A DNA stretch of 64,000 nt, from assembly GCA_965219685.1 (NCBI GenBank), contig CBDCOH010000002.1, positions 2,976,001-3,040,000 on the forward strand, written 5' to 3'. Positions within the stretch are counted from its first letter, which is position 1. Each line of letters starts with the position of its first letter. The position numbers and the translations under genes are program-made. The DNA comes from Candidatus Spongiisociaceae bacterium. Its GTDB lineage: Bacteria > Actinomycetota > Acidimicrobiia > Spongiisociales > Spongiisociaceae. Positions 1 to 64,000 of the stretch are shown in pieces. The notes beneath the pieces are model-generated. The model was given only the letters and a program-made list of their open reading frames with translations, was not told the origin of the DNA and ran no database searches.

Positions 1-357
1 CAGGTGGGCCAGCCCGTGCGTGGCTACGAGCAGGATCCCGCTGCCCGCCAGAAGCAAGATGCCGTTCCACGGGTCGGGCGTTCTGTAGGCCAAGCCGACC
101 AACAGCAGCCCCAGCGCGGTCCCGACCAGGGTCGCCGCCGTACCGACCCCGATGGGAACGGTGACGAGCGCCCAGCGTTCGAAGGCGGCGCGGTCGGCGG
201 CGGCGATCCTTCCCGCGAACTCCTCTACCAGGCCAGGGTCCCTCTTGACGGCGGCTACCGCCTTCCAGAAGCCCGCCCCTGCCAACCCTGCCCCGGGGTC
301 CGCACCCAACCGTGCCTCGACGGCCCCCAGGATCCTCTCGACCTCGCGTCTCTCCAT
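1..357 (-). CDS. Hypothetical membrane protein (partial, runs off window start)
   Basis: Manual translation from ATG at 357, GGAGAG upstream: MERREVERILGAVEARLG...GTALGLLLVGLAY...GILLLAGSGILLVATHGLAHL. Two hydrophobic stretches. Not in the ORF track. Confidence 0.6.
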   Translation of the reverse strand, partial: MERREVERILGAVEARLGADPGAGLAGAGFWKAVAAVKRDPGLVEEFAGRIAAADRAAFERWALVTVPIGVGTAATLVGTALGLLLVGLAYRTPDPWNGILLLAGSGILLVATHGLAHL

Positions 358-469
358 GCCGATCTCTCCAACGGTAAATCGTTGTGTATCGATAGTACAG
401 GGGATTCGCTTCTGTCAGGTCCCCTGAGCCACTCGCCTAGAGTTGGATTCTGCAAACGATGGGAGGGTC

Positions 470-877
470 GTGATAACGCTCAGCGGATTGAACTGGTTGG
501 CGATCGTCGTCGCCGCGATCGTCTTCTTCGGGCTGGCGGCCGTCTGGTACCAGCCACGGGTGATGGGCCGCAAGTGGATGGAAGCGGCCGGCGTGGAACC
601 GCCGGACGCCGCTCCCAACCCGATGACGTTCGTGGGAGTCCTCGTCGCCTACTTCGTGATGGCGACCGTTCTGGCCATGGTCGCCCGGGGCGTAGGGGCA
701 TCCTCATTCGGCGACGGACTCGCGCTCGGCCTCGCCACTGGTATCGCGTTCGTGGCGGCCCAGGCCTGGGTCAACGTGACCTTCGAGCAGCGTTCCAAGA
801 GCCTCGTGCTGGTCAACGGTGCAATCGGAGTCATAGGCCATGTGGCGATGGCGGTGGTCGTCACCGTGTGGTCCTAG
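470..877 (+). CDS. DUF1761-family membrane protein
   Basis: GGGAGG RBS then GTG at 470; INWLAIVVAA-type start, 'GLAAVWYQP...GRKWM' motif, four TM helices. Confidence 0.8.
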   Translation: MITLSGLNWLAIVVAAIVFFGLAAVWYQPRVMGRKWMEAAGVEPPDAAPNPMTFVGVLVAYFVMATVLAMVARGVGASSFGDGLALGLATGIAFVAAQAWVNVTFEQRSKSLVLVNGAIGVIGHVAMAVVVTVWS

Positions 878-938
878 ATGATTGGTTCCTAGTCTCTAGT
901 TGGTAAGCGACGGGTAACGTTAGAACACATCGTTTCCG
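868..938 (+). repeat. Dispersed intergenic repeat, copy A
   Basis: cctagatgattggttcctag...taag...cgttaga...cgtttccg aligns with 8846-8918. Confidence 0.6.
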
Positions 939-1306
939 GGCCTTGGGAGGGCTGTCCGTGTTCGCCTGGGCGCCAATGGGGTTCCTCACAAACCGAGAAC
1001 TCGGGACCCGCGCGTACAGTCCAAGCCATCCTCGGATGACAGCTGTGTTGTGGACCGTGTGTGCCGATGGTTCAGTTTGATCGTGGGCTCGGATGGCTTG
1101 GACTACTCGTCTAGGAGGTGCAGGTCCCGGACGACCCGAAACGCCCATAGAGGGTTCCTGTCCGTCCCCTGATCACTCGGTGGATCTCACCGATGTTCTC
1201 GCCGGATGCTTGCCGTCCCGCCAGACCCGTAGGTATGCTGCTCTAAATTGCGGTAGATACAGTGTCTTTTGGGGGTATTGAGGCAGTTTGGAGAGGCGGG
1301 AAAGCG

Positions 1307-3337
1307 ATGGTCATTACCACCGATGACGTCAAGACCCAAGCGCTGAGTCTGCCGGAAGAACTCGTCCTGATGCTCCTCAACGAGGAGAACGGTTACTTCC
1401 ACCAGGTACCCGGCTGGGACCTCAACTGCGCCGTCGTCGGGGCCGTTCTCGCAGAACTCTCTTTCAGGTCCCGCATCGACACCGATATGGAGTCCCTCTT
1501 CCTCCTGGACCGGACAGAAACCGGCGATCCTGCCCTCGACCCCATCCTCGAGGTGATCGCGGGTGAGCCGGTCCAGCGAAAGGCCCAGTACTGGATCGAG
1601 CGGCTCGCTCCCCGTGCGGAGTCGATCATCGATCTGACCCTGGATCACCTGGTCGACCTGGGAATCCTGCAACACCACGATGGTGGGTTCTGGACGCTGG
1701 CCCACGCGATGGGGCCGGTCGGACTCTTCACCGCCTCCCCGGACGGCAGCGGAACGCAGTTCGTCAAGACACGCATCAGCCAGGCGATCTTCCACAACGA
1801 GATTCCCGACCCAAGAGACGTCGTCATCATCTGTCTCATCAACACGTGCGACGTATTCCGCTTCATGTTCCAACTCGATGAACAAGCTGAGGACCGCATC
1901 GACTTCATCTGCAACATGGATCTCATCGGCCGGTCCATCGCCGCCGCGGTCTCCCACAACCTTGCCGGCCCGCTGCTCCGGCGTTCTGCCCTGGCCAAGA
2001 AGATCCCGGTTGTCCCCCTGCGCAAACTGCTGCTCAATCCACACATCCGCTCCGGCAACATTCCGGCGCTCTTCGCGGACCTTGCCCGACAATACGGCCC
2101 GGTGTTCCAACTCCGCCCCCCGTTCACCGAGCCGATGATCTTCCTTGCCGGGCCGGCAACGAACGAGTGGGTAAACCGGCGTGGGCGCATGTACCTGAGA
2201 GCCAAGGACTACTTCAGTGAGTTCGAGAAGGTGTATGGCGCCAATGGAGTGTTGCCTTCGCTGGATGGCGCCGATCACTTCCGGCTCCGCAAGTCCATGG
2301 CCCCGGCGTACTCCCGCAGGCGGCTGGCCACACAACTGGACCAACTCTACGGACATGTGCGCGACCACATGACGGAGTGGAAGGTGGGAGACGCCTACTT
2401 CGCAACGCCGATGTGCAGGCGGATGGTCAACGCACAGATCTCACCCCTTTTCGTCAGCGTGGACTCGCAGGACCTCATCGACGATCTGATGACGTACAAG
2501 GAACGCGCGCTCAACACCCACATCGTGAGGGTGCTGCCCAAGTTCATGCTGAAGACACCGGGAATGAGGCGCCGCGCGAAAGCTGTCGAAACGTTGCTGG
2601 AACGGGTCCAGAGCGGGCATACACCGGCTCAACGCGCTGACAGTCCGCGGGACCTTGCAGATGACTTCCTGAGCCTGCATGCCAGCGACCCGCAGTTCGT
2701 CCCGGAGTCGAATCTCCGGTTCGCGTTCTCGGCGGCCCTGATCGCCAGCGTGTATCTCGGCGATGCGGTCAACTTCGCCCTGTATGCCATGGTGTCCCAG
2801 CCCGGACTCCAAGCTCGAGTCCAGAAGGAAGCCGATGCGCTGTTCGAGGGCGGCGATCCGCAAGGCCGGGACTTCAACCCGTCCACCATCGACGTCACTC
2901 ACCGCCTCATGATGGAGTCCCTGCGCATATACCCGATCGTCCCGATGTCCATGCGCAACGTCATGAACGCATGCCTGGTCGAGGGGTATGAGTTGCCGGT
3001 GGGGTCACGGATCCTGATCGCCCAGACAGCCTCGCACTACATGGACGACGTCTTCCCGGACCCCTTCAAATTCGACATCGATCGCTACCTGTCTCCCCGC
3101 CTCGAGCACAACAGTCCCGGGTACGCCCCGTACGGACTGGGCACCCACAAATGTCTCGGGTCCCGCTGGATGGAACTGCAGCTGACCGTCAACGTGCTCA
3201 TGGTCGCGCACTACTTCACCCTCGAGATAGCCCCCGCCGACTTCAAGCTCAGGTTCAACCCGTTGCCGTCGATGAAGCCGAGCAAGAAGCTGAAGTTCCG
3301 GATCGTCGAGCAGAGACGCGGGCTACCCGATAGTTGA
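1307..3337 (+). CDS. GPP34 (GOLPH3/Vps74-like) domain fused to cytochrome P450
   Basis: N-terminus LSLPEELVLMLL...GAVLAELSFRSRI...TGDPALD...WIERL...LVDLGIL is the GPP34 pattern. C-terminus has ExxR (ESLR), FDIDRY meander and heme motif PYGLGTHKCLG. ATG at 1307 chosen over the ORF-track start at 1262. Confidence 0.85.
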   Translation: MVITTDDVKTQALSLPEELVLMLLNEENGYFHQVPGWDLNCAVVGAVLAELSFRSRIDTDMESLFLLDRTETGDPALDPILEVIAGEPVQRKAQYWIERLAPRAESIIDLTLDHLVDLGILQHHDGGFWTLAHAMGPVGLFTASPDGSGTQFVKTRISQAIFHNEIPDPRDVVIICLINTCDVFRFMFQLDEQAEDRIDFICNMDLIGRSIAAAVSHNLAGPLLRRSALAKKIPVVPLRKLLLNPHIRSGNIPALFADLARQYGPVFQLRPPFTEPMIFLAGPATNEWVNRRGRMYLRAKDYFSEFEKVYGANGVLPSLDGADHFRLRKSMAPAYSRRRLATQLDQLYGHVRDHMTEWKVGDAYFATPMCRRMVNAQISPLFVSVDSQDLIDDLMTYKERALNTHIVRVLPKFMLKTPGMRRRAKAVETLLERVQSGHTPAQRADSPRDLADDFLSLHASDPQFVPESNLRFAFSAALIASVYLGDAVNFALYAMVSQPGLQARVQKEADALFEGGDPQGRDFNPSTIDVTHRLMMESLRIYPIVPMSMRNVMNACLVEGYELPVGSRILIAQTASHYMDDVFPDPFKFDIDRYLSPRLEHNSPGYAPYGLGTHKCLGSRWMELQLTVNVLMVAHYFTLEIAPADFKLRFNPLPSMKPSKKLKFRIVEQRRGLPDS

Positions 3338-3411
3338 TAGTGGCTAGTTGATAGTTGCCAGCTCCGTTTCTTAACGGTGAAGAGTCAGTGCCAACTAGCA
3401 ACTGACGACTA
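3329..3411. repeat. Heptamer array forming an imperfect inverted repeat between convergent genes (possible terminator)
   Basis: gatagtt gatagtg gctagtt gatagtt gccagct ... ccaactagcaactgacgacta. Confidence 0.55.
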
Positions 3412-5886
3412 AGCGGGTTCCTCGGCTGCGCCGTGGCGTCGATGTACGGCTTCGATCGTGTCGTCGAGCTCGGCTGCCCAGCGGCGCATCCTCGAGCGGA
3501 GCCGCATGTTCTGGTAGGAGCCCCAGACCGTCATGGCGGGCGGCACCAGCACGATGGAGACGATCAGCGAGTACGCGATCGTGATCGCCGCGGTGATGGC
3601 GAACTGCTGGGATGCGGCCAGAGGTGAGAACACCAGCACTCCGAGTCCTAGCGCCGTGGTCAGAGCAGAGCCCAGCAGCGCCGATCCCGTGGTGGAGAGC
3701 GTCCGGATCGCCGCCTTCTCCGGGTTTCGCTCGTATGCGTACTCCTCGCGGTAACGATGGATCATGTGAATGGTGTAGTCGACCCCGATCCCGATCGAGA
3801 GCGCGGTGATTATGGACGTGATGAGCGTGTAGGGAATGTCCAGCAGCGCCATGGTGCCCAGCACCGATATGAGCACGAGCACTATCGGGAACACCGCCAC
3901 AAAGCCCAGCGCCGGCTGACGCACCGTCACCCAGAAGAAGAGGGCGAGAACGGTCAGTGCCACCGCGACGGTGGTGCTGATGGCCTCCGTCTGCTGCTCA
4001 GTGATGGCGTCGGTAACGGTGAACGAGATGATGCTGGACGAAGTCGCGGTGAGGGCGTCGTCGTCGCCGAACCAGAGTTCCTCGATATCCCGCTGGGTGG
4101 TCCTCGCCTGCGATGTGTCGCCTGCGAAAGCCGGGAATTGGAGCAGCATGGCATCGATGCCGCCGGGATTGTTGACCAGGAGACGCCCCAGGAAGGGATC
4201 TTGCGCCTCGAGACGGTCGAGGAAGTCCTGCATCAACCCGGCATCGAGCTCGATCCCGGCGGAGGCTTCCTGGAGTAGGGCGGCAAGCTCCGGGTCGTAC
4301 CGGTCGCCGGGCGCCCCGCTGTCGTTGACCCAGTCGTGTACCACCATGTCAAACGATGCCTGGATCGGCCCCGCTGCCGCGCCGGGGCGGAGCGTCTCAT
4401 CCGCGAAAGCGGTGGTGAGGTCGTGGAGGTCGATGAGCGTGCGGGTGTCGGTGGCTTCGGCCATCACCAGCAGGCTGACCATCTCCGTCGAGCCGCCGAT
4501 AGCCGCATCCAGCGTGTCCATGTCCTCCAGCAGTCCGCCACCTCTCGGAAGGATGTCGCGGATGCTGAACTCCGACTCGAGGTCCCTCGCCGCGAATCCG
4601 AGCGCGATCGTCACCGCTATCACCGCGACGATGTAGGGCGTCGGCCGGCGTGTGACTCCCCTCCCCAGCGACTCCGCCAAGGGTCGGATGCCAGGCAAGG
4701 CAGTCGAGATCGGGCGCGGATCCTTCAACTTGCCCCGAGCCGCCCGCCTCCGATCGATGATCGTCCGGCCGGCCGGAATGAGCGTCAGCATTACCAGCAG
4801 GCTCATCCCGACGCCCAGCCCCGCTATGACGCCGAAGTCGTTGACTATCCCGATCGGCGAGAACAGGCTCACCAGCAGGCTGACGATCGTGGTGACCGCG
4901 GCAAGGGTGAGAGGCAGTGTGACGTGACGCAGTCCCTTGCGGACGGCCCCCACCACCTCCTCGCCCGCCAAGCGCTGCTCGCGGTAGTGCGAGACGATCT
5001 GGATCGCGTAGTCCACCGTGAGACCGATCAGGATGATCGGCACCATCGTGGTGAGGGAGTTCGGAGGGCCGACAAGACCCAACGCGTTCGGTCCGAGCCA
5101 TCCCTCCGCCCCGGTGATCCAGATGATCGACAGTAGGAGTCCTCCGATCGTGAGGAGGAGATCCGAGATCGTGCGCATGAAGAGCAGGATCAGCGCCGCG
5201 ATCAACAGGAAGGCCGCACCCACCAGGGGTGCCATCCCCTCCTCGGTGGCCCTCTTGTACTCGTCCTCGACCACCACGGGCGAGACGCTGGTCACCCGCA
5301 GCGGGCCCTCGTCCGCATCTGCCAACTCGTCGACCCTCCGGGAAGCGTCATAGATTCGCTCGTCCTTGGTGTCCTGCAGGTTGATGGTGGCAATGGCGAC
5401 CCGCGTCCCGTCCGTGTCCATGCCGGTCGTGGCGGCGAGTGCCTCCCCGATGCCCGGAACGTTGCGGACGGAATCGATCTGCTCCTGCGTGACCGACTCG
5501 AAGCTCTCCACCTGCAGCACGGCCTTGACCAGGAACGAGGGCGCGAACACAGGATCGGGCTGCGCCAGTATCTCTCCCACGCCCGGATCAGTAACGATCT
5601 CGTTGACGAGGCTGTCCATCTGCGCGAGACCCCCGGGTGTGAGCGCGTCCCCACGGAAGAGAAGCGTCGCAACGTGAGCCCCTCCGGAATCGCCGAAGAG
5701 TTCCTCTATCTCTGCCAAGGCTTGGGCGACACGGCTCCCCTGGGGAAGGGTCTCGGCAGTCTCCGGCGGCTCGGCGCGCTGTGCCGTCCCGGCGCCCAAG
5801 GCAAAGGTGATGACTAGGAGGACCGCGATGGTGACCCATGGGTAACCCGTCACCATCCGGCGCAGTCGATCGAGCGCCTTACTCAT
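3409..5886 (-). CDS. MMPL/RND-superfamily transporter
   Basis: Two repeats of extracytoplasmic loop plus TM bundle; motifs IGLTVDYAIQ and IGIGVDYTIH; 825 aa. Confidence 0.9.
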   Translation of the reverse strand: MSKALDRLRRMVTGYPWVTIAVLLVITFALGAGTAQRAEPPETAETLPQGSRVAQALAEIEELFGDSGGAHVATLLFRGDALTPGGLAQMDSLVNEIVTDPGVGEILAQPDPVFAPSFLVKAVLQVESFESVTQEQIDSVRNVPGIGEALAATTGMDTDGTRVAIATINLQDTKDERIYDASRRVDELADADEGPLRVTSVSPVVVEDEYKRATEEGMAPLVGAAFLLIAALILLFMRTISDLLLTIGGLLLSIIWITGAEGWLGPNALGLVGPPNSLTTMVPIILIGLTVDYAIQIVSHYREQRLAGEEVVGAVRKGLRHVTLPLTLAAVTTIVSLLVSLFSPIGIVNDFGVIAGLGVGMSLLVMLTLIPAGRTIIDRRRAARGKLKDPRPISTALPGIRPLAESLGRGVTRRPTPYIVAVIAVTIALGFAARDLESEFSIRDILPRGGGLLEDMDTLDAAIGGSTEMVSLLVMAEATDTRTLIDLHDLTTAFADETLRPGAAAGPIQASFDMVVHDWVNDSGAPGDRYDPELAALLQEASAGIELDAGLMQDFLDRLEAQDPFLGRLLVNNPGGIDAMLLQFPAFAGDTSQARTTQRDIEELWFGDDDALTATSSSIISFTVTDAITEQQTEAISTTVAVALTVLALFFWVTVRQPALGFVAVFPIVLVLISVLGTMALLDIPYTLITSIITALSIGIGVDYTIHMIHRYREEYAYERNPEKAAIRTLSTTGSALLGSALTTALGLGVLVFSPLAASQQFAITAAITIAYSLIVSIVLVPPAMTVWGSYQNMRLRSRMRRWAAELDDTIEAVHRRHGAAEEPA

Positions 5887-5988
5887 GGCCTGCCATGGAA
5901 ATCACGTCGCGTCTGAACATTAACCCTTCCCAAAACCGACCGCTCCGAATCGGCGGACAAGCCCGAAAATGGAAGCGACCTCGAGTAC

Positions 5989-7065
5989 TCATCGTGCAGC
6001 GTCACGAAGCCTAACAGTGACCCGGCTCGGCGACTCATGCTGCTCGGGATAGAACTGGGCGCAGTAGCGTCGATAGCTCATGATCTCGCCGTCGGAAGTG
6101 CAGAGGCGGGGCCGGGGCCGGTACCGCTTGCGGCTCCAGATAACCACATCCTGGCGAACGTCCTGCATCTGGAAGGCCGCCATGATCTTGTTCATGATGG
6201 GGGCGCGCAGCTTGGGGGGCAGGAAACCCAGCCCTGCGATCCACCTCTTCGGTTGGCGGATCTCCCGCACCTGCGAGACGAGGGACAGGTCGATGAGGAT
6301 GCCGTCCACCGGCGTGGCCAGAACCCACAGGCGAAGGTCCATCCCGATCGTGTGCTCGCGGATCTGCACATAGGAGTAGCCGAGCCCGTGTATCAGCGTG
6401 TCGGCGGACACGTCAAGGGTCAGCCTGGCGATCCCGGCGATCTTGCGGGTTCTCCTGAAGTCGAACCGGCTCACGAGCAACGGTCCGTCCACCGACGCTC
6501 GCTCCACGCGCTTCACGTTGCCGTAGCCGTGGACGTAACGCAGGTGGCCAAGATCCACAGAGTTCTCCGTGGTCTCCTGCGGATGGCCGGGGAAGCGTAC
6601 GGTGCTGATATCGAGACCGCTCCACCCGTCCTGGGGCGGCGTGTCGGCGGGCAGGCTCCATTGCGGTTCTCGCCCCCCGTGACCCCACCAGACGAAGATC
6701 AAGTCGAGGACCTCCTGGGTCTCGAAGGTGCGCAACCTCGCCGCCTTGGGCGGTCTGGCGTACGGTGTGGCGACGCACCGGCCACTCACGTCGAACTCGA
6801 AGCCGTGGAAGGGACAGACGAGGCGGCCATCGCATACGCGGCCTCCGGCGGCCGGTCCCATATCGGCGCCCAGGTGCGGGCAGAAGGAGTCCGCCACGCA
6901 GACATTGCCGTTCTCGTCGTACCAGATGACGATGGTCTCTCCCATCCAAGTCCTCTGGATGAGCCCGGCCCTCCGTACATCTTGGCGGCTCGCGACGAAG
7001 TACCAGCCCTCCGGGAAGGGGGACGGCAATCGACCGCTCCCGAGCGCCACAGATCGGCTTGACAT
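5989..7065 (-). CDS. Rieske non-heme iron oxygenase, KshA/Neverland (sterol hydroxylase/desaturase)-like
   Basis: CPHLG...CPFHG Rieske ligands; ENSVDLGHLRYVH iron site; C-terminal QDVVIWSRKRY...DGEIMSYRRYCAQFY typical of the KshA/Neverland group. Confidence 0.85.
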   Translation of the reverse strand: MSSRSVALGSGRLPSPFPEGWYFVASRQDVRRAGLIQRTWMGETIVIWYDENGNVCVADSFCPHLGADMGPAAGGRVCDGRLVCPFHGFEFDVSGRCVATPYARPPKAARLRTFETQEVLDLIFVWWGHGGREPQWSLPADTPPQDGWSGLDISTVRFPGHPQETTENSVDLGHLRYVHGYGNVKRVERASVDGPLLVSRFDFRRTRKIAGIARLTLDVSADTLIHGLGYSYVQIREHTIGMDLRLWVLATPVDGILIDLSLVSQVREIRQPKRWIAGLGFLPPKLRAPIMNKIMAAFQMQDVRQDVVIWSRKRYRPRPRLCTSDGEIMSYRRYCAQFYPEQHESPSRVTVRLRDAAR

Positions 7066-7383
7066 CGATCAAAACCCCCCTCTCCCCACGCCGGGCTGGA
7101 AGTTTCGCGCTTAGACAGAGCACCATCGAATGCGAGACCCGCTGACCAACCGCCTGATTGCGGACTCTTACATACAAGTGCTGTTACAGGCTAGCAATGT
7201 CGGCCCGGAATCCTGTCCATTTACCCGTCGCTACCGTACTTAGTGGAGACTTAACTGTCCTTGGCAGTATGCAGATTCGATGAACTCTGTTGAGAGTATC
7301 TACACGGGATAGGCAGGGTGACTTGCGGAGCCTTTGGGAGCACCGTCGGACGGTCTGGGCGCTGCGGACAAGAAGGTTCAGCC

Positions 7384-8740
7384 TCATACCTTCTTGAAAC
7401 GCCACCCGTACATAAGGCTGCCGTAGTGATTGAACGAACGCCTCGCGCCGGAATCATCGAAGGGATAGTCCGCACCCAACTGCGTCGCTGCCGCGAGCCC
7501 GCTCACGAAGCAGGTCTCCTGGCTGTTGATCAGGGTGTGGGCTCCACAGTGCCAGGTCCGTCTTCTACCCTGGATGAAGCGGAAGAGATAGATCAGCCAG
7601 GCTACGTGGCGCACATCATGCACGATGTGCTGGAACCACCACCGTCCGATGACCCTCCGCTCGTCGATCCGGCTGATGGGGTTGTAGGTCACGAGGCAAG
7701 GCTTGTCGGACCGGTTCGCCCACGGCTGCTGGTTATGCATGATGTAGGTGATCTCGTAGTTGTCCGGCCTGGCGCCGTACTGTTCGATGTGGTTGCTGCG
7801 CGTCTCCAGCGGGTTCACTTCATTGTCAGGTAGGACCGAGGGATCCGAATGCACCACGGTGTGATTGTGGAGTTCGCTCTCGTAACGTATCGACGACAGG
7901 ATGTAGCGCTCCACCATCGTGGGCTTGTCGAGGATCATCAGCGTCTGGTTCGCATTGCACGCGAAGATCACGCCGTCGAACGTCTCCTTCAAACCCGCTT
8001 CGTCCTCGACCACAACACCCGACGGATGGCGGTACACCTTTAGGACCGGACGGTTGAGGTAGATCTTCTCCGCGAAGTCGGCCGACAGGTTCTCGTAGAT
8101 GCGTCGTGTCCCCTGATCCCATGTCTGCATGGAGGTGGCGACTTCGATGTCGAAGAACTCGAGATATCTCGAGAAAAGAGCCGCAGGCATGTCGAAGACG
8201 TTGGTCGCCATCAGGAAGTTGACGAACATCGGCTTCAGTATCTTGTAGCGGAAGTCCCCGGAGAAACCACCTAGGTTCAGGACCGTCCCCATGCTGATGT
8301 AGTTGAACGGGTTGATTGCGTTCAGGAACTTCGACCGTGAACGGCTCAGATACCCAAACCAGTGAAGACGTCTCAGAACTCGTTGAAACCTCGCGATCTC
8401 CGGCTGGAGTTGCTGCCTGATCTCGGAGTCGAAGTCATGAGCGTACACCTGACCACGGTATTTGACGCTATAACTGAATTTGGTATCGATCATTTCGATA
8501 CCAAACTCCTTCATCAGTAACACGACATGGTGATAGACCGACGGGATGCAGGCGGTGACCGAAATGTCGAAGGGGATCGAGCTGCCGTCAGCCTGGGGGC
8601 ATCTCAGCTGTGACGGCATTCCCGCCGATCCGATCCTGGGCCTCGAACAACCGGAAGTCGAATCGGTCGGGGTGGTGGTGCAGACCCCATGCCGCGCCCA
8701 GCCCGGAGATGCCTCCGCCGACGATTGCAATGCGTCGCAG
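7384..8740 (-). pseudogene. FAD-dependent oxidoreductase (COG2907/amine-oxidase-like), one frameshift, apparent CTG start
   Basis: GGGAGG-N7-CTG at 8740 opens (L)RRIAIVGGGISGLGAAWGL...FEAQDRIGGNA (Rossmann fold). One extra base in the G5 run at 8595-8599 shifts to the frame of ORF 7384-8787, which ends IQGRRRTWHCGAH...SGLAAATQLG. Confidence 0.75.
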
Positions 8741-8845
8741 TGTTGTACCTCCCGCACAGGTTGCCACGACCTTATCGTTGAGAACACGCGTTGCTTGGTG
8801 ACCAGGCCAGGATGTACTCGAGGGCCGGCCGGACCCCTCTAAGAC

Positions 8846-8918
8846 GATTGGTTCCTAGATGATTAGTTCCTAGGTAGCAGGTACTAAGTGCTTAGCGTTA
8901 GATCGGGTACGTTTCCGT
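8846..8918 (+). repeat. Dispersed intergenic repeat, copy B
   Basis: gattggttcctagatgattagttcctag...taag...cgttaga...cgtttccg, similar to 868-938. Confidence 0.6.
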
Positions 8919-9003
8919 TCTCAGTCATACTGGCCAACCTTCGGCCTCCCGCTATGGGGAAGTCTTCTTGGAGTAGATGATGGGTGGCCAGACGACGCAG
9001 TAC

Positions 9004-11517
9004 TTATTCCTCAGCGGAGTCAGCCGGGACCATCAGCATCGCTACCGGTACCTCGATCTCACTGCTGCGGAACCAGACTCCCAACGGGAGATCGGTCGGC
9101 AGGTACCGGATGTCGGGGATGATCTTCTCGCCGTCGGCGCCCACGAAGCCCAACTCGGTTCGGCCAGCGGAAACTCGCCGCGCCCGGATCCTCCCGATCG
9201 AGTCTCCTCCTACCTCGACCTCACCGCTCACCTGCCACCTGCCGTGTGGCGCGTCTTCGCGCAGGAAACGCGCCGGTGGCAAGACTTGCTCACCGCCCAC
9301 AAGCTCGATGCCGTGCTCGAGGCGACCGTCATCGCCCAGCCGGGCGATGATGCGCAGCCGATAGGCCTCGGGGTTCGAGGCCGGTTCCTCGCCCGTCCCA
9401 AGACCGAGCCTCCTGCGAAGCTCGGAACTGCGGTCGATCGACAGACGCTGCAGGAAACGGAGGCTCGCTGCGCCGACCGTCTGCACAGCGCACAATGCGC
9501 TGTCGACTGCGAGCCCGTGGACAGGCCGGAGCGCCCGCATTTCGGCGTCGAGAGCGAGCAACTGGTCGATGTTGGCCACCTCCGCCGCCTCGAGCGCGTC
9601 GCCAAGGGCATCCGCTCCGGGGTCGCAACCCACCTGGTCCGCCATCATCCCCTGGACACCCTGGTCCTGCCAGCCCTCATCGGCCGCCCGGGCCGCGGCG
9701 ACGATCTCGCCTGCCGTCACGGCCGCCGCGACGACACTCTCGGCGTAGGCGACCTGCGAGTGGACTTGGAGCGCCTCCTCGAACGACAACGCCGTCCCAT
9801 CCTCGATCCGGCTGAGGAGCGATCGCCAGGAATCAGCCATCCACGCGTACTGGGAAGACGCTGCATCCGCCACCTCCAAGACCGAATCCTCGATCGCTAT
9901 GGGATTGAGCGCCTCGCCGGCGGCCATGGAGTCGATCATTCCCGATGCGCCGACAACTGAGGCGTATCGCTGTGCGAAGGCGTTGAGGAGCGTGCTGGCC
10001 GAAAGGTTCGCCCCGGTGACCGCTTCGGGGTCCGCCTCCTCCGACAACTCCGAGATCGCCGGCCTAGCGAACAAGCCATCCAATAGCTGGGTGAGCACTC
10101 CCGCCGTGTAGATGGCTTGCAGCCGGACCTGCGGATCTACCTCTGCATCCGGGTCGGCCGCGGAGCTCACGGATGTCGTGACCTCTCCGTCGTTGTCCGC
10201 TTCCGCGGAAACTGTGTACGCACTGCCGTCTACGCGCACGTCGACGCGTTCGAAAGTCGGGCCGTCCAGGACCATCAGGTTCTGCCAGAGGCCATGGAAC
10301 CCGATCTCGTCACCCTTCCCGTCGTAGGTGACAATCCCTACGAACACCCACGAAGGGCCGGACCGGTTGATGCTGACATCGAATGGGGCAAGGTCGCCGA
10401 GCTCAGTGCTGCCCCCGCTCGCCGTCTCGGACCCGGTGTGGTACGACACACCAGCCTGCCAACGGTCTGCGGTCAGTCTGGTGCGGTCGAACACGCGGGG
10501 TCCAACCACGTAAGGCACGGCGTAGCCGCCTTCGGCGAGGTCGCCTCCGACGTTTCCGGCGCGGTAGTGGACGGGGAAGGAATCGCCCGCGACGACTTCC
10601 GCGGGGGTATGCACTTCCTCGATCTTCAACCGGGGCCCCTTCTGGTCCTCCTGCTCATCCACGAGGTGCACCGTGAGGTTGAAGTCGGCCCGCAGGGGTT
10701 GGTAATCGCGTTCCAGGTAGGTGGTCGCCTCGATGAAGTAGGCCCCGGCCGGGAGGTACCGGACTATGCGGGAGTTGCGCCGCTCCCCGCCATCGTCGTT
10801 GGCTCCGATGATGCCACCCGTTAGCGATGCCAAGGACATGACAGGATCGCCTTCTTCCGATGTCAGGTCGATGCGCACACGACCGGCATGAGCGAGGTTG
10901 AACGTGTAGCCGTGGGCCGGGTGCTCCACGACGAAGCGCGAACCGCACGTATCGATGGTCCAGGTTCCGGACGCGGTCAGATCGGTGCCCGTTTCCAGCG
11001 TGCCGAGATGCACCGGCTCGCACCCGGAGACGTAGCTGACAGCGATGCCGAAGTCCGCAGGTCCCCGGCTCCGCCCGCCGACTGTCGTTGCCTCGATCAT
11101 GTACACGCCGGGGAGTAGGTCTCGCTCCACCCGGGCGTCCAGGTTGGCTCCACCGTCGTCGTTCTCAGCGATGCGGGTGCCGTCCTCCGCGAGTAGGTAG
11201 AGGTATGGATCCGCCCCGGCGGATGTCAACTCGACCCTGACTCGTCCTGGCGCAGCGACGCGGAAGCGATAGGTATGAGCGTCACTACCGGCACGGAAAC
11301 GCGAGTCGCAGTCCTCAGTCGTCCAGCGACCGACCGTGTCCAGGGAGGCGTCGGGGCCGCCAAGAGTCCCGAGCTCGGTGACCTCGCAGCCCTCGGACTC
11401 CTGCGCCGACACAGTACCCGATGCCGGAAGCGCCAGTAGGCTCGCGACCAAGGTGAAGGCGATGCAAGCCTGTGCCAGCCTGTGTAGTCGTAGCTCCTCA
11501 GCCAAGACCGGTTTCAT
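9004..11517 (-). CDS. Secreted protein with two PPC (pre-peptidase C-terminal)-like domains
   Basis: Signal peptide ending VSA-QE; two DPYLYL/DPVMSL...NDDGG...G.Y.IEATT units; helical middle; duplicated C-terminal motif. Confidence 0.75.
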   Translation of the reverse strand: MKPVLAEELRLHRLAQACIAFTLVASLLALPASGTVSAQESEGCEVTELGTLGGPDASLDTVGRWTTEDCDSRFRAGSDAHTYRFRVAAPGRVRVELTSAGADPYLYLLAEDGTRIAENDDGGANLDARVERDLLPGVYMIEATTVGGRSRGPADFGIAVSYVSGCEPVHLGTLETGTDLTASGTWTIDTCGSRFVVEHPAHGYTFNLAHAGRVRIDLTSEEGDPVMSLASLTGGIIGANDDGGERRNSRIVRYLPAGAYFIEATTYLERDYQPLRADFNLTVHLVDEQEDQKGPRLKIEEVHTPAEVVAGDSFPVHYRAGNVGGDLAEGGYAVPYVVGPRVFDRTRLTADRWQAGVSYHTGSETASGGSTELGDLAPFDVSINRSGPSWVFVGIVTYDGKGDEIGFHGLWQNLMVLDGPTFERVDVRVDGSAYTVSAEADNDGEVTTSVSSAADPDAEVDPQVRLQAIYTAGVLTQLLDGLFARPAISELSEEADPEAVTGANLSASTLLNAFAQRYASVVGASGMIDSMAAGEALNPIAIEDSVLEVADAASSQYAWMADSWRSLLSRIEDGTALSFEEALQVHSQVAYAESVVAAAVTAGEIVAAARAADEGWQDQGVQGMMADQVGCDPGADALGDALEAAEVANIDQLLALDAEMRALRPVHGLAVDSALCAVQTVGAASLRFLQRLSIDRSSELRRRLGLGTGEEPASNPEAYRLRIIARLGDDGRLEHGIELVGGEQVLPPARFLREDAPHGRWQVSGEVEVGGDSIGRIRARRVSAGRTELGFVGADGEKIIPDIRYLPTDLPLGVWFRSSEIEVPVAMLMVPADSAEE

Positions 11518-11832
11518 ATCGAACTCCTCCCGATTCGGAATGGTGTCATACAGGCACCTTGATTCCGTTGAGCACCGCTGATGCCGTCGGCGGTGCGATC
11601 CTAATCACTTTGTCGTCTCCGCGACTTCGACCTCCCCGAAACTGCATCGGCCCGTAGACGTACCAGCAGCTTCCGCAGGGGCACAGGATTGAGTGTCCTC
11701 ATCGCCTCGGCGGGTTTCCGTTCCCGCCCGAGAAGCCGGCAAACCTCTTACAGGCGATGTGGGAACCGATCACCCTTCGCCTGGATGGATGAAGCTATTG
11801 GATGTGGTCTGGCTCTCTAACGACCATGCCAA

Positions 11833-12558
11833 TCAGGCTGTCAGAGAGGCCAAGGAATCGCTCTTTCTGATCAGCGCCACACCCAGCAGGATGACCCATG
11901 CTATCTGGAAGAACACCGCGACGTTGCCCAAGAGGTAAAGGGTGAAGACGCTGTCCTCGAGGAGGGTCGCTAGCAGGAGGAGCAACGATCCAACAATTGC
12001 CGGGGCCACGCCCAGTAGCTGTGCGAGCAGCCTATCCGCGCCAAGTAGGCGCACGTTCATCAGTGACACAGCGAAAAAGGCCACGCCTACCAGGATCAGG
12101 ATTGTGGCAAAGATTCCGAGGGACCCTCCGATTACCATGAACACGACGGCAGTATCAAGTGCATCTCCTGTTAAGGCCTCGGCGGGGGTATATCCGAGGG
12201 TTACAGACATCAAGAAGTTCATTGCGAAGCCCGCGGTCCGGACTGACAGGCCAATTATAAGGAACAACATCCCTAGTTTCCTTAGGTATCCCTCGCTACC
12301 GCTGTCTCCCATCACTTCCTTCAGACCCCAGAATCCCACTAACAGGCCGAAGGAGGCTATGAATCCTACGTCCACCAGCAGAGTGACTAGCGTACTATGC
12401 GGTGCCATTCCAAGAATTGCCTCCTGCATAGCTGCCTGCGGACCGTTAGGGTTTTCTCCCGGGAAGACGCCTGGCCTTAGACTGCTGACCAACGTATCCA
12501 CCAGCGGCCCGATTACCAGGAGCCAACCAGCTATCTTTCCTAGTTTCGCCGATGTCAC
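11833..12558 (-). CDS. Hypothetical multi-pass membrane protein
   Basis: 241 aa, about six hydrophobic segments, AAGGAG RBS; visibly more AT-rich codons than its neighbours. Confidence 0.7.
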   Translation of the reverse strand: MTSAKLGKIAGWLLVIGPLVDTLVSSLRPGVFPGENPNGPQAAMQEAILGMAPHSTLVTLLVDVGFIASFGLLVGFWGLKEVMGDSGSEGYLRKLGMLFLIIGLSVRTAGFAMNFLMSVTLGYTPAEALTGDALDTAVVFMVIGGSLGIFATILILVGVAFFAVSLMNVRLLGADRLLAQLLGVAPAIVGSLLLLLATLLEDSVFTLYLLGNVAVFFQIAWVILLGVALIRKSDSLASLTA

Positions 12559-12752
12559 AACGATCTCCTTTGTACTGTCCTAACTGGCGAGAATACGGAG
12601 ATCCACCCGCTGTGGAACCTGTAGACCCCTCACTTCAGATCACTGTAGCAAGATCCTTCGGATCCGGCGCGGCATAGGTTCTCACTCAGAGCCTGTTGGC
12701 TTGCTCTTGGTCTTCGACCCCACACTTGGCGATGTCCTCGGCGCTGCTGCAA

Positions 12753-14159
12753 CTATGAGGCTGTCCGGGTAACTGCAGACGCGAATCGGCCTGCTCCCGA
12801 CCCGGCAATGCGACCGAAGACCGCCCCGATCGTGAGACCAAAACCGGCGAGGTAGCCAGCGGTGAGCACGTTTCCCGACATGATCTCCCCAGCGGCGAAG
12901 AGGTTGTCGACCCGGCCTCGGTCTGTCTGCAGATGGGCGTCGGCATCGACTTTGACGCCGAGATAGGTGAAGGTGATCCCGCATCGCAGGGGGTAGGCGT
13001 AGAAGGGCGGGGAGTCGATCCGCAGCGCCCAGTTGGACTTCGGTATGTCGAGGCCGGTCGTGCTCCGCCCGTCGAGGCGGCCGTGATCGAAGGGGGGGTC
13101 GGCCGGAACCGACGAGTTGAACTGGCGGATCGTCCGCTCTAGTGCATCCAGGGGCAGTCCCGCCTGCTGCGCCAGACCGTCGAGCGTCTCCGCTTGGTAC
13201 GGCGGGTAGAGGCCCGGTATGAACAAATGGTTGACCTGCGAATCGAATACCGAGAAGGCGATCTGATCCTGCTGCGCCGCGATCAGGTGACCCCAACTGG
13301 CGTATCTCCTCGGCCAGAGGTCCTCTCCCTCGTCCGCGAAACGCTGAGCAGCCTTGTTCACCATGATGGACAACGGCACCGAGTCGATCCGCGTAACGAT
13401 GCCCCCGTCGAAGTCCGGGGCGCGGGCGTCGACGCTGATTGCGTGCGCCCCCTTCGGATCGCCGACCGACAGCGCACCGCGTCCAAGAAGTGCCTTGAGC
13501 GGACCCCCAATGTTGAAGGGCGACCCGCGGATCACGAACCGGTCCGCCGCCTCACCCCAGTTCTCGCGGAGCCACGCCTTGTTGGCCTCGAACCCGCCCG
13601 ACGCGACCACGACGGAGCGGGCCGCTAGCTCGGTCGGTTCCCCATCCACGAGGGCGACAACTCCCGAGGCGCGATGCCCCTCCAACAGGATGTCTGTCAC
13701 CGGAGTCTCGTAACGCACGCCGATCTTGTGCCTGGCGGCCGACGCGTACAAAGCGTTGAGCATCGCCTTGCCGCCTCCCAGGAAGAACCTGTTGGTCCTT
13801 GACAGGTGAAGCGTGCCCTTCAGGGAAGCCTGCCAGTGGACACCGTGCTGCGCCATGAAGCCGGGAACCGACTCGGACGCCCTGATCACCATCCGGGCGA
13901 TGTCCTCATCGATGTCCTCGTCGCTCACCTTGACGAGGTCCGCCCAGAGCTCCTCTTCCGTATAGGTGCCGGTCAGAATCCCGTCACCGCCCGCGTGGAT
14001 GTGGCGGATGTTGCGCGTGTGGCGCGTGTTCCCACCACGCATGTCGATGGGCGCCGACTCCAGGACGAGGACCCGGTCGACGAAGCGGCTCGCTGTCAAG
14101 GCGGCACAGAGCCCCGCGTTGCCGCCGCCCACGACGATCACATCGGCTGCTGCCTTCAT
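12753..14159 (-). CDS. tcuA: FAD-dependent tricarballylate dehydrogenase
   Basis: VIVVGGGNAGLCAA, RGGNTRHTRN, LHLSRTNRFFLGGGKA, GGIVTRIDS, FAAGEIMSGNVL..GYLAGFG. Confidence 0.9.
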   Translation of the reverse strand: MKAAADVIVVGGGNAGLCAALTASRFVDRVLVLESAPIDMRGGNTRHTRNIRHIHAGGDGILTGTYTEEELWADLVKVSDEDIDEDIARMVIRASESVPGFMAQHGVHWQASLKGTLHLSRTNRFFLGGGKAMLNALYASAARHKIGVRYETPVTDILLEGHRASGVVALVDGEPTELAARSVVVASGGFEANKAWLRENWGEAADRFVIRGSPFNIGGPLKALLGRGALSVGDPKGAHAISVDARAPDFDGGIVTRIDSVPLSIMVNKAAQRFADEGEDLWPRRYASWGHLIAAQQDQIAFSVFDSQVNHLFIPGLYPPYQAETLDGLAQQAGLPLDALERTIRQFNSSVPADPPFDHGRLDGRSTTGLDIPKSNWALRIDSPPFYAYPLRCGITFTYLGVKVDADAHLQTDRGRVDNLFAAGEIMSGNVLTAGYLAGFGLTIGAVFGRIAGSGAGRFASAVTRTAS

Positions 14160-14269
14160 GGGAACCCGTCACCCGCCGTCATCGAACCCCCCGAGGCTCG
14201 CCGACTCGACGCTCTAGCGATACCCGATCCCGGCCTGTTGGCCCAGTACATGGCAGTATTATATGGTTC

Positions 14270-15424
14270 GTGAACCCGCCGAGCATGCGTGTGCCGACTG
14301 CAAGTGTCGCGGTCGCGGCCGACCCTCCCCGGATCCTGGGTGTAGGCCTACTCAACGAGGCGCAGCGTCAGTTCGACATCTGCAACGCCTGCCGCTACTG
14401 CGAGGGACTGTGCGCGGTCTTCCCTGCCCTCGAGCGGCGCTCCATCTTCACCGAGGGCGACGTCCTCTACCTCGCCAACCTGTGCCACGACTGCCGCAGC
14501 TGCTTTGACGTCTGCCCCTACGCCACCCCGCACCAGTTCGCGGTGGACATTCCCCCGTTGATGAGCCGTATCCGGGAGAAGACCTACCAGAGCTACGCAC
14601 GGCCCAAGGCTCTCGGGCATCTCCTCCTGGGACCCGCCCGCGGACGAGCCTGGCTTGCGGCGCTCGCGGTTGCGGTGACCATCGCGCTCGGATTGCTCAT
14701 CCTGGGATGGGACCGGCTCGTGGCCCCGCCCGCCGACGAGGCGGCGTTCTACGAATTGATCCCGTTCATGGTGATGACCATTCCGGCGTCCGTCCTCTCG
14801 GGCCTCGCCGTGCTGTTCCTCGGCGCCGGCTTGCTTGCCTTCTGGAGGGACACCACCGACCGGCGAGCCGATCTGGGATCGATGCGGGAAGCCATGCAGG
14901 CCGCCTTCAGCCTCAAGAACATGCACGGGGGAGGACCGGGGTGTACATATCCGAAGGAGGCACCCGCCAAGAGCCGCCTGGTCATGCACTCCCTGGTGTT
15001 CAACGGTTTCCTCGCCACGTTCCTAGCTACGATCCTCGCCGCCGTCTGGCAGGAACTGCTCGGGAGGCTGCCCCCCTATCCCCTGTTGAGCGCACCCGTG
15101 ATCGTCGGAACGATCGGCGGGATCGCAACCATCGCAGGATGCATCGGGCTACTCGTGCTGAGGGCCGGTAGCCGGACGGAACTCGAGACGTCCGGGGCTC
15201 GGCTCCTGGATCTCGACTTCATCACCCTCCTCCTCCTGATCAACGGGTCAGGACTGGCACTGCTGGCTTTGCGGTCGACGACGGCCATGGGACTGCTCCT
15301 GCTGGTCCACCTGGCCCTGGTAGCAGCCTTCTTCGTGAGCCTCCCGTACGGCAAGTTCGTCCACGCGACCTACCGGACCAGCGCGCTCATCCAGGACTCC
15401 CTGGAGAAGAGGACCGGCGCCTGA
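14270..15424 (+). CDS. tcuB: Tricarballylate utilization 4Fe-4S membrane protein
   Basis: ICNACRYCEGLCAVFPA, YLANLCHDCRSC...CPYA.PH.F, LPYGKFVH. Confidence 0.9.
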   Translation: MNPPSMRVPTASVAVAADPPRILGVGLLNEAQRQFDICNACRYCEGLCAVFPALERRSIFTEGDVLYLANLCHDCRSCFDVCPYATPHQFAVDIPPLMSRIREKTYQSYARPKALGHLLLGPARGRAWLAALAVAVTIALGLLILGWDRLVAPPADEAAFYELIPFMVMTIPASVLSGLAVLFLGAGLLAFWRDTTDRRADLGSMREAMQAAFSLKNMHGGGPGCTYPKEAPAKSRLVMHSLVFNGFLATFLATILAAVWQELLGRLPPYPLLSAPVIVGTIGGIATIAGCIGLLVLRAGSRTELETSGARLLDLDFITLLLLINGSGLALLALRSTTAMGLLLLVHLALVAAFFVSLPYGKFVHATYRTSALIQDSLEKRTGA

Positions 15425-15490
15425 TCCAACCCTCCGGAACGACCGGCGAACTCCGGACGGGAAGCACTCCACGGCCGGTTCAGACCATGA

Positions 15491-15511
15491 AACTAGCAAC
15501 TAGCAACTAAC
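15491..15511. repeat. Heptamer array (aactagc)n between convergent genes
   Basis: aactagc aactagc aactaac; same unit as 3391-3411. Confidence 0.5.
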
Positions 15512-15603
15512 GAAGAGGGTCAGGTCCAGCCCGCGCGAACACGGGCGTTGTCGTGTTCAGGTAGTGGACAGCAGGGATTCAGAGAACCTGGGGATCCGGC
15601 GCG

Positions 15604-17340
15604 CTAGCGCGGACCTGCAACCTCGACGGTCACGATGTCGACGCCACGATACTTCCGGTGACGGACCGTTGAGGCGTAGTGGCGCAGCAGGCAGAGAGAT
15701 ATCGAATCCTCCTCGGGAGTGCCGCCCGGCTCACTCAGGTACGCCAGCCGGTCCTCGATGTTCTCGTCTTCCAGAACCGCCATGAACTGAAGCTCGATCA
15801 TGCCGGAGCTCGGTTGAGCGGTGATTATGAGACGCGAGCGCGCTTGGTCCTCTCTCGCTTCCTGCAGGTTCGACAGCACCTCCTCGCCCACGAGATGAAG
15901 GCGTGATACCGAGTCGGCGTCCCAGCCTGTCCTCGTCGCCACTTGTTCGAGGAAGCCCCGGATGGTTGGCAGTGCGTCCATGTGCAACTCGACCTCAAGG
16001 CGCGTGCGTTTGCGGCCGCTCAGCTCGAATATCGCGGTCAGCAGGATCGCCGAGACCGTGCCCATCGTCAGACCGTTCCCGAGCAGCGTTCCCCAAGCGC
16101 CACCGATGAGGTCGGTGACGACGTTCGTGCCCTGCAAGCCAAAGCCCACTCCGAGCGAGACACCGACGATCAGTGCCTTGTGTGGCTGCAGACCGTCTTG
16201 AAAAACCGTTCGCAGGCCCTCCACGAACAGCAGCCCCATGATGATCGACAGGTATGCGATGCTGACCGCGCCAGGAACGGTTATCAGCAGTGCCATCGCC
16301 TTGGGGAGCAGGGCCAAGACCAGGAGCATAACGCCAACGGTGTATCCCACCCTGCGCGAGGCGACGCCGGTAAAGCTCGTCAACGAGACCGCGGTGGCGT
16401 TGGCGGTTCCGGTAGGTAGCGTTCCGGCAATACCGCTGAGCAAGCTGGTCAAGCCATTTGCGTTGACGGCGCCCTGCACGAGGCGGTAGTCCGTGACTCG
16501 TGGCTTCCGCCAGGAGACCTGCTGTATTACGACGCTTCCGCTCATCGACTTGATCGCACCCGCCATCGACACGATCAGGAACATCGGAAGCAGCGACCAG
16601 AACTCCAGGCCCGGCGCGAGGTCCAACCCGGGTAGCCGCGGATCGGGGAGGGCGACCCATGCTGCTTCGCTCACCGCCGCCGCGTCGTAGAGACCGAACA
16701 CCACCGCAGCGATGCACCCGGTCCCGATGCCGACGAGCGGCGACCAGAGGCGTAGCACGCCCCGCGCGCGCAATCCGAGCGCCGCTGAGGCAACCAACGT
16801 CACCACCGCCACGAACACCCCGCCGAGGGCAGGTGCCCCTTCGGGCGCCTTCTCCAGCCTCCCGACGGCAACCTGCATGACACCCGCCGATATCAGCATG
16901 ATCACGATGCCAGACACGACCGGCGTGATGATCCGGTGCAGTCGAGAGAGCCACAGCGCCAGAGCGAACTGGAAGGCCGAGGATACGACCACCAGAGTGG
17001 CCAGCGTCTGCGGTCCGGCTTCGTTCAAGGCCAACAGTGCAATAGCCACATAGCTCGGCGTGGTGCTGGTGATCAGGTTATGGCCACCTCCGATTGGTCC
17101 CAGACGACCTGCCTGCAAGATGGTCGCGAGGCCGCCGGATATGACCGCAGCCAAGACGAGCCAGGTGATGTCGGCCTCGCCGAGACCCGCCGCGTTCGCA
17201 AACAGTGAGATGGTGATAACCGTGGGCGCGGCAATGAGCACTACGCCCTGCACCCCCATGCCCAGCGACAACGCCAAGGGGCACCGGTCATCGGGATCGT
17301 AGGTGATACTGTCGGGCTGGTCCATCAAAGCGTCAACCAT
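15604..17340 (-). CDS. NCS2 (xanthine/uracil) family permease with C-terminal anti-sigma/HATPase-like extension
   Basis: LGVQGV, TILQ, IITPVVSG, NGLTSLLSG, TGVASRRVG NCS2 motifs; last ~135 aa soluble (LHLVGEEVLSNL...SLCLLRHYASTVRH). Confidence 0.85.
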   Translation of the reverse strand: MVDALMDQPDSITYDPDDRCPLALSLGMGVQGVVLIAAPTVITISLFANAAGLGEADITWLVLAAVISGGLATILQAGRLGPIGGGHNLITSTTPSYVAIALLALNEAGPQTLATLVVVSSAFQFALALWLSRLHRIITPVVSGIVIMLISAGVMQVAVGRLEKAPEGAPALGGVFVAVVTLVASAALGLRARGVLRLWSPLVGIGTGCIAAVVFGLYDAAAVSEAAWVALPDPRLPGLDLAPGLEFWSLLPMFLIVSMAGAIKSMSGSVVIQQVSWRKPRVTDYRLVQGAVNANGLTSLLSGIAGTLPTGTANATAVSLTSFTGVASRRVGYTVGVMLLVLALLPKAMALLITVPGAVSIAYLSIIMGLLFVEGLRTVFQDGLQPHKALIVGVSLGVGFGLQGTNVVTDLIGGAWGTLLGNGLTMGTVSAILLTAIFELSGRKRTRLEVELHMDALPTIRGFLEQVATRTGWDADSVSRLHLVGEEVLSNLQEAREDQARSRLIITAQPSSGMIELQFMAVLEDENIEDRLAYLSEPGGTPEEDSISLCLLRHYASTVRHRKYRGVDIVTVEVAGPR

Positions 17341-17779
17341 GGCGTGCGCAGTCTACGGTCAAGCCGACATGATCGGGCCCGCTGCAAAGGGCGTGAGGAT
17401 AGGTCGCCACCTTGGATTCCCGGCCCCAGAGCCCGGCGGTTGGCAACGAGCAGGCATGGTTCCCGGCCATCGAGTCCGGAAGCCGTCGAACCAACTGTCC
17501 AGGCCGGCAGGAACCCCGGTGGAGCAGGACGGGCAACTCCCTGGAACACAACACCACACTCGCGCCCGACTCTGGCGACTGGTGATCGAGGGTCGGGAAG
17601 CATCCTCTCTCCGGGCTGGGGCCATCCGTTGACCAGGAGGTGTGCTCTGGAATCTCGTGTGCGGGTCCAAGTCGGGGGTGTCACCTAGTGCTCGCCCTGC
17701 ACCTCTGACGGCAGCACGGAACGTACGAACGGCGTCCCCCCGGCGGTGTCAGTAGGACCCCGCGGAGGAGCCTCCATCC

Positions 17780-20700
17780 TTAGAGGGGGGTGACCCCTAG
17801 TTGACGGTGGGGCGTGATGTCGTAGATGCTCGCCCCGTCTTTGTCTCTGGAGTAGACAACGACTCTGACCACGTCGCCCGCCTGGGGCCGGAACGCCACG
17901 CATGGCGGGGCACTCTCGCCGTTGTTGATGTAGGTGTCGTTGTCGTCCATGGCATACAGCACTCCATGATCGGCACCATTGCCCTCGGTTGCGAAGTGAG
18001 TGGCCGGGATCTCGTCGGCGAGATTGCCACCGAAGGTCTGATGCACGGTGATCTTCCTGTCGTCACCATCGCCGTCGGTAGCGGCCACGTAGACATTGGT
18101 GGCGGCTGTGGTGCCACTGGCGGTAGCGCCAGTCAGACTCTGATAGATGATCTGAACACCGTCGGTGTGGGGGTCACCGTCCACGAGCAGACCCTCGCTG
18201 TCCACTTGGGCCCGAGCGATCCGGTAAGCGATATCCAGGCTATGAGTGGTCCGTGCGATGTCGTTGACCGAGAACGATGCCGCGGCCATACCGCGGCTGC
18301 TGCTGCCGGATCTGATGCTCGGCGTCTTGACGACATCGGAGATTGTTTGCACGCCGGGGGTGTCCGGGTCGATGTCGGTGAAATGCTCGGAGCCGTTCCC
18401 GTCAAGCGCCAGGGTAATCCTGTAGGCATTGCCGTTGTCGTCCAACCGGATACCCTCACCGTACTGGTCCAACAACCGGGCGGAGACACTGATGTCGGCG
18501 TCGTCGCCGTCACCGTCACCATCGACCAACACATACTCGGTGGCCGAAATGGCGGTCTTCTGATAGACGGGCGTGTCCTCAACCCAGTTGAAGGTGATGG
18601 TGCCCATAGTGTTGGCCGTGCCGTCGGTCTTACCGTCGGCATCGACCGTGAACATCACCATGTCGACTACGTCTTGGTCTGCGGCGCTCTCCACATCCTT
18701 GGGAGCACTGACCGTGAACGTGACCGTCCCGTCATCGCTGGTTGTCCTGGTCGCCTCATGGATGTTCTCATAGGTGATGACAAAGCTGTCGCCGGCGTCA
18801 GCGCCGTCCGGACCACGGTCGAAGACGTACCTCGTCCAACTCACCCGGATTCCCACGCCACCCTGCTTCACAGCACCACCACCTGAGTCGGTGAGTTGGC
18901 CGGTGACCACCACAGAACGGGTCGAACCTAGGTGAACTAACTTGCCGGAATCGGTAGGAGCTCCGGTGGTGGTCCTGTCCATGCCGTCGGCCGAGTCACT
19001 GCTGATCGAGGTGGTCACAGCCACCGAGTCTCTGACGGGAATCCACGACGCGGCTGCCGATACGTAGTCGTCATCGTCCAGGTCGAAGACATCTCCCGGT
19101 TCGCTGCCTATCCACGCATAAACGGTATGGGTCCTAGAGGTTGTGCCCTCGACCGCCGGGGTGGCGCCGATGCGGGCTTCGAAGTGGATGTTGCCGTTGC
19201 GATCGGTCTTGTGGTCATCGGTGCCCCATACGCAGTCACCAACCGTCTGCCTCCCGTTGCATCGGCCGGCCCTGGTGCCCGAAGTTATGAAATGAGCATC
19301 CTCGCCGCAGATGTCAGCACAGTTGTTCTGGAAGATGTCCACCAGCCCGTCGGTTACGGGACCGAACTCATCGTCTCGGACAGAGATCAGCATTGTGGCA
19401 ACGTATTCGCCGTAGTCGGCCGTGTTGTCGGCCTGAATGCTCAGACCGGCCGGGCGCACGTTGGAGTGAGCCAGGGCCCCAGCCAAGAATTCGGCGGTAG
19501 ACGCACGGGTAATCAGGTCGGACGAACCAAAGGTGGTGGAAGTGAGCCCGGTGACTACGCCCAACTCATACAACTGCGTGATGGCGCTATACATGTCCCC
19601 GCCGATCGAACCCACGTCGGTGTAGGGCGACTTGATCTCGGGCGCCACGTCCAAGCCGTGCTCGTCCCTTACCTTGACCTCCTCGTTTTTGGCTACGAGC
19701 GACGGTGTGTAGCCGTAGAACGTGGTGTCGTCCATCGCCGGATCACCATCCGTGAGGGGAGTCACCAGGTTCATCAACCGGGCGATGAACAGTGCCATCT
19801 GGCCACGGGTCACAACGTCGTGAGGGGCATACGTGGTAGGGGTGGTACCCCGTGTGATCCCAAGCGCCATCAGTTGCTTAATGCTGGCCTGAGTCCCGTA
19901 AGCCAAGTCGCCGATGTCGGTGAAGCCGATATCGGGGGTCGCGGGCACTTCGATTCCCACCCTTCGGGCCATGCGTGTCAGGAATAACGCCACCTGCCAG
20001 CGGGGTACGAAGCCCGACGGCGAATAGGTGCTGCCATCGCCGGTACCTATGGTGATGCCGTAGTACGCGATGCAGTGGATGTCATCGGCGTTGGGGTGCT
20101 CCGCGGGAACATCCACGAAGCCCCAGGGCTCCGAAGCGGCATTGACGCACGCATCGAACGTCGGCGTGTAGTCCGGCGTCGGATCCACGTCGGCAACTTC
20201 CGGCACTGTCCCCGACTCCGGCGTGGGCGTGGCGGGCTCGGTCGGATCGGGACGTTCGCGAATGTTCGTCGTGACCGTGGTGTTGACGGCCGGTGGGGGT
20301 CCGCCTCCGCCGCGGGGGTTGGTGATGGTGAGAGAGAACGTCTCATCGCCCTCTTCGACAGCGTCCGCAATCGTGGTAATCGTGACGGTCTTGGCGGCGG
20401 CGTCGGTTCGGGTGAAGGTGAGCGTTCCTGATTTGGCTACGTAGTCTTCGCCTGCTGAAGCTGTGCCGTCGGCGGTGGTGTAGTCGACCAACAGGTCAGC
20501 GGTAGGGATCACTCCCTGCGGAGTCAGGGTGATGGTGTAGCTGGAGCTATCGCCCTCAGTTACCGACGACGAACCCGAAAGACTAACGGTGATCGGGTCG
20601 CTCTCCGATATCGTGGCCGTCGCCGAAGTCGCACCGCTCCTCAACGATATCTGGGACGACAGCGTCGAGGTGATCGTCCCCAACGTCACCGTGAACCCCT

Positions 20701-23700
20701 CAGACGTTTCCGACAACCTGTCGTCGGTGGCGGTGATCGTGATGGTCTCAGTCGCTCCCGCCGCGCTGTTGGCCGCGAACGTGACCGTCCCGGACGTGGC
20801 CGACAGGTCCGAACCCTCAGCGGCGTCGGTGCCCAGCGGCGCCGACCACCCCACTGAAACCTCAGCCGCCACCGACTTGGACAGGGTCACCACAAACTCC
20901 GCGTCCGAGCCCTCCGCCACCGCCGCCGAAGGCCCCGAGATCGACAGCACCGCGCTGTCCTTATCATCCGGGGTCCCGGTAGTCGTCTTGTCATCATCAG
21001 TCAACGTCACCGACGCCGACGCCACCGACAAACCCACCTCTGTGGTCGTGCTGCCGGGGATGGTGATCGACTCGTCGCCCTCGACCACCGCATCATCAGT
21101 CGGGGTGATCACCAAAGTCCCCGTGCCGCTCGACGAGGTAGCGGGAATCGTGATCGACGCCAACGACGTCCCAACCGTGTAGTCAGTGTCCTTGGTCGCT
21201 CCGCCGGACAACGTGCCGATGGTCACGACCGTGGACCCCGGCAGCGTGCTGCCGTTCAACGTGGCGGTCACCGTCACCGACGTCTCCCCATCATCCTCGC
21301 CCAGACTCGACGGAACCGCACTCAACGTGATGCCCGACGGCGCATCATCGTCGTCCGTGATAGTGGTGGTCACCGACGCTGACGTGTTCAGGCTGGGGGT
21401 GGGCCCGCCCCCGCCCGAAGGACTCGAGATCGACACCGTGAACGTCTCACCCGTACCCTCGTCCACATCGTCCTCAGTGGTCTGGACCTTGAACGTCTGC
21501 GACCCCGCCGCGGTGCTGGTGAACGTCAACGTGCCCGACTTGGCCGTGTAATCCGTCCCCGCCGTTGCTGTGCCGTTCGCTGTCCCGTAGCTGACGGTGA
21601 GATCCGCAGTGGGGGTTACACCGGTGGGTGACAACGACACCGTATAGGACGTGGTGGAGTCCCCCTCGTCCACCGACGACGGCCCACTGATGTTGACAGT
21701 GATCGCATCCGAGGCTGAGATCGTCGCGGTCGCCGAGGACGCACCACTCTTCAACGAGATCTGGGACGAGAGCGTCGAGGTGATCGTCCCCAACGTGACA
21801 GTGAATCCCTCCGACGTCTCCGACAACTTGTCGTCGGTGGCCGTGATCTTGATCGTCTTGGTCGCTCCCGCCGCGCTATTGGCAGCAAACGTGACCGTCC
21901 CCGACGTGGCCGACAGATCAGCAGCGACCGCCGCATCAGCAGCCAACGGCGCCGACCACGCCACCTTCACCTCAGCCGCCACCGCCGCCGACAACGTCAC
22001 CGTAAACGACGCGTCCGAGCCCTCAGCCACCGCCGAGGCGGGACCCGAGATCGACAACACCGCGCCGTCCGTATCACCCGGAGACCCGGCGGGTGGCTCA
22101 TCATTCGGATTCCCGAGGGGCGCCTTGCGGCTGTCAGTCAGCGTCACCGTCGCCGACGTCACCGACAAACCCACCGCGGTGGTGGTGCTGCCGGGGATGG
22201 TGATGGTCTCGTCACCCTCGACCACCGTATCATCGGTCGGGGTGATCTTCATAGTCCCCGACCAACTCGCCGTGGTCGCCGGAATAGTGATCGAAGCCAA
22301 TGACGTCCCAACCGTGTAGTCGGTGTCCTTGGTCGCCGAACCCGACAGGGTGCCAATGGTCACGGTCGTGGATCCCGGCAGCGTGCTGCCGTTCAACTTG
22401 GCGGTCACCGTCAACGAAGTCTCCGCATCGTCCTCACCCAAACTCGACGGAACCGCGCTCAACGTCACACCCGAAGGCGCATCATCATCGTCGGTGATGG
22501 TGGTCGTCACCGTCGGCGACTTCGCGAGACTCGGTGCGGGCCCGCCCCCGCCCGAAGGACTCGAGATCGACACCGTGAACGTCTCCCCCGTCCCCTCATC
22601 CACAACGTCCTCGGTGGTCTGGACCTTGAACGTCTGCGACCCCGCCGCGGCGCTCGTGAACGTCAACGTGCCCGACTTGGCCGTGTAATCCGTCCCCGCC
22701 GTAGCCGTGCCGTTAGCTGTTGCGTAGTTCACCGTCAGATCAGAGGTCGGTGTCACGCCCGACGGCGACAACGACACCGTGTAATTGCCGGTGGCGTCGC
22801 CCTCATCAACCGTCGACGGCCCACTGATGTTGACAGTGATCGCATCCGAGGCTGAGATCGTCGCCGTCGCCGAACTGGCGCCGCTCTTCAATGACACCTC
22901 CGACAAGGTCGACGTGATAGTCCCCAACGTGACCGTGAACGTCTCCGCTGTCTCCGACAACTTGTCATCGGTAGCGGTGATCGTGATCGTCTGCGTCGCC
23001 CCCGCCGCGCTACCAGCCGCGAACGTCACCGTCCCCGACGTGGCCGACAGATCAGAACCCTCAGCGGCGTCGGTGCTCAGCGGCGCCGACCACGCCACGT
23101 CAACCTTTGCTGCTATCGCCGCCGACAGCGTCACCGTAAACGAAGCATCCGAGCCCTCAGCCACCGCCGACGCGGGACCCGAGATCGACAACACCGCACT
23201 GTCCTTATCATCCGGCGCCTCGGTGGTCGTCTTGTCATCATCAGTCAACGTCACCGACGCCGACGCCACCGACAAACCCACTGCGGTGGTGGTGCTGCCG
23301 GGGATGGTGATCGTTTCGTCGCCTTCCACCACCGCATCATCAGTCGGGGTGATCACCAAAGTCCCCGTGCCGCTAGCAGTGTTCGCCGGAATAGTGATCG
23401 ACGCCAACGACGTCCCAACCGAGTAATCGGTGCCCTTGGTCGCCGAACCCGACAACGTGCCGATAGTCACGGTCGTGGATCCCGGCAAGGTGCCGCCCGC
23501 CAATGTGGCGGTCACCGTCACCGAAGTCTCCCCATCGTCCTCACCCAAACTCGACGGACTCGCGCTCAACGTGATGCCCGACGCGTCGTCATCGTCCGAG
23601 ATGGTGGTGGTCACAGTCGCCGACGTGTTGAGACTGGGAGCGGGTCCGCCCCCGCCCGACGGACTCGAGATCGACACCGTAAACGTCTCGCCGGTGCCCT

Positions 23701-26700
23701 CATCCACATCGTCCTCAGTGGTCTGTACCGAGAACGTCTGCGACCCCGCCGCGGTGCTCGTGAACGTCAACGTCCCCGACTTAGCCGTGAAATCCGTCCC
23801 CGCCGTCGCAGTCCCGTTCGCTGTCCCGTAACTCACCGTCAGATCCGCAGTCGGGATCACCCCCGACGGCGACAACGACACCGTGTAGTTGGTGGTGGCG
23901 TCGCCCTCATCAACAGACGAAGGCCCACTGATGTTGACCGTGATCGGATCCGAGGCTGAGATCGTCGCCGTCGCCGAGGACGCTCCGTTCTTCAATCCCA
24001 CCTGCGACGACAGCGTAGAAGTGATCGTCCCCAACGTGACGGTGAACCCCTCAGACGTTTCCGACAACTTGTCGTCGGAGGCGCCGATGGTGATCGTCTG
24101 TGTCGCTCCCGCGGCACTGTTAGCAGCGAACGTGACCGTCCCCGACGTGGCCGACAAGTCAGCAGCGACCGCCGCATCGGCTGCCAGCGGCGCCGACCAA
24201 GCTAGCTGGACCTTCGCCGCTACGGATTTGGACAGCGTCACCGTGAACGAAGCGTCCGAGCCCTCAGCCACCGCCGAGGCGGGACCCGAGATCGACAACA
24301 CCGCACTGTCCTTGTCATCCGGAGTCTCGGTCGTCGTCTTGTCATCATCAGTCAACGTCACCGACGCCGACGCCACCGATAAACCCACCGCGGTGGTGGT
24401 GCTGCCCGGAATCGTGATCGACTCGTCACCTTCCACCACCGCATCATCAGTCGGGGTGATCACCAAAGTCCCCGTGCCGCTCGACGAGGTAGCGGGAATC
24501 GTGATCGACGCCAACGACGTCCCAACCGTGTAGTCAGTGTCCTTCGTCGCTCCGCCCGACAACGTGCCGATGGTCACCACTGTGGATCCCGGCAGCGTTC
24601 CGCCCGCCAACGTGGCCGTCACCGTCACCGAAGTCTCCCCATCGTCCTCACCCAGACTCGACGGGCTCGCGCTCAACGTGATCCCGGACACATCGTCATC
24701 GTCCGAGATGGTGGTAGTCACCGACGCCGACGTCGCGAGACTCGGTGCGGGCCCGCCCCCGCCCGACGGACTCGAGATCGACACCGTAAACGTCTCCCCC
24801 GTCCCCTCATCCACATCGTCCTCGGTGGTCTGCACCGCAAACGTCTGGCTGCCGGCTGCGGTCTGGGTGAACGTCAACGTGCCCGACTTGGCCGTGAAGT
24901 CCGTCCCCGAAGTGGCCGTACCACCAGCTGTCCCGTAACTGACGGTGAGATCCGCAGTGGGAGTCACCCCCGACGGCGACAACGACACCGTGTAATTGGT
25001 GGTGGCGTCGCCCTCATCAACCGCCGACGGCCCACTGATATTGACCGTGATCGGATCCGAGGCCGATATCGTCGCTGCTGCGGCCTTCGCCGACGAAGCC
25101 AGCGATATCTGTGATGACAGTGTCGAGGTGATCGTCCCCAAGGTCACCGTGAACGTCTCCGCTGTCTCCGACAACTTGTCGTCGGTGGCGGTGATAGTGA
25201 TCGTCTGGGTCGCTCCCGCCGCACTGTTAGCCGCGAACGTCACCGTCCCCGACGTGGCCGACAGATCAGAACCCACCGCCGAGTCAGTATTCAGCGGCGC
25301 CGACCACCCCACCTGAACCTGCGCAGCCACCGACTTCGACAGCGTCACCGTAAACGAAGCGCCCGAACCCTCAGCCACAGCAGAGGCGGGACCCGAGATG
25401 GACAACACCGCGCTGTCCTTGTCATCCGGGGTCCCGGTGGTCGTCTTGTCGTCATCGGTCAACGTCACCGTCGCCGAAGTCACCGACAAACCCACCGCGG
25501 TGGTGGTGCTGCCGGGAATCGTGATGGTCTCGTCGCCCTCCACCACCGCATCATCAGTCGGGGTGATCTTCATAATGCCCGTGCCGCTAGCAGTGTTCGC
25601 CGGAATCGTGATCGACGCCAACGACGTCCCAACCGTGTAGTCGGTGTCCCTGGTCGCTCCGCCTGAAAGGGTGCCGATAGTCACGGTCGTGGACCCCGGC
25701 AGCACGCTGCCGTTCAACGTGGCGGTCACCGTCACTGACGTCTCCCCATCATCCTCACCCAGACTCGAGGGAACCGCGCTCAACGTGATGCCCGACGCGT
25801 CGTCATCGTCGGTAATGGTGGTAGTCACAGTCGCCGACGTGTTGAGACTCGGGGTGGGCCCGCCCCCGCCCGACGGGCTTGAGATCGACACCGTGAACGT
25901 CTCGCCGGTGCCCTCATCCACATTGTCCTCGGTGGTCTGCACCGTGAACGTCTGGCTACCGGCTGCGGTTTGGGTGAAGGTCAACGTGCCGGACTTGGCC
26001 GTGTAGTCCGTTCCGGCAACAGCGGTGCCGTCAGCTGTCCCGTAACTGACGGTGAGATCCGCGGTCGGGGTCACACCCGACGGCGACAACGACACCGTGT
26101 AATTGGTGGTGGCGTCGCCCTCATCAACAGACGAAGGGCCGATGATGTTGACGGTGATCGGATCCGAGGCCGAGATCGTCGCCGTCGCCGAGGACGCCCC
26201 GTTCTTCAATCCCACCTGCGAAGACAGCGTCGAGGTGATCGTCCCCAGCGTGACGGTGAATCCCTCCGCTGTCTCCGACAACTTGTCGTCGGTAGCGGTG
26301 ATGGTGATCGTCTTGGTCGCTCCCGCCGAACTGTTGGCCGCGAACGTCACGGTCCCCGACGTGGCCGACAGGTCCGAACCCTCAGCGCCGTCGGTGCTCA
26401 GCGGCGCCGACCAACCCACCTTCACCTCAGCCGCCACCGACTTGGACAACGTCACCGTAAACGACGCATCCGAGCCCTCAGCCACAGCAGAGGCGGGACC
26501 CGAGATGGACAACACCGCGCTGTCCTTGTCATCCGGCGTCTCGGTGGTCGTCTTGTCGTCATCGGTCAACGTCACCGTCGCCGAAGTCACCGACAAACCC
26601 ACCGCGGTGGTGGTGCTGCCGGGAATCGTGATGGTCTCGTCGCCCTCCACCACCGCATCATCGGTCGGAGTGATCTTCAGGGTTCCGGTGCCGCTCGACG

Positions 26701-29700
26701 AAGTGGCGGGAATCGTGATCGTGGACAGCGTCGTGGCTGTGTAGTCAGTGCCCTTCGTCGCTCCGCCGGACAACGTGCCGATGGTCACGGTCGTGGATCC
26801 CGGCAGCGTGGCACCCGCCAACGTGGCGGTCACCGTCACCGACGTCTCCCCATCATCCTCACCCAAACTCGACGGAACCGCACTCAACGTAATGCCCGAC
26901 ACGTCATCATCGTCGGTAATGGTGGTGGTCACCGACGCCGACGTACCGAGGCTCGGTGCGGGCCCGCCCCCGCCCGAAGGACTCGAGATCGACACCGTGA
27001 ACGTCTCCCCCGTGCCCTCATCCACATCGTCCTCCGTGGTCTGCACCGAGAACGTCTGGCTGCCGGCCGCGGTACTGGTGAACGTCAACGTGCCCGACTT
27101 GGCCGTGAAGTCCGTCCCCGAAGTGGCCGTGCCGGCAGCTGTTCCGTAACTCACCGTCAAATCAGAGGTTGGGGTCACGCCGGCCGGTGACAACGACACT
27201 GTGTAATTGGTGGTGGCGTCACCCTCATCAACCGCCGAAGGGCCGCTGATAGAAACGGTGATCGGGTCGCTCGCGGATATGGTTGCTGTAGCGGCCTTCG
27301 CCGACGAAGCCAGCGACAACTGCGACGACAGCGTCGAGGTGATCGTCCCCAACGTCACCGTGAACGTCTCCGCTGTCTCCGACAACTTGTCGTCGATAGC
27401 GGTGATCGTGATCGTCTTGGTCGCTCCCGCCGCGCTATTGGCAGCGAACGTGACCGTCCCCGACGTCGCAGACAGGTCCGAGCCCTCAGCGGCGTCGGTG
27501 CCCAGCGGCGCCGACCACGCCACCTTCACCTCGGCCGCCACTGACTTGGACAACGTCACCGTGAACGACGCCTCCGAACCCTCAGCCACCGCCGCCGAAG
27601 GACCCGAGATCGACAACACCGCGCTGTCCTTGTCATCCGGAGTCCCGGTGGTCGTCTTGTCATCATCAGTCAACGTCACCGTCGCCGAAGTCACCGACAA
27701 ACCCACCTCTGTGCTGGTGCTGCCCGGGATAGTGATCGACTCGTCGCCCTCCACTACCGCGTCATCGGTCGGGGTGATCTTCATAGTTCCAGTGCCGCTA
27801 GCAGTGTTCGCCGGAATCGTGATCGACGCCAACGACGTCCCAACCGTGTAGTCGGTGTCCTTGGTTGCCGAACCCGACACCGTGCCAATGGTCACGGTCG
27901 TGGACCCCGGCAGCGTGCTGCCGTTCAACGTGGCGGTCACCGTCACCGACGTCTCGCCATCGTCCTCGCCCAGACTCGACGGGCTCGCGCTCAACGTGAT
28001 GCCCGACGCGTCGTCATCGTCAGTGATGGTGGTGGTCACCGTCGCCGACGTGTTGAGGCTAGGGGTAGGGCCGCCCCCGCCGGAAGGGCTCGAGATGGAC
28101 ACCGTGAACGTCTCCCCGGTGCCTTCATCCACATTGTCCTCGGTGGTCTGCACCGTGAACGTCTGGCTGCCGGCCGCGGTTTGGGTGAACGTCAACGTGC
28201 CCGACTTGGCCGTGAAGTCCGTCCCCGAAGTGGCCGTGCCGGCAGCTGTTCCGTAACTCACCGTCAAATCAGAGGTCGGTGTCACTCCGGCCGGTGACAA
28301 CGACACCGTGTAGTTGGTGGTGGCGCCGCCCTCATCGACCGACGACGGCCCACTGATGTTTACCGTGATCGGATCCGAGGCCGAGATCGTCGCCGTCGCC
28401 GAGGACGCTCCGTTCTTCAAGCCCAACTGCGACGACAGCGTCGACGTGATCGTCCCCAACGTCACCGTTAACGTCTCCGCTGTCTCAGACAGCGCATCAT
28501 CAGTGGCGGTGATCGTGATCGTCTGCGTCGCGCCCGCCGCACTACCAGCCGCGAACGTCACCGTCCCCGACGTAGCCGACAGATCGGCGCCCTCTGCCGA
28601 GTCAGTACCCAACGGCGCCGACCACGCCACCTTCACTTCAGCCGCCACCGACTTGGACAGGGTCACCGTAAACGACGCATCCGAGCCTTCCGCAACCGGC
28701 GACCCAGGCCCACTGATCGACAACACCGCGCTGTCCTTATCATCCGGCGTCTCGGTGGTCGTCTTGTCATCATCGGTCAACGTCACCGACGCCGACGTGA
28801 CCGACAAACCCACCTCATTACTAGTCGAGCCCGGGATGGTGATGGTCTCGTCACCCTCCACCACCGCATCATCAGTCGGGGTGATCTTCATAATCCCCGA
28901 CCCGCTAGCGGTATTCGCCGGAATAGTGATCGACGCCAACGCCGTCCCGACCGTGTAGTCGGTGCCCTTAGTCGCTCCGCCGGACAACGTGCCGATAGTC
29001 ACGGTCGTGGGCGACGGCAGCGTGCTGCCGTTCAACGTGGCGGTCACCGTCACCGACGTCTCCCCATCATCCTCGCCCAGACTCGACGGAACCGCGCTCA
29101 ACGTGATGCCCGACGGCGCATCATCATCATCGGTGATGGTGGTGGTCACCGTCACCGACGTCGCGAGACTCGGTGCGGGCCCGCCCCCGCCCGAAGGACT
29201 CGAGATCGACACGGTGAACGTCTCCCCCGTCCCCTCATCCACAACGTCCTCAGTGGTCTGCACCGAGAACGTCTGCGACCCCGCCGCAGTGCTGGTGAAC
29301 GTCAACGTCCCCGACTTGGCCGTATAATCCGTCCCCGCCGTTGCTGTCCCGTTAGCCGTCCCGTAGCTGACAGTCAGATCCGCAGTCGGTGTTACCCCCG
29401 ATGGCGACAACGACACCGTGTAATTGCCGGTGGCGTCCCCCTCATCAACAGACGACGGGCCTGTAATGTTGATCGTGATCGGGTCCGACTCCGAAATCGT
29501 CGCCGTCGCCGAGCTGGCGCCGCTCTTCAACGACACCTCCGACAAGGTCGAGGTGATAGTCCCCAACGTGACCGTGAACCCCTCAGAGGTCTCCGACAAG
29601 TTGTCATCGGTGGCGGTGATCGTGATCGTCTGCGTCGCCCCCGCCGCACTACCAGCCGCGAACGTCACCGTCCCCGACGTGGCCGACAGGTCCGAACCCA

Positions 29701-32700
29701 CCGCAGCGTCAGCAGCCTTGGGCGCCGACCACGCCACCTCAACCTGTGCTGCTATCGCCGCCGACAACGTCACCGTGAACGACGCGTCCGATCCCTCCGC
29801 CACCGCCGAGGCGGGACCCGAGATCGACAACACCGCACTGTCCTTATCATCCGGCGTCTCGGTGGTCGTCTTGTCATCGTCAGTCAACGTCACCGACGCC
29901 GACGCCACCGACAGACCCACCGCGGTAGTAGTCGAACCCGGGATGGTGATGGTCTCGTCGCCCTCCACCACCTGGTCATCGGTCGGGGTGATCTTCATAA
30001 TCCCCGACCCGCTAGCACTGTTCGCCGAAATCGTGATCGAACCCAACGACGTCCCAACCGTGTAGTCGGTGTCCTTGGTCGCCGAACCCGACAGGGTGCC
30101 AATAGTCACCACCGTGGATCCCGGCAACGTGCCACCCGCGAACGTGGCCGTCACCGTCACCGACGTCTCACCATCGTCCTCACCCAGACTCGACGGAACC
30201 GCACTCAACGTCACCCCCGTCGGCGCACTGGTGACGGTCACCGTGAAAGTCTCCGTCACTGCCGTGTTCGTCCCATCATCCGCTGAGATAGTCGCCGTGT
30301 AGTCCTTCACCGTCGCCGACCGTGCCACCGTCCCGGACACCTTCTTGGTAGTGGCGTCATACGACAGGCCGTCGGGCAGGCCCGTCACCGTCACCGTCAC
30401 CGTGTCCCCGTCAACATCCGACACCTCGATGTCAAACGCCGTAATGGACGTCCCCTGTACATAACTCTTGTCCCCCGGGTCGGTGATCACCGGAGGAGAG
30501 TTCTCGATCAGCTTGATGATGACGTTGATGACCGAGGCGTGGCCGTTCACCGTGTAGTGAACCTCGCCCCGGTAGAACTTGGCGATCACCTGACCGTTGT
30601 GTGTCTCCGTCTCCCGGTAGTCGCCGTCTTCGGCGTCGTAGTCGAACACGGCGCCCTCTGCCACGCTGATCTGTCCGGTTCCCGAATCGATGACGAACAG
30701 CCCAGAGTCCTTGGCCTTGCCCTTCAACGTGTATGACAGCGCCACATTGTTGTAGGGAGTGCCCGTCACCGGGTCACCCACCGCCGTGCCCGCCGGTGAC
30801 CCCTCGGTGATCTCCCGGCTCGTCTTCGCGGTAACCGTCAGAGACGCCGTGCGGGTGACCTGCCCCCCATAGGCGTCACTCGCCACATATAACACCTTCG
30901 ACGCGCCCTGATTCAGCAAGTTCGCCGTCAGCACAGCAGACCCCGCCGCGCCGGAGAGGCTGACCCGCACCAGAGCAGGACGCTCCGCCGACGCCGAATA
31001 CGTCAACGCATCGCCGTCGGGATCCGAGAAGAACGCCCCCGACCCCAAAGGCGCCGTCTCATGCCAGGCAAACGACCCGCCCATCCCCAACGAACCCCCA
31101 CCAAAAGACACGCTCGAAGCAGCCGGAGCCCTATTAGCCGTCCCCTCCCCAACATCCGACCACGGGCCGGTCCTCACACCGGTGATCACAGGACCTGCCC
31201 GCTCGTCGTCGATGATCGTGATGATCGCGTCACCGACCGACACCCCCGTGGCCGTCCCCGTGACGATGATCGACTCGCTCCCCTCCACCAACTGGTCGTC
31301 CGAGATGGTGAACGTCAGGGTCGCCGATCCGCTGGTGCTGCCGTCCGCGATCGTTATGTCAGGCAAAGTCCCCACCGAATAGTCGGTACCGGACGTGGCC
31401 GTCCCGCCCGACAGCGCCAGGTCAACCGTCACAGCCCCCGAACTGCCCTGCCGGGTCGCCGTCACGGTGACACTGCCAGAAGTGGTGGGCTCGGCCAACG
31501 AAACCGGGTTGACACTCAAAGCAATATCGGGGGTGCCGCTGATCCGGCCCACCGCCCGCACCTGCGCCTCATAGGTCGCGCCTGCCTCCAAACCCGGCAG
31601 GTTCAAACTGGTAGCAGTGGCCGACAGCGCCCCGGTGTAAGCCGTCCACGCAGGCGGGTCCTCACCTTGCGCCGCTTTCTTCCGGTACTGCGCCTCGTAG
31701 CCGGTGATGACCAGACCGTTGTCATCGGCGGCCGTCCAGGTTGCGTCCAGAGCCGGATCCGTGGGCTCGCTGAACTCGGTACGAGTCAACGACGGCTCAC
31801 CGGGCTTACCCAACTCACGCTCGTTCACGCGGATGAGAACGTTGATGACCGAGGCGTGGCCGTCCACCGTGTAATGAACCTCGCCCCGGTAGAACTTGGC
31901 GATCACCTCACCGTTGTATGTCTCGGTCTCCCGGTGGGTGTCATCGGTGTGGTAGTCCAACACCGCGCCTTCTGCCACGCTGATCTGCCCGGTTCCCGAG
32001 TCGATGACGAACAGCCCAGAGTCCTTGGCCTTGCCCTTCAACGTGTATGACAACGCCACCCCGTTATAAGGAGTCCCCGTCACCGGAGTCCCCACCGCCG
32101 TGCCGGCCGGTGACCCGTCCAGGACGTCCCGGCTCGTCTTCGCAGTGACAGTTATCGACGCAGTACGGGTGACCTGCCCCCCATAAGCATCACCAGCCAC
32201 ATAAGACACCTCCGACGCGCCCTGATTCAACAAGTTCGCCGTCAACACAGCCGACCCCGCCGTGCCGGAGAGGGTCACCCCCACCAGAGCGGGGCGCTCC
32301 GCCGACGCCGAATACGTCAACGCATCACCCTCGGGATCCGAGAAGAACGCTCCCGACCCCGTCTCAGACCACGTGAACGACCCGCCCGTCCCCAACGTGC
32401 CACCAAGAAAGGACACACTCGAAGCCACAGGAGGCCGATTCGCCATCCCTTCACCAACATCCGACCACGGGCCGGCCCGCACACCGGTGATAACAGGACC
32501 CGCCCGCTCGTCGTCGATGATCGTGATGATCGCCCTACCGACGGTCGCTCCCGTGGCCGTCCCCGTGACGATGATCGACTCGCTCCCCTCCGCCAGCGCG
32601 TCGTCCATGCCGGTGAACGTCAGGGTCGCCGACCCGCTGGTGTTGCCGTCCGCGATCGTTATGTCAGGCAAAGTCGACACGGAATAGTCGATGGTGGACG

Positions 32701-35700
32701 TGGCCGTCCCACCCGACAGCGCCAGATCAACGGTCACAGCCCCCGAACTGCCCTGGCGGGTCGCAGTGACAGTGATCCCCTCCGATGTGGCGCTCTCGGC
32801 AAAGGAGGCCGGGTTCACACTCAGGGAAATGTCCGGGGTGACGGCCGTCCGGCCCCTTGCCCGTACCTGCACTTCGTAGGTGGCCCCCGCCTCCAAGCCG
32901 GGCAGGTTCAAACTGGTAGCCGTAGCCGACAACGCACCCGTGTAATCCGTCCACCCAGCCGCATTCTCACCCTGAGCCGCCTTCTTCCGATACTGCGCCT
33001 CATAACCGGTGATGACCAGACCATTGTCATCCGCGGCCGTCCACGCGGCGTCCAGAGCAGGATCCGACGGCTCAGAGAACTCGGTACGCGTCAACGTCGG
33101 AGCGCCGGGCTTACCGAACTTACGCTCCTGCACACGGATAAGAACGTTGATGACCGAGTCGTGGCCATCCACCGTGTAATGAACCTCACCACGGTAGAAC
33201 TTGGCGAACACCTCACCGTTGTACGTCTCGATCTCCCGATGGGTGTCGTCGGTGTCATAGTCCAACACGGCGCCCTCGGCCACGCTGATCTGCCCAGACG
33301 CCGAATCGATGACGAACAACCCCGAGTCCTTGGCCTTGCCCTTCAACACATACGACAACGCCACCCCGTTGTAAGGAGTCCCCGTCACCGGAGCTCCCAC
33401 CGCGGTGCCCGCCGGCGACCCCTCCAAGATGTCACGAACCGTCTTAGCGGTGACAGTGATAGACGCGGTGCGGGTGACCTGCCCCCCGTAGCCATCACTC
33501 GCCGTATACGACACCTTCGACGCGCCCTGGTTCAACAAGTCCGCGGTCAGCACAGAAGACCCCGCCGCACCGGACAGACTCACCCCCACCAGAGCAGCAT
33601 GCTCCGCAGACGCCGAATACGTCAACGCATCACCATCCGCATCCGAGAAAAACGCCCCCGACCCCAATGGCGCCTGCTCATGCCAAGCAAACGACCCGCC
33701 CATCCCCGCGGTACCCCCACCGAAAAACACACCAGACGCGACTGGCGGCCTATTCGCCGTCCCCTCACCGGTATCTGACCACGGGCCGGTCCTCACACCG
33801 GTGATCACAGGACCCACCCGCTCGTCGTCGATGATCGTGACAATCGCGTCACCCACGGTCGCTCCCGTGGCCGTCCCGGACACGATGATGGACTCGCTCC
33901 CCTCCACATCCGTGTCATCCGAGATGGTGAACGTCAGGTTCGCCGTTCCGCTAGTGCTGCCATCCGCGATCGTTATGTCAGGCAACGTTTGCGCCGTGTA
34001 GTCGGTGCCGTCCGTGGCCGTCCCATCCGACAGTGCCAGGTCAACGGTCACAGCCCCCGACGTGCCCTGGCGGGTCGCAGTAACGGTGACACTGCCAGCA
34101 GTGGTGGGCTCGGCCAAGGAAACCGGGTTGACACTCAGCGTGATATCCGGGGTGCCGCTAGTTCTCCCCACCGCCCGCACCTGCGCCTCATAGGTCGCGC
34201 CCCCCTCCAAACCCGGCAGGTTCAAACTGGAAGCCGTGGCCGACAACGCCCTCGTGTAATCCGTCCACGCAGCCGCACTCTCACCCTGCGCCGCTTTCTT
34301 CCGGTATCGCGCCTCGTAACCGGTGATAACCAGACCATTGTCATCCGCAGCCGTCCAGGTTGCGTCCAGAGCCGGATCCGTCGGCTCGCTGAACTCGGTA
34401 CGGCTCAACGTCGGAGCGTCTGGCTTACCGAACTTCCGCTCCTTCACCTTGATGAGAACGTTGATGACTGAGTCGTGGCCGTCCACCGTGTAGTGAACCT
34501 CTCCCCGGTAGAACTTGGCAATCACCTGACCGTTGTACGTTTCCGTCTCCCGGTAGTCGCCGTCTTCCGCGTGGTAGTCCAACACGGCGCCCTCAGCCAC
34601 GCTGATCTGCCCAGAAGCCGCATCGATAACGAACAGTCCCGAGTCCTTCGCCTTCCCCTTCAACACGTACGACAACGCGACCCCGTTGTAAGGAGTCCCC
34701 GTCACCGGAGCCCCCACCGCGGTGCCCGCCGGCGACCCCTCGAGGATCTCCCGGCTCGTCTTCCCGGTAACTGTCAGAGACGCCGTGCGGGTGACCTGCC
34801 CCCCATAGGCATCACTCGCCACATATGACACCTTCGATGCGCCCTGGTTCAACAAAGACGCCGTCAGCACAGCAGACCCCGCAGCACCCGACAAACTCAC
34901 CCCCACCAGAGCAGCATGCTCAGCAGACGCCGAATACGTCAACGCGTCATCATCCGGATCCGAGAAAAACGCCCCCGCCCCCAAAGGCGCCGCCTCATGC
35001 CAAGCAAACGACCCGCCCATCCCCAACGTCCCACCAAGAAAATCCACACCAGAAGCGACAGGCGGACTATTCGCGGTCCCCTCCCCAACATCCGACCACG
35101 GACCGGTCCTCACACCGGTGATAACCGGACCCGCCCGCTCGTCGTCGATGATCGTGATGATCGCGTCACCCACGGTCGCTCCCGTGGCCGTCCCGGACAC
35201 GATGATCGACTCGCTCCCCTCCACATCCGTGTCGTCCGAGATGGTGAACGTCAGGGTCGCCGACCCGCTGGTGCTGCCGTCCGCGATCGTTATGTCAGGC
35301 AACGCTTGCACCGTGTAGTCGGTGCCGGAAGTGGCCGTCCCACCCGACAGCGCCAGGTCAACGGTCACATCCCCAGACGTGCCCTGCCGGGTCGCAGTAA
35401 CAGTGACACTGCCAGAAGCCGTGGGCTCGGCCAAGGAGACCGGGTTCACACTCAGGGTGATGTCGGGGGTGCCGCTCTTTCGGCCCACCGCCCGCACCTG
35501 AACCTCATAGGTCGCCCCCGCATCCAAACCCGGCAGGTTCAAACTCGAAGCCGTTGCCGACAGCGCCCCGGTGAAGTCCGTCCACTCGGCCGGGGTCTCA
35601 CCCTGCGCCGCCTTCTTCCGATACTGCGCCTCATAGCCGGTGATAGTCAGACCGTTGTCATCAGCCGCCGTCCAGGACACATCCAAAGCCGGATCCGACG

Positions 35701-38700
35701 GCTCGGAGAACTCGGTACGGCTCAACGACGGAGCACCGGGCTTACCGAACTTCCGCTCGTTCACGAGGATGAGAACGTTGATCACCGAGTCGTGGCCGTC
35801 CACCGTGTAATGAACCTCACCCCGGTAGAACTTGGAGAACACCTCACCTCTCCACATCTCGATCTCCCGATGGGTGTCGTCGGTGTAATAATCCAACACG
35901 GCGCCTTCTGCCACGCTGATCTGCCCCGTTCCCGAATCGATAACGAACAGCCCAGAGTCCTTGGCCTTCCCCTTCAACGTATAGGACAGCGCCACATTGT
36001 TGTAAGGAGTGCCCGTCACCGGATCCCCCACTGCCGTTCCCGCCGGTGACCCCTCCAGGATGTCACGGCTCGTCTTCGCGGTTACCGTCAGAGACGCACT
36101 ACGGGTGACCTGCCCCCCGTAGGCATCACTAGCCACATATGAGACCTTCGACGCGCCCTGGTTCAACAGATTCGCCGTCAGCACAGAAGACCCCGCAGCG
36201 CCGGAGAGACTCACCCCCACCAGAGCAGCATGTTCCGCAGACGCCGAATACGTCAACGTGTCCTCGTCAGGATCCGAGAAAAACGGCCCCGTCCCCAAAG
36301 GCGCCTGCTCATGCCAAGCAAACTTCCCGCCCATCCCCAACGTGCCACCGAGAAAGGACACACCCGAAGCAACAGGAGGCCTGTTAGCCATACCCTGGCC
36401 GGTATCCGACCACGGGCCCGTCTTCACCCCGGTGATAACAGGACCCGGCTGCTCGTCGTCGAGGATGGTGATGATCGCGTTACCGACCGTCGCGCCCGTG
36501 TCGGCCGTCCCCGAGAGGATGATCGACTCGCTCCCCTCCACCAACTCGTCGTTCCAGATGGTGAAAGTCAGGTCCGCCGTTCCGCTGGTGCTGCCGTCCG
36601 GGATCGTTATGTCAGGCAAGGTCAACGCCGTAGAGTCGGTGCCGTCCGTGGCAGTGCCACCCGGTACCGCGAGGTCAACGGTCACAGCCCCCGACGTGCC
36701 CTGGCGGGTCGCAGTCACGGTGACACTGCCAGAAGTGGTGGGCTCGGCCAAGGAGACCGGGTTCACACTCAGGGTGATGTCGGGGGTGCTGCTCTTCCGG
36801 GCCCTCGCCCGCACCTGAACCTCATAGGTGGCGCCCGCATCCAAGCCCGGCAGGTTCAAACTCGAAGCCGTTGCCGACAGCGCCCCCGTGTATGCCGTCC
36901 ACTCGGCCGGGGTCTCACCCTGCGCCGCCTTCTTCCGGTACTGCGCCTCATAACCTGTGATGACCAGACCATTGTCATCGGCAGCCGTCCAGGTTGCGTC
37001 CAGAGCCGGATCCGTGGGTTCGCTGAACTCGGTTCGGCTCAACGACGGAGCGCCGGGCTTACCAGGCTTACGCTCGTTCACGCGGATCAGAACGTTGATG
37101 ACCGAGTCGTGGCTGTCCACCGTGTAATGAACCTCGCCCCGGTAGAACTTGGCGATCACCTGGCCGTTGTGTGTCTCGGTCTCCCGGTAGTCGCCGTCTG
37201 CGGCGTCGTAGTCGAGCACCGCGCCTTCTGCCACGCTGATCTGCCCGGTTCCCGAATCGATAACGAACAGGCCAGAATCCTTGGCCTTGCCCTCCAAGGT
37301 ATAGGACAACGCGACCCCGTTGTAAGGAGTGCCCGCCACCGGAGCCCCCACCGCGGTGCCCGCCGGCGACCCCTCCAAGATGTCACGGCTCGTCTTAGCG
37401 GTGACAGTCAGAGACGCCTCACGCGTGACTTCACCCCCATAGGGATCACTCGCCGTATAGAAGACCTTCGACGCGCCCTGGTTCAACAGATTCGCCGTCA
37501 GCACAGAAGACCCCGCAGCACCCGAGAGACTCACCCCCACCAGAGCAGCATGCTCCGCAGACGCCGAATACGTCAACGCGTCACCCTCGGGATCCGAGAA
37601 AAACGGCCCACTCCCGAGAGGCGCCTGCTCGTGCCAAGCAAACTTCCCGCCCATCCCCAACGTGCCACCAAGAAAGGACACACCCGAAGCAACAGGAGGC
37701 CTGTTAGCCATACCCTCGCCGGTATCCGACCACGGGCCCGTCTTCACCCCGGTGATAACAGGACCCGGCTGCTCGTCGTCGATGATCGTGATGATGGCGT
37801 TACCCACCGACGCCCCCGTGTCGGCCGTCCCCGAGACGATGATCGACTCGCTCCCCTCCACATCCGTGTCGCGCACGGCGGTGAACGTCAGGTCCGCCGA
37901 CCCGCTGGTGCTGCCATCCGCGATCGTTATGTCAGGCAAGGTCCAAACCGAATAGTCGGTGCCGGACGTGGCCGTCCCGTCCAGGAGTGCCAGATCCACG
38001 GTCACCGCCCCTGAACTGCCCTGCCGGGTCGCAGTCACGGTGATCTGGTCAGAAAGGGCGTTCTCGCCGAAAGAGGCCGGGTTCACACTCAGCGTGATAT
38101 CGGGGGCGCCGCTCTTGCGGCCCACCGCCCGCACCTCAACCTCATAGGTCGCCCCCGCCTCCAAACCCGGCAGGTTCAAACTCGAAGCCGTTGCCGACAA
38201 CGCCCCGGTGTAATCCGTCCACGCGGCCGCCTTCTTCCGGTACCGCGCCTCATAACCGGTGATGACCAGACCATTGTCATCAGCAGCTGACCAGGACACA
38301 TCCAGAGCCGGATCGGTCGGCTCAGAGAACTCGGTACGGCTCAACGTAGGAGTACCGGGCTTACCAAACTCCCGCTCCTGCACACGGATGATGACGTTGA
38401 TGACCGAGGCGTGGCCATCCACCGTGTAATGAACCTCGCCCCGGTAGAACTTGGCGATCACCTGACCGTTCCACGTCTCCGTCTCCCGGTAGTCACCGTC
38501 TGCAGCGTCGTAGTCGAACACGGCGCCCTCAGCCACACTGATCTGCCCAGACGCCGAATCGATAACGAACAGCCCAGAATCCTTGGCCTTGCCCTCCAAC
38601 GTGTAGGCCAAGGCCACGTTGTTGTAAGGAGTGCCCGTCACCGGAGCCCCCACCGCGGTGCCCGCCGGCGACCCCTCCAAAATGTCCCGGCCCGTCTTCG

Positions 38701-40438
38701 CGGTAACCGTCAGAGACGCCTCACGCGTGACTTCACCCCCATAGGGATCACTCGCCGTATAGAAGACCTTCGACGCGCCCTGATTCAACAGATTCGCCGT
38801 CAACACAGAAGACCCCGCAGCACCCGAGAGACTCACCCCCACCAGAGCAGCATGCTCCGCAGACGCCGAATACGTCAACGCGTCACCCTCGGGATCCGAG
38901 AAAAACGGCCCACTCCCGAGAGGCGCCTGCTCGTGCCAAGCAAACTTCCCGCCCATCCCCAACGTGCCACCAAGAAAGGACACACCCGAAGCAACAGGAG
39001 GCCTGTTAGCCATACCCTCGCCGGTATCCGACCACGGACCATCGCCCTCGTCGGCAACCACGCGTACCTGCACCTCGTAGGTCGCCCCCGCCTCCAGGTC
39101 GGGCAGGTTCAAACTGGTGGCTGTGGCAGACAGCGACCCCGTATAAGCCGTCCACTCAGCCGGATCCTCACCCTCCGCCGCCTTCTTCCGGTACTGCGCC
39201 TCATGCCCGGTGATTGTCACGCCTTCGGTGTCGACGGCCGTCCAAGACACGTCCAGGGCTGGGTCCGTCGGCTCGTCAAAGGTGGTGCGTTCAACGCGAA
39301 GGCCGTCGGGTGTCGGGATGGTCGTTTGCGCAGCCGTCCCCAAAATGGCAATAGTGAATGAAACGCCGACCTGGGTTCCGTCAGAGTCTGTGGCGGTGTA
39401 AGTCATGGCGTGGTCGCCGGCCTCGGCCGGAGTGCCCGTAAGCGAGCGGCCGGCCGAGTCGAAGGACAGTCCCTCGGGAAGGGTCGGCGCCAGGCCGTAT
39501 GTGAAGCCGCCGGCGCCGCCCGCAGCCTCGGGCAGCGTTACCGTGCCGATGTCCTCATCCTGGGTGAAGGTGTATCGGCTGGCAGCTGCCGGGAAGTAGG
39601 GCGGAACCTCCACCTCGGGCGCCGGCTCCACTGCAAACCGCAGAGAGGCGGGAGACCCGCAACCGGCGTCGTTGCACGCCTCTACCCGCACCACCCACAT
39701 GCCGTCGCCATCCACGGTGATCTCCGCACCGGAGGACTGCACTTCCACACCGTCGTTCAACTTGTTGCCGGAGCCGGCCACTCGCCAACGCACCCGGTAA
39801 GAGCTCGCACCCTCGACGTCGTCCCAGTCCACCGACACGTCCAGCGAGCCGACAGCAGTACCAACCGTCAACCCCGCAGGCTTAGCGGGGGGTTCCGGAG
39901 CCGTTGCCGGCTCGGGCTCCGACCGTGGCGCCGGGGAAGGCTCAGGCACCGGTTCTGGCGTCGGCTCAGGCGCCGGAGTTGGTGTTGGCTCAGGCGCCGG
40001 TTCCACCGCAAACCGCAGAGCGGCGGGAGACCCGCAGCCGGCGTCGTTGCAGGCCTGTACACGCGCCACCCACTCGCCGTAGTCGGCCACGGTGATCTCC
40101 GCGTCGGAAGACTGCGTCTCCACACCCTCGTTCAACGAGTTACCAGGGCCGGCCACCCGCCAGCGCACCAGGTAAGAGCTTGCACCCTCGACGTCGTCCC
40201 AGTCCACCGACACGTCCAGCGAGCCGACAGCAGTACCAACCGTCAACCCCGCAGGCTTAGCGGGGGGTTCCGGAGCGGTTGCCAGCTCGGCCGGAGGCTC
40301 CACACCGCCGTCCGCGCCCTTCGGACCGTCCCCTGCCGACGTCACGGGCAGGGCCGGCACCGGCATGGTCGCGATGAGGACCAAGGCAAGGCACACCGCA
40401 AGGAGACGATTGGGGCCGCGGAGTCTGGAGAGTTTCAT
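17780..40438 (-). CDS. Giant (7552 aa) surface adhesin/S-layer-associated protein: FN3, Ig-like, cadherin-like, Calx-beta repeats and SLH domains
   Basis: One uninterrupted 22.6-kb ORF with signal peptide; FN3 (V.W...Y.V.VRA), Calx-beta (GTAT.GTDY...DD.VEGDET), SLH (FVDV...GIT.G...VTRGQMALF) motifs. Confidence 0.92.
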   Translation of the reverse strand: MKLSRLRGPNRLLAVCLALVLIATMPVPALPVTSAGDGPKGADGGVEPPAELATAPEPPAKPAGLTVGTAVGSLDVSVDWDDVEGASSYLVRWRVAGPGNSLNEGVETQSSDAEITVADYGEWVARVQACNDAGCGSPAALRFAVEPAPEPTPTPAPEPTPEPVPEPSPAPRSEPEPATAPEPPAKPAGLTVGTAVGSLDVSVDWDDVEGASSYRVRWRVAGSGNKLNDGVEVQSSGAEITVDGDGMWVVRVEACNDAGCGSPASLRFAVEPAPEVEVPPYFPAAASRYTFTQDEDIGTVTLPEAAGGAGGFTYGLAPTLPEGLSFDSAGRSLTGTPAEAGDHAMTYTATDSDGTQVGVSFTIAILGTAAQTTIPTPDGLRVERTTFDEPTDPALDVSWTAVDTEGVTITGHEAQYRKKAAEGEDPAEWTAYTGSLSATATSLNLPDLEAGATYEVQVRVVADEGDGPWSDTGEGMANRPPVASGVSFLGGTLGMGGKFAWHEQAPLGSGPFFSDPEGDALTYSASAEHAALVGVSLSGAAGSSVLTANLLNQGASKVFYTASDPYGGEVTREASLTVTAKTGRDILEGSPAGTAVGAPVTGTPYNNVALAYTLEGKAKDSGLFVIDSASGQISVAEGAVFDYDAADGDYRETETWNGQVIAKFYRGEVHYTVDGHASVINVIIRVQEREFGKPGTPTLSRTEFSEPTDPALDVSWSAADDNGLVITGYEARYRKKAAAWTDYTGALSATASSLNLPGLEAGATYEVEVRAVGRKSGAPDITLSVNPASFGENALSDQITVTATRQGSSGAVTVDLALLDGTATSGTDYSVWTLPDITIADGSTSGSADLTFTAVRDTDVEGSESIIVSGTADTGASVGNAIITIIDDEQPGPVITGVKTGPWSDTGEGMANRPPVASGVSFLGGTLGMGGKFAWHEQAPLGSGPFFSDPEGDALTYSASAEHAALVGVSLSGAAGSSVLTANLLNQGASKVFYTASDPYGGEVTREASLTVTAKTSRDILEGSPAGTAVGAPVAGTPYNGVALSYTLEGKAKDSGLFVIDSGTGQISVAEGAVLDYDAADGDYRETETHNGQVIAKFYRGEVHYTVDSHDSVINVLIRVNERKPGKPGAPSLSRTEFSEPTDPALDATWTAADDNGLVITGYEAQYRKKAAQGETPAEWTAYTGALSATASSLNLPGLDAGATYEVQVRARARKSSTPDITLSVNPVSLAEPTTSGSVTVTATRQGTSGAVTVDLAVPGGTATDGTDSTALTLPDITIPDGSTSGTADLTFTIWNDELVEGSESIILSGTADTGATVGNAIITILDDEQPGPVITGVKTGPWSDTGQGMANRPPVASGVSFLGGTLGMGGKFAWHEQAPLGTGPFFSDPDEDTLTYSASAEHAALVGVSLSGAAGSSVLTANLLNQGASKVSYVASDAYGGQVTRSASLTVTAKTSRDILEGSPAGTAVGDPVTGTPYNNVALSYTLKGKAKDSGLFVIDSGTGQISVAEGAVLDYYTDDTHREIEMWRGEVFSKFYRGEVHYTVDGHDSVINVLILVNERKFGKPGAPSLSRTEFSEPSDPALDVSWTAADDNGLTITGYEAQYRKKAAQGETPAEWTDFTGALSATASSLNLPGLDAGATYEVQVRAVGRKSGTPDITLSVNPVSLAEPTASGSVTVTATRQGTSGDVTVDLALSGGTATSGTDYTVQALPDITIADGSTSGSATLTFTISDDTDVEGSESIIVSGTATGATVGDAIITIIDDERAGPVITGVRTGPWSDVGEGTANSPPVASGVDFLGGTLGMGGSFAWHEAAPLGAGAFFSDPDDDALTYSASAEHAALVGVSLSGAAGSAVLTASLLNQGASKVSYVASDAYGGQVTRTASLTVTGKTSREILEGSPAGTAVGAPVTGTPYNGVALSYVLKGKAKDSGLFVIDAASGQISVAEGAVLDYHAEDGDYRETETYNGQVIAKFYRGEVHYTVDGHDSVINVLIKVKERKFGKPDAPTLSRTEFSEPTDPALDATWTAADDNGLVITGYEARYRKKAAQGESAAAWTDYTRALSATASSLNLPGLEGGATYEAQVRAVGRTSGTPDITLSVNPVSLAEPTTAGSVTVTATRQGTSGAVTVDLALSDGTATDGTDYTAQTLPDITIADGSTSGTANLTFTISDDTDVEGSESIIVSGTATGATVGDAIVTIIDDERVGPVITGVRTGPWSDTGEGTANRPPVASGVFFGGGTAGMGGSFAWHEQAPLGSGAFFSDADGDALTYSASAEHAALVGVSLSGAAGSSVLTADLLNQGASKVSYTASDGYGGQVTRTASITVTAKTVRDILEGSPAGTAVGAPVTGTPYNGVALSYVLKGKAKDSGLFVIDSASGQISVAEGAVLDYDTDDTHREIETYNGEVFAKFYRGEVHYTVDGHDSVINVLIRVQERKFGKPGAPTLTRTEFSEPSDPALDAAWTAADDNGLVITGYEAQYRKKAAQGENAAGWTDYTGALSATATSLNLPGLEAGATYEVQVRARGRTAVTPDISLSVNPASFAESATSEGITVTATRQGSSGAVTVDLALSGGTATSTIDYSVSTLPDITIADGNTSGSATLTFTGMDDALAEGSESIIVTGTATGATVGRAIITIIDDERAGPVITGVRAGPWSDVGEGMANRPPVASSVSFLGGTLGTGGSFTWSETGSGAFFSDPEGDALTYSASAERPALVGVTLSGTAGSAVLTANLLNQGASEVSYVAGDAYGGQVTRTASITVTAKTSRDVLDGSPAGTAVGTPVTGTPYNGVALSYTLKGKAKDSGLFVIDSGTGQISVAEGAVLDYHTDDTHRETETYNGEVIAKFYRGEVHYTVDGHASVINVLIRVNERELGKPGEPSLTRTEFSEPTDPALDATWTAADDNGLVITGYEAQYRKKAAQGEDPPAWTAYTGALSATATSLNLPGLEAGATYEAQVRAVGRISGTPDIALSVNPVSLAEPTTSGSVTVTATRQGSSGAVTVDLALSGGTATSGTDYSVGTLPDITIADGSTSGSATLTFTISDDQLVEGSESIIVTGTATGVSVGDAIITIIDDERAGPVITGVRTGPWSDVGEGTANRAPAASSVSFGGGSLGMGGSFAWHETAPLGSGAFFSDPDGDALTYSASAERPALVRVSLSGAAGSAVLTANLLNQGASKVLYVASDAYGGQVTRTASLTVTAKTSREITEGSPAGTAVGDPVTGTPYNNVALSYTLKGKAKDSGLFVIDSGTGQISVAEGAVFDYDAEDGDYRETETHNGQVIAKFYRGEVHYTVNGHASVINVIIKLIENSPPVITDPGDKSYVQGTSITAFDIEVSDVDGDTVTVTVTGLPDGLSYDATTKKVSGTVARSATVKDYTATISADDGTNTAVTETFTVTVTSAPTGVTLSAVPSSLGEDDGETSVTVTATFAGGTLPGSTVVTIGTLSGSATKDTDYTVGTSLGSITISANSASGSGIMKITPTDDQVVEGDETITIPGSTTTAVGLSVASASVTLTDDDKTTTETPDDKDSAVLSISGPASAVAEGSDASFTVTLSAAIAAQVEVAWSAPKAADAAVGSDLSATSGTVTFAAGSAAGATQTITITATDDNLSETSEGFTVTLGTITSTLSEVSLKSGASSATATISESDPITINITGPSSVDEGDATGNYTVSLSPSGVTPTADLTVSYGTANGTATAGTDYTAKSGTLTFTSTAAGSQTFSVQTTEDVVDEGTGETFTVSISSPSGGGGPAPSLATSVTVTTTITDDDDAPSGITLSAVPSSLGEDDGETSVTVTATLNGSTLPSPTTVTIGTLSGGATKGTDYTVGTALASITIPANTASGSGIMKITPTDDAVVEGDETITIPGSTSNEVGLSVTSASVTLTDDDKTTTETPDDKDSAVLSISGPGSPVAEGSDASFTVTLSKSVAAEVKVAWSAPLGTDSAEGADLSATSGTVTFAAGSAAGATQTITITATDDALSETAETLTVTLGTITSTLSSQLGLKNGASSATATISASDPITVNISGPSSVDEGGATTNYTVSLSPAGVTPTSDLTVSYGTAAGTATSGTDFTAKSGTLTFTQTAAGSQTFTVQTTEDNVDEGTGETFTVSISSPSGGGGPTPSLNTSATVTTTITDDDDASGITLSASPSSLGEDDGETSVTVTATLNGSTLPGSTTVTIGTVSGSATKDTDYTVGTSLASITIPANTASGTGTMKITPTDDAVVEGDESITIPGSTSTEVGLSVTSATVTLTDDDKTTTGTPDDKDSAVLSISGPSAAVAEGSEASFTVTLSKSVAAEVKVAWSAPLGTDAAEGSDLSATSGTVTFAANSAAGATKTITITAIDDKLSETAETFTVTLGTITSTLSSQLSLASSAKAATATISASDPITVSISGPSAVDEGDATTNYTVSLSPAGVTPTSDLTVSYGTAAGTATSGTDFTAKSGTLTFTSTAAGSQTFSVQTTEDDVDEGTGETFTVSISSPSGGGGPAPSLGTSASVTTTITDDDDVSGITLSAVPSSLGEDDGETSVTVTATLAGATLPGSTTVTIGTLSGGATKGTDYTATTLSTITIPATSSSGTGTLKITPTDDAVVEGDETITIPGSTTTAVGLSVTSATVTLTDDDKTTTETPDDKDSAVLSISGPASAVAEGSDASFTVTLSKSVAAEVKVGWSAPLSTDGAEGSDLSATSGTVTFAANSSAGATKTITITATDDKLSETAEGFTVTLGTITSTLSSQVGLKNGASSATATISASDPITVNIIGPSSVDEGDATTNYTVSLSPSGVTPTADLTVSYGTADGTAVAGTDYTAKSGTLTFTQTAAGSQTFTVQTTEDNVDEGTGETFTVSISSPSGGGGPTPSLNTSATVTTTITDDDDASGITLSAVPSSLGEDDGETSVTVTATLNGSVLPGSTTVTIGTLSGGATRDTDYTVGTSLASITIPANTASGTGIMKITPTDDAVVEGDETITIPGSTTTAVGLSVTSATVTLTDDDKTTTGTPDDKDSAVLSISGPASAVAEGSGASFTVTLSKSVAAQVQVGWSAPLNTDSAVGSDLSATSGTVTFAANSAAGATQTITITATDDKLSETAETFTVTLGTITSTLSSQISLASSAKAAAATISASDPITVNISGPSAVDEGDATTNYTVSLSPSGVTPTADLTVSYGTAGGTATSGTDFTAKSGTLTFTQTAAGSQTFAVQTTEDDVDEGTGETFTVSISSPSGGGGPAPSLATSASVTTTISDDDDVSGITLSASPSSLGEDDGETSVTVTATLAGGTLPGSTVVTIGTLSGGATKDTDYTVGTSLASITIPATSSSGTGTLVITPTDDAVVEGDESITIPGSTTTAVGLSVASASVTLTDDDKTTTETPDDKDSAVLSISGPASAVAEGSDASFTVTLSKSVAAKVQLAWSAPLAADAAVAADLSATSGTVTFAANSAAGATQTITIGASDDKLSETSEGFTVTLGTITSTLSSQVGLKNGASSATATISASDPITVNISGPSSVDEGDATTNYTVSLSPSGVIPTADLTVSYGTANGTATAGTDFTAKSGTLTFTSTAAGSQTFSVQTTEDDVDEGTGETFTVSISSPSGGGGPAPSLNTSATVTTTISDDDDASGITLSASPSSLGEDDGETSVTVTATLAGGTLPGSTTVTIGTLSGSATKGTDYSVGTSLASITIPANTASGTGTLVITPTDDAVVEGDETITIPGSTTTAVGLSVASASVTLTDDDKTTTEAPDDKDSAVLSISGPASAVAEGSDASFTVTLSAAIAAKVDVAWSAPLSTDAAEGSDLSATSGTVTFAAGSAAGATQTITITATDDKLSETAETFTVTLGTITSTLSEVSLKSGASSATATISASDAITVNISGPSTVDEGDATGNYTVSLSPSGVTPTSDLTVNYATANGTATAGTDYTAKSGTLTFTSAAAGSQTFKVQTTEDVVDEGTGETFTVSISSPSGGGGPAPSLAKSPTVTTTITDDDDAPSGVTLSAVPSSLGEDDAETSLTVTAKLNGSTLPGSTTVTIGTLSGSATKDTDYTVGTSLASITIPATTASWSGTMKITPTDDTVVEGDETITIPGSTTTAVGLSVTSATVTLTDSRKAPLGNPNDEPPAGSPGDTDGAVLSISGPASAVAEGSDASFTVTLSAAVAAEVKVAWSAPLAADAAVAADLSATSGTVTFAANSAAGATKTIKITATDDKLSETSEGFTVTLGTITSTLSSQISLKSGASSATATISASDAITVNISGPSSVDEGDSTTSYTVSLSPTGVTPTADLTVSYGTANGTATAGTDYTAKSGTLTFTSTAAGSQTFKVQTTEDDVDEGTGETFTVSISSPSGGGGPTPSLNTSASVTTTITDDDDAPSGITLSAVPSSLGEDDGETSVTVTATLNGSTLPGSTVVTIGTLSGGATKDTDYTVGTSLASITIPATSSSGTGTLVITPTDDAVVEGDESITIPGSTTTEVGLSVASASVTLTDDDKTTTGTPDDKDSAVLSISGPSAAVAEGSDAEFVVTLSKSVAAEVSVGWSAPLGTDAAEGSDLSATSGTVTFAANSAAGATETITITATDDRLSETSEGFTVTLGTITSTLSSQISLRSGATSATATISESDPITVSLSGSSSVTEGDSSSYTITLTPQGVIPTADLLVDYTTADGTASAGEDYVAKSGTLTFTRTDAAAKTVTITTIADAVEEGDETFSLTITNPRGGGGPPPAVNTTVTTNIRERPDPTEPATPTPESGTVPEVADVDPTPDYTPTFDACVNAASEPWGFVDVPAEHPNADDIHCIAYYGITIGTGDGSTYSPSGFVPRWQVALFLTRMARRVGIEVPATPDIGFTDIGDLAYGTQASIKQLMALGITRGTTPTTYAPHDVVTRGQMALFIARLMNLVTPLTDGDPAMDDTTFYGYTPSLVAKNEEVKVRDEHGLDVAPEIKSPYTDVGSIGGDMYSAITQLYELGVVTGLTSTTFGSSDLITRASTAEFLAGALAHSNVRPAGLSIQADNTADYGEYVATMLISVRDDEFGPVTDGLVDIFQNNCADICGEDAHFITSGTRAGRCNGRQTVGDCVWGTDDHKTDRNGNIHFEARIGATPAVEGTTSRTHTVYAWIGSEPGDVFDLDDDDYVSAAASWIPVRDSVAVTTSISSDSADGMDRTTTGAPTDSGKLVHLGSTRSVVVTGQLTDSGGGAVKQGGVGIRVSWTRYVFDRGPDGADAGDSFVITYENIHEATRTTSDDGTVTFTVSAPKDVESAADQDVVDMVMFTVDADGKTDGTANTMGTITFNWVEDTPVYQKTAISATEYVLVDGDGDGDDADISVSARLLDQYGEGIRLDDNGNAYRITLALDGNGSEHFTDIDPDTPGVQTISDVVKTPSIRSGSSSRGMAAASFSVNDIARTTHSLDIAYRIARAQVDSEGLLVDGDPHTDGVQIIYQSLTGATASGTTAATNVYVAATDGDGDDRKITVHQTFGGNLADEIPATHFATEGNGADHGVLYAMDDNDTYINNGESAPPCVAFRPQAGDVVRVVVYSRDKDGASIYDITPHRQLGVTPL
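20270..30220 (-). repeat. Nine tandem units of ~1107 bp, each three Calx-beta domains
   Basis: Equivalent shadow-ORF starts at 21186, 22323, 23430, 24537, 25644, 26748, 27855, 28962, 30069. Confidence 0.85.
30510..39320 (-). repeat. Seven tandem units of ~1.31 kb (FN3 [+Calx-beta insert], Ig-like, cadherin-like)
   Basis: Seven GPWSD.G.G.AN motifs; equivalent positions at 31182, 33801, 35118. Confidence 0.85.
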
Positions 40439-41034
40439 CGTCGGGGTGCCAGCCTAGAGTGAAAGTGAACAAAATGTAAAGTGCAAACGCAAAAGATATG
40501 GGGATAATTCTATGTACAACCCAAATACTGGGAGTCATTCTCTTTTCCAAGAGCAACGGCTGGGGAGCTTCCCCGCCTCTGTCTCACCAAGCCGCGTCGG
40601 ACAGGTGTTCGGGTGAGCAGGATGGGAACGGGGGTTCGGAGCTATAGCATTGGCCAGGGATGAGTGATACAGCGCCGGGCAGTGGCGTAGATTGCCGTTA
40701 CATCGTGTGTTCGATGTTACTATCTACGATTAATAGTAGATAGTAACCAGCTATAAGCCTATGTCAGTTGATAATAAAGGATAGAGTGTAGTTCCGTTCC
40801 AGGTCGCGGTGTCCAAGTTCCCCATCCGGCAAGGGGGCCTTCCTGGATGAGAAGACTGGGGGACGGCGGACCCGTTTACCAGAAGACACAGATGTAAACG
40901 ACTAGCCACAATGACCGTGCATTGTTGTGCACCCATAGCCATGTGATCGCCTGCGGTCGGATGGCTTAGCTGCTCATCTGGCTCTGGCTCATGACCCGAC
41001 GGTCTCTGCAACATCGAGGATGCAACGGAATGGC

Positions 41035-41078
41035 GGTGGGCCCGGAGGGAATCGAACCCTCGACCTTCGGATTAAAAG
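41035..41078 (-). tRNA. 3' half of tRNA-Lys(UUU); attachment-site remnant, not a complete tRNA
   Basis: Minus strand cttttaa tccgaaggtc gaggg ttcgatt ccctc cgggccc acc: anticodon loop, T-arm and acceptor 3' strand. No D-arm or 5' acceptor strand upstream. Confidence 0.8.
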
Positions 41079-41459
41079 ACCGCGTAAACGCCCAGGTAGG
41101 CACCTCATTCGTAGGATACGTCCCACCACTGATCCCACAGCACACACGATATGGCGTTCTTAGACCCTCCTAGGAGGTTATCAGGTAGGCAGTAGCCTTC
41201 GGAGAGAAGTCAGACCGAGGGAGGGCTGCCGGCGACCGAGTCTTGGTACTACCACGGGCTGCCCTATTCACGCGTACTCGCACATCGTCCGGCAAAGTCC
41301 CAGGCGACGCAGAAGCCGGAGCCGCCCTCTATCGCTCTGGTTTCGGAAGCGATGTGTGGGCGGGGTCCTTCGGACAGATCTGCTTGGCGGAACTCAAGCG
41401 ACCCCCGAGATTGCGCCCTGCTCGCCAAGCGGGATTCGGCTGGTAGCCACAAGAATACG

Positions 41460-41560
41460 GTCGCGGGGACAGAGACCTTCGGCGACGCCGTAGCCGCCGC
41501 AGCCATGGTCGAGCACTTGGTTCACCAAGCCCACGCCATCGTCTTCAAAGGCAAAGGGGC
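41460..41560 (+). pseudogene. istB: IS21 IstB ATPase C-terminal remnant
   Basis: ETFGDAVAAAAMVEHLVHQAHAIVFKG resembles IstB WG..FGD...A.A..DRLVHH.....KG. Confidence 0.55.
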
Positions 41561-42086
41561 CCATCGGACTCAGATGCTTCTATGTTCCAGTGGTCGCGAC
41601 TGGGGATTTTCAGTGATCGCCGTCACCGCATCACAGGCCTCGCCCCGTGTCCGCCCCGAGAGTGCTGCGTAACACAGCGGAGGAGGTGTCCGTAGCCGGA
41701 ACCCGCGAAAGCCCAGCTAGGCCCTGTGCTGACCACCGACAGAGTAGGTGAAGTCCCACTCCTAATATCACCTTGCGGGTGTGCGCACTCCGCTGCTGGC
41801 CTCCGGGAGCCTGGAGACCGCGCCCGGAGCGGAACGTTGGGGTGTTCAGGAGTTCAAGAGTCGAGGGTAGCCGCGTATCTTCACCGGCGAAGAGTCAGAG
41901 GAGAAGTCGTAGCGATCTTCTGAGGGACTGACGTTGGACGCCGGTCCGGTGAGCCTCGACTCGAGTTCCGTTGGGTTGCGATGGTCCATGACTCCTGGCA
42001 TTCCGGCTTCTCCTGAACGGGTTTCATCGACACGGGGTTGGGAGTTGGGCTACTGTGGCGGACGTGTTGCCGGTCAGGGAAGGCTG

Positions 42087-44390
42087 ATGGACCGCAGTCG
42101 TGTAGCGCTAATGGGTCTGCTGGTTGCCGTGTCTCTGGGTTGGGTGAGTGGCGTCGCAGCGTCGCCGGGGGAAGGGTTTTCTGACAGTGCTGGGAGTGTC
42201 CACCGTCCCGGGATCGACGCCTTGGGCGATCTGGATGTGTTCGAGGGCACGGAGTGTGGCGAAGGATTGTTCTGTCCCCAGGATTCGATCCATCGCTGGG
42301 TGATAGCCGTGTGGCTGGTGCGGGTACTGGACGAGGTACCTGTCGTAGCGTCGGGCGGTTCCCGGTTCGCTGATGTGGATCCGGAACGGTGGTGGGCGCC
42401 ATATGTAGAGCGGCTTGCCGAACTCGGTGTCACCCAGGGCTGCGCAACTGAACCTCTTCGCTTCTGCCCGGACCAGGCAGTAACCAGGGCACAGATGGCA
42501 ACCTTTCTAGTCGGAGCGTTCGGACTGGAAGAGGCCCACGCAGCGGGGTTTGCGGACACATCGGGCAATATCCACGAGTCGAGCATCGACGCCTTGGCAG
42601 CAGCGGGGATCACAGCCGGCTGCGCTACCGGTCCGCCCCGGTTCTGCCCCAACCAGCCCGTCACGCGAGGCCAGATGGCTACTTTCCTCGCTCGGGCCAC
42701 CGGGCTCGTCGAGGTGCCCGACCCGGCTGCTGAACCGTCGGGGAAGTTTGCAGCGGTTGCTTCGGGTTACCACCACACGTGTGGGCTTCGTGTAGAGGGA
42801 ACCATCGCATGTTGGGGTACGAACTGGTTCGAGGATGTGGTGTCACCCGAAGGCTTGTACACCGCGGTTACGGTCGGTCGCAATCACTCGTGTGGACTGG
42901 GTGTCGACCATACGGTGACCTGTTGGACCGGCTACCGGTCGAGTAGCGGCGTACCTGATGGGGAGTTCACCACCATTTCGACCTCTGCCGGAGGCTTCCA
43001 TTCGTGCGGCCTGCGCAAAGACCAGACGGTTGCATGTTGGGGTTCTAACGGTGAGGGACAGACAGACTCACCTGAGGGGCAGTTCATGGCGGTCACCGCC
43101 GGTGAGAGGCACTCGTGCGCGCTACGCACGGACGGGACCGCCACATGCTGGGGCTGGGACAAGGCCGGGGCTACCAACCCACCGGGGGGTGTGTTCACTT
43201 CGATCTCGTCGGGTGGGAGCATCGACGGTGGTCACACCTGCGCGCTGAAGCCCGACCAAACCGCGGTCTGTTGGGGTAACAACTCGAAGGGGCACGGGTT
43301 CGTCTCCGGGCAAACAGATGCACCCAGAGGCAAGTTCATCAGCGTCACGGCGGGCTACGACCACACATGCGGGATCCGCCCCGACCGCTCCCTGACCTGC
43401 TGGGGCAACAACCCCTACGGTGGCACCGACGCCCCCGCCGGAGAGTTCACAGCGGTGTCGCCCGGGTTCTGGTACACATGCGGGTTGCGAACCGACGAGA
43501 CCATCACCTGCTGGGGACATGACCATCTGAGGGCGACCGCTCCCCCGGACACCGACGAACAGTTCACCGCTGTCGAAGTCAGTTCGGGATGGAACGGCGA
43601 CCACGCCTGTGCCCTAAAGACCGATCAGACGATCGTCTGCTGGGGCGCCGACACGGTCCGGAGGGAGAACCCACCCGCAGGGAAGTTCACCTCCCTCAGC
43701 AGCGGCCAACTACATACATGCGGAATCCGTACCGATGGCACCGTCACCTGCTGGGGTGGCTGGGGTCGCGTTACGACATGCATCATCTATTCCGATCGAA
43801 GCGACTGCCGGACCTATTGGGAACACGAACCACCGAAGGAACAATTCAGCGCTGTCAGCAGCGGCTACTCGTACTCGTGCGGCCTCCGCACCGATGGGAC
43901 CGTCGCCTGCTGGGGAACAACCGGGCGCGGGTCTCCCACATCCGACATACCCGCCGAGACCTTTCCCATCTCCAGCGGACATGGACACTCCTGCGGGATT
44001 CGAGCCGACCAGACCGTCACCTGCTGGGGCACCATCGACGAGAAGGCACCCGAAGCACCCGACGGCAAGTTCGCCTCGATCTCTAGCGGTTGGCGATACT
44101 CGTGCGGGGTCCGCACCGACCAAACCGTCACCTGCTGGGGCAACCATCGACAAACCGAAAGACTCGACGGAGCCTTCACCGCGGTGGCCGCCGCGGGAGA
44201 ATACCCATGCGGGATCCGTACCGACGGAACCGTCACGTGCGACCACTGGCGCTTCAATGCGCCCGAAGGGACCTACACAGCAATCTCGGGCGGCTACGCC
44301 CAATTCTGCGGCATCCGTATCGACGGAACCATCAACTGCTGGGGCCGGGTCCCGGTACCGCCCCCCGACGGTGTCAACTGGATTACCTAA
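42087..44390 (+). CDS. SLH-domain and RCC1-like repeat surface protein
   Basis: Signal peptide; three SLH motifs (FCPDQAVTRAQMATFL); many F..VS.G..HSCG.RTD.TV.CWG repeats. ATG at 42087 preferred. Confidence 0.85.
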   Translation: MDRSRVALMGLLVAVSLGWVSGVAASPGEGFSDSAGSVHRPGIDALGDLDVFEGTECGEGLFCPQDSIHRWVIAVWLVRVLDEVPVVASGGSRFADVDPERWWAPYVERLAELGVTQGCATEPLRFCPDQAVTRAQMATFLVGAFGLEEAHAAGFADTSGNIHESSIDALAAAGITAGCATGPPRFCPNQPVTRGQMATFLARATGLVEVPDPAAEPSGKFAAVASGYHHTCGLRVEGTIACWGTNWFEDVVSPEGLYTAVTVGRNHSCGLGVDHTVTCWTGYRSSSGVPDGEFTTISTSAGGFHSCGLRKDQTVACWGSNGEGQTDSPEGQFMAVTAGERHSCALRTDGTATCWGWDKAGATNPPGGVFTSISSGGSIDGGHTCALKPDQTAVCWGNNSKGHGFVSGQTDAPRGKFISVTAGYDHTCGIRPDRSLTCWGNNPYGGTDAPAGEFTAVSPGFWYTCGLRTDETITCWGHDHLRATAPPDTDEQFTAVEVSSGWNGDHACALKTDQTIVCWGADTVRRENPPAGKFTSLSSGQLHTCGIRTDGTVTCWGGWGRVTTCIIYSDRSDCRTYWEHEPPKEQFSAVSSGYSYSCGLRTDGTVACWGTTGRGSPTSDIPAETFPISSGHGHSCGIRADQTVTCWGTIDEKAPEAPDGKFASISSGWRYSCGVRTDQTVTCWGNHRQTERLDGAFTAVAAAGEYPCGIRTDGTVTCDHWRFNAPEGTYTAISGGYAQFCGIRIDGTINCWGRVPVPPPDGVNWIT

Positions 44391-44682
44391 ACCCGCCCGA
44401 GCGTTGTCCCCGACCACGCTCACACAGGACTCTCCCGCCGAAACCACCACAACCCGACGCCCAGTGAAGTCCGTTACGTCGTCGTCTTGCAGCGATCGTT
44501 ATCACTACAGCGGATGGACGGTTCGTTACCCGATCACGAGGGCTTGGGCTGGAATCCTCACTCTGCGCGAAACCACTCGTCCCGGGCGGAGTTTACCCCT
44601 GCCTCTTCGGACTGGTGGTCCACCAAACCGGGTCAACCTCAAACCCGAGTTTGGCGGGTTGGATGAACCGCCCCGGATGCTC

Positions 44683-45915
44683 CTATGTTTTGCAAATCGG
44701 TTTTGTGGTCGGGTCGGTGAGCCATTTCTGGTATCGGGTGGCGAGCTGGTGGTTGTGGTGGAGGCCTCGTTCGAGGAGCGAGAGGAGGGTGGGGTGGACC
44801 TGGAGGTGTTCGGCGGCGTCGGTGAGGGTTAGTCGGGTTTGGTGACGTTGGAGGCGGAGGTCGTTGCCGTCGGGTGTTGCGGACGGTTTGGTTAGTAGGT
44901 GGTAGATCTCGCGTGCGATGTGCCGTTTCAGGCAGCGGATGATCTCGCGGCGAGTTTTGCCTTCGGCTTTGCGTCTGCGGGTGTATTCGATGGTGCGGGG
45001 GTCGGTGCGCATCCGGTTGGTGGCGATTCGCCAGAGAGCGTTGTTGGCTTGGCGGTCGCCGCCTCGGTTGAGCCGATGCCGAACTATCTGTCCCGATGAT
45101 GCTTGGACGGGGCTGAGGGCGCATAGTGCCGCGAAGGACCGTTCCGATTTCATGCGTTGGGGGTTGTCGCCGGCGGCGACTAGGAGTGCTGCAGCGCTGT
45201 GGGGGCCCACTCCGGAGGCGGCTAGGAGCGCCGGGTTGGCCTTGGCGCAGAGACGGCGGATCTCGGTGTCGAGTTCGGCTATTTCTGTGTCGAGGGTCCG
45301 GTATCGGCGGGCCAGGTGCCGCAGCGCCTTTTTCGCGTACGCGGTGGTGGTCTGCGCTTCGCCGGGACGCCAGCGGACACAGATTCTGACCATCGCTTGG
45401 ATACTGGAGCCCCGGAGCCGATGTTTGACCTGCTCAGGGGCGGTTGTGAGGAGGGCGTGGATCTGGTTGGCGGCCTGGATGCGTGCTTTGACCGCTGAAC
45501 GGCGAGCCATCCGAAGCATTCTTATCCCTTCTACGGGTCCGTCCCCGCCTTTGGGTCGCCCGGTGGCATCTCCGCTGAGGGCAGCTCGGGCTGCGGCCTC
45601 GGCGTCGACGGTGTCGGTCTTGCCCCTGAGACGACGCAGCTGGCGGTTGGGACGCATGACCTCCACCACCTCGATGTCGGCTCGGGTCAGATAACGAGCC
45701 AGGCCGGCGCCGTAACTACCGCATCCTTCCACACCGACCTGAACCGGCTGCCCCCAGGAGCGAAGCCACTCCTCCAGCTGCGCGTATCCCGCCGCATCAG
45801 CCCTGAACTGCGCCGACCCCAGTAGGCGACCCGTGTGATCCAGCACCGCTCCAACGTGGACATCCCGATGGGTATCAACCCCTCCATACACATCGACCTG
45901 GTCTTGTTCCGGCAT
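44683..45915 (-). CDS. IS110 DEDD recombinase/transposase with C-terminal HTH extension
   Basis: GGVDTHRD, GVEGCGSYG, KTDTVDA, SPVQASSG...HRLNRGGDRQAN; Xre-like HTH tail; ATG at 45915 after GGGGAGG. Confidence 0.92.
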   Translation of the reverse strand: MPEQDQVDVYGGVDTHRDVHVGAVLDHTGRLLGSAQFRADAAGYAQLEEWLRSWGQPVQVGVEGCGSYGAGLARYLTRADIEVVEVMRPNRQLRRLRGKTDTVDAEAAARAALSGDATGRPKGGDGPVEGIRMLRMARRSAVKARIQAANQIHALLTTAPEQVKHRLRGSSIQAMVRICVRWRPGEAQTTTAYAKKALRHLARRYRTLDTEIAELDTEIRRLCAKANPALLAASGVGPHSAAALLVAAGDNPQRMKSERSFAALCALSPVQASSGQIVRHRLNRGGDRQANNALWRIATNRMRTDPRTIEYTRRRKAEGKTRREIIRCLKRHIAREIYHLLTKPSATPDGNDLRLQRHQTRLTLTDAAEHLQVHPTLLSLLERGLHHNHQLATRYQKWLTDPTTKPICKT

Positions 45916-45959
45916 GCGCTCTGCCTCCCCTCTCCTTGTGTCGGAATAGGCTTGTGCGG

Positions 45960-46150
45960 CAGCGCCGGTCCGAAGCGGGTGGACAAAACACTCAGGGTGT
46001 GGGGAAGAAACGACCAAAGCTCCTATGAGGTCACATCCGCTCCGGGCTGGCTGCCCGTACCCCCCGACCGGTGCCCGGCCGACAGATCCGGGGTAAGGCA
46101 CCACAGCCAGTTTCCCGGTGGGTCAGACCAGGCCCCGGTCGAGGTCCCCT
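45960..46150 (-). ncRNA. Putative IS110 bridge RNA (target-binding loop then donor-binding loop)
   Basis: Non-coding end upstream of the recombinase carries segments matching the donor junction (cataggagc, tgagtg) and the target (gggaaac, ccccggat). Boundaries approximate. Confidence 0.7.
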
Positions 46151-46201
46151 TAAGTATGAGTGTTTCTCCGGAGACTCGATTAGTTGGGAGATAATGGAGT
46201 T

Positions 46202-47443
<1,242 letters not shown>

Positions 47444-47559
47444 ACCACTCTCCGGCAAACCCGGGGCGGTTCAGTGGGAGGGATGGTTAGGGGCGTTCGG
47501 GGCGTGTGTGGCTGGGGTTTGGGTGGTTGGTTCCGTTTGCGGGGGCCTGTTGGGTGGGT

Positions 47560-48891
47560 TCAGCAGCGCTGGGGCAGCGTCCGGAGGTTAGCGAGGGTGG
47601 TCTGGTAGGTGTGCGCCCAGGGCCATCGGGCGGGTAGTCGCAGTATGGGGCGTCCGCTGTGGTTGACCACCCGTGCGGGAATCCCGAAGATGCGGGTGCG
47701 GATGGTGCGTCCACGGATCAGCCGCCCGGCCGGCTGTGTTCGTCCCAAGATGGCTATCCAGCGGTAGAGGTTATGCGCTAGAGCGGCGCAGAGAAGCCAG
47801 GCCTGGTTAGCGGCGAACCGTCCCGATGGTAGATGAGCGAGACCCCCGGAGTCTTTGAGGTCGCGGATGGCGAGTTCGCAGACCGCATGGTGTCGGTGGT
47901 GGCGGTCCGCTTGTGGGGCAGGCGCATGCGAGTTGGTCACGAACGCGTGGTAACGCCAGTCGGGCCAGAACTCTTGCTGGGCGCCGGTGAGGCGGGTGCG
48001 GCGCACCACGAGGCGTACTCGGCGTTTCTGCTTACGTTTGCGGGGGTTGGTCATCTCAAGTGTGGTTTCCCCAACTTGTGCCCGGCCGCCTTCGGGATAG
48101 TCGATATCTGCCCAGTCGTCTTCGTCGATAGCCGCTATAGCGGCTAGGACATGGCGGAGTTGTGGGCAGGTGATCGACCAGCCCACCCCGAGGTGGTCCA
48201 AGGTTGCCAACATGGCATAGGACCAGAAGCCCGAATCGGCCCGAACCTCGATCCGTCCCCGAGCCCCGGCCCGTCGCGCGCACCGGATCGTCTCCTGCGC
48301 GAAATGGGCCACACCCCGCCGCGATGCTCCGGCCCTTAGCCGGGCACCCACCGCCTCTCCTGTATCGGCCCGGAACGCCAACAGCGGGTGATAACCCAAC
48401 TCTTTGGTGTACCCATAGGAGGCGCCCTCCTTGCCCCTGCCAGACACTCCACAGATCGTCGAGTCCAAATCCAAGGTCAGCGGTCTCTTCCCCGGGCCGG
48501 CACCCGCTGCCCACGCACGACCCAGCGCCACGCCCAAAACCTTGTTCAACTGGCGGGTGTGGCCCCAGGTAAACGACCGCAGGAAAGTGCCCACCGTCGA
48601 AGGTGCCATCACCTCATGGGACAGCACCCGATGCGTCGACCCCGCCCGCAGCCGATCCACATGATCGATGTGAGAGCCCCCCACCAGCATCGCGGACACC
48701 AACGTCAAGGTCTTACGACCCGGCCGCGCGCCACCCACCCGACCGCCCAAACGGACCACGTCGTCCACCAACTCTTCCAACCCCAGACGGCTCATCAACG
48801 TCGACGCCGCCAACAGACCCCCATCGGCCACCAACCCCTCATCGTCGAAAACCACCTCATACCGGTCAACATTGTGCGATACTCCACTCAC
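47560..48891 (-). CDS. IS1380-family transposase
   Basis: PSTVGTFLRSF, LDLDSTI, GYHPL, VRADSGF, ELAIRDLK, PSGRFAANQAW; end-like ggtggatccagg at ~49000-49011. Confidence 0.9.
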   Translation of the reverse strand: MSGVSHNVDRYEVVFDDEGLVADGGLLAASTLMSRLGLEELVDDVVRLGGRVGGARPGRKTLTLVSAMLVGGSHIDHVDRLRAGSTHRVLSHEVMAPSTVGTFLRSFTWGHTRQLNKVLGVALGRAWAAGAGPGKRPLTLDLDSTICGVSGRGKEGASYGYTKELGYHPLLAFRADTGEAVGARLRAGASRRGVAHFAQETIRCARRAGARGRIEVRADSGFWSYAMLATLDHLGVGWSITCPQLRHVLAAIAAIDEDDWADIDYPEGGRAQVGETTLEMTNPRKRKQKRRVRLVVRRTRLTGAQQEFWPDWRYHAFVTNSHAPAPQADRHHRHHAVCELAIRDLKDSGGLAHLPSGRFAANQAWLLCAALAHNLYRWIAILGRTQPAGRLIRGRTIRTRIFGIPARVVNHSGRPILRLPARWPWAHTYQTTLANLRTLPQRC

Positions 48892-49279
48892 AGGAAGTGC
48901 CTCCCGATTCTGGACCTAAACCACTTTCGCTAACGGTTATTGTCCCAGATCAGAGGTACTTTCCACGTCTATACCACCCCCCAACCCAAACACCCACCCG
49001 GTGGATCCAGGCTAAGCCGGTGTCGACCCATCTGCTGGGTCGTCACCGTCGGCAGATTCCCGACCGGCTGTGTTGGGGGATGCTGATACGGTTGGTGACG
49101 GGCTGTCTCCCGTGGTGCTCCTCCACGGCGTTGAACAGGTCGCTGCGGGCCTTGTCGCCCTCTGTGAGCGGGTGGGCGATGATCGTATCCCGGCCGTTCG
49201 TCAGTGATTTGGCGTACCTCTCGGTTGTGTACTGCAGGTTCTGGCCGCCGAACTTCGTGCGGAGCGCTTCCTTGAGGCC

Positions 49280-51466
49280 GTGGCGGCTACCCTCGCCAGG
49301 GTTCTTCTGGGGAGTGGAGTATTGAGGCATAAGCGGCCTATCGGCCAGTCGACCTTTCGGGTGAGGGTGCTTCCGGCGCGTGCTGGGTACCTGACAAGAC
49401 CGAACGATGCGTGCGGCGTGGTCGAAGCGATTCGGGAGGCTTCGACGCGTTGGGCGGGCTATTCCGAGCCGATCATCCCTGTCCCGGCCGAGGATGCGGT
49501 TGATGGTTGGTGGCTTCAAACGTTGGAAACCGCCGAAGTGGACGGGTTGGTCAACGTCAACGTCGACGCTGACGTTGACGCTGCCGCAAAGGTCGCTAAG
49601 ACGCTCGGTCTACCGGTTGCCGACTTGGCGGACATCGACAAATCCGGACGGACGCAGTTCACTACCCATCCCGCGAACCTGCAGCAGACACGAACGGGGT
49701 TCGTTTACCAGCCGGCTGTGCTGGCTAGGGACGATGGTGCCCTGTGGGAGAAGGCAGCCGCCGGTGATCTCACCGCTGAGCAAGAAGCAGACTGCGAGGG
49801 CGCGTCGGTACCGGTGTGCCGACCGAGAACCGCAGACCTGATCGGTCGGGCGCAACTCGACGAGACGTGTTGGCTCGATGTCGGAGCGGCCCATTTCGCC
49901 GAACACCGAATCGTGGGCGGTCCGTTAGCTGCACCGATGATTATCTGGGTAACCGAACCCGACAGCGTCGAGGACTGTGTGTACTTCTGGAACCTCCGCG
50001 CTCTACGGTCCCGTCGTCTCAGGCCTGCGCCGTTGCTGCTCTTACCCGCAGAGCAGGTCTTCCGCTGGACAGGCTTCGCTGATGCCGTCGCTGACCGCCT
50101 CTCAAGGCCCGAGCACATCGAACCCGATGTCGTATTGAGCTCTTTGTCTGTCGAGCCGGACCAGCTCGACGAGATCGCCGGACTGCTCCGTCTCGTCAAG
50201 TCGACAGAACCGCCGGGGTCCAAGATCCAGTTCCCACCGCCGCCCCTAAAACATGCACCGTTCACATACAGGTGGGACATTGCCCCCCGAAGCTACTTCC
50301 GTTTCCCGAGGAGATACGGCGAGCCGACCGATGCGCTCGTGCAGGTCTACCGCGACAGCACCGTGGTCGAAGTCGACTCACCTGCACAGTTCACAGGCGG
50401 TGGTCGCGTCCTGGTTCGTGTCTCGTCCTCCACTTTCGACGGCCTACCAAAACGGCCCACCACCGCATCTTTGATCATGGACGACGCGTCCTGGTCCGAG
50501 GACGAACTCGAACTTGCCATGTATGCACAGAACAGATACCGCCTCGAGTTGCGTGTACCCTCGTTGCGCGACGCTGCTTGGGCGCTCCTGAAGAACCGAA
50601 CTGCCCAAGCGGTACTCTCAGCCAAGGGACAGTTGGCGCACCGCCTCAAGGAGCTCGGCGCCGCCGAGGTGCTCTTACAGGACAGCGTGATCCAAGTGAT
50701 CGAGTCCCTGCGTACACGCCGTTCGCAAGACTTGGAACGTGCCCTGCAACAGGCCCTCGAGCACGTCTCACCGGAGGACGGACTCAGGGACCGTCTTGAG
50801 GAACTGGCGTCGGAATGGGGACAGCGATCCAAACGCCGCTTCCTACCGATCTCCCACATCAAGGGTCTCGGAGAAAACGCGGGGAGAGCCGTTGAACTGC
50901 TATGCAACCGATCATGGGCGGAGCGAGGCTTGAAGATCAGATGCGGCCAGTGCAGGATCCGCAGTTTCGTTCCACTTCCCGCGACCACACCAGAACCCCG
51001 ATGTCCCGCCTGTGGAGCAACAAACACACGTTTCGAACCAGCAGGCGGCAACCCGGACAGCGGCCCGGAGATGCACTACAGCCTCAACGCTCGGGTGGAC
51101 CGAGCAGCCGACCAAGGAGTCATCCCGCACCTTTTCGCCAACGCTATCCTGACGGCCGAAGACCCTCAGACGTTCCTGCTACTAGGAGTCGACGTAACGC
51201 TCGGGGATGGCAGGACGAAGGAAGTCGACCTCTACGGGATCACAGCAGGAACCGTCGTTGCTGGTGAAGCAAAAACGAACGCGGCAGAGTTCACCCCCGA
51301 ACAACTCACATCCGACATTCAACTTTCCGCCGCCCTGGCGGCCGACACCCACATGCTGGTAGCCACCGGAGAAATCCCCAGCGCCACACAAGAACAGGCC
51401 CGACAACTCGCAGAAGCGCAAGGCCTCAACCTTCTCCCAATCGACAGCCGACGCCTGACACCCTGA
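49280..51466 (+). CDS. Hypothetical protein with C-terminal Zn ribbon and PD-(D/E)xK nuclease-like domain
   Basis: 728-aa ORF; CGQC...CPAC; EVDLYG.....VAGEAK. Start may be TTG at 49322. Confidence 0.65.
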   Translation: MAATLARVLLGSGVLRHKRPIGQSTFRVRVLPARAGYLTRPNDACGVVEAIREASTRWAGYSEPIIPVPAEDAVDGWWLQTLETAEVDGLVNVNVDADVDAAAKVAKTLGLPVADLADIDKSGRTQFTTHPANLQQTRTGFVYQPAVLARDDGALWEKAAAGDLTAEQEADCEGASVPVCRPRTADLIGRAQLDETCWLDVGAAHFAEHRIVGGPLAAPMIIWVTEPDSVEDCVYFWNLRALRSRRLRPAPLLLLPAEQVFRWTGFADAVADRLSRPEHIEPDVVLSSLSVEPDQLDEIAGLLRLVKSTEPPGSKIQFPPPPLKHAPFTYRWDIAPRSYFRFPRRYGEPTDALVQVYRDSTVVEVDSPAQFTGGGRVLVRVSSSTFDGLPKRPTTASLIMDDASWSEDELELAMYAQNRYRLELRVPSLRDAAWALLKNRTAQAVLSAKGQLAHRLKELGAAEVLLQDSVIQVIESLRTRRSQDLERALQQALEHVSPEDGLRDRLEELASEWGQRSKRRFLPISHIKGLGENAGRAVELLCNRSWAERGLKIRCGQCRIRSFVPLPATTPEPRCPACGATNTRFEPAGGNPDSGPEMHYSLNARVDRAADQGVIPHLFANAILTAEDPQTFLLLGVDVTLGDGRTKEVDLYGITAGTVVAGEAKTNAAEFTPEQLTSDIQLSAALAADTHMLVATGEIPSATQEQARQLAEAQGLNLLPIDSRRLTP

Positions 51467-51730
51467 ACCACCAAGGGCACGGATGCTGCCTACCGACGGC
51501 CCTTCAACGGCATCCAAGAGCCATTGGCGAACGGTCACGCCGTCGGCACAAACCGGCTGGCCGTCCAACAAACGGCTATAGACGATTACCGGCACATACG
51601 CCTAAAGGCTCACAGGCTCAGACCGCGTCGACGGTCGGATCGGAGTGACCGCACCAGGCGTGTACGCTCGCCCCTTCGTACGGCTCTGTTGGCCCTGCGC
51701 GAAAACACTCATACTTGTAGGGTCCTCTAA

Positions 51731-52320
<590 letters not shown>

Positions 52321-52391
52321 AGCCCCCGGCTCGGATACTCCCCCTACCGCGCGCTTGATCCGCCGCTCGGTGGCACGGGCTACATGATCCG

Positions 52392-52835
52392 TCAGAACTC
52401 CTCCGTCGGGGCTGGTGCTGGGTCGACACAGACATGGACGACCGGCCTCGATTCGTCGAGGTTTTTCGGCAGGTCAGCCAGCTGACTCACTTTACGCAGC
52501 TTGGTCTCAAGACCCCTGATTCGGCAGATCAGATCCGACACCTGTTCGTCGTCGCAGTAGACGATCCCCTTCATCGCGTCCAGGATCGGCTTTGCGAGGT
52601 TGTCTACGTCACGCGCTTCGCCCGGGTCCCGCTTGGTGAAGTAGGTGATCGTGACGGCAATCGGGCTGGAGGTTGGAAGCGGATCAGCGTTCCACTTTTG
52701 GCTGGCCGCCTTGTTCACCTGTTCCTTCCACCGGTTCCGCCGTTCCGTGTCGCGAGCTTGCTGCGAGACGGCAGGACCCTCAACGACGAAGGCGAAGGGC
52801 TTCGGCGTGGCGGGTGTAATGTCCATCTTCTTCAT
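52392..52835 (-). CDS. rusA: RusA-family crossover junction endodeoxyribonuclease
   Basis: DVDNLAKPILDAM.GIVY.DD.QV motif. Confidence 0.8.
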   Translation of the reverse strand: MKKMDITPATPKPFAFVVEGPAVSQQARDTERRNRWKEQVNKAASQKWNADPLPTSSPIAVTITYFTKRDPGEARDVDNLAKPILDAMKGIVYCDDEQVSDLICRIRGLETKLRKVSQLADLPKNLDESRPVVHVCVDPAPAPTEEF

Positions 52836-53665
52836 CCTCGCCCTGTGTGAACAGTCCCGAAGTATGGACCGGCTCACCGGTGTCAGCCAAACGGGCTCTT
52901 GGTAGCTGCACGAGGGCCACGCACAGGCTCATGAGTTCGATGCCTCGGCCCGTACTGAGTTGTCGAAGGTGGCGGCGGAGGTGTTGGCGATCGTTGAAAT
53001 TCCCCAGGCCGGACATACCGGCACCGAACAGCCACCCAATCCTGTACCCACCCAACATGGGATGGCAACCACCCTTAGCCGGGGAAGGCAACATCCGGAG
53101 GGGTGGCTGCCTGTCAGCACTGGTCGTCTACAGTGCTTGGCCGCAGGACCGCTGCTGCCGCAGTAGCAACCTAACGCGCTTCTACAGCAGCTTACAGGCC
53201 AGCGCTGCCCCTAGCTGATGGCGATCACTGAGGTCCCCCAGAGTTGATCACAAGATTCCCCACCATCTGCTGCGGATTCGTCGTCGCGGTGAGAGCCGTT
53301 TCAACCATCGCCGCTCCCGTGTACATGTCGCGGATGAGACGGACGCCTCCCCGCTGGACCCGCACGGCCGGGGTACCGACAGGCTCGCCACCCTACGAAA
53401 CCGCTGTCTTTGTCCGTTTTCTACGGTCACCCCGGCCAGCTGTGGTGAACGACGCCGGCCTGACCTTCTTCAGGGCTGGAGTGTGCTGGGGAGGCCGAAC
53501 CCTGCCCTGACCGCGCTCCATTATGAGCGAGTTTCGACGGTCGTCAACAACGCCACGAGCGCCGTGTTGGTGCCTAGGCCCTGTCCGCATGGCCCGCCGC
53601 ATGGCGACGCGTTCGTGTTCCGTTGACGCAGTGCATGACCTAGCAGATAGCGGGCCGGTGTGTGC

Positions 53666-54064
53666 TCATCCCCAGAAGATGCAGGTGGGGTCCGCGTCGA
53701 CCTCGATAAGTAGCTCGTCGATGTACGGTGTCGGCTGGGCGAGGCTGTAGTGATGGAACCGGAGGTTGCGGTCGCGGTAGTAGAGGGACCATTCGTTGCG
53801 GGCCTTGGTGTAACGGAAGCGGCAGATCGGCCAACGGGTCCATTCGGGGCCGAGATCGTCGTGCCACGGGGGTCTGCATTCCACAACAGTGATCGCTCGG
53901 GGGGAAACATCGATCTCGTAGCGGATCAGGTCCCTCGCCCGGAGGGGAAGAGCGGCGTTGCGTCCCTCGATCCACTTCCGGACCTGGGCGAGCGCAACGT
54001 CGGGTACCACAGTGTTGATCGTAGGGACCCGCCAGACAAGGAGGTCAGTTGCCGCCGTGGGCAC
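53666..54064 (-). CDS. DUF3024 domain protein
   Basis: ECRPPW...RFRY...WSLYYRDRNL.FH.Y...DPTCIFWG. Start uncertain. Confidence 0.8.
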   Translation of the reverse strand: MPTAATDLLVWRVPTINTVVPDVALAQVRKWIEGRNAALPLRARDLIRYEIDVSPRAITVVECRPPWHDDLGPEWTRWPICRFRYTKARNEWSLYYRDRNLRFHHYSLAQPTPYIDELLIEVDADPTCIFWG

Positions 54065-54159
54065 ACACCGGCGCAGCTACCTGGCGCCAAATAGAACGGT
54101 CTCTGCTCAACCCGGAACGGTTGAGCAACGCTCCAAGGTAGACAGGCGGCTACTTGCTT

Positions 54160-54888
54160 TCTGAAGCTGTGGCCAGGGGCTTGGGCGGGATAGAGGCACC
54201 GTTGTGGATCGTGCGCCGACCGAGCGGTCAGCACAACTCGACAGTCACCCGGGTAGTTGGGTTGGCCGGGGCATTCAGCCGATAACGCTAGAGGGGGAAC
54301 GACCGCGAACCCGACCAGCACCGATGTGTCGGTCTCCACAACTTGGGCGTCTCTGAGCGCTCGGCCCATTTTCACGGCCCCCTGCGCATCCCGCTTCGGT
54401 GACCAACAGGACAATTGCCGTGCTGTCGGGACCGGGCGGCGACTCCGCGTCGACGCGCACCAGCCTGGTGGGAAGCACCAAGGCGGGTTCGCAGGGTCGG
54501 CCCCAACCCGACCCGTCCCATTTCCACCCGCCGTTGCCCCGCTCGCATCGGGCGTAGCTGTATTCCTCCGCGGTGAGACCGCGAACGCGACGGCCGCGTC
54601 GTTGTCGATGGTGACCACCACCCAATCCCCCCTCGGCATCGGAGTACCGCCCGGATCCCTGAGCTCGGCGCGTAGCGCGTCGACCGCTGCATGGTCGACC
54701 TCGTCGATCAATAGTGGATCCACCAACTGGGAGTACCGCACCGGAGGGATACCACGGCAGGTAACGAGAGGATCATCCACCCCGGGAACCGGGATCACCT
54801 CCAGCGGCATGACATAGGGGCGAACGATGTAGGCAACCGCTAAGGATGCAGCCAACCCAACAGCGACCAGCACCACCAGCCTCGTCAA
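54160..54888 (-). pseudogene. Membrane-anchored hypothetical protein with several apparent frameshifts
   Basis: N-terminal TM helix; plausible coding segments alternate between ORFs 53926-54888 and 54275-54625. Confidence 0.45.
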
Positions 54889-55386
54889 AGGCCAGCGGGC
54901 ACCTGTCGACCGAGACCAGCCCGGCCGCTACCCGGTGGCACCCAGCACCACCGAACAGACCCCGCCCTGGCTTCGCCTGACCGGCTCCCTCCCCACGCCT
55001 CCCGCAACCGGACCGATCATGCAGAACCCCCTCCTCACCTCCGGCCGGTTCCGACACCCCTGGCAGATCCCCAACCCCACCGATTCGCGAAGAGAACAGA
55101 AGGATGAGGCGATACCTGGAGCAACCCACAGGTTCGTGGCTGGCCCGGTTTATGCACTACCGCGACCGCCTACGGATGAAACCGGCTTCTACCTGGGGGA
55201 ACACTCCGCTGCCGGGTTGTCATAAACGTCTGTTATCGGACAACGGGGGTGGGCGACGGCCACCGTGCACAGGCGTGAGTTGGAAACCAACCGCCCCGGG
55301 GGCCGATGGGTCTAGGGTGAACAAATGCCCCCGTCCGACCACCCTCCGGAACCGGAAGTCGCTTCCCGCCATCCGCCGATCGGCGG

Positions 55387-55824
55387 ATGAAGGTCACACA
55401 TCTGGCAGTGGTCATAGCCATAATCGGCTTGGGGACCTGGTACCAGGAGAGAACCGACCCGCCCGTCACCACCGCAGTCGAGGTGCGCACTGTAGAGCCG
55501 CTGATCGCCACTACCGTTCCGGAACCGGTCATCGTCACGACCACGACGCTGCCGCCTGTCGAGTCTGCCCGGGTAAACCTCAACATCGCGCTGTCGGAGG
55601 TCGGCGGTGAGCGGGCTGCTCTCACAGCTCTTGCCGCCGCATACGAAGCTATGGCCCGGGCACTCGACGACAACGACCAGGCCGCCCTCATCGCTCTGTG
55701 GACCGCCCACCGGATCGCCAACAGGTTAGCCCCGAGTTTTGGGTTGGCTGGGCCTGGCGCCATGTCGGTAGCACAAATACGAGGGTTTGTTGGATCCGGG
55801 TTCTCGTACGAGGGCGGTTTATAG
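55387..55824 (+). CDS. Small exported hypothetical protein
   Basis: N-terminal hydrophobic helix, Thr/Pro-rich linker, helical C-terminus. Confidence 0.5.
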   Translation: MKVTHLAVVIAIIGLGTWYQERTDPPVTTAVEVRTVEPLIATTVPEPVIVTTTTLPPVESARVNLNIALSEVGGERAALTALAAAYEAMARALDDNDQAALIALWTAHRIANRLAPSFGLAGPGAMSVAQIRGFVGSGFSYEGGL

Positions 55825-56001
55825 GGGGTCGCTTTCTGGATCGCCAGGCTTCACACGATTCGGGGTGTCAGCCTCTGTCGACGATCATTAATACTCAATG
55901 AGCCATTCATATCCGACGCACCCGTGTTATGGGATTCCTAACCACGTCTTGAACAGTGCGGTTGTACCAACACCACCCAGCACATTGCGAGTACTGATCT
56001 G

Positions 56002-57372
56002 TTAGCGTAACGGTGCAGCCCGGTCCGCTGAGTCGGGACTCCCTGCCATTGAAGACTCTGACCGTGTTAGTAGATGATCTAACACTTGACCGTGAAGGGC
56101 TGTAAAGTAGGTTGGGAATGCCTCACCAATCAAGTTGCGAATCAGGTAAAAGGTACGGTTCGCTCGCGCGCGTCCCCAGTCGTAGAAGCGGGGAACCGTC
56201 TGTAGATCGGCACACTCCAGGATACTGAGCACTCTGTTTTCCCAAGGATGGATCTTGAAGTCGCTCCCTATATGGCTTGAGTTAGTAGTAACCGTGTAGG
56301 CGGGTCGCCCAGGGTGCATTCGTCGGTAACTTGATTCGAAGCCCTTTATAAGCGACGGTCTCCCACCTCTTTCCACGTAGGGGCGATTGCGCATCACACT
56401 GCCGCATTTTGGACATGCTATTAAGCCGATCTCGATCTTCTCCTGACCACAAGAGGGACACTTGTCGTTCTCGTAAGCGCTGCGACCCGAGTTAGCTGGT
56501 ATCTCGTTGATCTGTCGATACCGCTCGGGGCCATAGGCGGGAACGAAGTGCAGAGGGTGGGTACCGCGAGCATCATCCTTGGAGCGTGCGTCCAGAGCTT
56601 CATACTCCATACTCTTCAACCACTCCCCAATCGTGACCCACTGGTTGAGGCCATGCGCGGGCGATTCGGCATGCGTTGGAGCAGGCACGGGATACCGATC
56701 TGAAGTTATCATAGATTTCAAACATGGTTCTCGATTATGAATTCCCACTATAAGCGCGCGTCTCCGAATCTGTGGCACACCATAGTCAGCCATGTTCACG
56801 ATGCTTGAGAAGAACTTATACTCTGGCAGGCGGTTGCTAAGAAGTCGGACCGCTGTAGCCGAAGTACCCTCGCTATGGATTTCCAACGTCAGGACTTGCC
56901 GCACGTTTTCAATTACGATGATCCGCGGTTTTAGCAGAAGCGATATGGGGATCACCTCCAGCAGCAGTCCGTTCTTTTTATCAAGTGCTCTGGCCTTTGG
57001 AGTTCGCCTCTTACCCCTACTCGGATTTGAACTACTCATGCCCTGACACGGGGGTGTAGCCACTAACAAGTCCAGTTGTCTAGATGTGCGCTCGTGATAC
57101 GCACCTGTGATCTTCTTCACGTGATCACGGACATCGAAAGTGAGCCACCGAGAAGTAGGAAAATTATCACGCCCGATGGCTGCACGCCGCGGATCGATCT
57201 CTACTTGTACAACGAATCGAAAGCCCGCCATCTCGTAACCCAAGTCACTGAGCCCAGCTCCCGAAAAAAGGGAGACCGCAGTCCATCGTCTCCTGGTTGT
57301 TGACCCTTCTTGCAGTACAAAGTTCCGAAGCGACTCGTTAGGCATTCTCATGCCCGACTGTCCGGGGACCAC
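56002..57372 (-). CDS. DNA (cytosine-5) methyltransferase
   Basis: LFSGAG, PPCQGMS, ENV, QIRRR motifs; CPSC...CPKC in the variable region. Confidence 0.92.
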   Translation of the reverse strand: MVPGQSGMRMPNESLRNFVLQEGSTTRRRWTAVSLFSGAGLSDLGYEMAGFRFVVQVEIDPRRAAIGRDNFPTSRWLTFDVRDHVKKITGAYHERTSRQLDLLVATPPCQGMSSSNPSRGKRRTPKARALDKKNGLLLEVIPISLLLKPRIIVIENVRQVLTLEIHSEGTSATAVRLLSNRLPEYKFFSSIVNMADYGVPQIRRRALIVGIHNREPCLKSMITSDRYPVPAPTHAESPAHGLNQWVTIGEWLKSMEYEALDARSKDDARGTHPLHFVPAYGPERYRQINEIPANSGRSAYENDKCPSCGQEKIEIGLIACPKCGSVMRNRPYVERGGRPSLIKGFESSYRRMHPGRPAYTVTTNSSHIGSDFKIHPWENRVLSILECADLQTVPRFYDWGRARANRTFYLIRNLIGEAFPTYFTALHGQVLDHLLTRSESSMAGSPDSADRAAPLR

Positions 57373-57814
57373 TATTCGATGATGTCAGCCGTATTATCTC
57401 GACCAATCGCTCAACGGTGTCTACAAGTCCCGACTTCGTACGAATGTCGTGCTCAGGGACCCGAAGCACAGTCCAGCCTGACTGCTCCAATTCTCTGGTC
57501 ACACGGCCATCCCGTCTCCTATTGGTGGCTATCTTATCTATCCAAAAGTGGGAACTCAGCCCTGCATACTTCCTACATTTTCTACATCCATGCCAAAAGC
57601 AACCATCCATAAAGATGACGATCCGCTTACCAGGTAAGACGATATCCGGACGCCCAGGGAGTGTTTCGCCTTTAGTGGAGCGATATCCCTCGTAAGTGAA
57701 GTAGCGCACGCCTTGATGCCACAATCCCGAAGCTAATGCGCGCTCAGGGCCTGTTCGACCGTGATTATTTGCCATGGCACGGGAGCGCTGTGACGGAGTC
57801 ATGATATCGGACAA
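57338..57814 (-). CDS. vsr: Very short patch repair endonuclease
   Basis: MSDIMTPSQRSRAM, PGRPDIV, FMDGCFWHGC, FWIDKI..NRRRD. Confidence 0.92.
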   Translation of the reverse strand: MSDIMTPSQRSRAMANNHGRTGPERALASGLWHQGVRYFTYEGYRSTKGETLPGRPDIVLPGKRIVIFMDGCFWHGCRKCRKYAGLSSHFWIDKIATNRRRDGRVTRELEQSGWTVLRVPEHDIRTKSGLVDTVERLVEIIRLTSSNSGPRTVGHENA

Positions 57815-57821
57815 CTGTTCG

Positions 57822-59834
57822 TCACTTTCCTAGTGCGAGGTCAGGGAGGTCTCCCTGCATCTTGCCAACGATCTTGAGAAAGTCCTCGTGGCTTCGATGG
57901 GTGGACTGAAGCACATCATGCCATGTCTTCGTAAGGATCGTCTCGTCCTTGTCAATGTTGTTCCTGGCCATTGCCTCTAATCTCAGCGAATCGCAGATTA
58001 TTGTCAACTGAGCCTCTGCAAACGACTCACGTACTTCTTCCGTCTCTTCGATAAACCGTCGCATCGCCGTTAGGTAGCCAAATGCTCTCGCAAACTCCTT
58101 GTCAGTAAGGGCATGTTTAGGTCGTTTAATCTCAATAACTTCCAGCCGGCTTAAGTGGTTGAGCATCACAAAGTCTGGCTGCTTTGTCGGATTGTCAATT
58201 GCCGACGTGACGATCTCTTTATCGAAGTTCAGACGATACCAACTCTCAAAGTTTCTTCGGGTGGAGGCAAGGGTTTGGTTGAAACTGAGCGGTGTCCAGT
58301 CCGGATAAAGAATCCATGGAGCAGTCTCAATAAGTCGCTGTAACTCGCGCTCTACCGTTTCGTGGCTGGAAACTAGCCTCTTGAGTTGAGTGATAGCGTC
58401 GACCCTTTCTTGAGCCACCTGGCCTAGAGAATATGTCTCTACCAATCTCGCTTTCTCAAAGAGATCGAGAATCACATCAGTGGCGCGGTCGACCACAGTC
58501 GATACCTCACCTAGAGTCGTAAGCAGTGTGGAGTGTGGACCGACGGCATATGCTAGTCGTACTACACGGTCAATATGGTCGGGATCTCTTAGAGAATCTC
58601 GGTCGGTACCTGCCACAAGTGATCGCGCCGCTCTCTCAACCGACTGTCGTATAGTAGCGTCGTTTGTGTGTGCTACCCGCAGCCGATCCCGCAAGCGAGA
58701 CTTCTCAAGAAAGATTTCCCACGTACGCCTCCCCGTACTTACTTCTGCTTTAGCTGCGAGTTCCTTCAGAAGCTGGCGGCCCCACTCCTGTAACGGTGTT
58801 CCCAAGTCGGAGTTCCAGATTATATCCTGCCTGTCTGTACGGACATAGTCTTCTTCATCATCAAGCCACTCGGCATGGATGGCTCCGGTGAGATAGCTCC
58901 TCATCTTGAATTCACCAGTGAACCCGGTCTTGATATCGAAGTCTCTTGTTTGGGAGACAATTTTGCCTCTAGAATACAGACGAACGCCAGCCATCACTTC
59001 GTCCTTATACGGATCTTTTGCGTAAGCTACCCAACCAGATACGGGCAGGAACTCATTTTCCACCTTGACCGGGCGATTTCCTACATCTATACGGGTATTG
59101 GCCATGATATCGACGTTTAGCGTTCCGAGTTCGATTGGTTCCTCCGTCTTAGTACTATCCTCTAGGCGGACGCTCCAATTGCTTTGTGTTAACCCGAACC
59201 TAGCAGCTAGCTGGCGATCCAGTTCTTCCCTCGTAGGCACGCGGCGACGATCAAAGCATCGCAGAATCAGTTTTGTATAGCTAGATTCGCAATAGGTTCC
59301 ATCCCGTGGTCCGGGAACCGGGTGATACGGTAAGGTGTGACCAAGTTCATCAAACTTCTCATCCGTCATCTTGCTGAGTTCGAGAATCAAGTGACATACC
59401 TCATAACCGCGGTTGGTTGACGGACCGCCCGCTGTGATAACGTCCACTTGATGACAGATACCGAAAGGTGCTAGCTTACCGATACCCTTTCTACCCATGA
59501 CACGGCGGTTATACCTAGCAGTCCTATCGCCGCGCTTAGTCCGTCGGTTATACCCCACATTCAGGTAGTAGTCGTTCACTTCTTTTACGGTCATCCCAGA
59601 ACCATCGTCTTCGATAACGATCTTGAAGCCCTGATCTTCTATCGTCCCGCGGACCTTTCGGGCTAGGTACTGGCCGAAAGGCAGCGTGATTGTAACGTTC
59701 TCAGCGTCTGCGTCGTAGGAGTTGGCGATTAACTCAGCTAACACAGCCGATACTCTGTCGTACATCTTGATTCCCAACTTGTCAATAGTAAGATGGGAAA
59801 TCCGCATGGTGTACTTCTCGTAGGCTTGTGACAT
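57822..59834 (-). CDS. GHKL (MORC-like) ATPase with C-terminal restriction-endonuclease-like domain
   Basis: ELIANSYDADA, EDDGSGM, GRKGIGK; C-terminal PWI and QPDFV...VIEIKRP. Confidence 0.85.
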   Translation of the reverse strand: MSQAYEKYTMRISHLTIDKLGIKMYDRVSAVLAELIANSYDADAENVTITLPFGQYLARKVRGTIEDQGFKIVIEDDGSGMTVKEVNDYYLNVGYNRRTKRGDRTARYNRRVMGRKGIGKLAPFGICHQVDVITAGGPSTNRGYEVCHLILELSKMTDEKFDELGHTLPYHPVPGPRDGTYCESSYTKLILRCFDRRRVPTREELDRQLAARFGLTQSNWSVRLEDSTKTEEPIELGTLNVDIMANTRIDVGNRPVKVENEFLPVSGWVAYAKDPYKDEVMAGVRLYSRGKIVSQTRDFDIKTGFTGEFKMRSYLTGAIHAEWLDDEEDYVRTDRQDIIWNSDLGTPLQEWGRQLLKELAAKAEVSTGRRTWEIFLEKSRLRDRLRVAHTNDATIRQSVERAARSLVAGTDRDSLRDPDHIDRVVRLAYAVGPHSTLLTTLGEVSTVVDRATDVILDLFEKARLVETYSLGQVAQERVDAITQLKRLVSSHETVERELQRLIETAPWILYPDWTPLSFNQTLASTRRNFESWYRLNFDKEIVTSAIDNPTKQPDFVMLNHLSRLEVIEIKRPKHALTDKEFARAFGYLTAMRRFIEETEEVRESFAEAQLTIICDSLRLEAMARNNIDKDETILTKTWHDVLQSTHRSHEDFLKIVGKMQGDLPDLALGK

Positions 59835-61306
59835 TCTTACCTCAACTAATAGGGCAGGCTGAGTTCTGACTCGGTAATTTGTGCTGTTCCGCTGATCACC
59901 ATCAACTCCACTCGGATACTCTCCTCGTATTCGGTATAGTGTTACGGTGTAGCCATACGGCTTGGTGGGGACGAGTGGCAGCCGTGAGAGTGCCGCTCCG
60001 TCTTACTGTTTGGGTACGGGCGCTGAATAGTTTCTTGCCCTAGGTCCGCTACCCGTTTCTCGCGCAGACCCATAACCTCAGAGGTTAGTCGCCAGCAAGT
60101 GCAGGGAGTGCTGTGTCACTGGGGCGGCCTTCCCTTCGAGCGCCGGGAGAGTTTCACCCAGCGGTATCCGGTAACTGTGTGTGAGCACTGTGTAAAGGGT
60201 GCAGGATCGGGCAATCGGGGTATAGAGTGGATAGGGAGGAGTACGATATAAGAAAAGAACGTGTAAGTGGGTAACGACATACGATATATGTAAATCGTAC
60301 ATGGGGCGCCTGAGCGGAAGGTTGGATTGTGTGCAGGGGAAGGAACGACCAAAGGACAGTTCAACGTACCCCGCTGGCCAGTCTCTCTTCGGTCAGTTCC
60401 TCGTGTTGCCACGGCGGGCTGGCGCCGGAGGTGACTCATGTCTCGACTATGCGGCGGAGGGTGTCCAGCAGGTAATCGCCGCCCTGGCGGTCGATCCGTT
60501 CGTCGAGACCGATGTATCCGATGAGGCGTTGCTCAACCGCGCCGACGAGGGAGTATGCGGCCTGCTCCGTCTCCCGATGGTGGTAGTCGACGAAGAAAGT
60601 GCCAGGCTTCCTGCATGACCTCGACGCGTCCAGCAGACCACTTGATGGCCAGCCCCGGTGTGTCGGCAGGGCCGGTATCGCGGATGGTATCCGTGTCTGG
60701 CGGCTGGTTGTCACATACAATCTCTTGCAGTCCGTTCCTTGGCTGATTGCCGAAGCGCAGCGGCGGTCTTCTGACGGCGTTCATGTCACGGACGGGAGCC
60801 TCCGCTTGCTTTAGTTCCGGTCGCTTGCCCAATGAGGTGATGGTCGTCTGGGGTGGATCCGGGGTTGGGTGGCTTTGCCAGTTCGGTAGGAATCGGCACC
60901 CGGGTGCTGGTTTCTGCCGAATCCGCCAAGGCTTGGTCCTCCGGCCACTCGAAGGTTTGGCGGCGCGCAGATCGGGTTCCAGGCGCCTGTACCTCGGGCC
61001 GTGTTCCCCGGATTGGCCAAGCTTCGACGCGGACAGGGAACGGGGCCGTCTGCGGGATGGGGGAGGTGTCTCGGGTTGGCGGGGTCGACCTAGCCGGTCG
61101 TATCCGGCTGGCGCTTCCGTTGTGCTGACTCCCCGGTCGTGGGGTTCTTGTTCGCGTAGGGCTCGTTTCGGGGTTTAGGTGGGGTGGTGGCCCCAGCGTT
61201 GCGCGCCGAGGTATCGGCCGGTTGCTAGGTCGTGGTCCTCGAGGGTTTCGATGAGACGTTCTGCGGGGCTGTTGGACCAGCCGAGGCGGTTGGTGTCTTG
61301 TTGGTC

Positions 61307-62656
61307 GGCCCTGCGCGGAAATGTGGGATGGGTGGGTTGAAATCCTTGGATTGGGGGTGAGGCCCCGCTGGAATCGGTGAAGACCAAATCGCCGAATCCC
61401 AGGAGGGGCCTCGATGTCTGATGTTATGTCTGTTCGTCTGCACTTGTCGGGTGTTCGCGTTAAGGGGGTGCCGGTCGATTCCGTTGATCGCCTCGAGGTT
61501 GAGGTGGAATCGACCAGGGAGTGGTCCCGGTGTCCTCATTGTGGGTTCCGCTGCTCCAAGGTGTGGGACCGGCGAGCGAAGCGGGTTCGTGACTTGGAGG
61601 TGAGCGGCCGGCGCACGACTCTGGTGTGGCGTCGCCGCCGGTTCTGGTGTGGTAACTGTGAGGAGCGGCACCTGGAGGACCACGACCAGTTCCGGGCGGG
61701 GTTGACTCGCCGGTTCGCGCAGCGTCTTGTTCAGGACGCCAGGCGGATGTCGATTAGGGCGGCTTCCCGTCATCACGGGGTGGGTTGGCATCGGATCATG
61801 GGCCTGGTGAGAGCTGAGGCGGCTCGGGTAGCGAAGCGTCGCCGCTCCCGACCCTGTCGGGTGTTGTTGGTGGACGAAACGTCGATCCGGCGCCGGCATC
61901 GTTATGTGACCGTGGTTGCTTGTGGCGACACCGGCAAAGTGTTGGCGATGATCCCAGGCCGGACGAAAGCGTCTCTGACCAGGTTCTTCAGAGACCAGGG
62001 GGCATGGTGGTGTCGGCAGGTGGAGATCGTCGTCTCCGACGGATCACGCTCATACCAGGCAGCCATCGCCCAGTACCTGCCCGACGCCCGCCACGTCCTC
62101 GACCGGTTCCACGTCGCGCGGTGGTTTACCGAAGGCTTGACCCTGGTACGCCGTGAACTGCAACGCCGCCCCCCAGATCAGCGGCCCCCCACATACGAGC
62201 CGGACCTTTTCCGAGCCCGGTTCACCCTCCTACGGCGGGCGGATCATCTCACAGACGGGCACCACAAGCACCTCGACCGCCTATTCGACGCTCACCCCCG
62301 GCTCCGCACCGCCTGGGACGCTCTCCAAGAGCTCTACCAGCTGTACCAATCCGAAGACCTCGACGGCGCCAACCAGGCGCTGGGGCGGTTCGCCGACCTC
62401 TACGCCACCGGTCAGATCCCCGAATACCACGACATCGTGGACACCATCATCGCCTGGGGAGAAGAGATACTGGCCTACCACCGCAGCAGACGAGCAACCA
62501 ACGGACCCATCGAAGGAATCAACAACCTGCTCCAAGTCCTACGCCGCGTCGCTCACGGGTTCACCAACACCAACAACTTCGCAGCCCGAGGAATCCTCGT
62601 AACATGACCCACCACACCGACCACAGCGCCCAAAACCCACGAAATCGCGAAGCCTC
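61307..62656 (+). mobile_element. ISL3-family element with 8-bp target duplication
   Basis: tgttggtc at 61299-61306 and 62657-62664; imperfect IRs. Confidence 0.85.
61414..62607 (+). CDS. ISL3 transposase
   Basis: CPHCG Zn finger, VDETS, DRFHV, TNGPIEGINN...R.AHGF.N. Confidence 0.92.
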   Translation: MSDVMSVRLHLSGVRVKGVPVDSVDRLEVEVESTREWSRCPHCGFRCSKVWDRRAKRVRDLEVSGRRTTLVWRRRRFWCGNCEERHLEDHDQFRAGLTRRFAQRLVQDARRMSIRAASRHHGVGWHRIMGLVRAEAARVAKRRRSRPCRVLLVDETSIRRRHRYVTVVACGDTGKVLAMIPGRTKASLTRFFRDQGAWWCRQVEIVVSDGSRSYQAAIAQYLPDARHVLDRFHVARWFTEGLTLVRRELQRRPPDQRPPTYEPDLFRARFTLLRRADHLTDGHHKHLDRLFDAHPRLRTAWDALQELYQLYQSEDLDGANQALGRFADLYATGQIPEYHDIVDTIIAWGEEILAYHRSRRATNGPIEGINNLLQVLRRVAHGFTNTNNFAARGILVT

Positions 62657-63789
62657 TGTTGGTCGGGGATGTGTGCGTCGGCGTATAGGGCTGCTCGGCA
62701 GGCTGCCCATCCGAGGGTTTCTACGAGCCGGATGGACGGTTCGGAGCTGTGCCGTGTCGGTCGGGGCAAGGGGTGTTCGTACCAGGCGGGGATGGTCTTC
62801 TCGTGCCAGATGCTGATCCAGTAGGGAGTGGGCGGGGTGAGGAGGTGGTCGAAGTTGGTGCGGTGGGGCTCGACTAGGCGGTCGCACAGCCTGGAGATGT
62901 TGTGTCCCCAGGTTGTGGTACCCGGCACGGCTGCGAGGTGGATGAGCGCTCGGATCGAGTCGGCAACCACCGCATGCGCCGCCGCGCATGCCCACAGCAG
63001 GGCGGTCCGGTACCCGTCGGGGTCCTTGGCTTGTTCTCGGCGGTTCCGGACCGCGCCTTCTAGGTAGCTGCGCAGCTGTGCCACACCCATGTCTACCGAC
63101 CCGAGCATCGACCGGGCTTCTTCCAGCGCGTTGGTGGCCGACACCATCGGCTTGTCCCAGTTCACCACCACAGCGGGTGGGCGGTCTGCGAGGACCCGTC
63201 CGTAGGAGGCCACATGCCGTTCCATCGACGTTTCGATCCCTTCGGTGCGGGTTTTCCACTCGGGCCGGTCGGTGACCACCAACTGCACCGGATATCCTGA
63301 CGCTTCTTCGGCAGCGTCCCGCAGCGATTCGGTCAGATGGTCGCGCTGGTCGTAGTCCAGGTCGTCGTAGACAGCGACCAGGTCGATGTCGCTTCGGGCG
63401 GTTTGTTCACCACGGGCGACGGAGCCGAACAGCACCACCCCGCCAACACCAGCCGCTACCAGCACCTCCACGGCCCGTTCCGCGTCGCGCAGCGACGGCG
63501 GAACCCCCGAACCGGCCCCTACATGTTTGTTCACGCTCATCCCGACACTCCTCCCTTCCCCTATTCTGTCAGCAGACCAGCCGCTCCCCCGAAGCCCGGT
63601 GTCCGCATCCATCCCGTGGCTGCACCGGTCCGGCATCCCCGCTCTGCGGATCCGACGTTCGGACCAACTCCCGGAGTTGTCAGGATCGCCCTCGACCCCC
63701 GTCGCGCGAGATGGCACACTCCGGGAACGACTATCTCCATACATGATTCGGTCCGTGCCTTCGGTGTTCGCTGGTCCCGTAGCCGGGGT

Positions 63790-64000
63790 TTATGGTGCCC
63801 ACTGGACTCCTTCGGGGGGCGGCATGAGACCTCTCCGGCCCCAGCATGCGGCTAGGCCGTCTTTTCTTGTGCCGCAGGATGTGTCTCCGAACAGGTAGAG
63901 GGAGGCGAATTCGCCTTCGGGAGCGTCTGTTTGGCCGTGGTGGTTGGGTCCCCAGCAGGCGACGGTGGCGTCTGTTCGTATCCCACAGGAGTGGCTGCCG
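63790..64000 (-). CDS. RCC1-like repeat protein, C-terminal part (partial)
   Basis: GSHSCGIRTDATVACWG...PPPEGVQWAP*; tail parallels PPPDGVNWIT* of 42087-44390. Confidence 0.75.
   Translation of the reverse strand, partial: GSHSCGIRTDATVACWGPNHHGQTDAPEGEFASLYLFGDTSCGTRKDGLAACWGRRGLMPPPEGVQWAP

Follow-up and report, generated by a model that had tools for sequence, protein, structure and literature searches.

The closest described system is the GPP34_L group of sponge symbionts, in which a GPP34 domain is joined to a cytochrome P450 (Ferreira et al. 2025, Microbiome 13:4, PMC11706023). The same account reports that about half of the GPP34 proteins in sponge symbionts are fusions, with a Rieske domain and an ABC ATPase as further partners, and that the distribution of GPP34 is limited to sponge (and coral) symbionts. 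It proposes that GPP34 proteins are secreted effectors whose binding to host PI4P stops phagosomes from maturing, with an accessory role for the P450. Its main text, taken apart from its supplements, holds no analysis of GPP34_L flanks or of PI4P-binding residues, and the word 'sterol' has zero occurrences there. In eukaryotic GOLPH3, PI4P binding needs W81, R90, R171 and R174, for which the Vps74 equivalents are W88, R97, K178 and R181 (Wood 2009). Sterol methyltransferases (SMTs) of sponge symbionts methylate sterols in vitro (Brown 2023, PMC10070321); the main text and supplements of that study contain no occurrence of P450, Rieske, GPP34 or Golgi.

Here we describe a gene of the GPP34_L type from a 64,000-nucleotide stretch of a Candidatus Spongiisociaceae genome (contig CBDCOH010000002.1), referred to below as the window. 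The protein has the domain order, size (about 675 aa) and phylum spread of GPP34_L, no architectural difference from it was seen, and it is a member of that group (PMC11706023). The GPP34-P450 architecture is thus already known, and since the fusion is in print, an earlier sequence-only reading of this DNA that had singled it out adds no new architecture.

The GPP34-P450 fusion gene

On the + strand, a single open reading frame extends from a GTG at 1262 to 3337. Given that a Met at the position of the ATG at 1307 is the first residue in 40 of 40 relatives checked, and that a Shine-Dalgarno-like GGAGAGG lies 10 nt upstream of this ATG (1290..1296, + strand), we assign the gene to 1307..3337 rather than from 1262, exactly the start proposed in the sequence-only reading. 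It encodes 676 amino acids plus a stop and both Pfam domains, and its GPP34 N-terminus runs into a complete P450 with zero stop codons between the two, as that reading had described. Had the fusion been confined to this assembly, the earlier proposal would have been refuted, but it occurs elsewhere: 2171 matches were obtained, and at least 120 relatives listed among them each have both domains in 650-682 aa. More than 2000 related protein clusters were found, and both domains are present in 42 of 47 long distant relatives. In addition, an exact short-read contig (run X2) covers 1789-2212 and bridges the GPP34/P450 junction. Together with the presence of both domains in the listed relatives, this rules out an assembly artefact as the source of the fusion. 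Both domains are under purifying selection (dN/dS 0.06-0.20). The protein groups with Acidimicrobiia copies and is 64-96% identical to its relatives in 79 loci; with annotated proteins of MAG records at NCBI it shares 96% identity. Its N-terminus is neither Sec- nor Tat-like and shows no sign of a signal or anchor.

The full-length AF2 model of the fusion is mediocre (pLDDT 68.1, pTM 0.56), so that the relative placement of GPP34 and P450 is unreadable from it. A predicted complex of GPP34 (1-225) with P450 (232-676) gave no verdict (score 0.00) and is evidence neither way.

The GPP34 and P450 domains

The GPP34 domain (1349..1951, + strand) and the P450 domain (2042..3295, + strand) both score above their curated Pfam cut-offs. 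GPP34 (PF05719) gives E 1.3e-28 and 100.9 bits (cut-off 29.1), over profile positions 1-198 of 201; p450 (PF00067) gives E 4.8e-34 and 118.4 bits against 22.8. Counted from the GTG at 1262, the matches occupy residues 30-230 and 261-678, respectively. A profile of the GPP34 domain searched against the PDB matched GOLPH3 (3kn1, E 7.3e-6), and the AF2 model of residues 1-240 (pLDDT 78.1, pTM 0.79) has the GOLPH3/Vps74 fold, with GOLPH3 or Vps74 as all eight Foldseek matches at E <= 0.001 (TM 0.56-0.64; probability 1.00 for 3kn1, 9qpq, 2zih and 4tu3). The domains are joined by a basic, proline-containing linker of low model confidence (residues about 216-245; 1952..2041, + strand), with pLDDT <50 at residues 219-228 in the full-length model and 221-240 in the 1-240 model; its P222 and P234 are invariant.

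The bacterial domain shares this fold with its eukaryotic counterparts and keeps a predicted beta-hairpin (residues 121-131), but is only 16-21% identical to them, is without their N-terminal extension and is joined to an enzyme. It also departs from them at the PI4P pocket. In a profile alignment, made without superposing coordinates, GOLPH3 W81, R90, R171 and R174 correspond to V34, V44, E105 and I108. Among 35 family members these four columns hold V (35/35), V/I/T/A, E (33/35) or D (2/35), and I (35/35). The pocket has lost the 10 residues of the loop preceding R171, and the model merges helices alpha5 and alpha6 into one (93-117). The domain is strongly acidic, with a median net charge of -19 (range -27 to -12) and pI 4.5 across 35 sequences, values that describe the whole domain rather than its surface; the P450 domain has a net charge of +7. 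A stand-alone GPP34 protein of the same genome keeps one of the four tetrad residues and the fusion none. Outside this family, 22 of 42 fusion clusters have R or K in the R174 column. The replacement of all four tetrad residues in a strongly acidic domain argues against binding of PI4P or anionic lipids and, as read from alignment, appears new relative to the published account.

The haem thiolate ligand of the P450, Cys616, lies within GLGTHxCLG (codon 3152..3154, + strand) and is invariant, with E537/R540 and R593, in 35 of 35 family members. The I-helix is unusual. Alignments with CYP120, 7wzl and taxadiene hydroxylase place the segment A480-S-V-Y-L-G-D486 (2744..2764, + strand) over the canonical (A/G)Gx(D/E)T motif, with V482-Y483 in place of ET/DT and a one-residue deletion, so that the acid-alcohol pair is absent. 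Y483 is conserved in 35 of 35 and V482 in 32 of 35 members. The segment was compared with 12 stand-alone P450s and 42 further fusion clusters; a DT, ET or HT pair is retained by 10 of the 12 stand-alone relatives and by the majority of the other 34 fusion clusters. P450s without this pair include P450eryF, CYP74 and CYP8A/CYP5A, which likewise lack the conserved Thr and acid; no sequence relationship of the fusion P450 to them was found. Loss of the pair in this clade, as judged by alignment, appears new.

The solved P450s nearest to the fusion P450 are terpenoid or sterol oxidases, namely taxadiene hydroxylase, CYP120 and CYP51. The best of the solved relatives reach only E 5e-21 and characterised enzymes E about 1e-21 to 1e-18, so this distant kinship does not fix the substrate class. 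Identity as a CYP51 sterol 14-demethylase was considered and rejected: solved CYP51s reach only E about 1e-18, there is no CYP51 NCBIfam match, and the I-helix differs. Among the nearest is the CYP51-ferredoxin of Methylococcus capsulatus (6mcw, E 1e-18), which, like P450 BM3 and the P450-reductase fusions, combines a P450 with a second domain. In contrast to these redox-partner fusions, the partner here is N-terminal and without a redox cofactor motif, and the fusion is not to a redox partner. At the loci surveyed below, the conserved neighbours include neither a ferredoxin nor a reductase.

The conserved gene neighbourhood

Convergent with the fusion lies an RND transporter gene of HAE3/MMPL type with a sterol-sensing-domain-like region (3409..5886, - strand; 825 aa). 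Its Pfam matches are MMPL (E 8.6e-48), Sterol-sensing (E 7.8e-18) and Patched SSD, and its NCBIfam matches are HAE3 and, more weakly, HpnN (61.7 bits against an equivalog cut-off of 1100) and BstA (33.2 against 1400). Beyond it is a Rieske non-haem-iron oxygenase gene (5989..7065, - strand; 358 aa) whose product has the domain make-up of KshA, a Rieske [2Fe-2S] domain (E 1.4e-18) with a KshA C-terminal domain (KshA_C, E 6e-24 over 207 of 207 positions), as judged by profile match. The motifs CxH...CxxH and DxxHxxxxH are readable in its translation, the solved proteins it most resembles are 3-ketosteroid 9alpha-hydroxylases (E 5e-25 to 2e-22), and it is the sole KshA_C match above cut-off in this genome; against the SdmA C-4 demethylase equivalog it reaches 35.6 bits, the cut-off being 600. 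These neighbours, and the methyltransferase seen at other loci, come from the same families as known bacterial sterol and steroid machinery (KshA, SdmA, BstA/HpnN and the sponge-symbiont SMTs).

The third neighbour is an FAD amine-oxidase-fold gene (7381..8749, - strand), LkcE- or fatty-acid-isomerase-like, that is broken by a frameshift in this genome; among solved structures it comes closest to LkcE (E 4e-27) and 2b9w (E 9e-15). In tblastn, its FAD-binding N-terminus (about 8591-8749) and the remainder (7381-8646) fall in different frames, and short-read contigs covering 8545-8900 show no difference from the assembly. In-frame stops are found in the RND gene of one relative (G153) and the Rieske gene of another (G163). 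Given this frameshift and these stops, the island may be in decay here, within this lineage. Two other genes of the window were considered as island members and rejected. The FAD_binding_2 gene at 12753-14159, a candidate KstD-like steroid dehydrogenase, was identified as TcuA (599.8 bits, against 369); TcuB adjoins it, and it is excluded on that account; the DUF1761 gene (443-877) is common to only 1 of 79 loci.

We surveyed the neighbourhood in the best 80 of 208 relatives, all of this subfamily, which gave 79 loci (76 for counts of transporter adjacency) spanning at least 10 phylum-level groups. By tblastn, orthologues of the KshA-like Rieske gene occur in 60/79 loci, of the SSD-type RND gene in 41/79 and of the FAD isomerase/oxidase-like gene, intact, in 31/79. 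A sterol methyltransferase cluster with a Sterol_MT_C domain is present in 28/79 and directly adjoins the fusion in 14/76, and at least one of these four genes is present in 71/79. The neighbourhood is therefore conserved. Other lipid-type neighbours are LolA-like, LppX_LprAFG and MpaB-like oxygenase genes; a secretion system is absent from the conserved neighbours. An RND-superfamily transporter of some kind is found in 66 of 76 loci and adjoins the fusion in 40, its type varying by lineage: HAE3/SSD, AcrB with MFP and OMF (Latescibacterota, Gammaproteobacteria, Opitutae), or SSD-RND2 with LolA-like. The fusion loci hold no cyclase, CYP51 or ERG24 and are therefore distinct from the published ERG24-CYP51-LSS cluster (Kelly 2022, PMC9531527).

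Within the organism's own lineage the island is patchy and its genes are inherited together. The fusion is carried by 3 of 30 relatives of this genome, all three with an RND orthologue and two with the Rieske gene; among the 27 relatives without it, one has an RND match (61% identity) and one a Rieske match (only 43%). None of 150 sampled genomes of the same class holds the fusion. Residence of the fusion in a horizontally spread island appears new. Sequencing runs labelled sponge metagenome gave small word shares only, and one run labelled coral metagenome gave 0.29, with pieces 99-100% identical. Parts of the stretch are thinly covered in runs X5 and X7, from which we draw no conclusion.

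Possible functions of the fusion and its island

These data allow us to propose, at somewhat below even probability, that the fusion is a cytoplasmic enzyme tailoring sterol-like lipids, in which GPP34 serves for docking without binding PI4P. The fusion would belong to a horizontally mobile island whose products modify a sterol-like lipid and transport it. The C-terminal P450 would oxidise or rearrange the lipid beside the KshA-type Rieske and FAD isomerase/oxidase-like enzymes, joined in many genomes by a sterol C-methyltransferase, and the adjoining RND transporter would carry substrate or product over the membrane. For a sterol-like substrate we put the chances at about even. No SQHop_cyclase_C and no Sterol_MT_C match was found in this genome (96.7% complete); with neither an oxidosqualene/squalene cyclase nor a sterol methyltransferase, a sterol substrate would be host-derived, taken from the animal. 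Counting against a sterol, the methyltransferase lies near the fusion in a minority of loci and was not found in this genome, and since the transporter differs in type from one lineage to another, efflux of lipophilic compounds in general would suit too.

We tentatively suggest that GPP34 would then dock the enzyme or handle its substrate, and would do so without a PI4P pocket of the eukaryotic kind. We read it as a docking module because it is N-terminal, where microsomal-type P450s carry a membrane anchor; the published Rieske and ABC ATPase fusions are likewise to cytoplasmic, membrane-peripheral partners, which fits docking. Part of the sequence-only reading survives here: a lipid or membrane link of GPP34 is consistent with its N-terminal position and with the conserved RND, KshA-like and sterol methyltransferase neighbours.

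An unlikely alternative is detoxification, in which the P450 and Rieske enzymes oxidise non-sterol lipophilic natural products of the host or neighbours, the RND transporter expels them and GPP34 is accessory. The frequency of RND-superfamily transporters, the classic AcrB-MFP-OMF efflux set of some lineages, the accessory and patchy distribution of the island and the lack of a close characterised relative of the P450 are all consistent with such a role. Against it stand the recurrence near the fusion of a gene with a sterol-methyltransferase C-terminal domain, the closeness of the Rieske protein to steroid hydroxylases and the monoderm-type transporters, which are HAE3/MMPL with a sterol-sensing-like domain. 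We consider it distinctly unlikely that GPP34 is instead a protein adaptor, the acidic domain tethering the P450 to the neighbouring transporter or a partner oxygenase and channelling substrate. The analogy would be with Vps74/GOLPH3, which bind basic cytosolic tails of membrane enzymes, and the opposite charges of the two domains, the frequent adjacency of a transporter and the alternative GPP34 fusions to P450, Rieske or ABC ATPase (PMC11706023) may be accommodated; yet the transporter family differs by lineage while the GPP34 domain stays 61-95% identical.

In the sequence-only reading, GPP34 brings the P450 to bacterial membrane lipids that are anionic or phosphatidylinositols, a proposal that is not supported. 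The fold of PI4P effectors, the predicted hairpin, the basic R174 column of other fusion clusters and the placement of GPP34 where a membrane anchor would be are in its favour, but the replaced tetrad, the deleted loop with its merged helix and the low pI make it very improbable. Many of the phyla hosting the fusion are not known to make phosphatidylinositol, which also counts against it. We regard secreted GPP34 effectors binding host PI4P (PMC11706023) as extremely improbable for these proteins: restriction to sponge and coral symbionts, absence from the sampled class genomes and homology to a eukaryotic PI4P effector fit that proposal, but there is no export signal or conserved secretion system, the tetrad is lost here and nearly so in the stand-alone protein, and a haem enzyme needing electron donors would be unlikely export cargo.

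The only published functional idea, a secreted PI4P-binding effector (PMC11706023), thus fits these sequences poorly, with the pocket lost, the domain acidic, no export signal and a metabolic context. The gene context favours a part in processing lipids or sterols over one in manipulating host cells, and the link to a steroid-type oxygenase, a sterol methyltransferase and a lipid transporter is a concrete alternative. More speculatively, and with fairly low probability, sponge and coral symbionts of many phyla, this cyclase-less Acidimicrobiia genome among them, may share a recently exchanged island (GPP34-P450, KshA-like Rieske, FAD isomerase-like enzyme, sterol methyltransferase and RND transporter) to import, remodel and re-export host sterols, adding to the unconventional sponge sterols that serve as biomarkers; the Thr-less, Tyr-bearing P450 of this clade would perform non-standard chemistry, and the pocketless GPP34 fold would be an ancient bacterial module that docks lipid enzymes. 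The finding bears on which organisms make or modify unusual sponge sterols, a matter central to the 24-isopropylcholestane biomarker debate, and on the role of the GOLPH3 fold before its eukaryotic use at the Golgi.

The GPP34–P450 fusion and its spread

On the plus strand, a single uninterrupted ORF runs from a GTG at 1262 to a stop at 3335-3337. A Met matching the ATG at 1307 is the start in 40 of 40 relatives checked and GGAGAGG lies 10 nt 5' of this codon, and so the start falls where the sequence-only reading had placed it, giving a 676-aa protein. Pfam profiles detected GPP34 (E 1.3e-28; 100.9 bits, cut-off 29.1, almost the entire profile covered) followed by p450 (E 4.8e-34), with zero stops between the domains. 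A model of residues 1-240 (pLDDT 78.1, pTM 0.79) has no matches in solved structures other than GOLPH3 and Vps74 (8/8 hits at E <= 0.001, TM 0.56-0.64), and the domain junction is crossed exactly by a short-read contig from sequencing run X2. Together these data confirm that the proposed in-frame fusion of GPP34 to a complete P450 is real.

The architecture is not unique to this assembly, given its wide spread. The protein is matched by 2171 clusters, with both domains in all 120 listed (73-96% identity), and by 208 relatives in species-representative genomes, from which 79 loci were retained. Of the 47 long proteins scanned among more distant relatives, which share 26-59% identity with the P450 domain, 42 also combine GPP34 with P450, and there is a second fusion subfamily of equal abundance. 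The architecture itself has been published before and is therefore nothing new: as GPP34_L, it accounts for 656 of 663 long forms, is reported solely from sponge symbionts across many phyla and is reported to be expressed (accessible portion of Ferreira et al. 2025, PMC11706023). Besides sponges, coral-associated communities may harbour the island too, as suggested by locus L010, from a relative whose record title contains Plut_88890, and by run X5, labelled as a coral metagenome, with a word share of 0.29 and pieces of 99-100% identity. The distant relatives P0191, P0265 and P0270 include a form with two GPP34 domains and a P450 (872 aa), and this set also holds P450s joined to a pair of cyclic-nucleotide-binding domains (711 and 739 aa). 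Four loci of relatives contain a two-member anchor ORF cluster; in L035 the copies flank an OMF-MFP-AcrB set, and in L015, L048 and L079 they adjoin each other, which could reflect duplication or a split gene.

The island around the fusion gene

The fusion gene is convergent with three minus-strand genes, assigned by profile matches: an HAE3/MMPL RND transporter with a sterol-sensing-like domain (SSD-RND; 3409-5886), a Rieske oxygenase with a KshA_C domain (5989-7065) and a frameshifted FAD gene of amine-oxidase fold (7381-8749). The solved structures nearest to the Rieske protein are 3-ketosteroid 9alpha-hydroxylases (E 5e-25), and it alone in the whole genome exceeds the KshA_C cut-off. Those nearest to the FAD protein are LkcE and the Propionibacterium fatty-acid isomerase entry 2b9w. 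The GxGxxG N-terminus of the FAD gene (~8591-8749) is out of frame with the remaining 420 codons; since short-read contigs from runs X1 and X2 span 8545-8900 with zero differences, this is probably no assembly error.

Neighbours were sought by tblastn in the 79 loci, covering up to 10 kb per side, with some loci shortened by contig ends. Orthologues (55-96% identity) of the Rieske protein were found in 60 loci, of the SSD-RND in 41 and of the FAD protein in 31. A second census, clustering greedily called ORFs independently of the window genes, identified a methyltransferase with a sterol-methyltransferase C-terminal domain (SMT; Pfam) in 28/79 loci. It also turned up AcrB/MFP/OMF sets, LolA-like proteins accompanying a second type of SSD-RND, MpaB-like oxygenases and LppX_LprAFG lipoproteins. 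Of the 79 loci, 71 contain one or more of the Rieske, SSD-RND, SMT and FAD proteins. In the 76 loci where the ORF picker retained the anchor gene, 66 contain an RND-superfamily transporter, which adjoins the fusion in 40; direct neighbours also include the SMT (14 loci) and the FAD gene (20 loci). Directly 3' of the fusion in L039, L040, L041 and L045 (~11845-13070), loci from Gammaproteobacteria and Gemmatimonadetes, lies a protein with Spondin_N, a eukaryote-like domain, and Big_1.

The fusion was present in 3 of 30 relatives, with an RND orthologue in all three and a Rieske orthologue in two; the 27 fusion-less relatives gave one RND match (61% identity) and one Rieske match (43% only). An even sample of 150 genomes from the class contained no copy of the fusion at E <= 1e-80. 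The window copy clusters with Acidimicrobiia (SH-aLRT 98) in a 71-copy tree, where the phyla largely stay together (13 label changes, the minimum being 9) and inter-phylum branches are very short. Between the window copy and those from other phyla dS is no higher than 0.86-1.24, with dN/dS of 0.06-0.20 in either domain. Together, the patchy co-occurrence, short branches, low dS and low dN/dS point towards an accessory island that has passed between phyla in the fairly recent past and is maintained by selection. Close relatives carry in-frame stops in the RND gene (G153:C95:417-2867, one TAA) and the Rieske gene (G163:C4:52628-53665, one TAG), which may reflect decay of the island or sequence errors; with the frameshifted FAD gene, they are possible signs of decay in the window lineage.

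Elsewhere in the window, a TcuA (-)/TcuB (+) tricarballylate utilisation pair (12753-15424) bears no relation to the island. A 7552-aa ORF (17780-40438, -) with fibronectin type III, at least 19 Calx-beta and Ig/cadherin-like domains, and an SLH domain close to its C-terminus, is probably a eukaryote-like cell-surface adhesin; 41934-44390 (+) encodes a further eukaryote-like surface protein, 818 aa long, with eight RCC1 repeats and SLH. The region 44683-63744 is transposase-rich (IS110, rve/IS3, DDE_Tnp_1, ISL3). There a C-5 cytosine methylase (56002-57372) adjoins an HATPase_c_3 protein (57822-59834) whose C-terminus is weakly Shedu-like, a pair that may be a defence locus.

The P450 domain and possible sterol-like substrates

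The Cys ligand, ExxR and PERF-type Arg of the P450 are invariant in the family. Alignment to CYP120, 7wzl and taxadiene hydroxylase puts V482-Y483, with a one-residue deletion, at the position of the I-helix acid-alcohol pair. This I-helix is characteristic of the window clade, made up of eight fusion clusters and two of the stand-alone relatives; a DT, ET or HT pair persists in the majority of the 34 other fusion clusters and in 10 of 12 stand-alone relatives. The stand-alone relatives have no N-terminal anchor. Among solved P450s, the closest are oxidases of terpenoids or sterols, with E values of only 5e-21 to 1e-18.

In the window genome (96.7% complete, 2 contigs), neither the squalene/oxidosqualene cyclase C-terminal domain nor Sterol_MT_C found a match, so any sterol substrate would have to be acquired externally. 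In vitro methylation of sterols has been shown for sponge-symbiont SMTs (accessible portion of Brown et al. 2023, PMC10070321), and the text and readable supplements of that study do not mention P450, Rieske or GPP34. The ERG24-CYP51-LSS cluster in the accessible portion of Kelly et al. 2022 (PMC9531527) differs from this island, 'sterol' occurs 0 times in the main text of Ferreira et al., and our literature search found no paper tying the fusion to sterol genes.

We tentatively favour, at somewhat below even chances, a cytoplasmic enzyme that would tailor a sterol-like lipid as part of an island linked to transport. The weak points of this reading are the SMT near the fusion in only about a third of loci, a transporter type that depends on lineage, the lack of a conserved redox partner nearby and the possible decay signs in the window lineage. 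The principal rival is that the oxygenase and transporter genes serve detoxification and efflux.

The GPP34 domain and the PI4P pocket

The PI4P pocket is lined by W81, R90, R171 and R174 in GOLPH3 and by W88, R97, K178 and R181 in Vps74, and was probed with purpose-built double-alanine variants (accessible portion of Wood et al. 2009, PMC2806290). When a profile of 27 family members was aligned with GOLPH3 (E 7e-6), V34, V44, E105 and I108 of the fusion protein stood at these four GOLPH3 positions, with a 10-residue deletion immediately ahead of the R171 column. Across 35 family members the columns hold V (35/35), V/I/T/A, E (33, with D in 2) and I (35/35). Helix 93-117 is continuous in the models, in contrast to helix alpha5, loop and helix alpha6 of GOLPH3. 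Among 42 other fusion clusters, aligned by MAFFT at low identity, R or K occurs at the R174 column in 22 and never at the R90 or R171 columns. The GPP34 domain is acidic (median net charge -19, pI 4.5) and the P450 domain basic (+7, pI 9.0). The fusion protein has no N-terminal hydrophobic or twin-arginine segment, its most hydrophobic 19-mer beginning at residue 172 within the folded core.

The genome's second GPP34 gene is stand-alone (G000:C2:2891633-2892223; L092:9634-10224), retains the R181-equivalent residue alone and adjoins SDR and DUF5131 genes. No p450 was found in 14 larger ORFs scanned in the surrounding 19 kb, a flank unlike those of GPP34_S in the accessible portion of PMC11706023.

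GPP34 could also act as a protein adaptor. The sequence-only reading had instead proposed that it may target the P450 to anionic or phosphatidylinositol lipids, an idea that is only partly supported: gene context fits a lipid or membrane link, but the replaced pocket residues and acidic domain speak against that targeting. Least well placed is the secreted effector binding host PI4P, as proposed for GPP34 proteins (accessible portion of PMC11706023), given the lost pocket and the signal-less N-terminus. These features, drawn from alignments and models, argue against both PI4P or anionic-lipid binding and export. Under the favoured reading of a cytoplasmic sterol-like lipid-tailoring enzyme, GPP34 would dock the enzyme or handle its substrate, with no use of the eukaryotic phosphoinositide pocket. 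Gene context and the lost pocket together provide a new, testable functional hypothesis for an already published fusion.

Follow-up and report, generated by a model that had tools for sequence, protein, structure and literature searches.

Guides, target and donor of a probable bridge-RNA IS110 element within an IS3-family left terminal repeat

The window analyzed here, i.e. the whole stretch of 64,000 nucleotides, contains an IS3-family element whose left inverted repeat (IRL) is split by a minus-strand IS110-family element with an intact recombinase gene, as the preliminary description of this DNA had it (Table 1). With the insert taken out, the IS3 host is 1324 bp long, with the tips TGAACCGCCCCGG at 44664 (plus strand) and 47473 (minus strand). 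It shows the hallmarks of its family, namely, two overlapping frames (orfA with HTH_Tnp_1, then orfB with rve), a frameshift signal (the Rfam pseudoknot ALIL at 46480-46596, 102.8 bits) and terminal repeats beginning with TG. In the Rfam scan of 44000-48000 with E up to 1, ALIL of the IS3 host was the only match, and the putative bridge-RNA region was unmatched.

Table 1 Features of the nested IS3 and IS110 elements, with positions in the window.
Feature	Position	Strand	Remarks
IS3-family host element	44664..47473	+	IR tips, orfA/orfB domains, frameshift pseudoknot; left inverted repeat interrupted
IS3 IRL, outer 13 bp (right-target side of IS110)	44664..44676	+	in paralogous empty copies joined directly to TTTCTCCGG...
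IS110-family element as inserted DNA	44677..46162	-	1486 nt; occupied vs. empty sites and constant ...GCAT right end
Recombinase gene	44683..45915	-	410 aa; TAG stop within the right-end donor sequence
Putative -35 half, TTGCAA	44690..44695	-	promoter would be complete only in the circle; TTGACA in most relatives
Left non-coding end, putative bridge RNA template	45916..46162	-	247 nt
Donor-binding module	45972..46043	-	7-bp outer stem, GGAGCGG 46037-46043 / CCGCTTC 45972-45978
Putative handshake guide UUUU	45985..45988	-	3' of the right donor guide; complementary to target AAA(G) 5' of the crossover C
Right donor guide UGAGUG	45989..45994	-	reverse complement of CACTCA, start of the left end
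Left donor guide CATAGGAGC	46019..46027	-	identical to right-end bases 44679-44687
Target-binding loop module	46070..46136	-	outer stem, internal loop, GGC/GCC inner hairpin; RNAalifold, 18 sequences
Putative handshake guide AU	46086..46087	-	directly 3' of the right target guide; complementary to the right end's last bases AT
Right target guide CCCCGG	46088..46093	-	reverse complement of CCGGGG in the outer IRL
Left target guide CCGGGAAAC	46110..46118	-	sense of the target top strand
Putative -10 half, CATACT	46153..46158	-	17 nt from the -35 half with the ends abutted (13 + 4 nt)
IS3 IRL, inner part, TTTCTCCGGAGAC (left-target side of IS110)	46163..46175	+	empty-site comparison

The recombinase matches PF01548 (N-terminal RuvC-like DEDD domain, E = 3.7e-22), PF02371 (C-terminal Tnp domain, E = 3.6e-18) and NF033542, 'IS110 family RNA-guided transposase' (203.6 bits, with a cut-off of 140); there is also a weak match to HTH_31. 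D14, E63, D101, D104 and S273 are invariant across 19 relatives and S274 is conserved in at least 90%. In the alignment with IS621, the acidic residues correspond to its motifs GIDT, IEATG and KTDTVDA, and S273 and S274 to its ESGSS stretch; one of these two serines is presumably the nucleophile. The profile of the 19 relatives matches the IS621 transposase (8wt6, E = 6.5e-17) and ISCro4 (9t56). When the recombinase was searched against the PDB as a single sequence, there was no IS110 match at E up to 10; the top matches (a peroxisomal enzyme) were short chance similarities and were discarded. Thus, as the recombinase by itself finds no PDB match, the analogy with IS621 rests on a distant relationship. 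The left end is non-coding over 247 nt and the right end extends for 6 nt (44677-44682) after the stop codon; inspection by eye shows no inverted-repeat relationship between the termini CACTCATAC... and ...CATAGGAGCAT. A long left end, a very short right end and no long terminal inverted repeats form the criterion given in the legend of Extended Data Fig. 10 of Durrant et al. (PMC11208160). Judged from its sequence, the element belongs to the IS110 group of the IS110 family.

The boundaries of the insert were set by comparison with empty sites. In the uninterrupted IRLs of paralogous IS3 copies from the same genome, TGAACCGCCCCGG is followed immediately by TTTCTCCGGAGAC or TTACCCCGGAGAC, with no intervening ATG; these empty copies are 82-89% identical to the IS3 of the window and are, accordingly, paralogues rather than identical twins. 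The four inspected empty sites of the sister lineage agree with the paralogous IRLs (0/4 with CAT), and in a relative, genome G174, the IR-tip search pattern matched four places, all of them empty sites without CAT. On the element side, the right end reads ...GCAT in every copy for which it was located, whatever the target (19/19 in one tabulation, with the donor end CAT likewise in 19/19 copies), and the base preceding CACTCAT changes with the target (A, T or C). Given that CAT follows ...GGAG in every copy regardless of target, it moves with the element. Because the empty sites of two genomes lack ATG and ...GCAT is constant across targets, the inserted DNA is 44677-46162, with an ambiguity of one base (44676-46161 is equally possible).

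These comparisons bear directly on the boundaries proposed in the preliminary description, i.e. a 1483-bp element (44680-46162) whose excision would restore the IRL, with a duplicated CA core common to target and donor. CA is indeed present on both sides of 44680-46162, and that reading makes the 8-nt CCCCGGAT perfectly reverse-complementary to A-TCCGGGG. However, the proposal requires an empty IRL of the form CCGGATGTTTC, and ATG is absent from that place in all uninterrupted IRL-type IS3 copies listed; together with the lack of CAT in the eight empty sites of the sister lineage and G174, and with a constant CAT next to a target-dependent base before CACTCAT, this makes the exact model extremely improbable. 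The left CA consists of the shared C and the first base of the left end, and the right CA of the sixth and seventh donor positions. The target given as ggagaaa-CA-tccgggg is best read as GGRGAAAC/CGGGG (the slash marks the crossover, which had been placed three bases off), and the circle junction given as ...GGAG-CA-CTCAT is 3 nt too short, the expected form being ...GGAGCAT followed by CACTCAT. Donor and target at the window site have a single C in common, preceded by T in the donor and by A in the target. Thus, no identical core dinucleotide of donor and target flanks the insert (donor TC vs. target AC). A true duplication of TC was found in relatives with targets ending in TTC and also in a second IS110 type of the genome.

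The guide-like segments of the left end are where the preliminary description had located them, all on the minus strand: CCGGGAAAC and CCCCGGAT (46110-46118 and 46086-46093), then CATAGGAGC and TGAGTG (46019-46027 and 45989-45994). In the consensus fold of 18 sequences (RNAalifold), the two target guides face each other across a conserved internal loop and are unpaired. The 19 pairs of the target module are formed in 94.1% of the cells, compared to 36-50% with slid partners, and five of them have changed on both sides. The preliminary description had made its reading depend on the segments lying in loops rather than in stems, and the outcome differs between folds: in the single-sequence fold, a helix forms between CCGGG (left guide) and CCCGG (right guide), whereas in the 18-sequence consensus this guide-guide helix is absent. 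Its presence mirrors the palindromic character of the IS3 repeat. The single-sequence fold is slightly better than those of shuffled sequences (z = -2.06; 7 of 200 shuffles are as stable).

Both donor guides lie within the conserved 7-bp outer stem of the donor module (18 relatives), which is paired in 17-18 of the 18 sequences at each of its seven positions, with a change from A-U to G-C at one. Within the module, RNAalifold pairs the left donor guide with GUGACC, none of these seven pairs having changed on both sides (0/7), and energy-based folds also pair part of this guide. A further RNAalifold pairing, between the start of the left end and the right donor guide, was set aside as a proposed structure because the bases concerned are the donor DNA for this guide and probably lie upstream of the transcript start. 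The 64-kb window has exactly two occurrences of the left donor guide CATAGGAGC, one in the right and one in the left end of the element (expectation 0.23; none of 100 shuffles reached two occurrences). Among relatives, this guide and the right end vary together at two positions, such that GUAGGAGC goes with ...CGTAGGAGCAT, and GAUAGAAGC with ...CATAGAAGCAT.

The target guides, similarly, follow the flanks. When 22 distinct copies from 6 genomes were compared, the left and right target guides matched their own flanks at 7.8/9 and 5.5/7 positions, respectively, vs. 4.5 and 2.6 for the flanks of other copies, although these counts overstate independence because the copies are related. The match of the left guide to its own flank is 7/9 in the window copy and 8/9 in copies B and C; in one of the 22 copies (L059), the guides fail to match the flanks (4/9 and 2/7). 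Among the copies in the genome of the window that are 97-100% identical and carry CCGGGAAAC and CCCCGG, the site is ccggRgaaa/C...ccggKN. A sister lineage with about 70% identity in the same genome carries CGCGAAAAC and CCCACG and occupies the site cgcgaaaa/C...cgtggg; this lineage is re-aimed, its target adjoining an ISL3-family transposase gene. Further lineages appear to be aimed at IS110 ends. In genome G072, the element has inserted within its own left-guide DNA (CCTTGTAA directly followed by CACTCAT), leaving three tandem left-end fragments, and the second IS110 type sits in the right-donor-guide DNA of two copies; copy D, which contains this second type, is interrupted and rearranged. 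As the preliminary description had anticipated, copies of this lineage are consistently found in IS3-type repeats: the three full copies (the window copy included) and two fragments in this genome and one copy in each of two other congeneric genomes. Its notion of an IS110 that parasitizes IS3 ends is consistent with this location in IS3-type terminal repeats but does not extend to novelty: IS-in-IS targeting by the IS110-type superfamily is already in print, and the finding is unsurprising as biology. Narrow literal literature searches found no paper on IS110 insertion into IS3-family terminal repeats.

The bases directly 3' of the right-hand guides show a distinct pattern. In IS621, such handshake bases fit the non-cognate DNA, which favors strand exchange, according to the part of Hiraizumi et al. 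considered here (PMC11208158). Handshake bases altered to match the cognate DNA block strand exchange in IS621. In the target loop, the putative handshake guide AU mismatches the target at one of its two bases, and GAU is invariant in 20/20 copies. In the donor loop, the first two handshake bases vary according to the target: UU accompanies target AA (9 copies), UA accompanies TT (5 copies), and a leading G accompanies a leading C (3 copies). One or both of these bases match the target but not the donor in 19/20 copies.

Taken together, these observations indicate that the element is very probably a bridge-RNA IS110 whose guides read the IS3 left terminal repeat and its own joined ends. The 247-nt left end would encode the bridge RNA. 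In its first loop, CCGGGAAAC and CCCCGG would jointly read GGRGAAAC/CGGGG within the left terminal repeat of IS3-family elements, and in the second loop, the left donor guide CAUAGGAGC and the right donor guide UGAGUG would read the joined ends of the element. By analogy with IS621, the excised circle would recombine with the target at the single common C. The unequal base 5' of this C (T in the donor, A in the target) would be read by AU in the target loop and by the U-run in the donor loop, so that each extension 3' of a right-hand guide would fit the other DNA, the arrangement that favors strand exchange in IS621. The binding of RNA by the protein, the positions of cleavage and activity at the present day are inferred. 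The RNA would be transcribed, probably from a promoter formed where the ends meet in the circle, which would bring the putative -35 and -10 halves together, and the predicted transcript of roughly 170-190 nt would run from near 46149, about 14 nt into the left end, to beyond about 45972; a scan for sigma-70-like promoters and terminators in the integrated context returned none of either, which lends slight support to a junction-only promoter.

If the segments were features of the DNA and not of a structured RNA, the recombinase would read sub-terminal motifs, or flanks would have been captured by imprecise excision. The guide-coding DNA is itself a target, as seen in the self-insertion in G072 and in the other IS110 type within right-donor-guide DNA, which fits such an account. 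However, the four segments are fixed relative to a stem system with compensatory changes, and the halves of the site are matched on opposite strands as in IS621, which is not expected from captured flanks; furthermore, the proteins of the NCBIfam family NF033542 are named RNA-guided, and in ISEc21, as described in the part of Siddiquee et al. considered here (PMC11187229), deletion of the upstream non-coding region abolished circle formation. An explanation at the level of DNA is thus very improbable. Another account accepts the bridge-RNA architecture and holds that the lineage is now immobile, the copies being a fossil record of earlier insertions. Among the three full near-identical copies (96-100% identity at the amino acid level), the window copy alone is free of a stop at codon 173, whereas copies B and C have this premature stop in common; this, the state of copy D, and the IS3 IRL sites that are still empty (one identical, four near-identical) are as expected of a lineage at rest. 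Against this, the window copy has an intact frame of 410 aa with all catalytic residues and four intact guides, and copies that are 97-100% identical suggest recent movement. Immobility is therefore rather unlikely, even if it has some evidence in its favor.

Public data comprised contigs from four runs of one sample, with about 0.7 of the sampled words present. These assembled contigs are fragmented at the repeats and have neither a joint spanning 44677-46162 nor a back-joint between the ends, as an immobile element would have it, but rare circles are invisible in contigs, and this result is uninformative on circles and expression. Loose contig ends only repeat junctions known from the genome, namely, those of other IS3 copies with an empty IRL and that of copy D with the second IS110 type. 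The junction of right end and left end was absent from the genome and from the loci of relatives that were compared, and the single match to the form in the preliminary description lies in an unrelated context. A gapped junction motif, too short for the collection of genome contigs that was scanned, gave at least 120 matches in unrelated taxa; none of the 120 listed has IS110-like flanks.

Compared to the bridge recombinase and bridge RNA of E. coli IS621, as far as described in the parts of Durrant et al. 2024 (PMC11208160) and Hiraizumi et al. 2024 (PMC11208158) considered here, the element likewise combines a DEDD and serine recombinase with very unequal ends, long on the left (upstream of the gene) and very short on the right. 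The order and strand logic claimed in the preliminary description likewise agrees with IS621: the target module precedes the donor module, 5' guides have the sense of the top strand and 3' guides are reverse complements. Shared, too, are handshake guides, with bases 3' of the right-hand guides that fit the non-cognate DNA, and the -35 half of a promoter in the right end, putative in the present case. The differences are several. The protein is too distant for a single-sequence match and only the family profile reaches 8wt6; it is about 80 residues longer, with the weak HTH_31 match; donor and target share one C (donor TC vs. target AC) and no common CT dinucleotide; the handshake positions are one base closer to the crossover, so that the first 'core' position is among them; an IS end serves as the target, whereas that of IS621 is a REP sequence; and the window copy has no separate 5' stem-loop, a place where longer relatives have about 40 extra nt.

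ISEc21 resembles the element in belonging to the IS110 family, in its upstream non-coding region and in a natural target inside IS3-family elements, and its abutted ends create a promoter in the circular intermediate (Siddiquee et al. 2024, PMC11187229, in the part considered). Its target is a conserved region of the IS3-family transposase gene, the codons around the second D of DDE, according to the same source, whereas here the target is in the terminal inverted repeat, a comparison in which ISEc21 is known by description only. With the IS1111 group, the element has in common that a DEDD-family element occupies a fixed place and orientation in the terminal repeat of another mobile element. 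The non-coding region of the IS1111 group lies downstream of the gene, whereas here it is upstream, and the ends here are not mutual inverted repeats by eye. The group has sub-terminal inverted repeats of 11-13 bp (PMC11187229, in part), and IS4321 and IS5075 are cited as targeting Tn21-family terminal repeats.

A tentative, joint reading is held with somewhat less than even confidence: in this actinobacterial IS110 clade, one shared base may suffice for bridge recombination, the neighboring core position being deliberately unequal (T in the donor; A or C in the target) and read by handshake bases in co-evolution with the target (UU/AA, UA/TT, G-first/C-first) as a built-in code of directionality; and the radiation within one genome of at least four guide sets, aimed at IS3 and IS110 ends, at a sequence adjoining ISL3-family genes and even at DNA that encodes the guides of other IS110 copies, may be a layered IS parasitism by reprogramming of few RNA bases.

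Bridge RNAs have been predicted for thousands of IS110 elements. The locus is a clear natural example of the bridge-RNA mechanism described in 2024, with the full natural set of guides, target, donor and empty sites in an IS110 lineage that is distant from IS621, and with an internal control in the sister lineages of the same genome, which carry other guides at other targets. For annotation, placing IS110 boundaries by flanking duplicated bases can lead to errors of several bases, and empty sites are preferable. The observations suggest that natural elements may follow the rule of a shared dinucleotide less strictly than IS621 does and that a core position can fall under the handshake bases, which, pending experiments, would be relevant to the rules for designing bridge editors.

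The host of the insertion is an IS3-family element whose terminal repeats both begin TGAACCGCCCCGG and in which a domain search recovered orfA with HTH_Tnp_1 and orfB with rve; the IS110-family element lies on the minus strand, 13 bases into the left repeat. Its 410-aa product carries the DEDD_Tnp_IS110 and Transposase_20 domains and matches NF033542, 'IS110 family RNA-guided transposase', at 203.6 bits (cut-off 140). A single-sequence PDB search with this protein found no related structure; a profile of 19 relatives matches two transposases, 8wt6 of IS621 (E 6.5e-17) and 9t56 of ISCro4, and the acidic residues and serine stretch of the protein line up with IS621 in the profile alignment. A gene for a DDE_Tnp_1_4 / DDE_Tnp_1 transposase adjoins the IS3 right end, and the surrounding C2:3.02-3.16 Mb (C2, contig coordinates in the source genome) is densely packed with insertion sequences.

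The preliminary description held that removal of 44680-46162 restores the IS3 left repeat and that the core is CA, but empty repeats read differently. IS3 paralogues at 82-89% identity whose left repeat is uninterrupted have TGAACCGCCCCGG followed directly by TTTCTCCGGAGAC or TTACCCCGGAGAC, the former being, letter for letter, the window sequence minus ATG. In a sister lineage of the element, empty sites with long identical flanks read CGCGAAAA-C-GTGGGG and occupied sites CGCGAAAA[CACTCAT...GGAGCAT]CGTGGGG. In G174, the genome of a relative, 4/4 matches to the repeat-tip search pattern are empty IS3 repeats, GGGAAACCCGGGG, and the occupied repeat reads GGGAAAC[CACTCAT...GGAGCAT]CCGGGG. Independently of the target, ...GGAG is followed by CAT in each of the 19 copies for which the right end is known. 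The three kinds of empty site, together with the constant CAT, delimit an insert of 1486 nt. Before the left end, the final four bases of the donor are CATC, and the target has AAAC at the equivalent place, so that a single C, the sole common base, replaces the proposed CA core.

Features of the window (bare coordinates) and of related loci
Feature	Coordinates	Remark
IS3-family element	44664-47473	
IS110 insert (copy A), as delimited by empty sites	44677-46162	1486 nt
TTGCAA	44690-44695	
CATACT	46153-46158	
ALIL frameshift pseudoknot of IS3 host	46480-46596	102.8 bits
DDE_Tnp_1_4 / DDE_Tnp_1 transposase gene	47560-48891	minus strand, 443 aa
Apparent remnant between IS110 copies	51698-51744	
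Sister-lineage left-end fragment	51706-51727	22 nt
Copy B	C2:215886-217367	
Copy C	C2:4231554-4233034	
Sister-lineage sites	C2:3057216-3058694, 3093133-3094613, 1190928-1192406	
Empty sister-lineage sites	C2:3147714, 3147628, 105057, 108453	ISL3-family gene fragment nearby at 3147628/3147714 and 105057
Back-to-back IS3 repeat pairs	C2:2939823, C2:3129977	~48 bp
Second IS110 type	C2:3130184-3131560	L017/L011
Second IS110 type	C2:~3051030-3052410	L009/L015/L016
Copy K	C2:3052415-3052579	L015; left flank L010
Different IS110-like right end at IS3 repeat	C2:3134372 and C2:3119149 (minus strand)	
Tandem left-end fragments (L060)	G072:C1:1560000-1562400	left-end nt 1-51, present three times

All four guide-like segments of the putative bridge RNA were found where they had been proposed, with the order and strand logic of IS621. 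The 9-mer CATAGGAGC occurs twice in the 64 kb, once at each element end (right and left), compared with 0.23 expected occurrences; none of 100 shuffles gave two. The source genome holds three full copies of the first lineage (A, in the window, B and C; 97-100% identity) and fragments D and I, as well as the sister lineage (F, G and H; ~70% identity to the first). Copies A, B and C have the left guide CCGGGAAAC and the right guide CCCCGG with flanks ccggRgaaa/C ... ccggKN, and each lies within an IS3-type repeat in constant orientation. The sister lineage has the left guide CGCGAAAAC and the right guide CCCACG with flanks cgcgaaaa/C ... cgtggg and the target GAGGCTTCGCGAAAAC/GTGGG; when the two lineages are aligned, the differences in the target-guide stretch are the two guide blocks. 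At two of the four empty sister-lineage sites inspected, a fragment of an ISL3-family transposase gene (NF033550 positions 207-367 of 370; 107.7 bits, under the whole-protein cut-off) ends ~130 bp short of the target repeat, and this repeat is probably the terminal repeat of that ISL3-family element, the other end of which was not found. The IS3 right repeats (CCGGCAAACCCGGGG) deviate from the left guide by a single base and by their spacing; no right repeat among those listed has an IS110 right end at the corresponding position.

Within the window, a sister-lineage left-end fragment (CACTCATACTTGTAGGGTCCTC) lies between CGCGAAAA and TAAACCGGGGCGGTTCA, the latter an IS3 repeat tip, and looks like a remnant of deletion or recombination between IS110 copies in different hosts. 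Elsewhere, two IS3 repeat pairs stand back to back without an IS3 body, the right-repeat tip being followed by an inverted left-repeat-like half; one pair carries copy D.

Of 201 genomes of the order searched at the protein level, 56 gave matches, and guides were compared with flanks in 22 distinct copies from 6 genomes (loci L032 and L050 were left out as support for any claim). The left guide matches its own flank at a mean of 7.8/9 positions vs. 4.5/9 for flanks of copies with other guides, and the right guide at 5.5/7 vs. 2.6/7; because the copies are related, these averages are descriptive and carry no statistical test. The single exception is L059, where neither guide fits (4/9 left, 2/7 right). 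The left donor guide tracks the right end, GUAGGAGC being paired with ...CGTAGGAGCAT and GAUAGAAGC with ...CATAGAAGCAT. In G072, the genome of another relative, an element is inserted in its own left-target-guide DNA: the tandem left-end fragments, each CCTTGTAA followed by CACTCAT, are a self-insertion into guide-coding DNA, on which a 2026 preprint on 'half-match recombination' may bear.

In the RNAalifold consensus of 18 left ends, a long stem leads through an internal loop to a GGC/GCC hairpin of three pairs. Placement of the four segments in two internal loops, raised in the preliminary description, holds for the target guides, which form the two sides of the conserved loop; for the donor guides, only the outer 7-bp stem is fixed, and the inner hairpin is not. 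The target-loop consensus has 19 pairs, with 94.1% of cells paired compared with 36-50% after partners have been shifted by 1-3 columns, and two-sided changes at 5 pairs; its pairing or covariation score was matched in 0 of 500 shuffles. The donor closing stem (GGAGCGG with CCGCTTC in the window copy) is paired at every position in 17-18 of the 18 sequences and shows a single exchange of A-U for G-C. In energy-based folds some bases of the left donor guide are themselves paired, and these pairs show no two-sided change. In the single-sequence fold of the window copy, the palindrome of the IS3 repeat brings CCGGG (left target guide) and CCCGG (right target guide) together in a helix that is absent from the 18-sequence consensus.

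In IS621, as described by Hiraizumi et al. 2024 (PMC11208158), top strands are cut directly after the core and bottom strands four bases leftward, and two handshake bases 3' of the right target and right donor guides pair with non-cognate DNA after strand exchange; the reaction is blocked if they pair with cognate DNA, and their co-variation is reported over hundreds of orthologues. A handshake-like pattern is also present here, shifted, compared with IS621, one base nearer the crossover. AU follows the right target guide, fitting donor A and T and misfitting the target A next to C, and the target-loop GAU is constant in 20/20 copies. UUUU follows the right donor guide, fitting target AAA(G) and misfitting donor T. 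Among 20 distinct copies, the first two donor-loop bases sort by target: UU with targets ending AA-C (9 copies), UA with those ending TT-C (5 copies; a sixth, the exception, has UU), G first where C precedes the C (3 copies) and UA with AC-C (2 copies). The first base forms a Watson-Crick pair with donor T in 0/20 copies and with the target in 14/20; in 19/20, one or both bases match the target but not the donor. The cleavage positions would be those of IS621.

No sigma-70-like promoter was found in the integrated context. With the ends abutted, TTGCAA (TTGACA in most relatives) would stand 17 nt from CATACT, a layout described for IS621 (PMC11208160) and ISEc21 (PMC11187229), and a promoter would presumably form across the joined ends. 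Among the three full near-identical copies, only that in the window has an open recombinase reading frame. In B and C, which lie in different IS3-type repeats, it is broken by the same stop at codon 173; this may reflect mobilisation in trans of a defective copy, or a stop acquired before B and C spread. One identical and four near-identical empty IS3 repeat sites remain, and the contigs of the only informative sample contained no circle or excision.

A second IS110 type (protein ~40% identical) interrupts the DNA encoding the right donor guide in first-family copies D and K, and is thus an IS110 inside an IS110 whose relatives occupy IS3 repeats. It duplicates a true TC (target AACAC-TC-AGGG or AAGG; ends TC/TGTGAGTATC...CATAGAAGCA/TC), and its own left guide, GAGAACACUC, fits the site. 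Copy K, with guides UUGACAAAC and UUCUAU(G), is inserted at ...GATTTGACAAC/ within a second IS110 copy, in its right end, one junction base misfitting; given these guides and this position, it seems to be aimed at the right end of IS110 elements (−35 region and donor sequence). At two further sites a different IS110-like right end (...GTGGTGGACCCCCATTAGGAGCAT) joins the IS3 repeat at this same point, before CCGGGGCGGTTCA. In relatives L054 and L066 the left-donor-guide region is joined to pieces of that right end, which suggests that a right end has recombined with guide DNA mimicking it.

Published predictions of bridge RNAs cover thousands of IS110 elements, and the target motifs are consistent with the loop sequences (PMC11208160); the IS110-family element ISEc21, whose non-coding region lies upstream, is described as targeting a conserved part of the transposase genes of IS3-family elements (PMC11187229), and IS4321/IS5075 are cited as targeting Tn21-family terminal repeats. 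A narrow literature search found no description of IS110 insertion in IS3 terminal repeats. The details worth experiment are the single common base, with a handshake over the first core position, and the presence in one genome of several guide sets directed against other insertion sequences at their ends.
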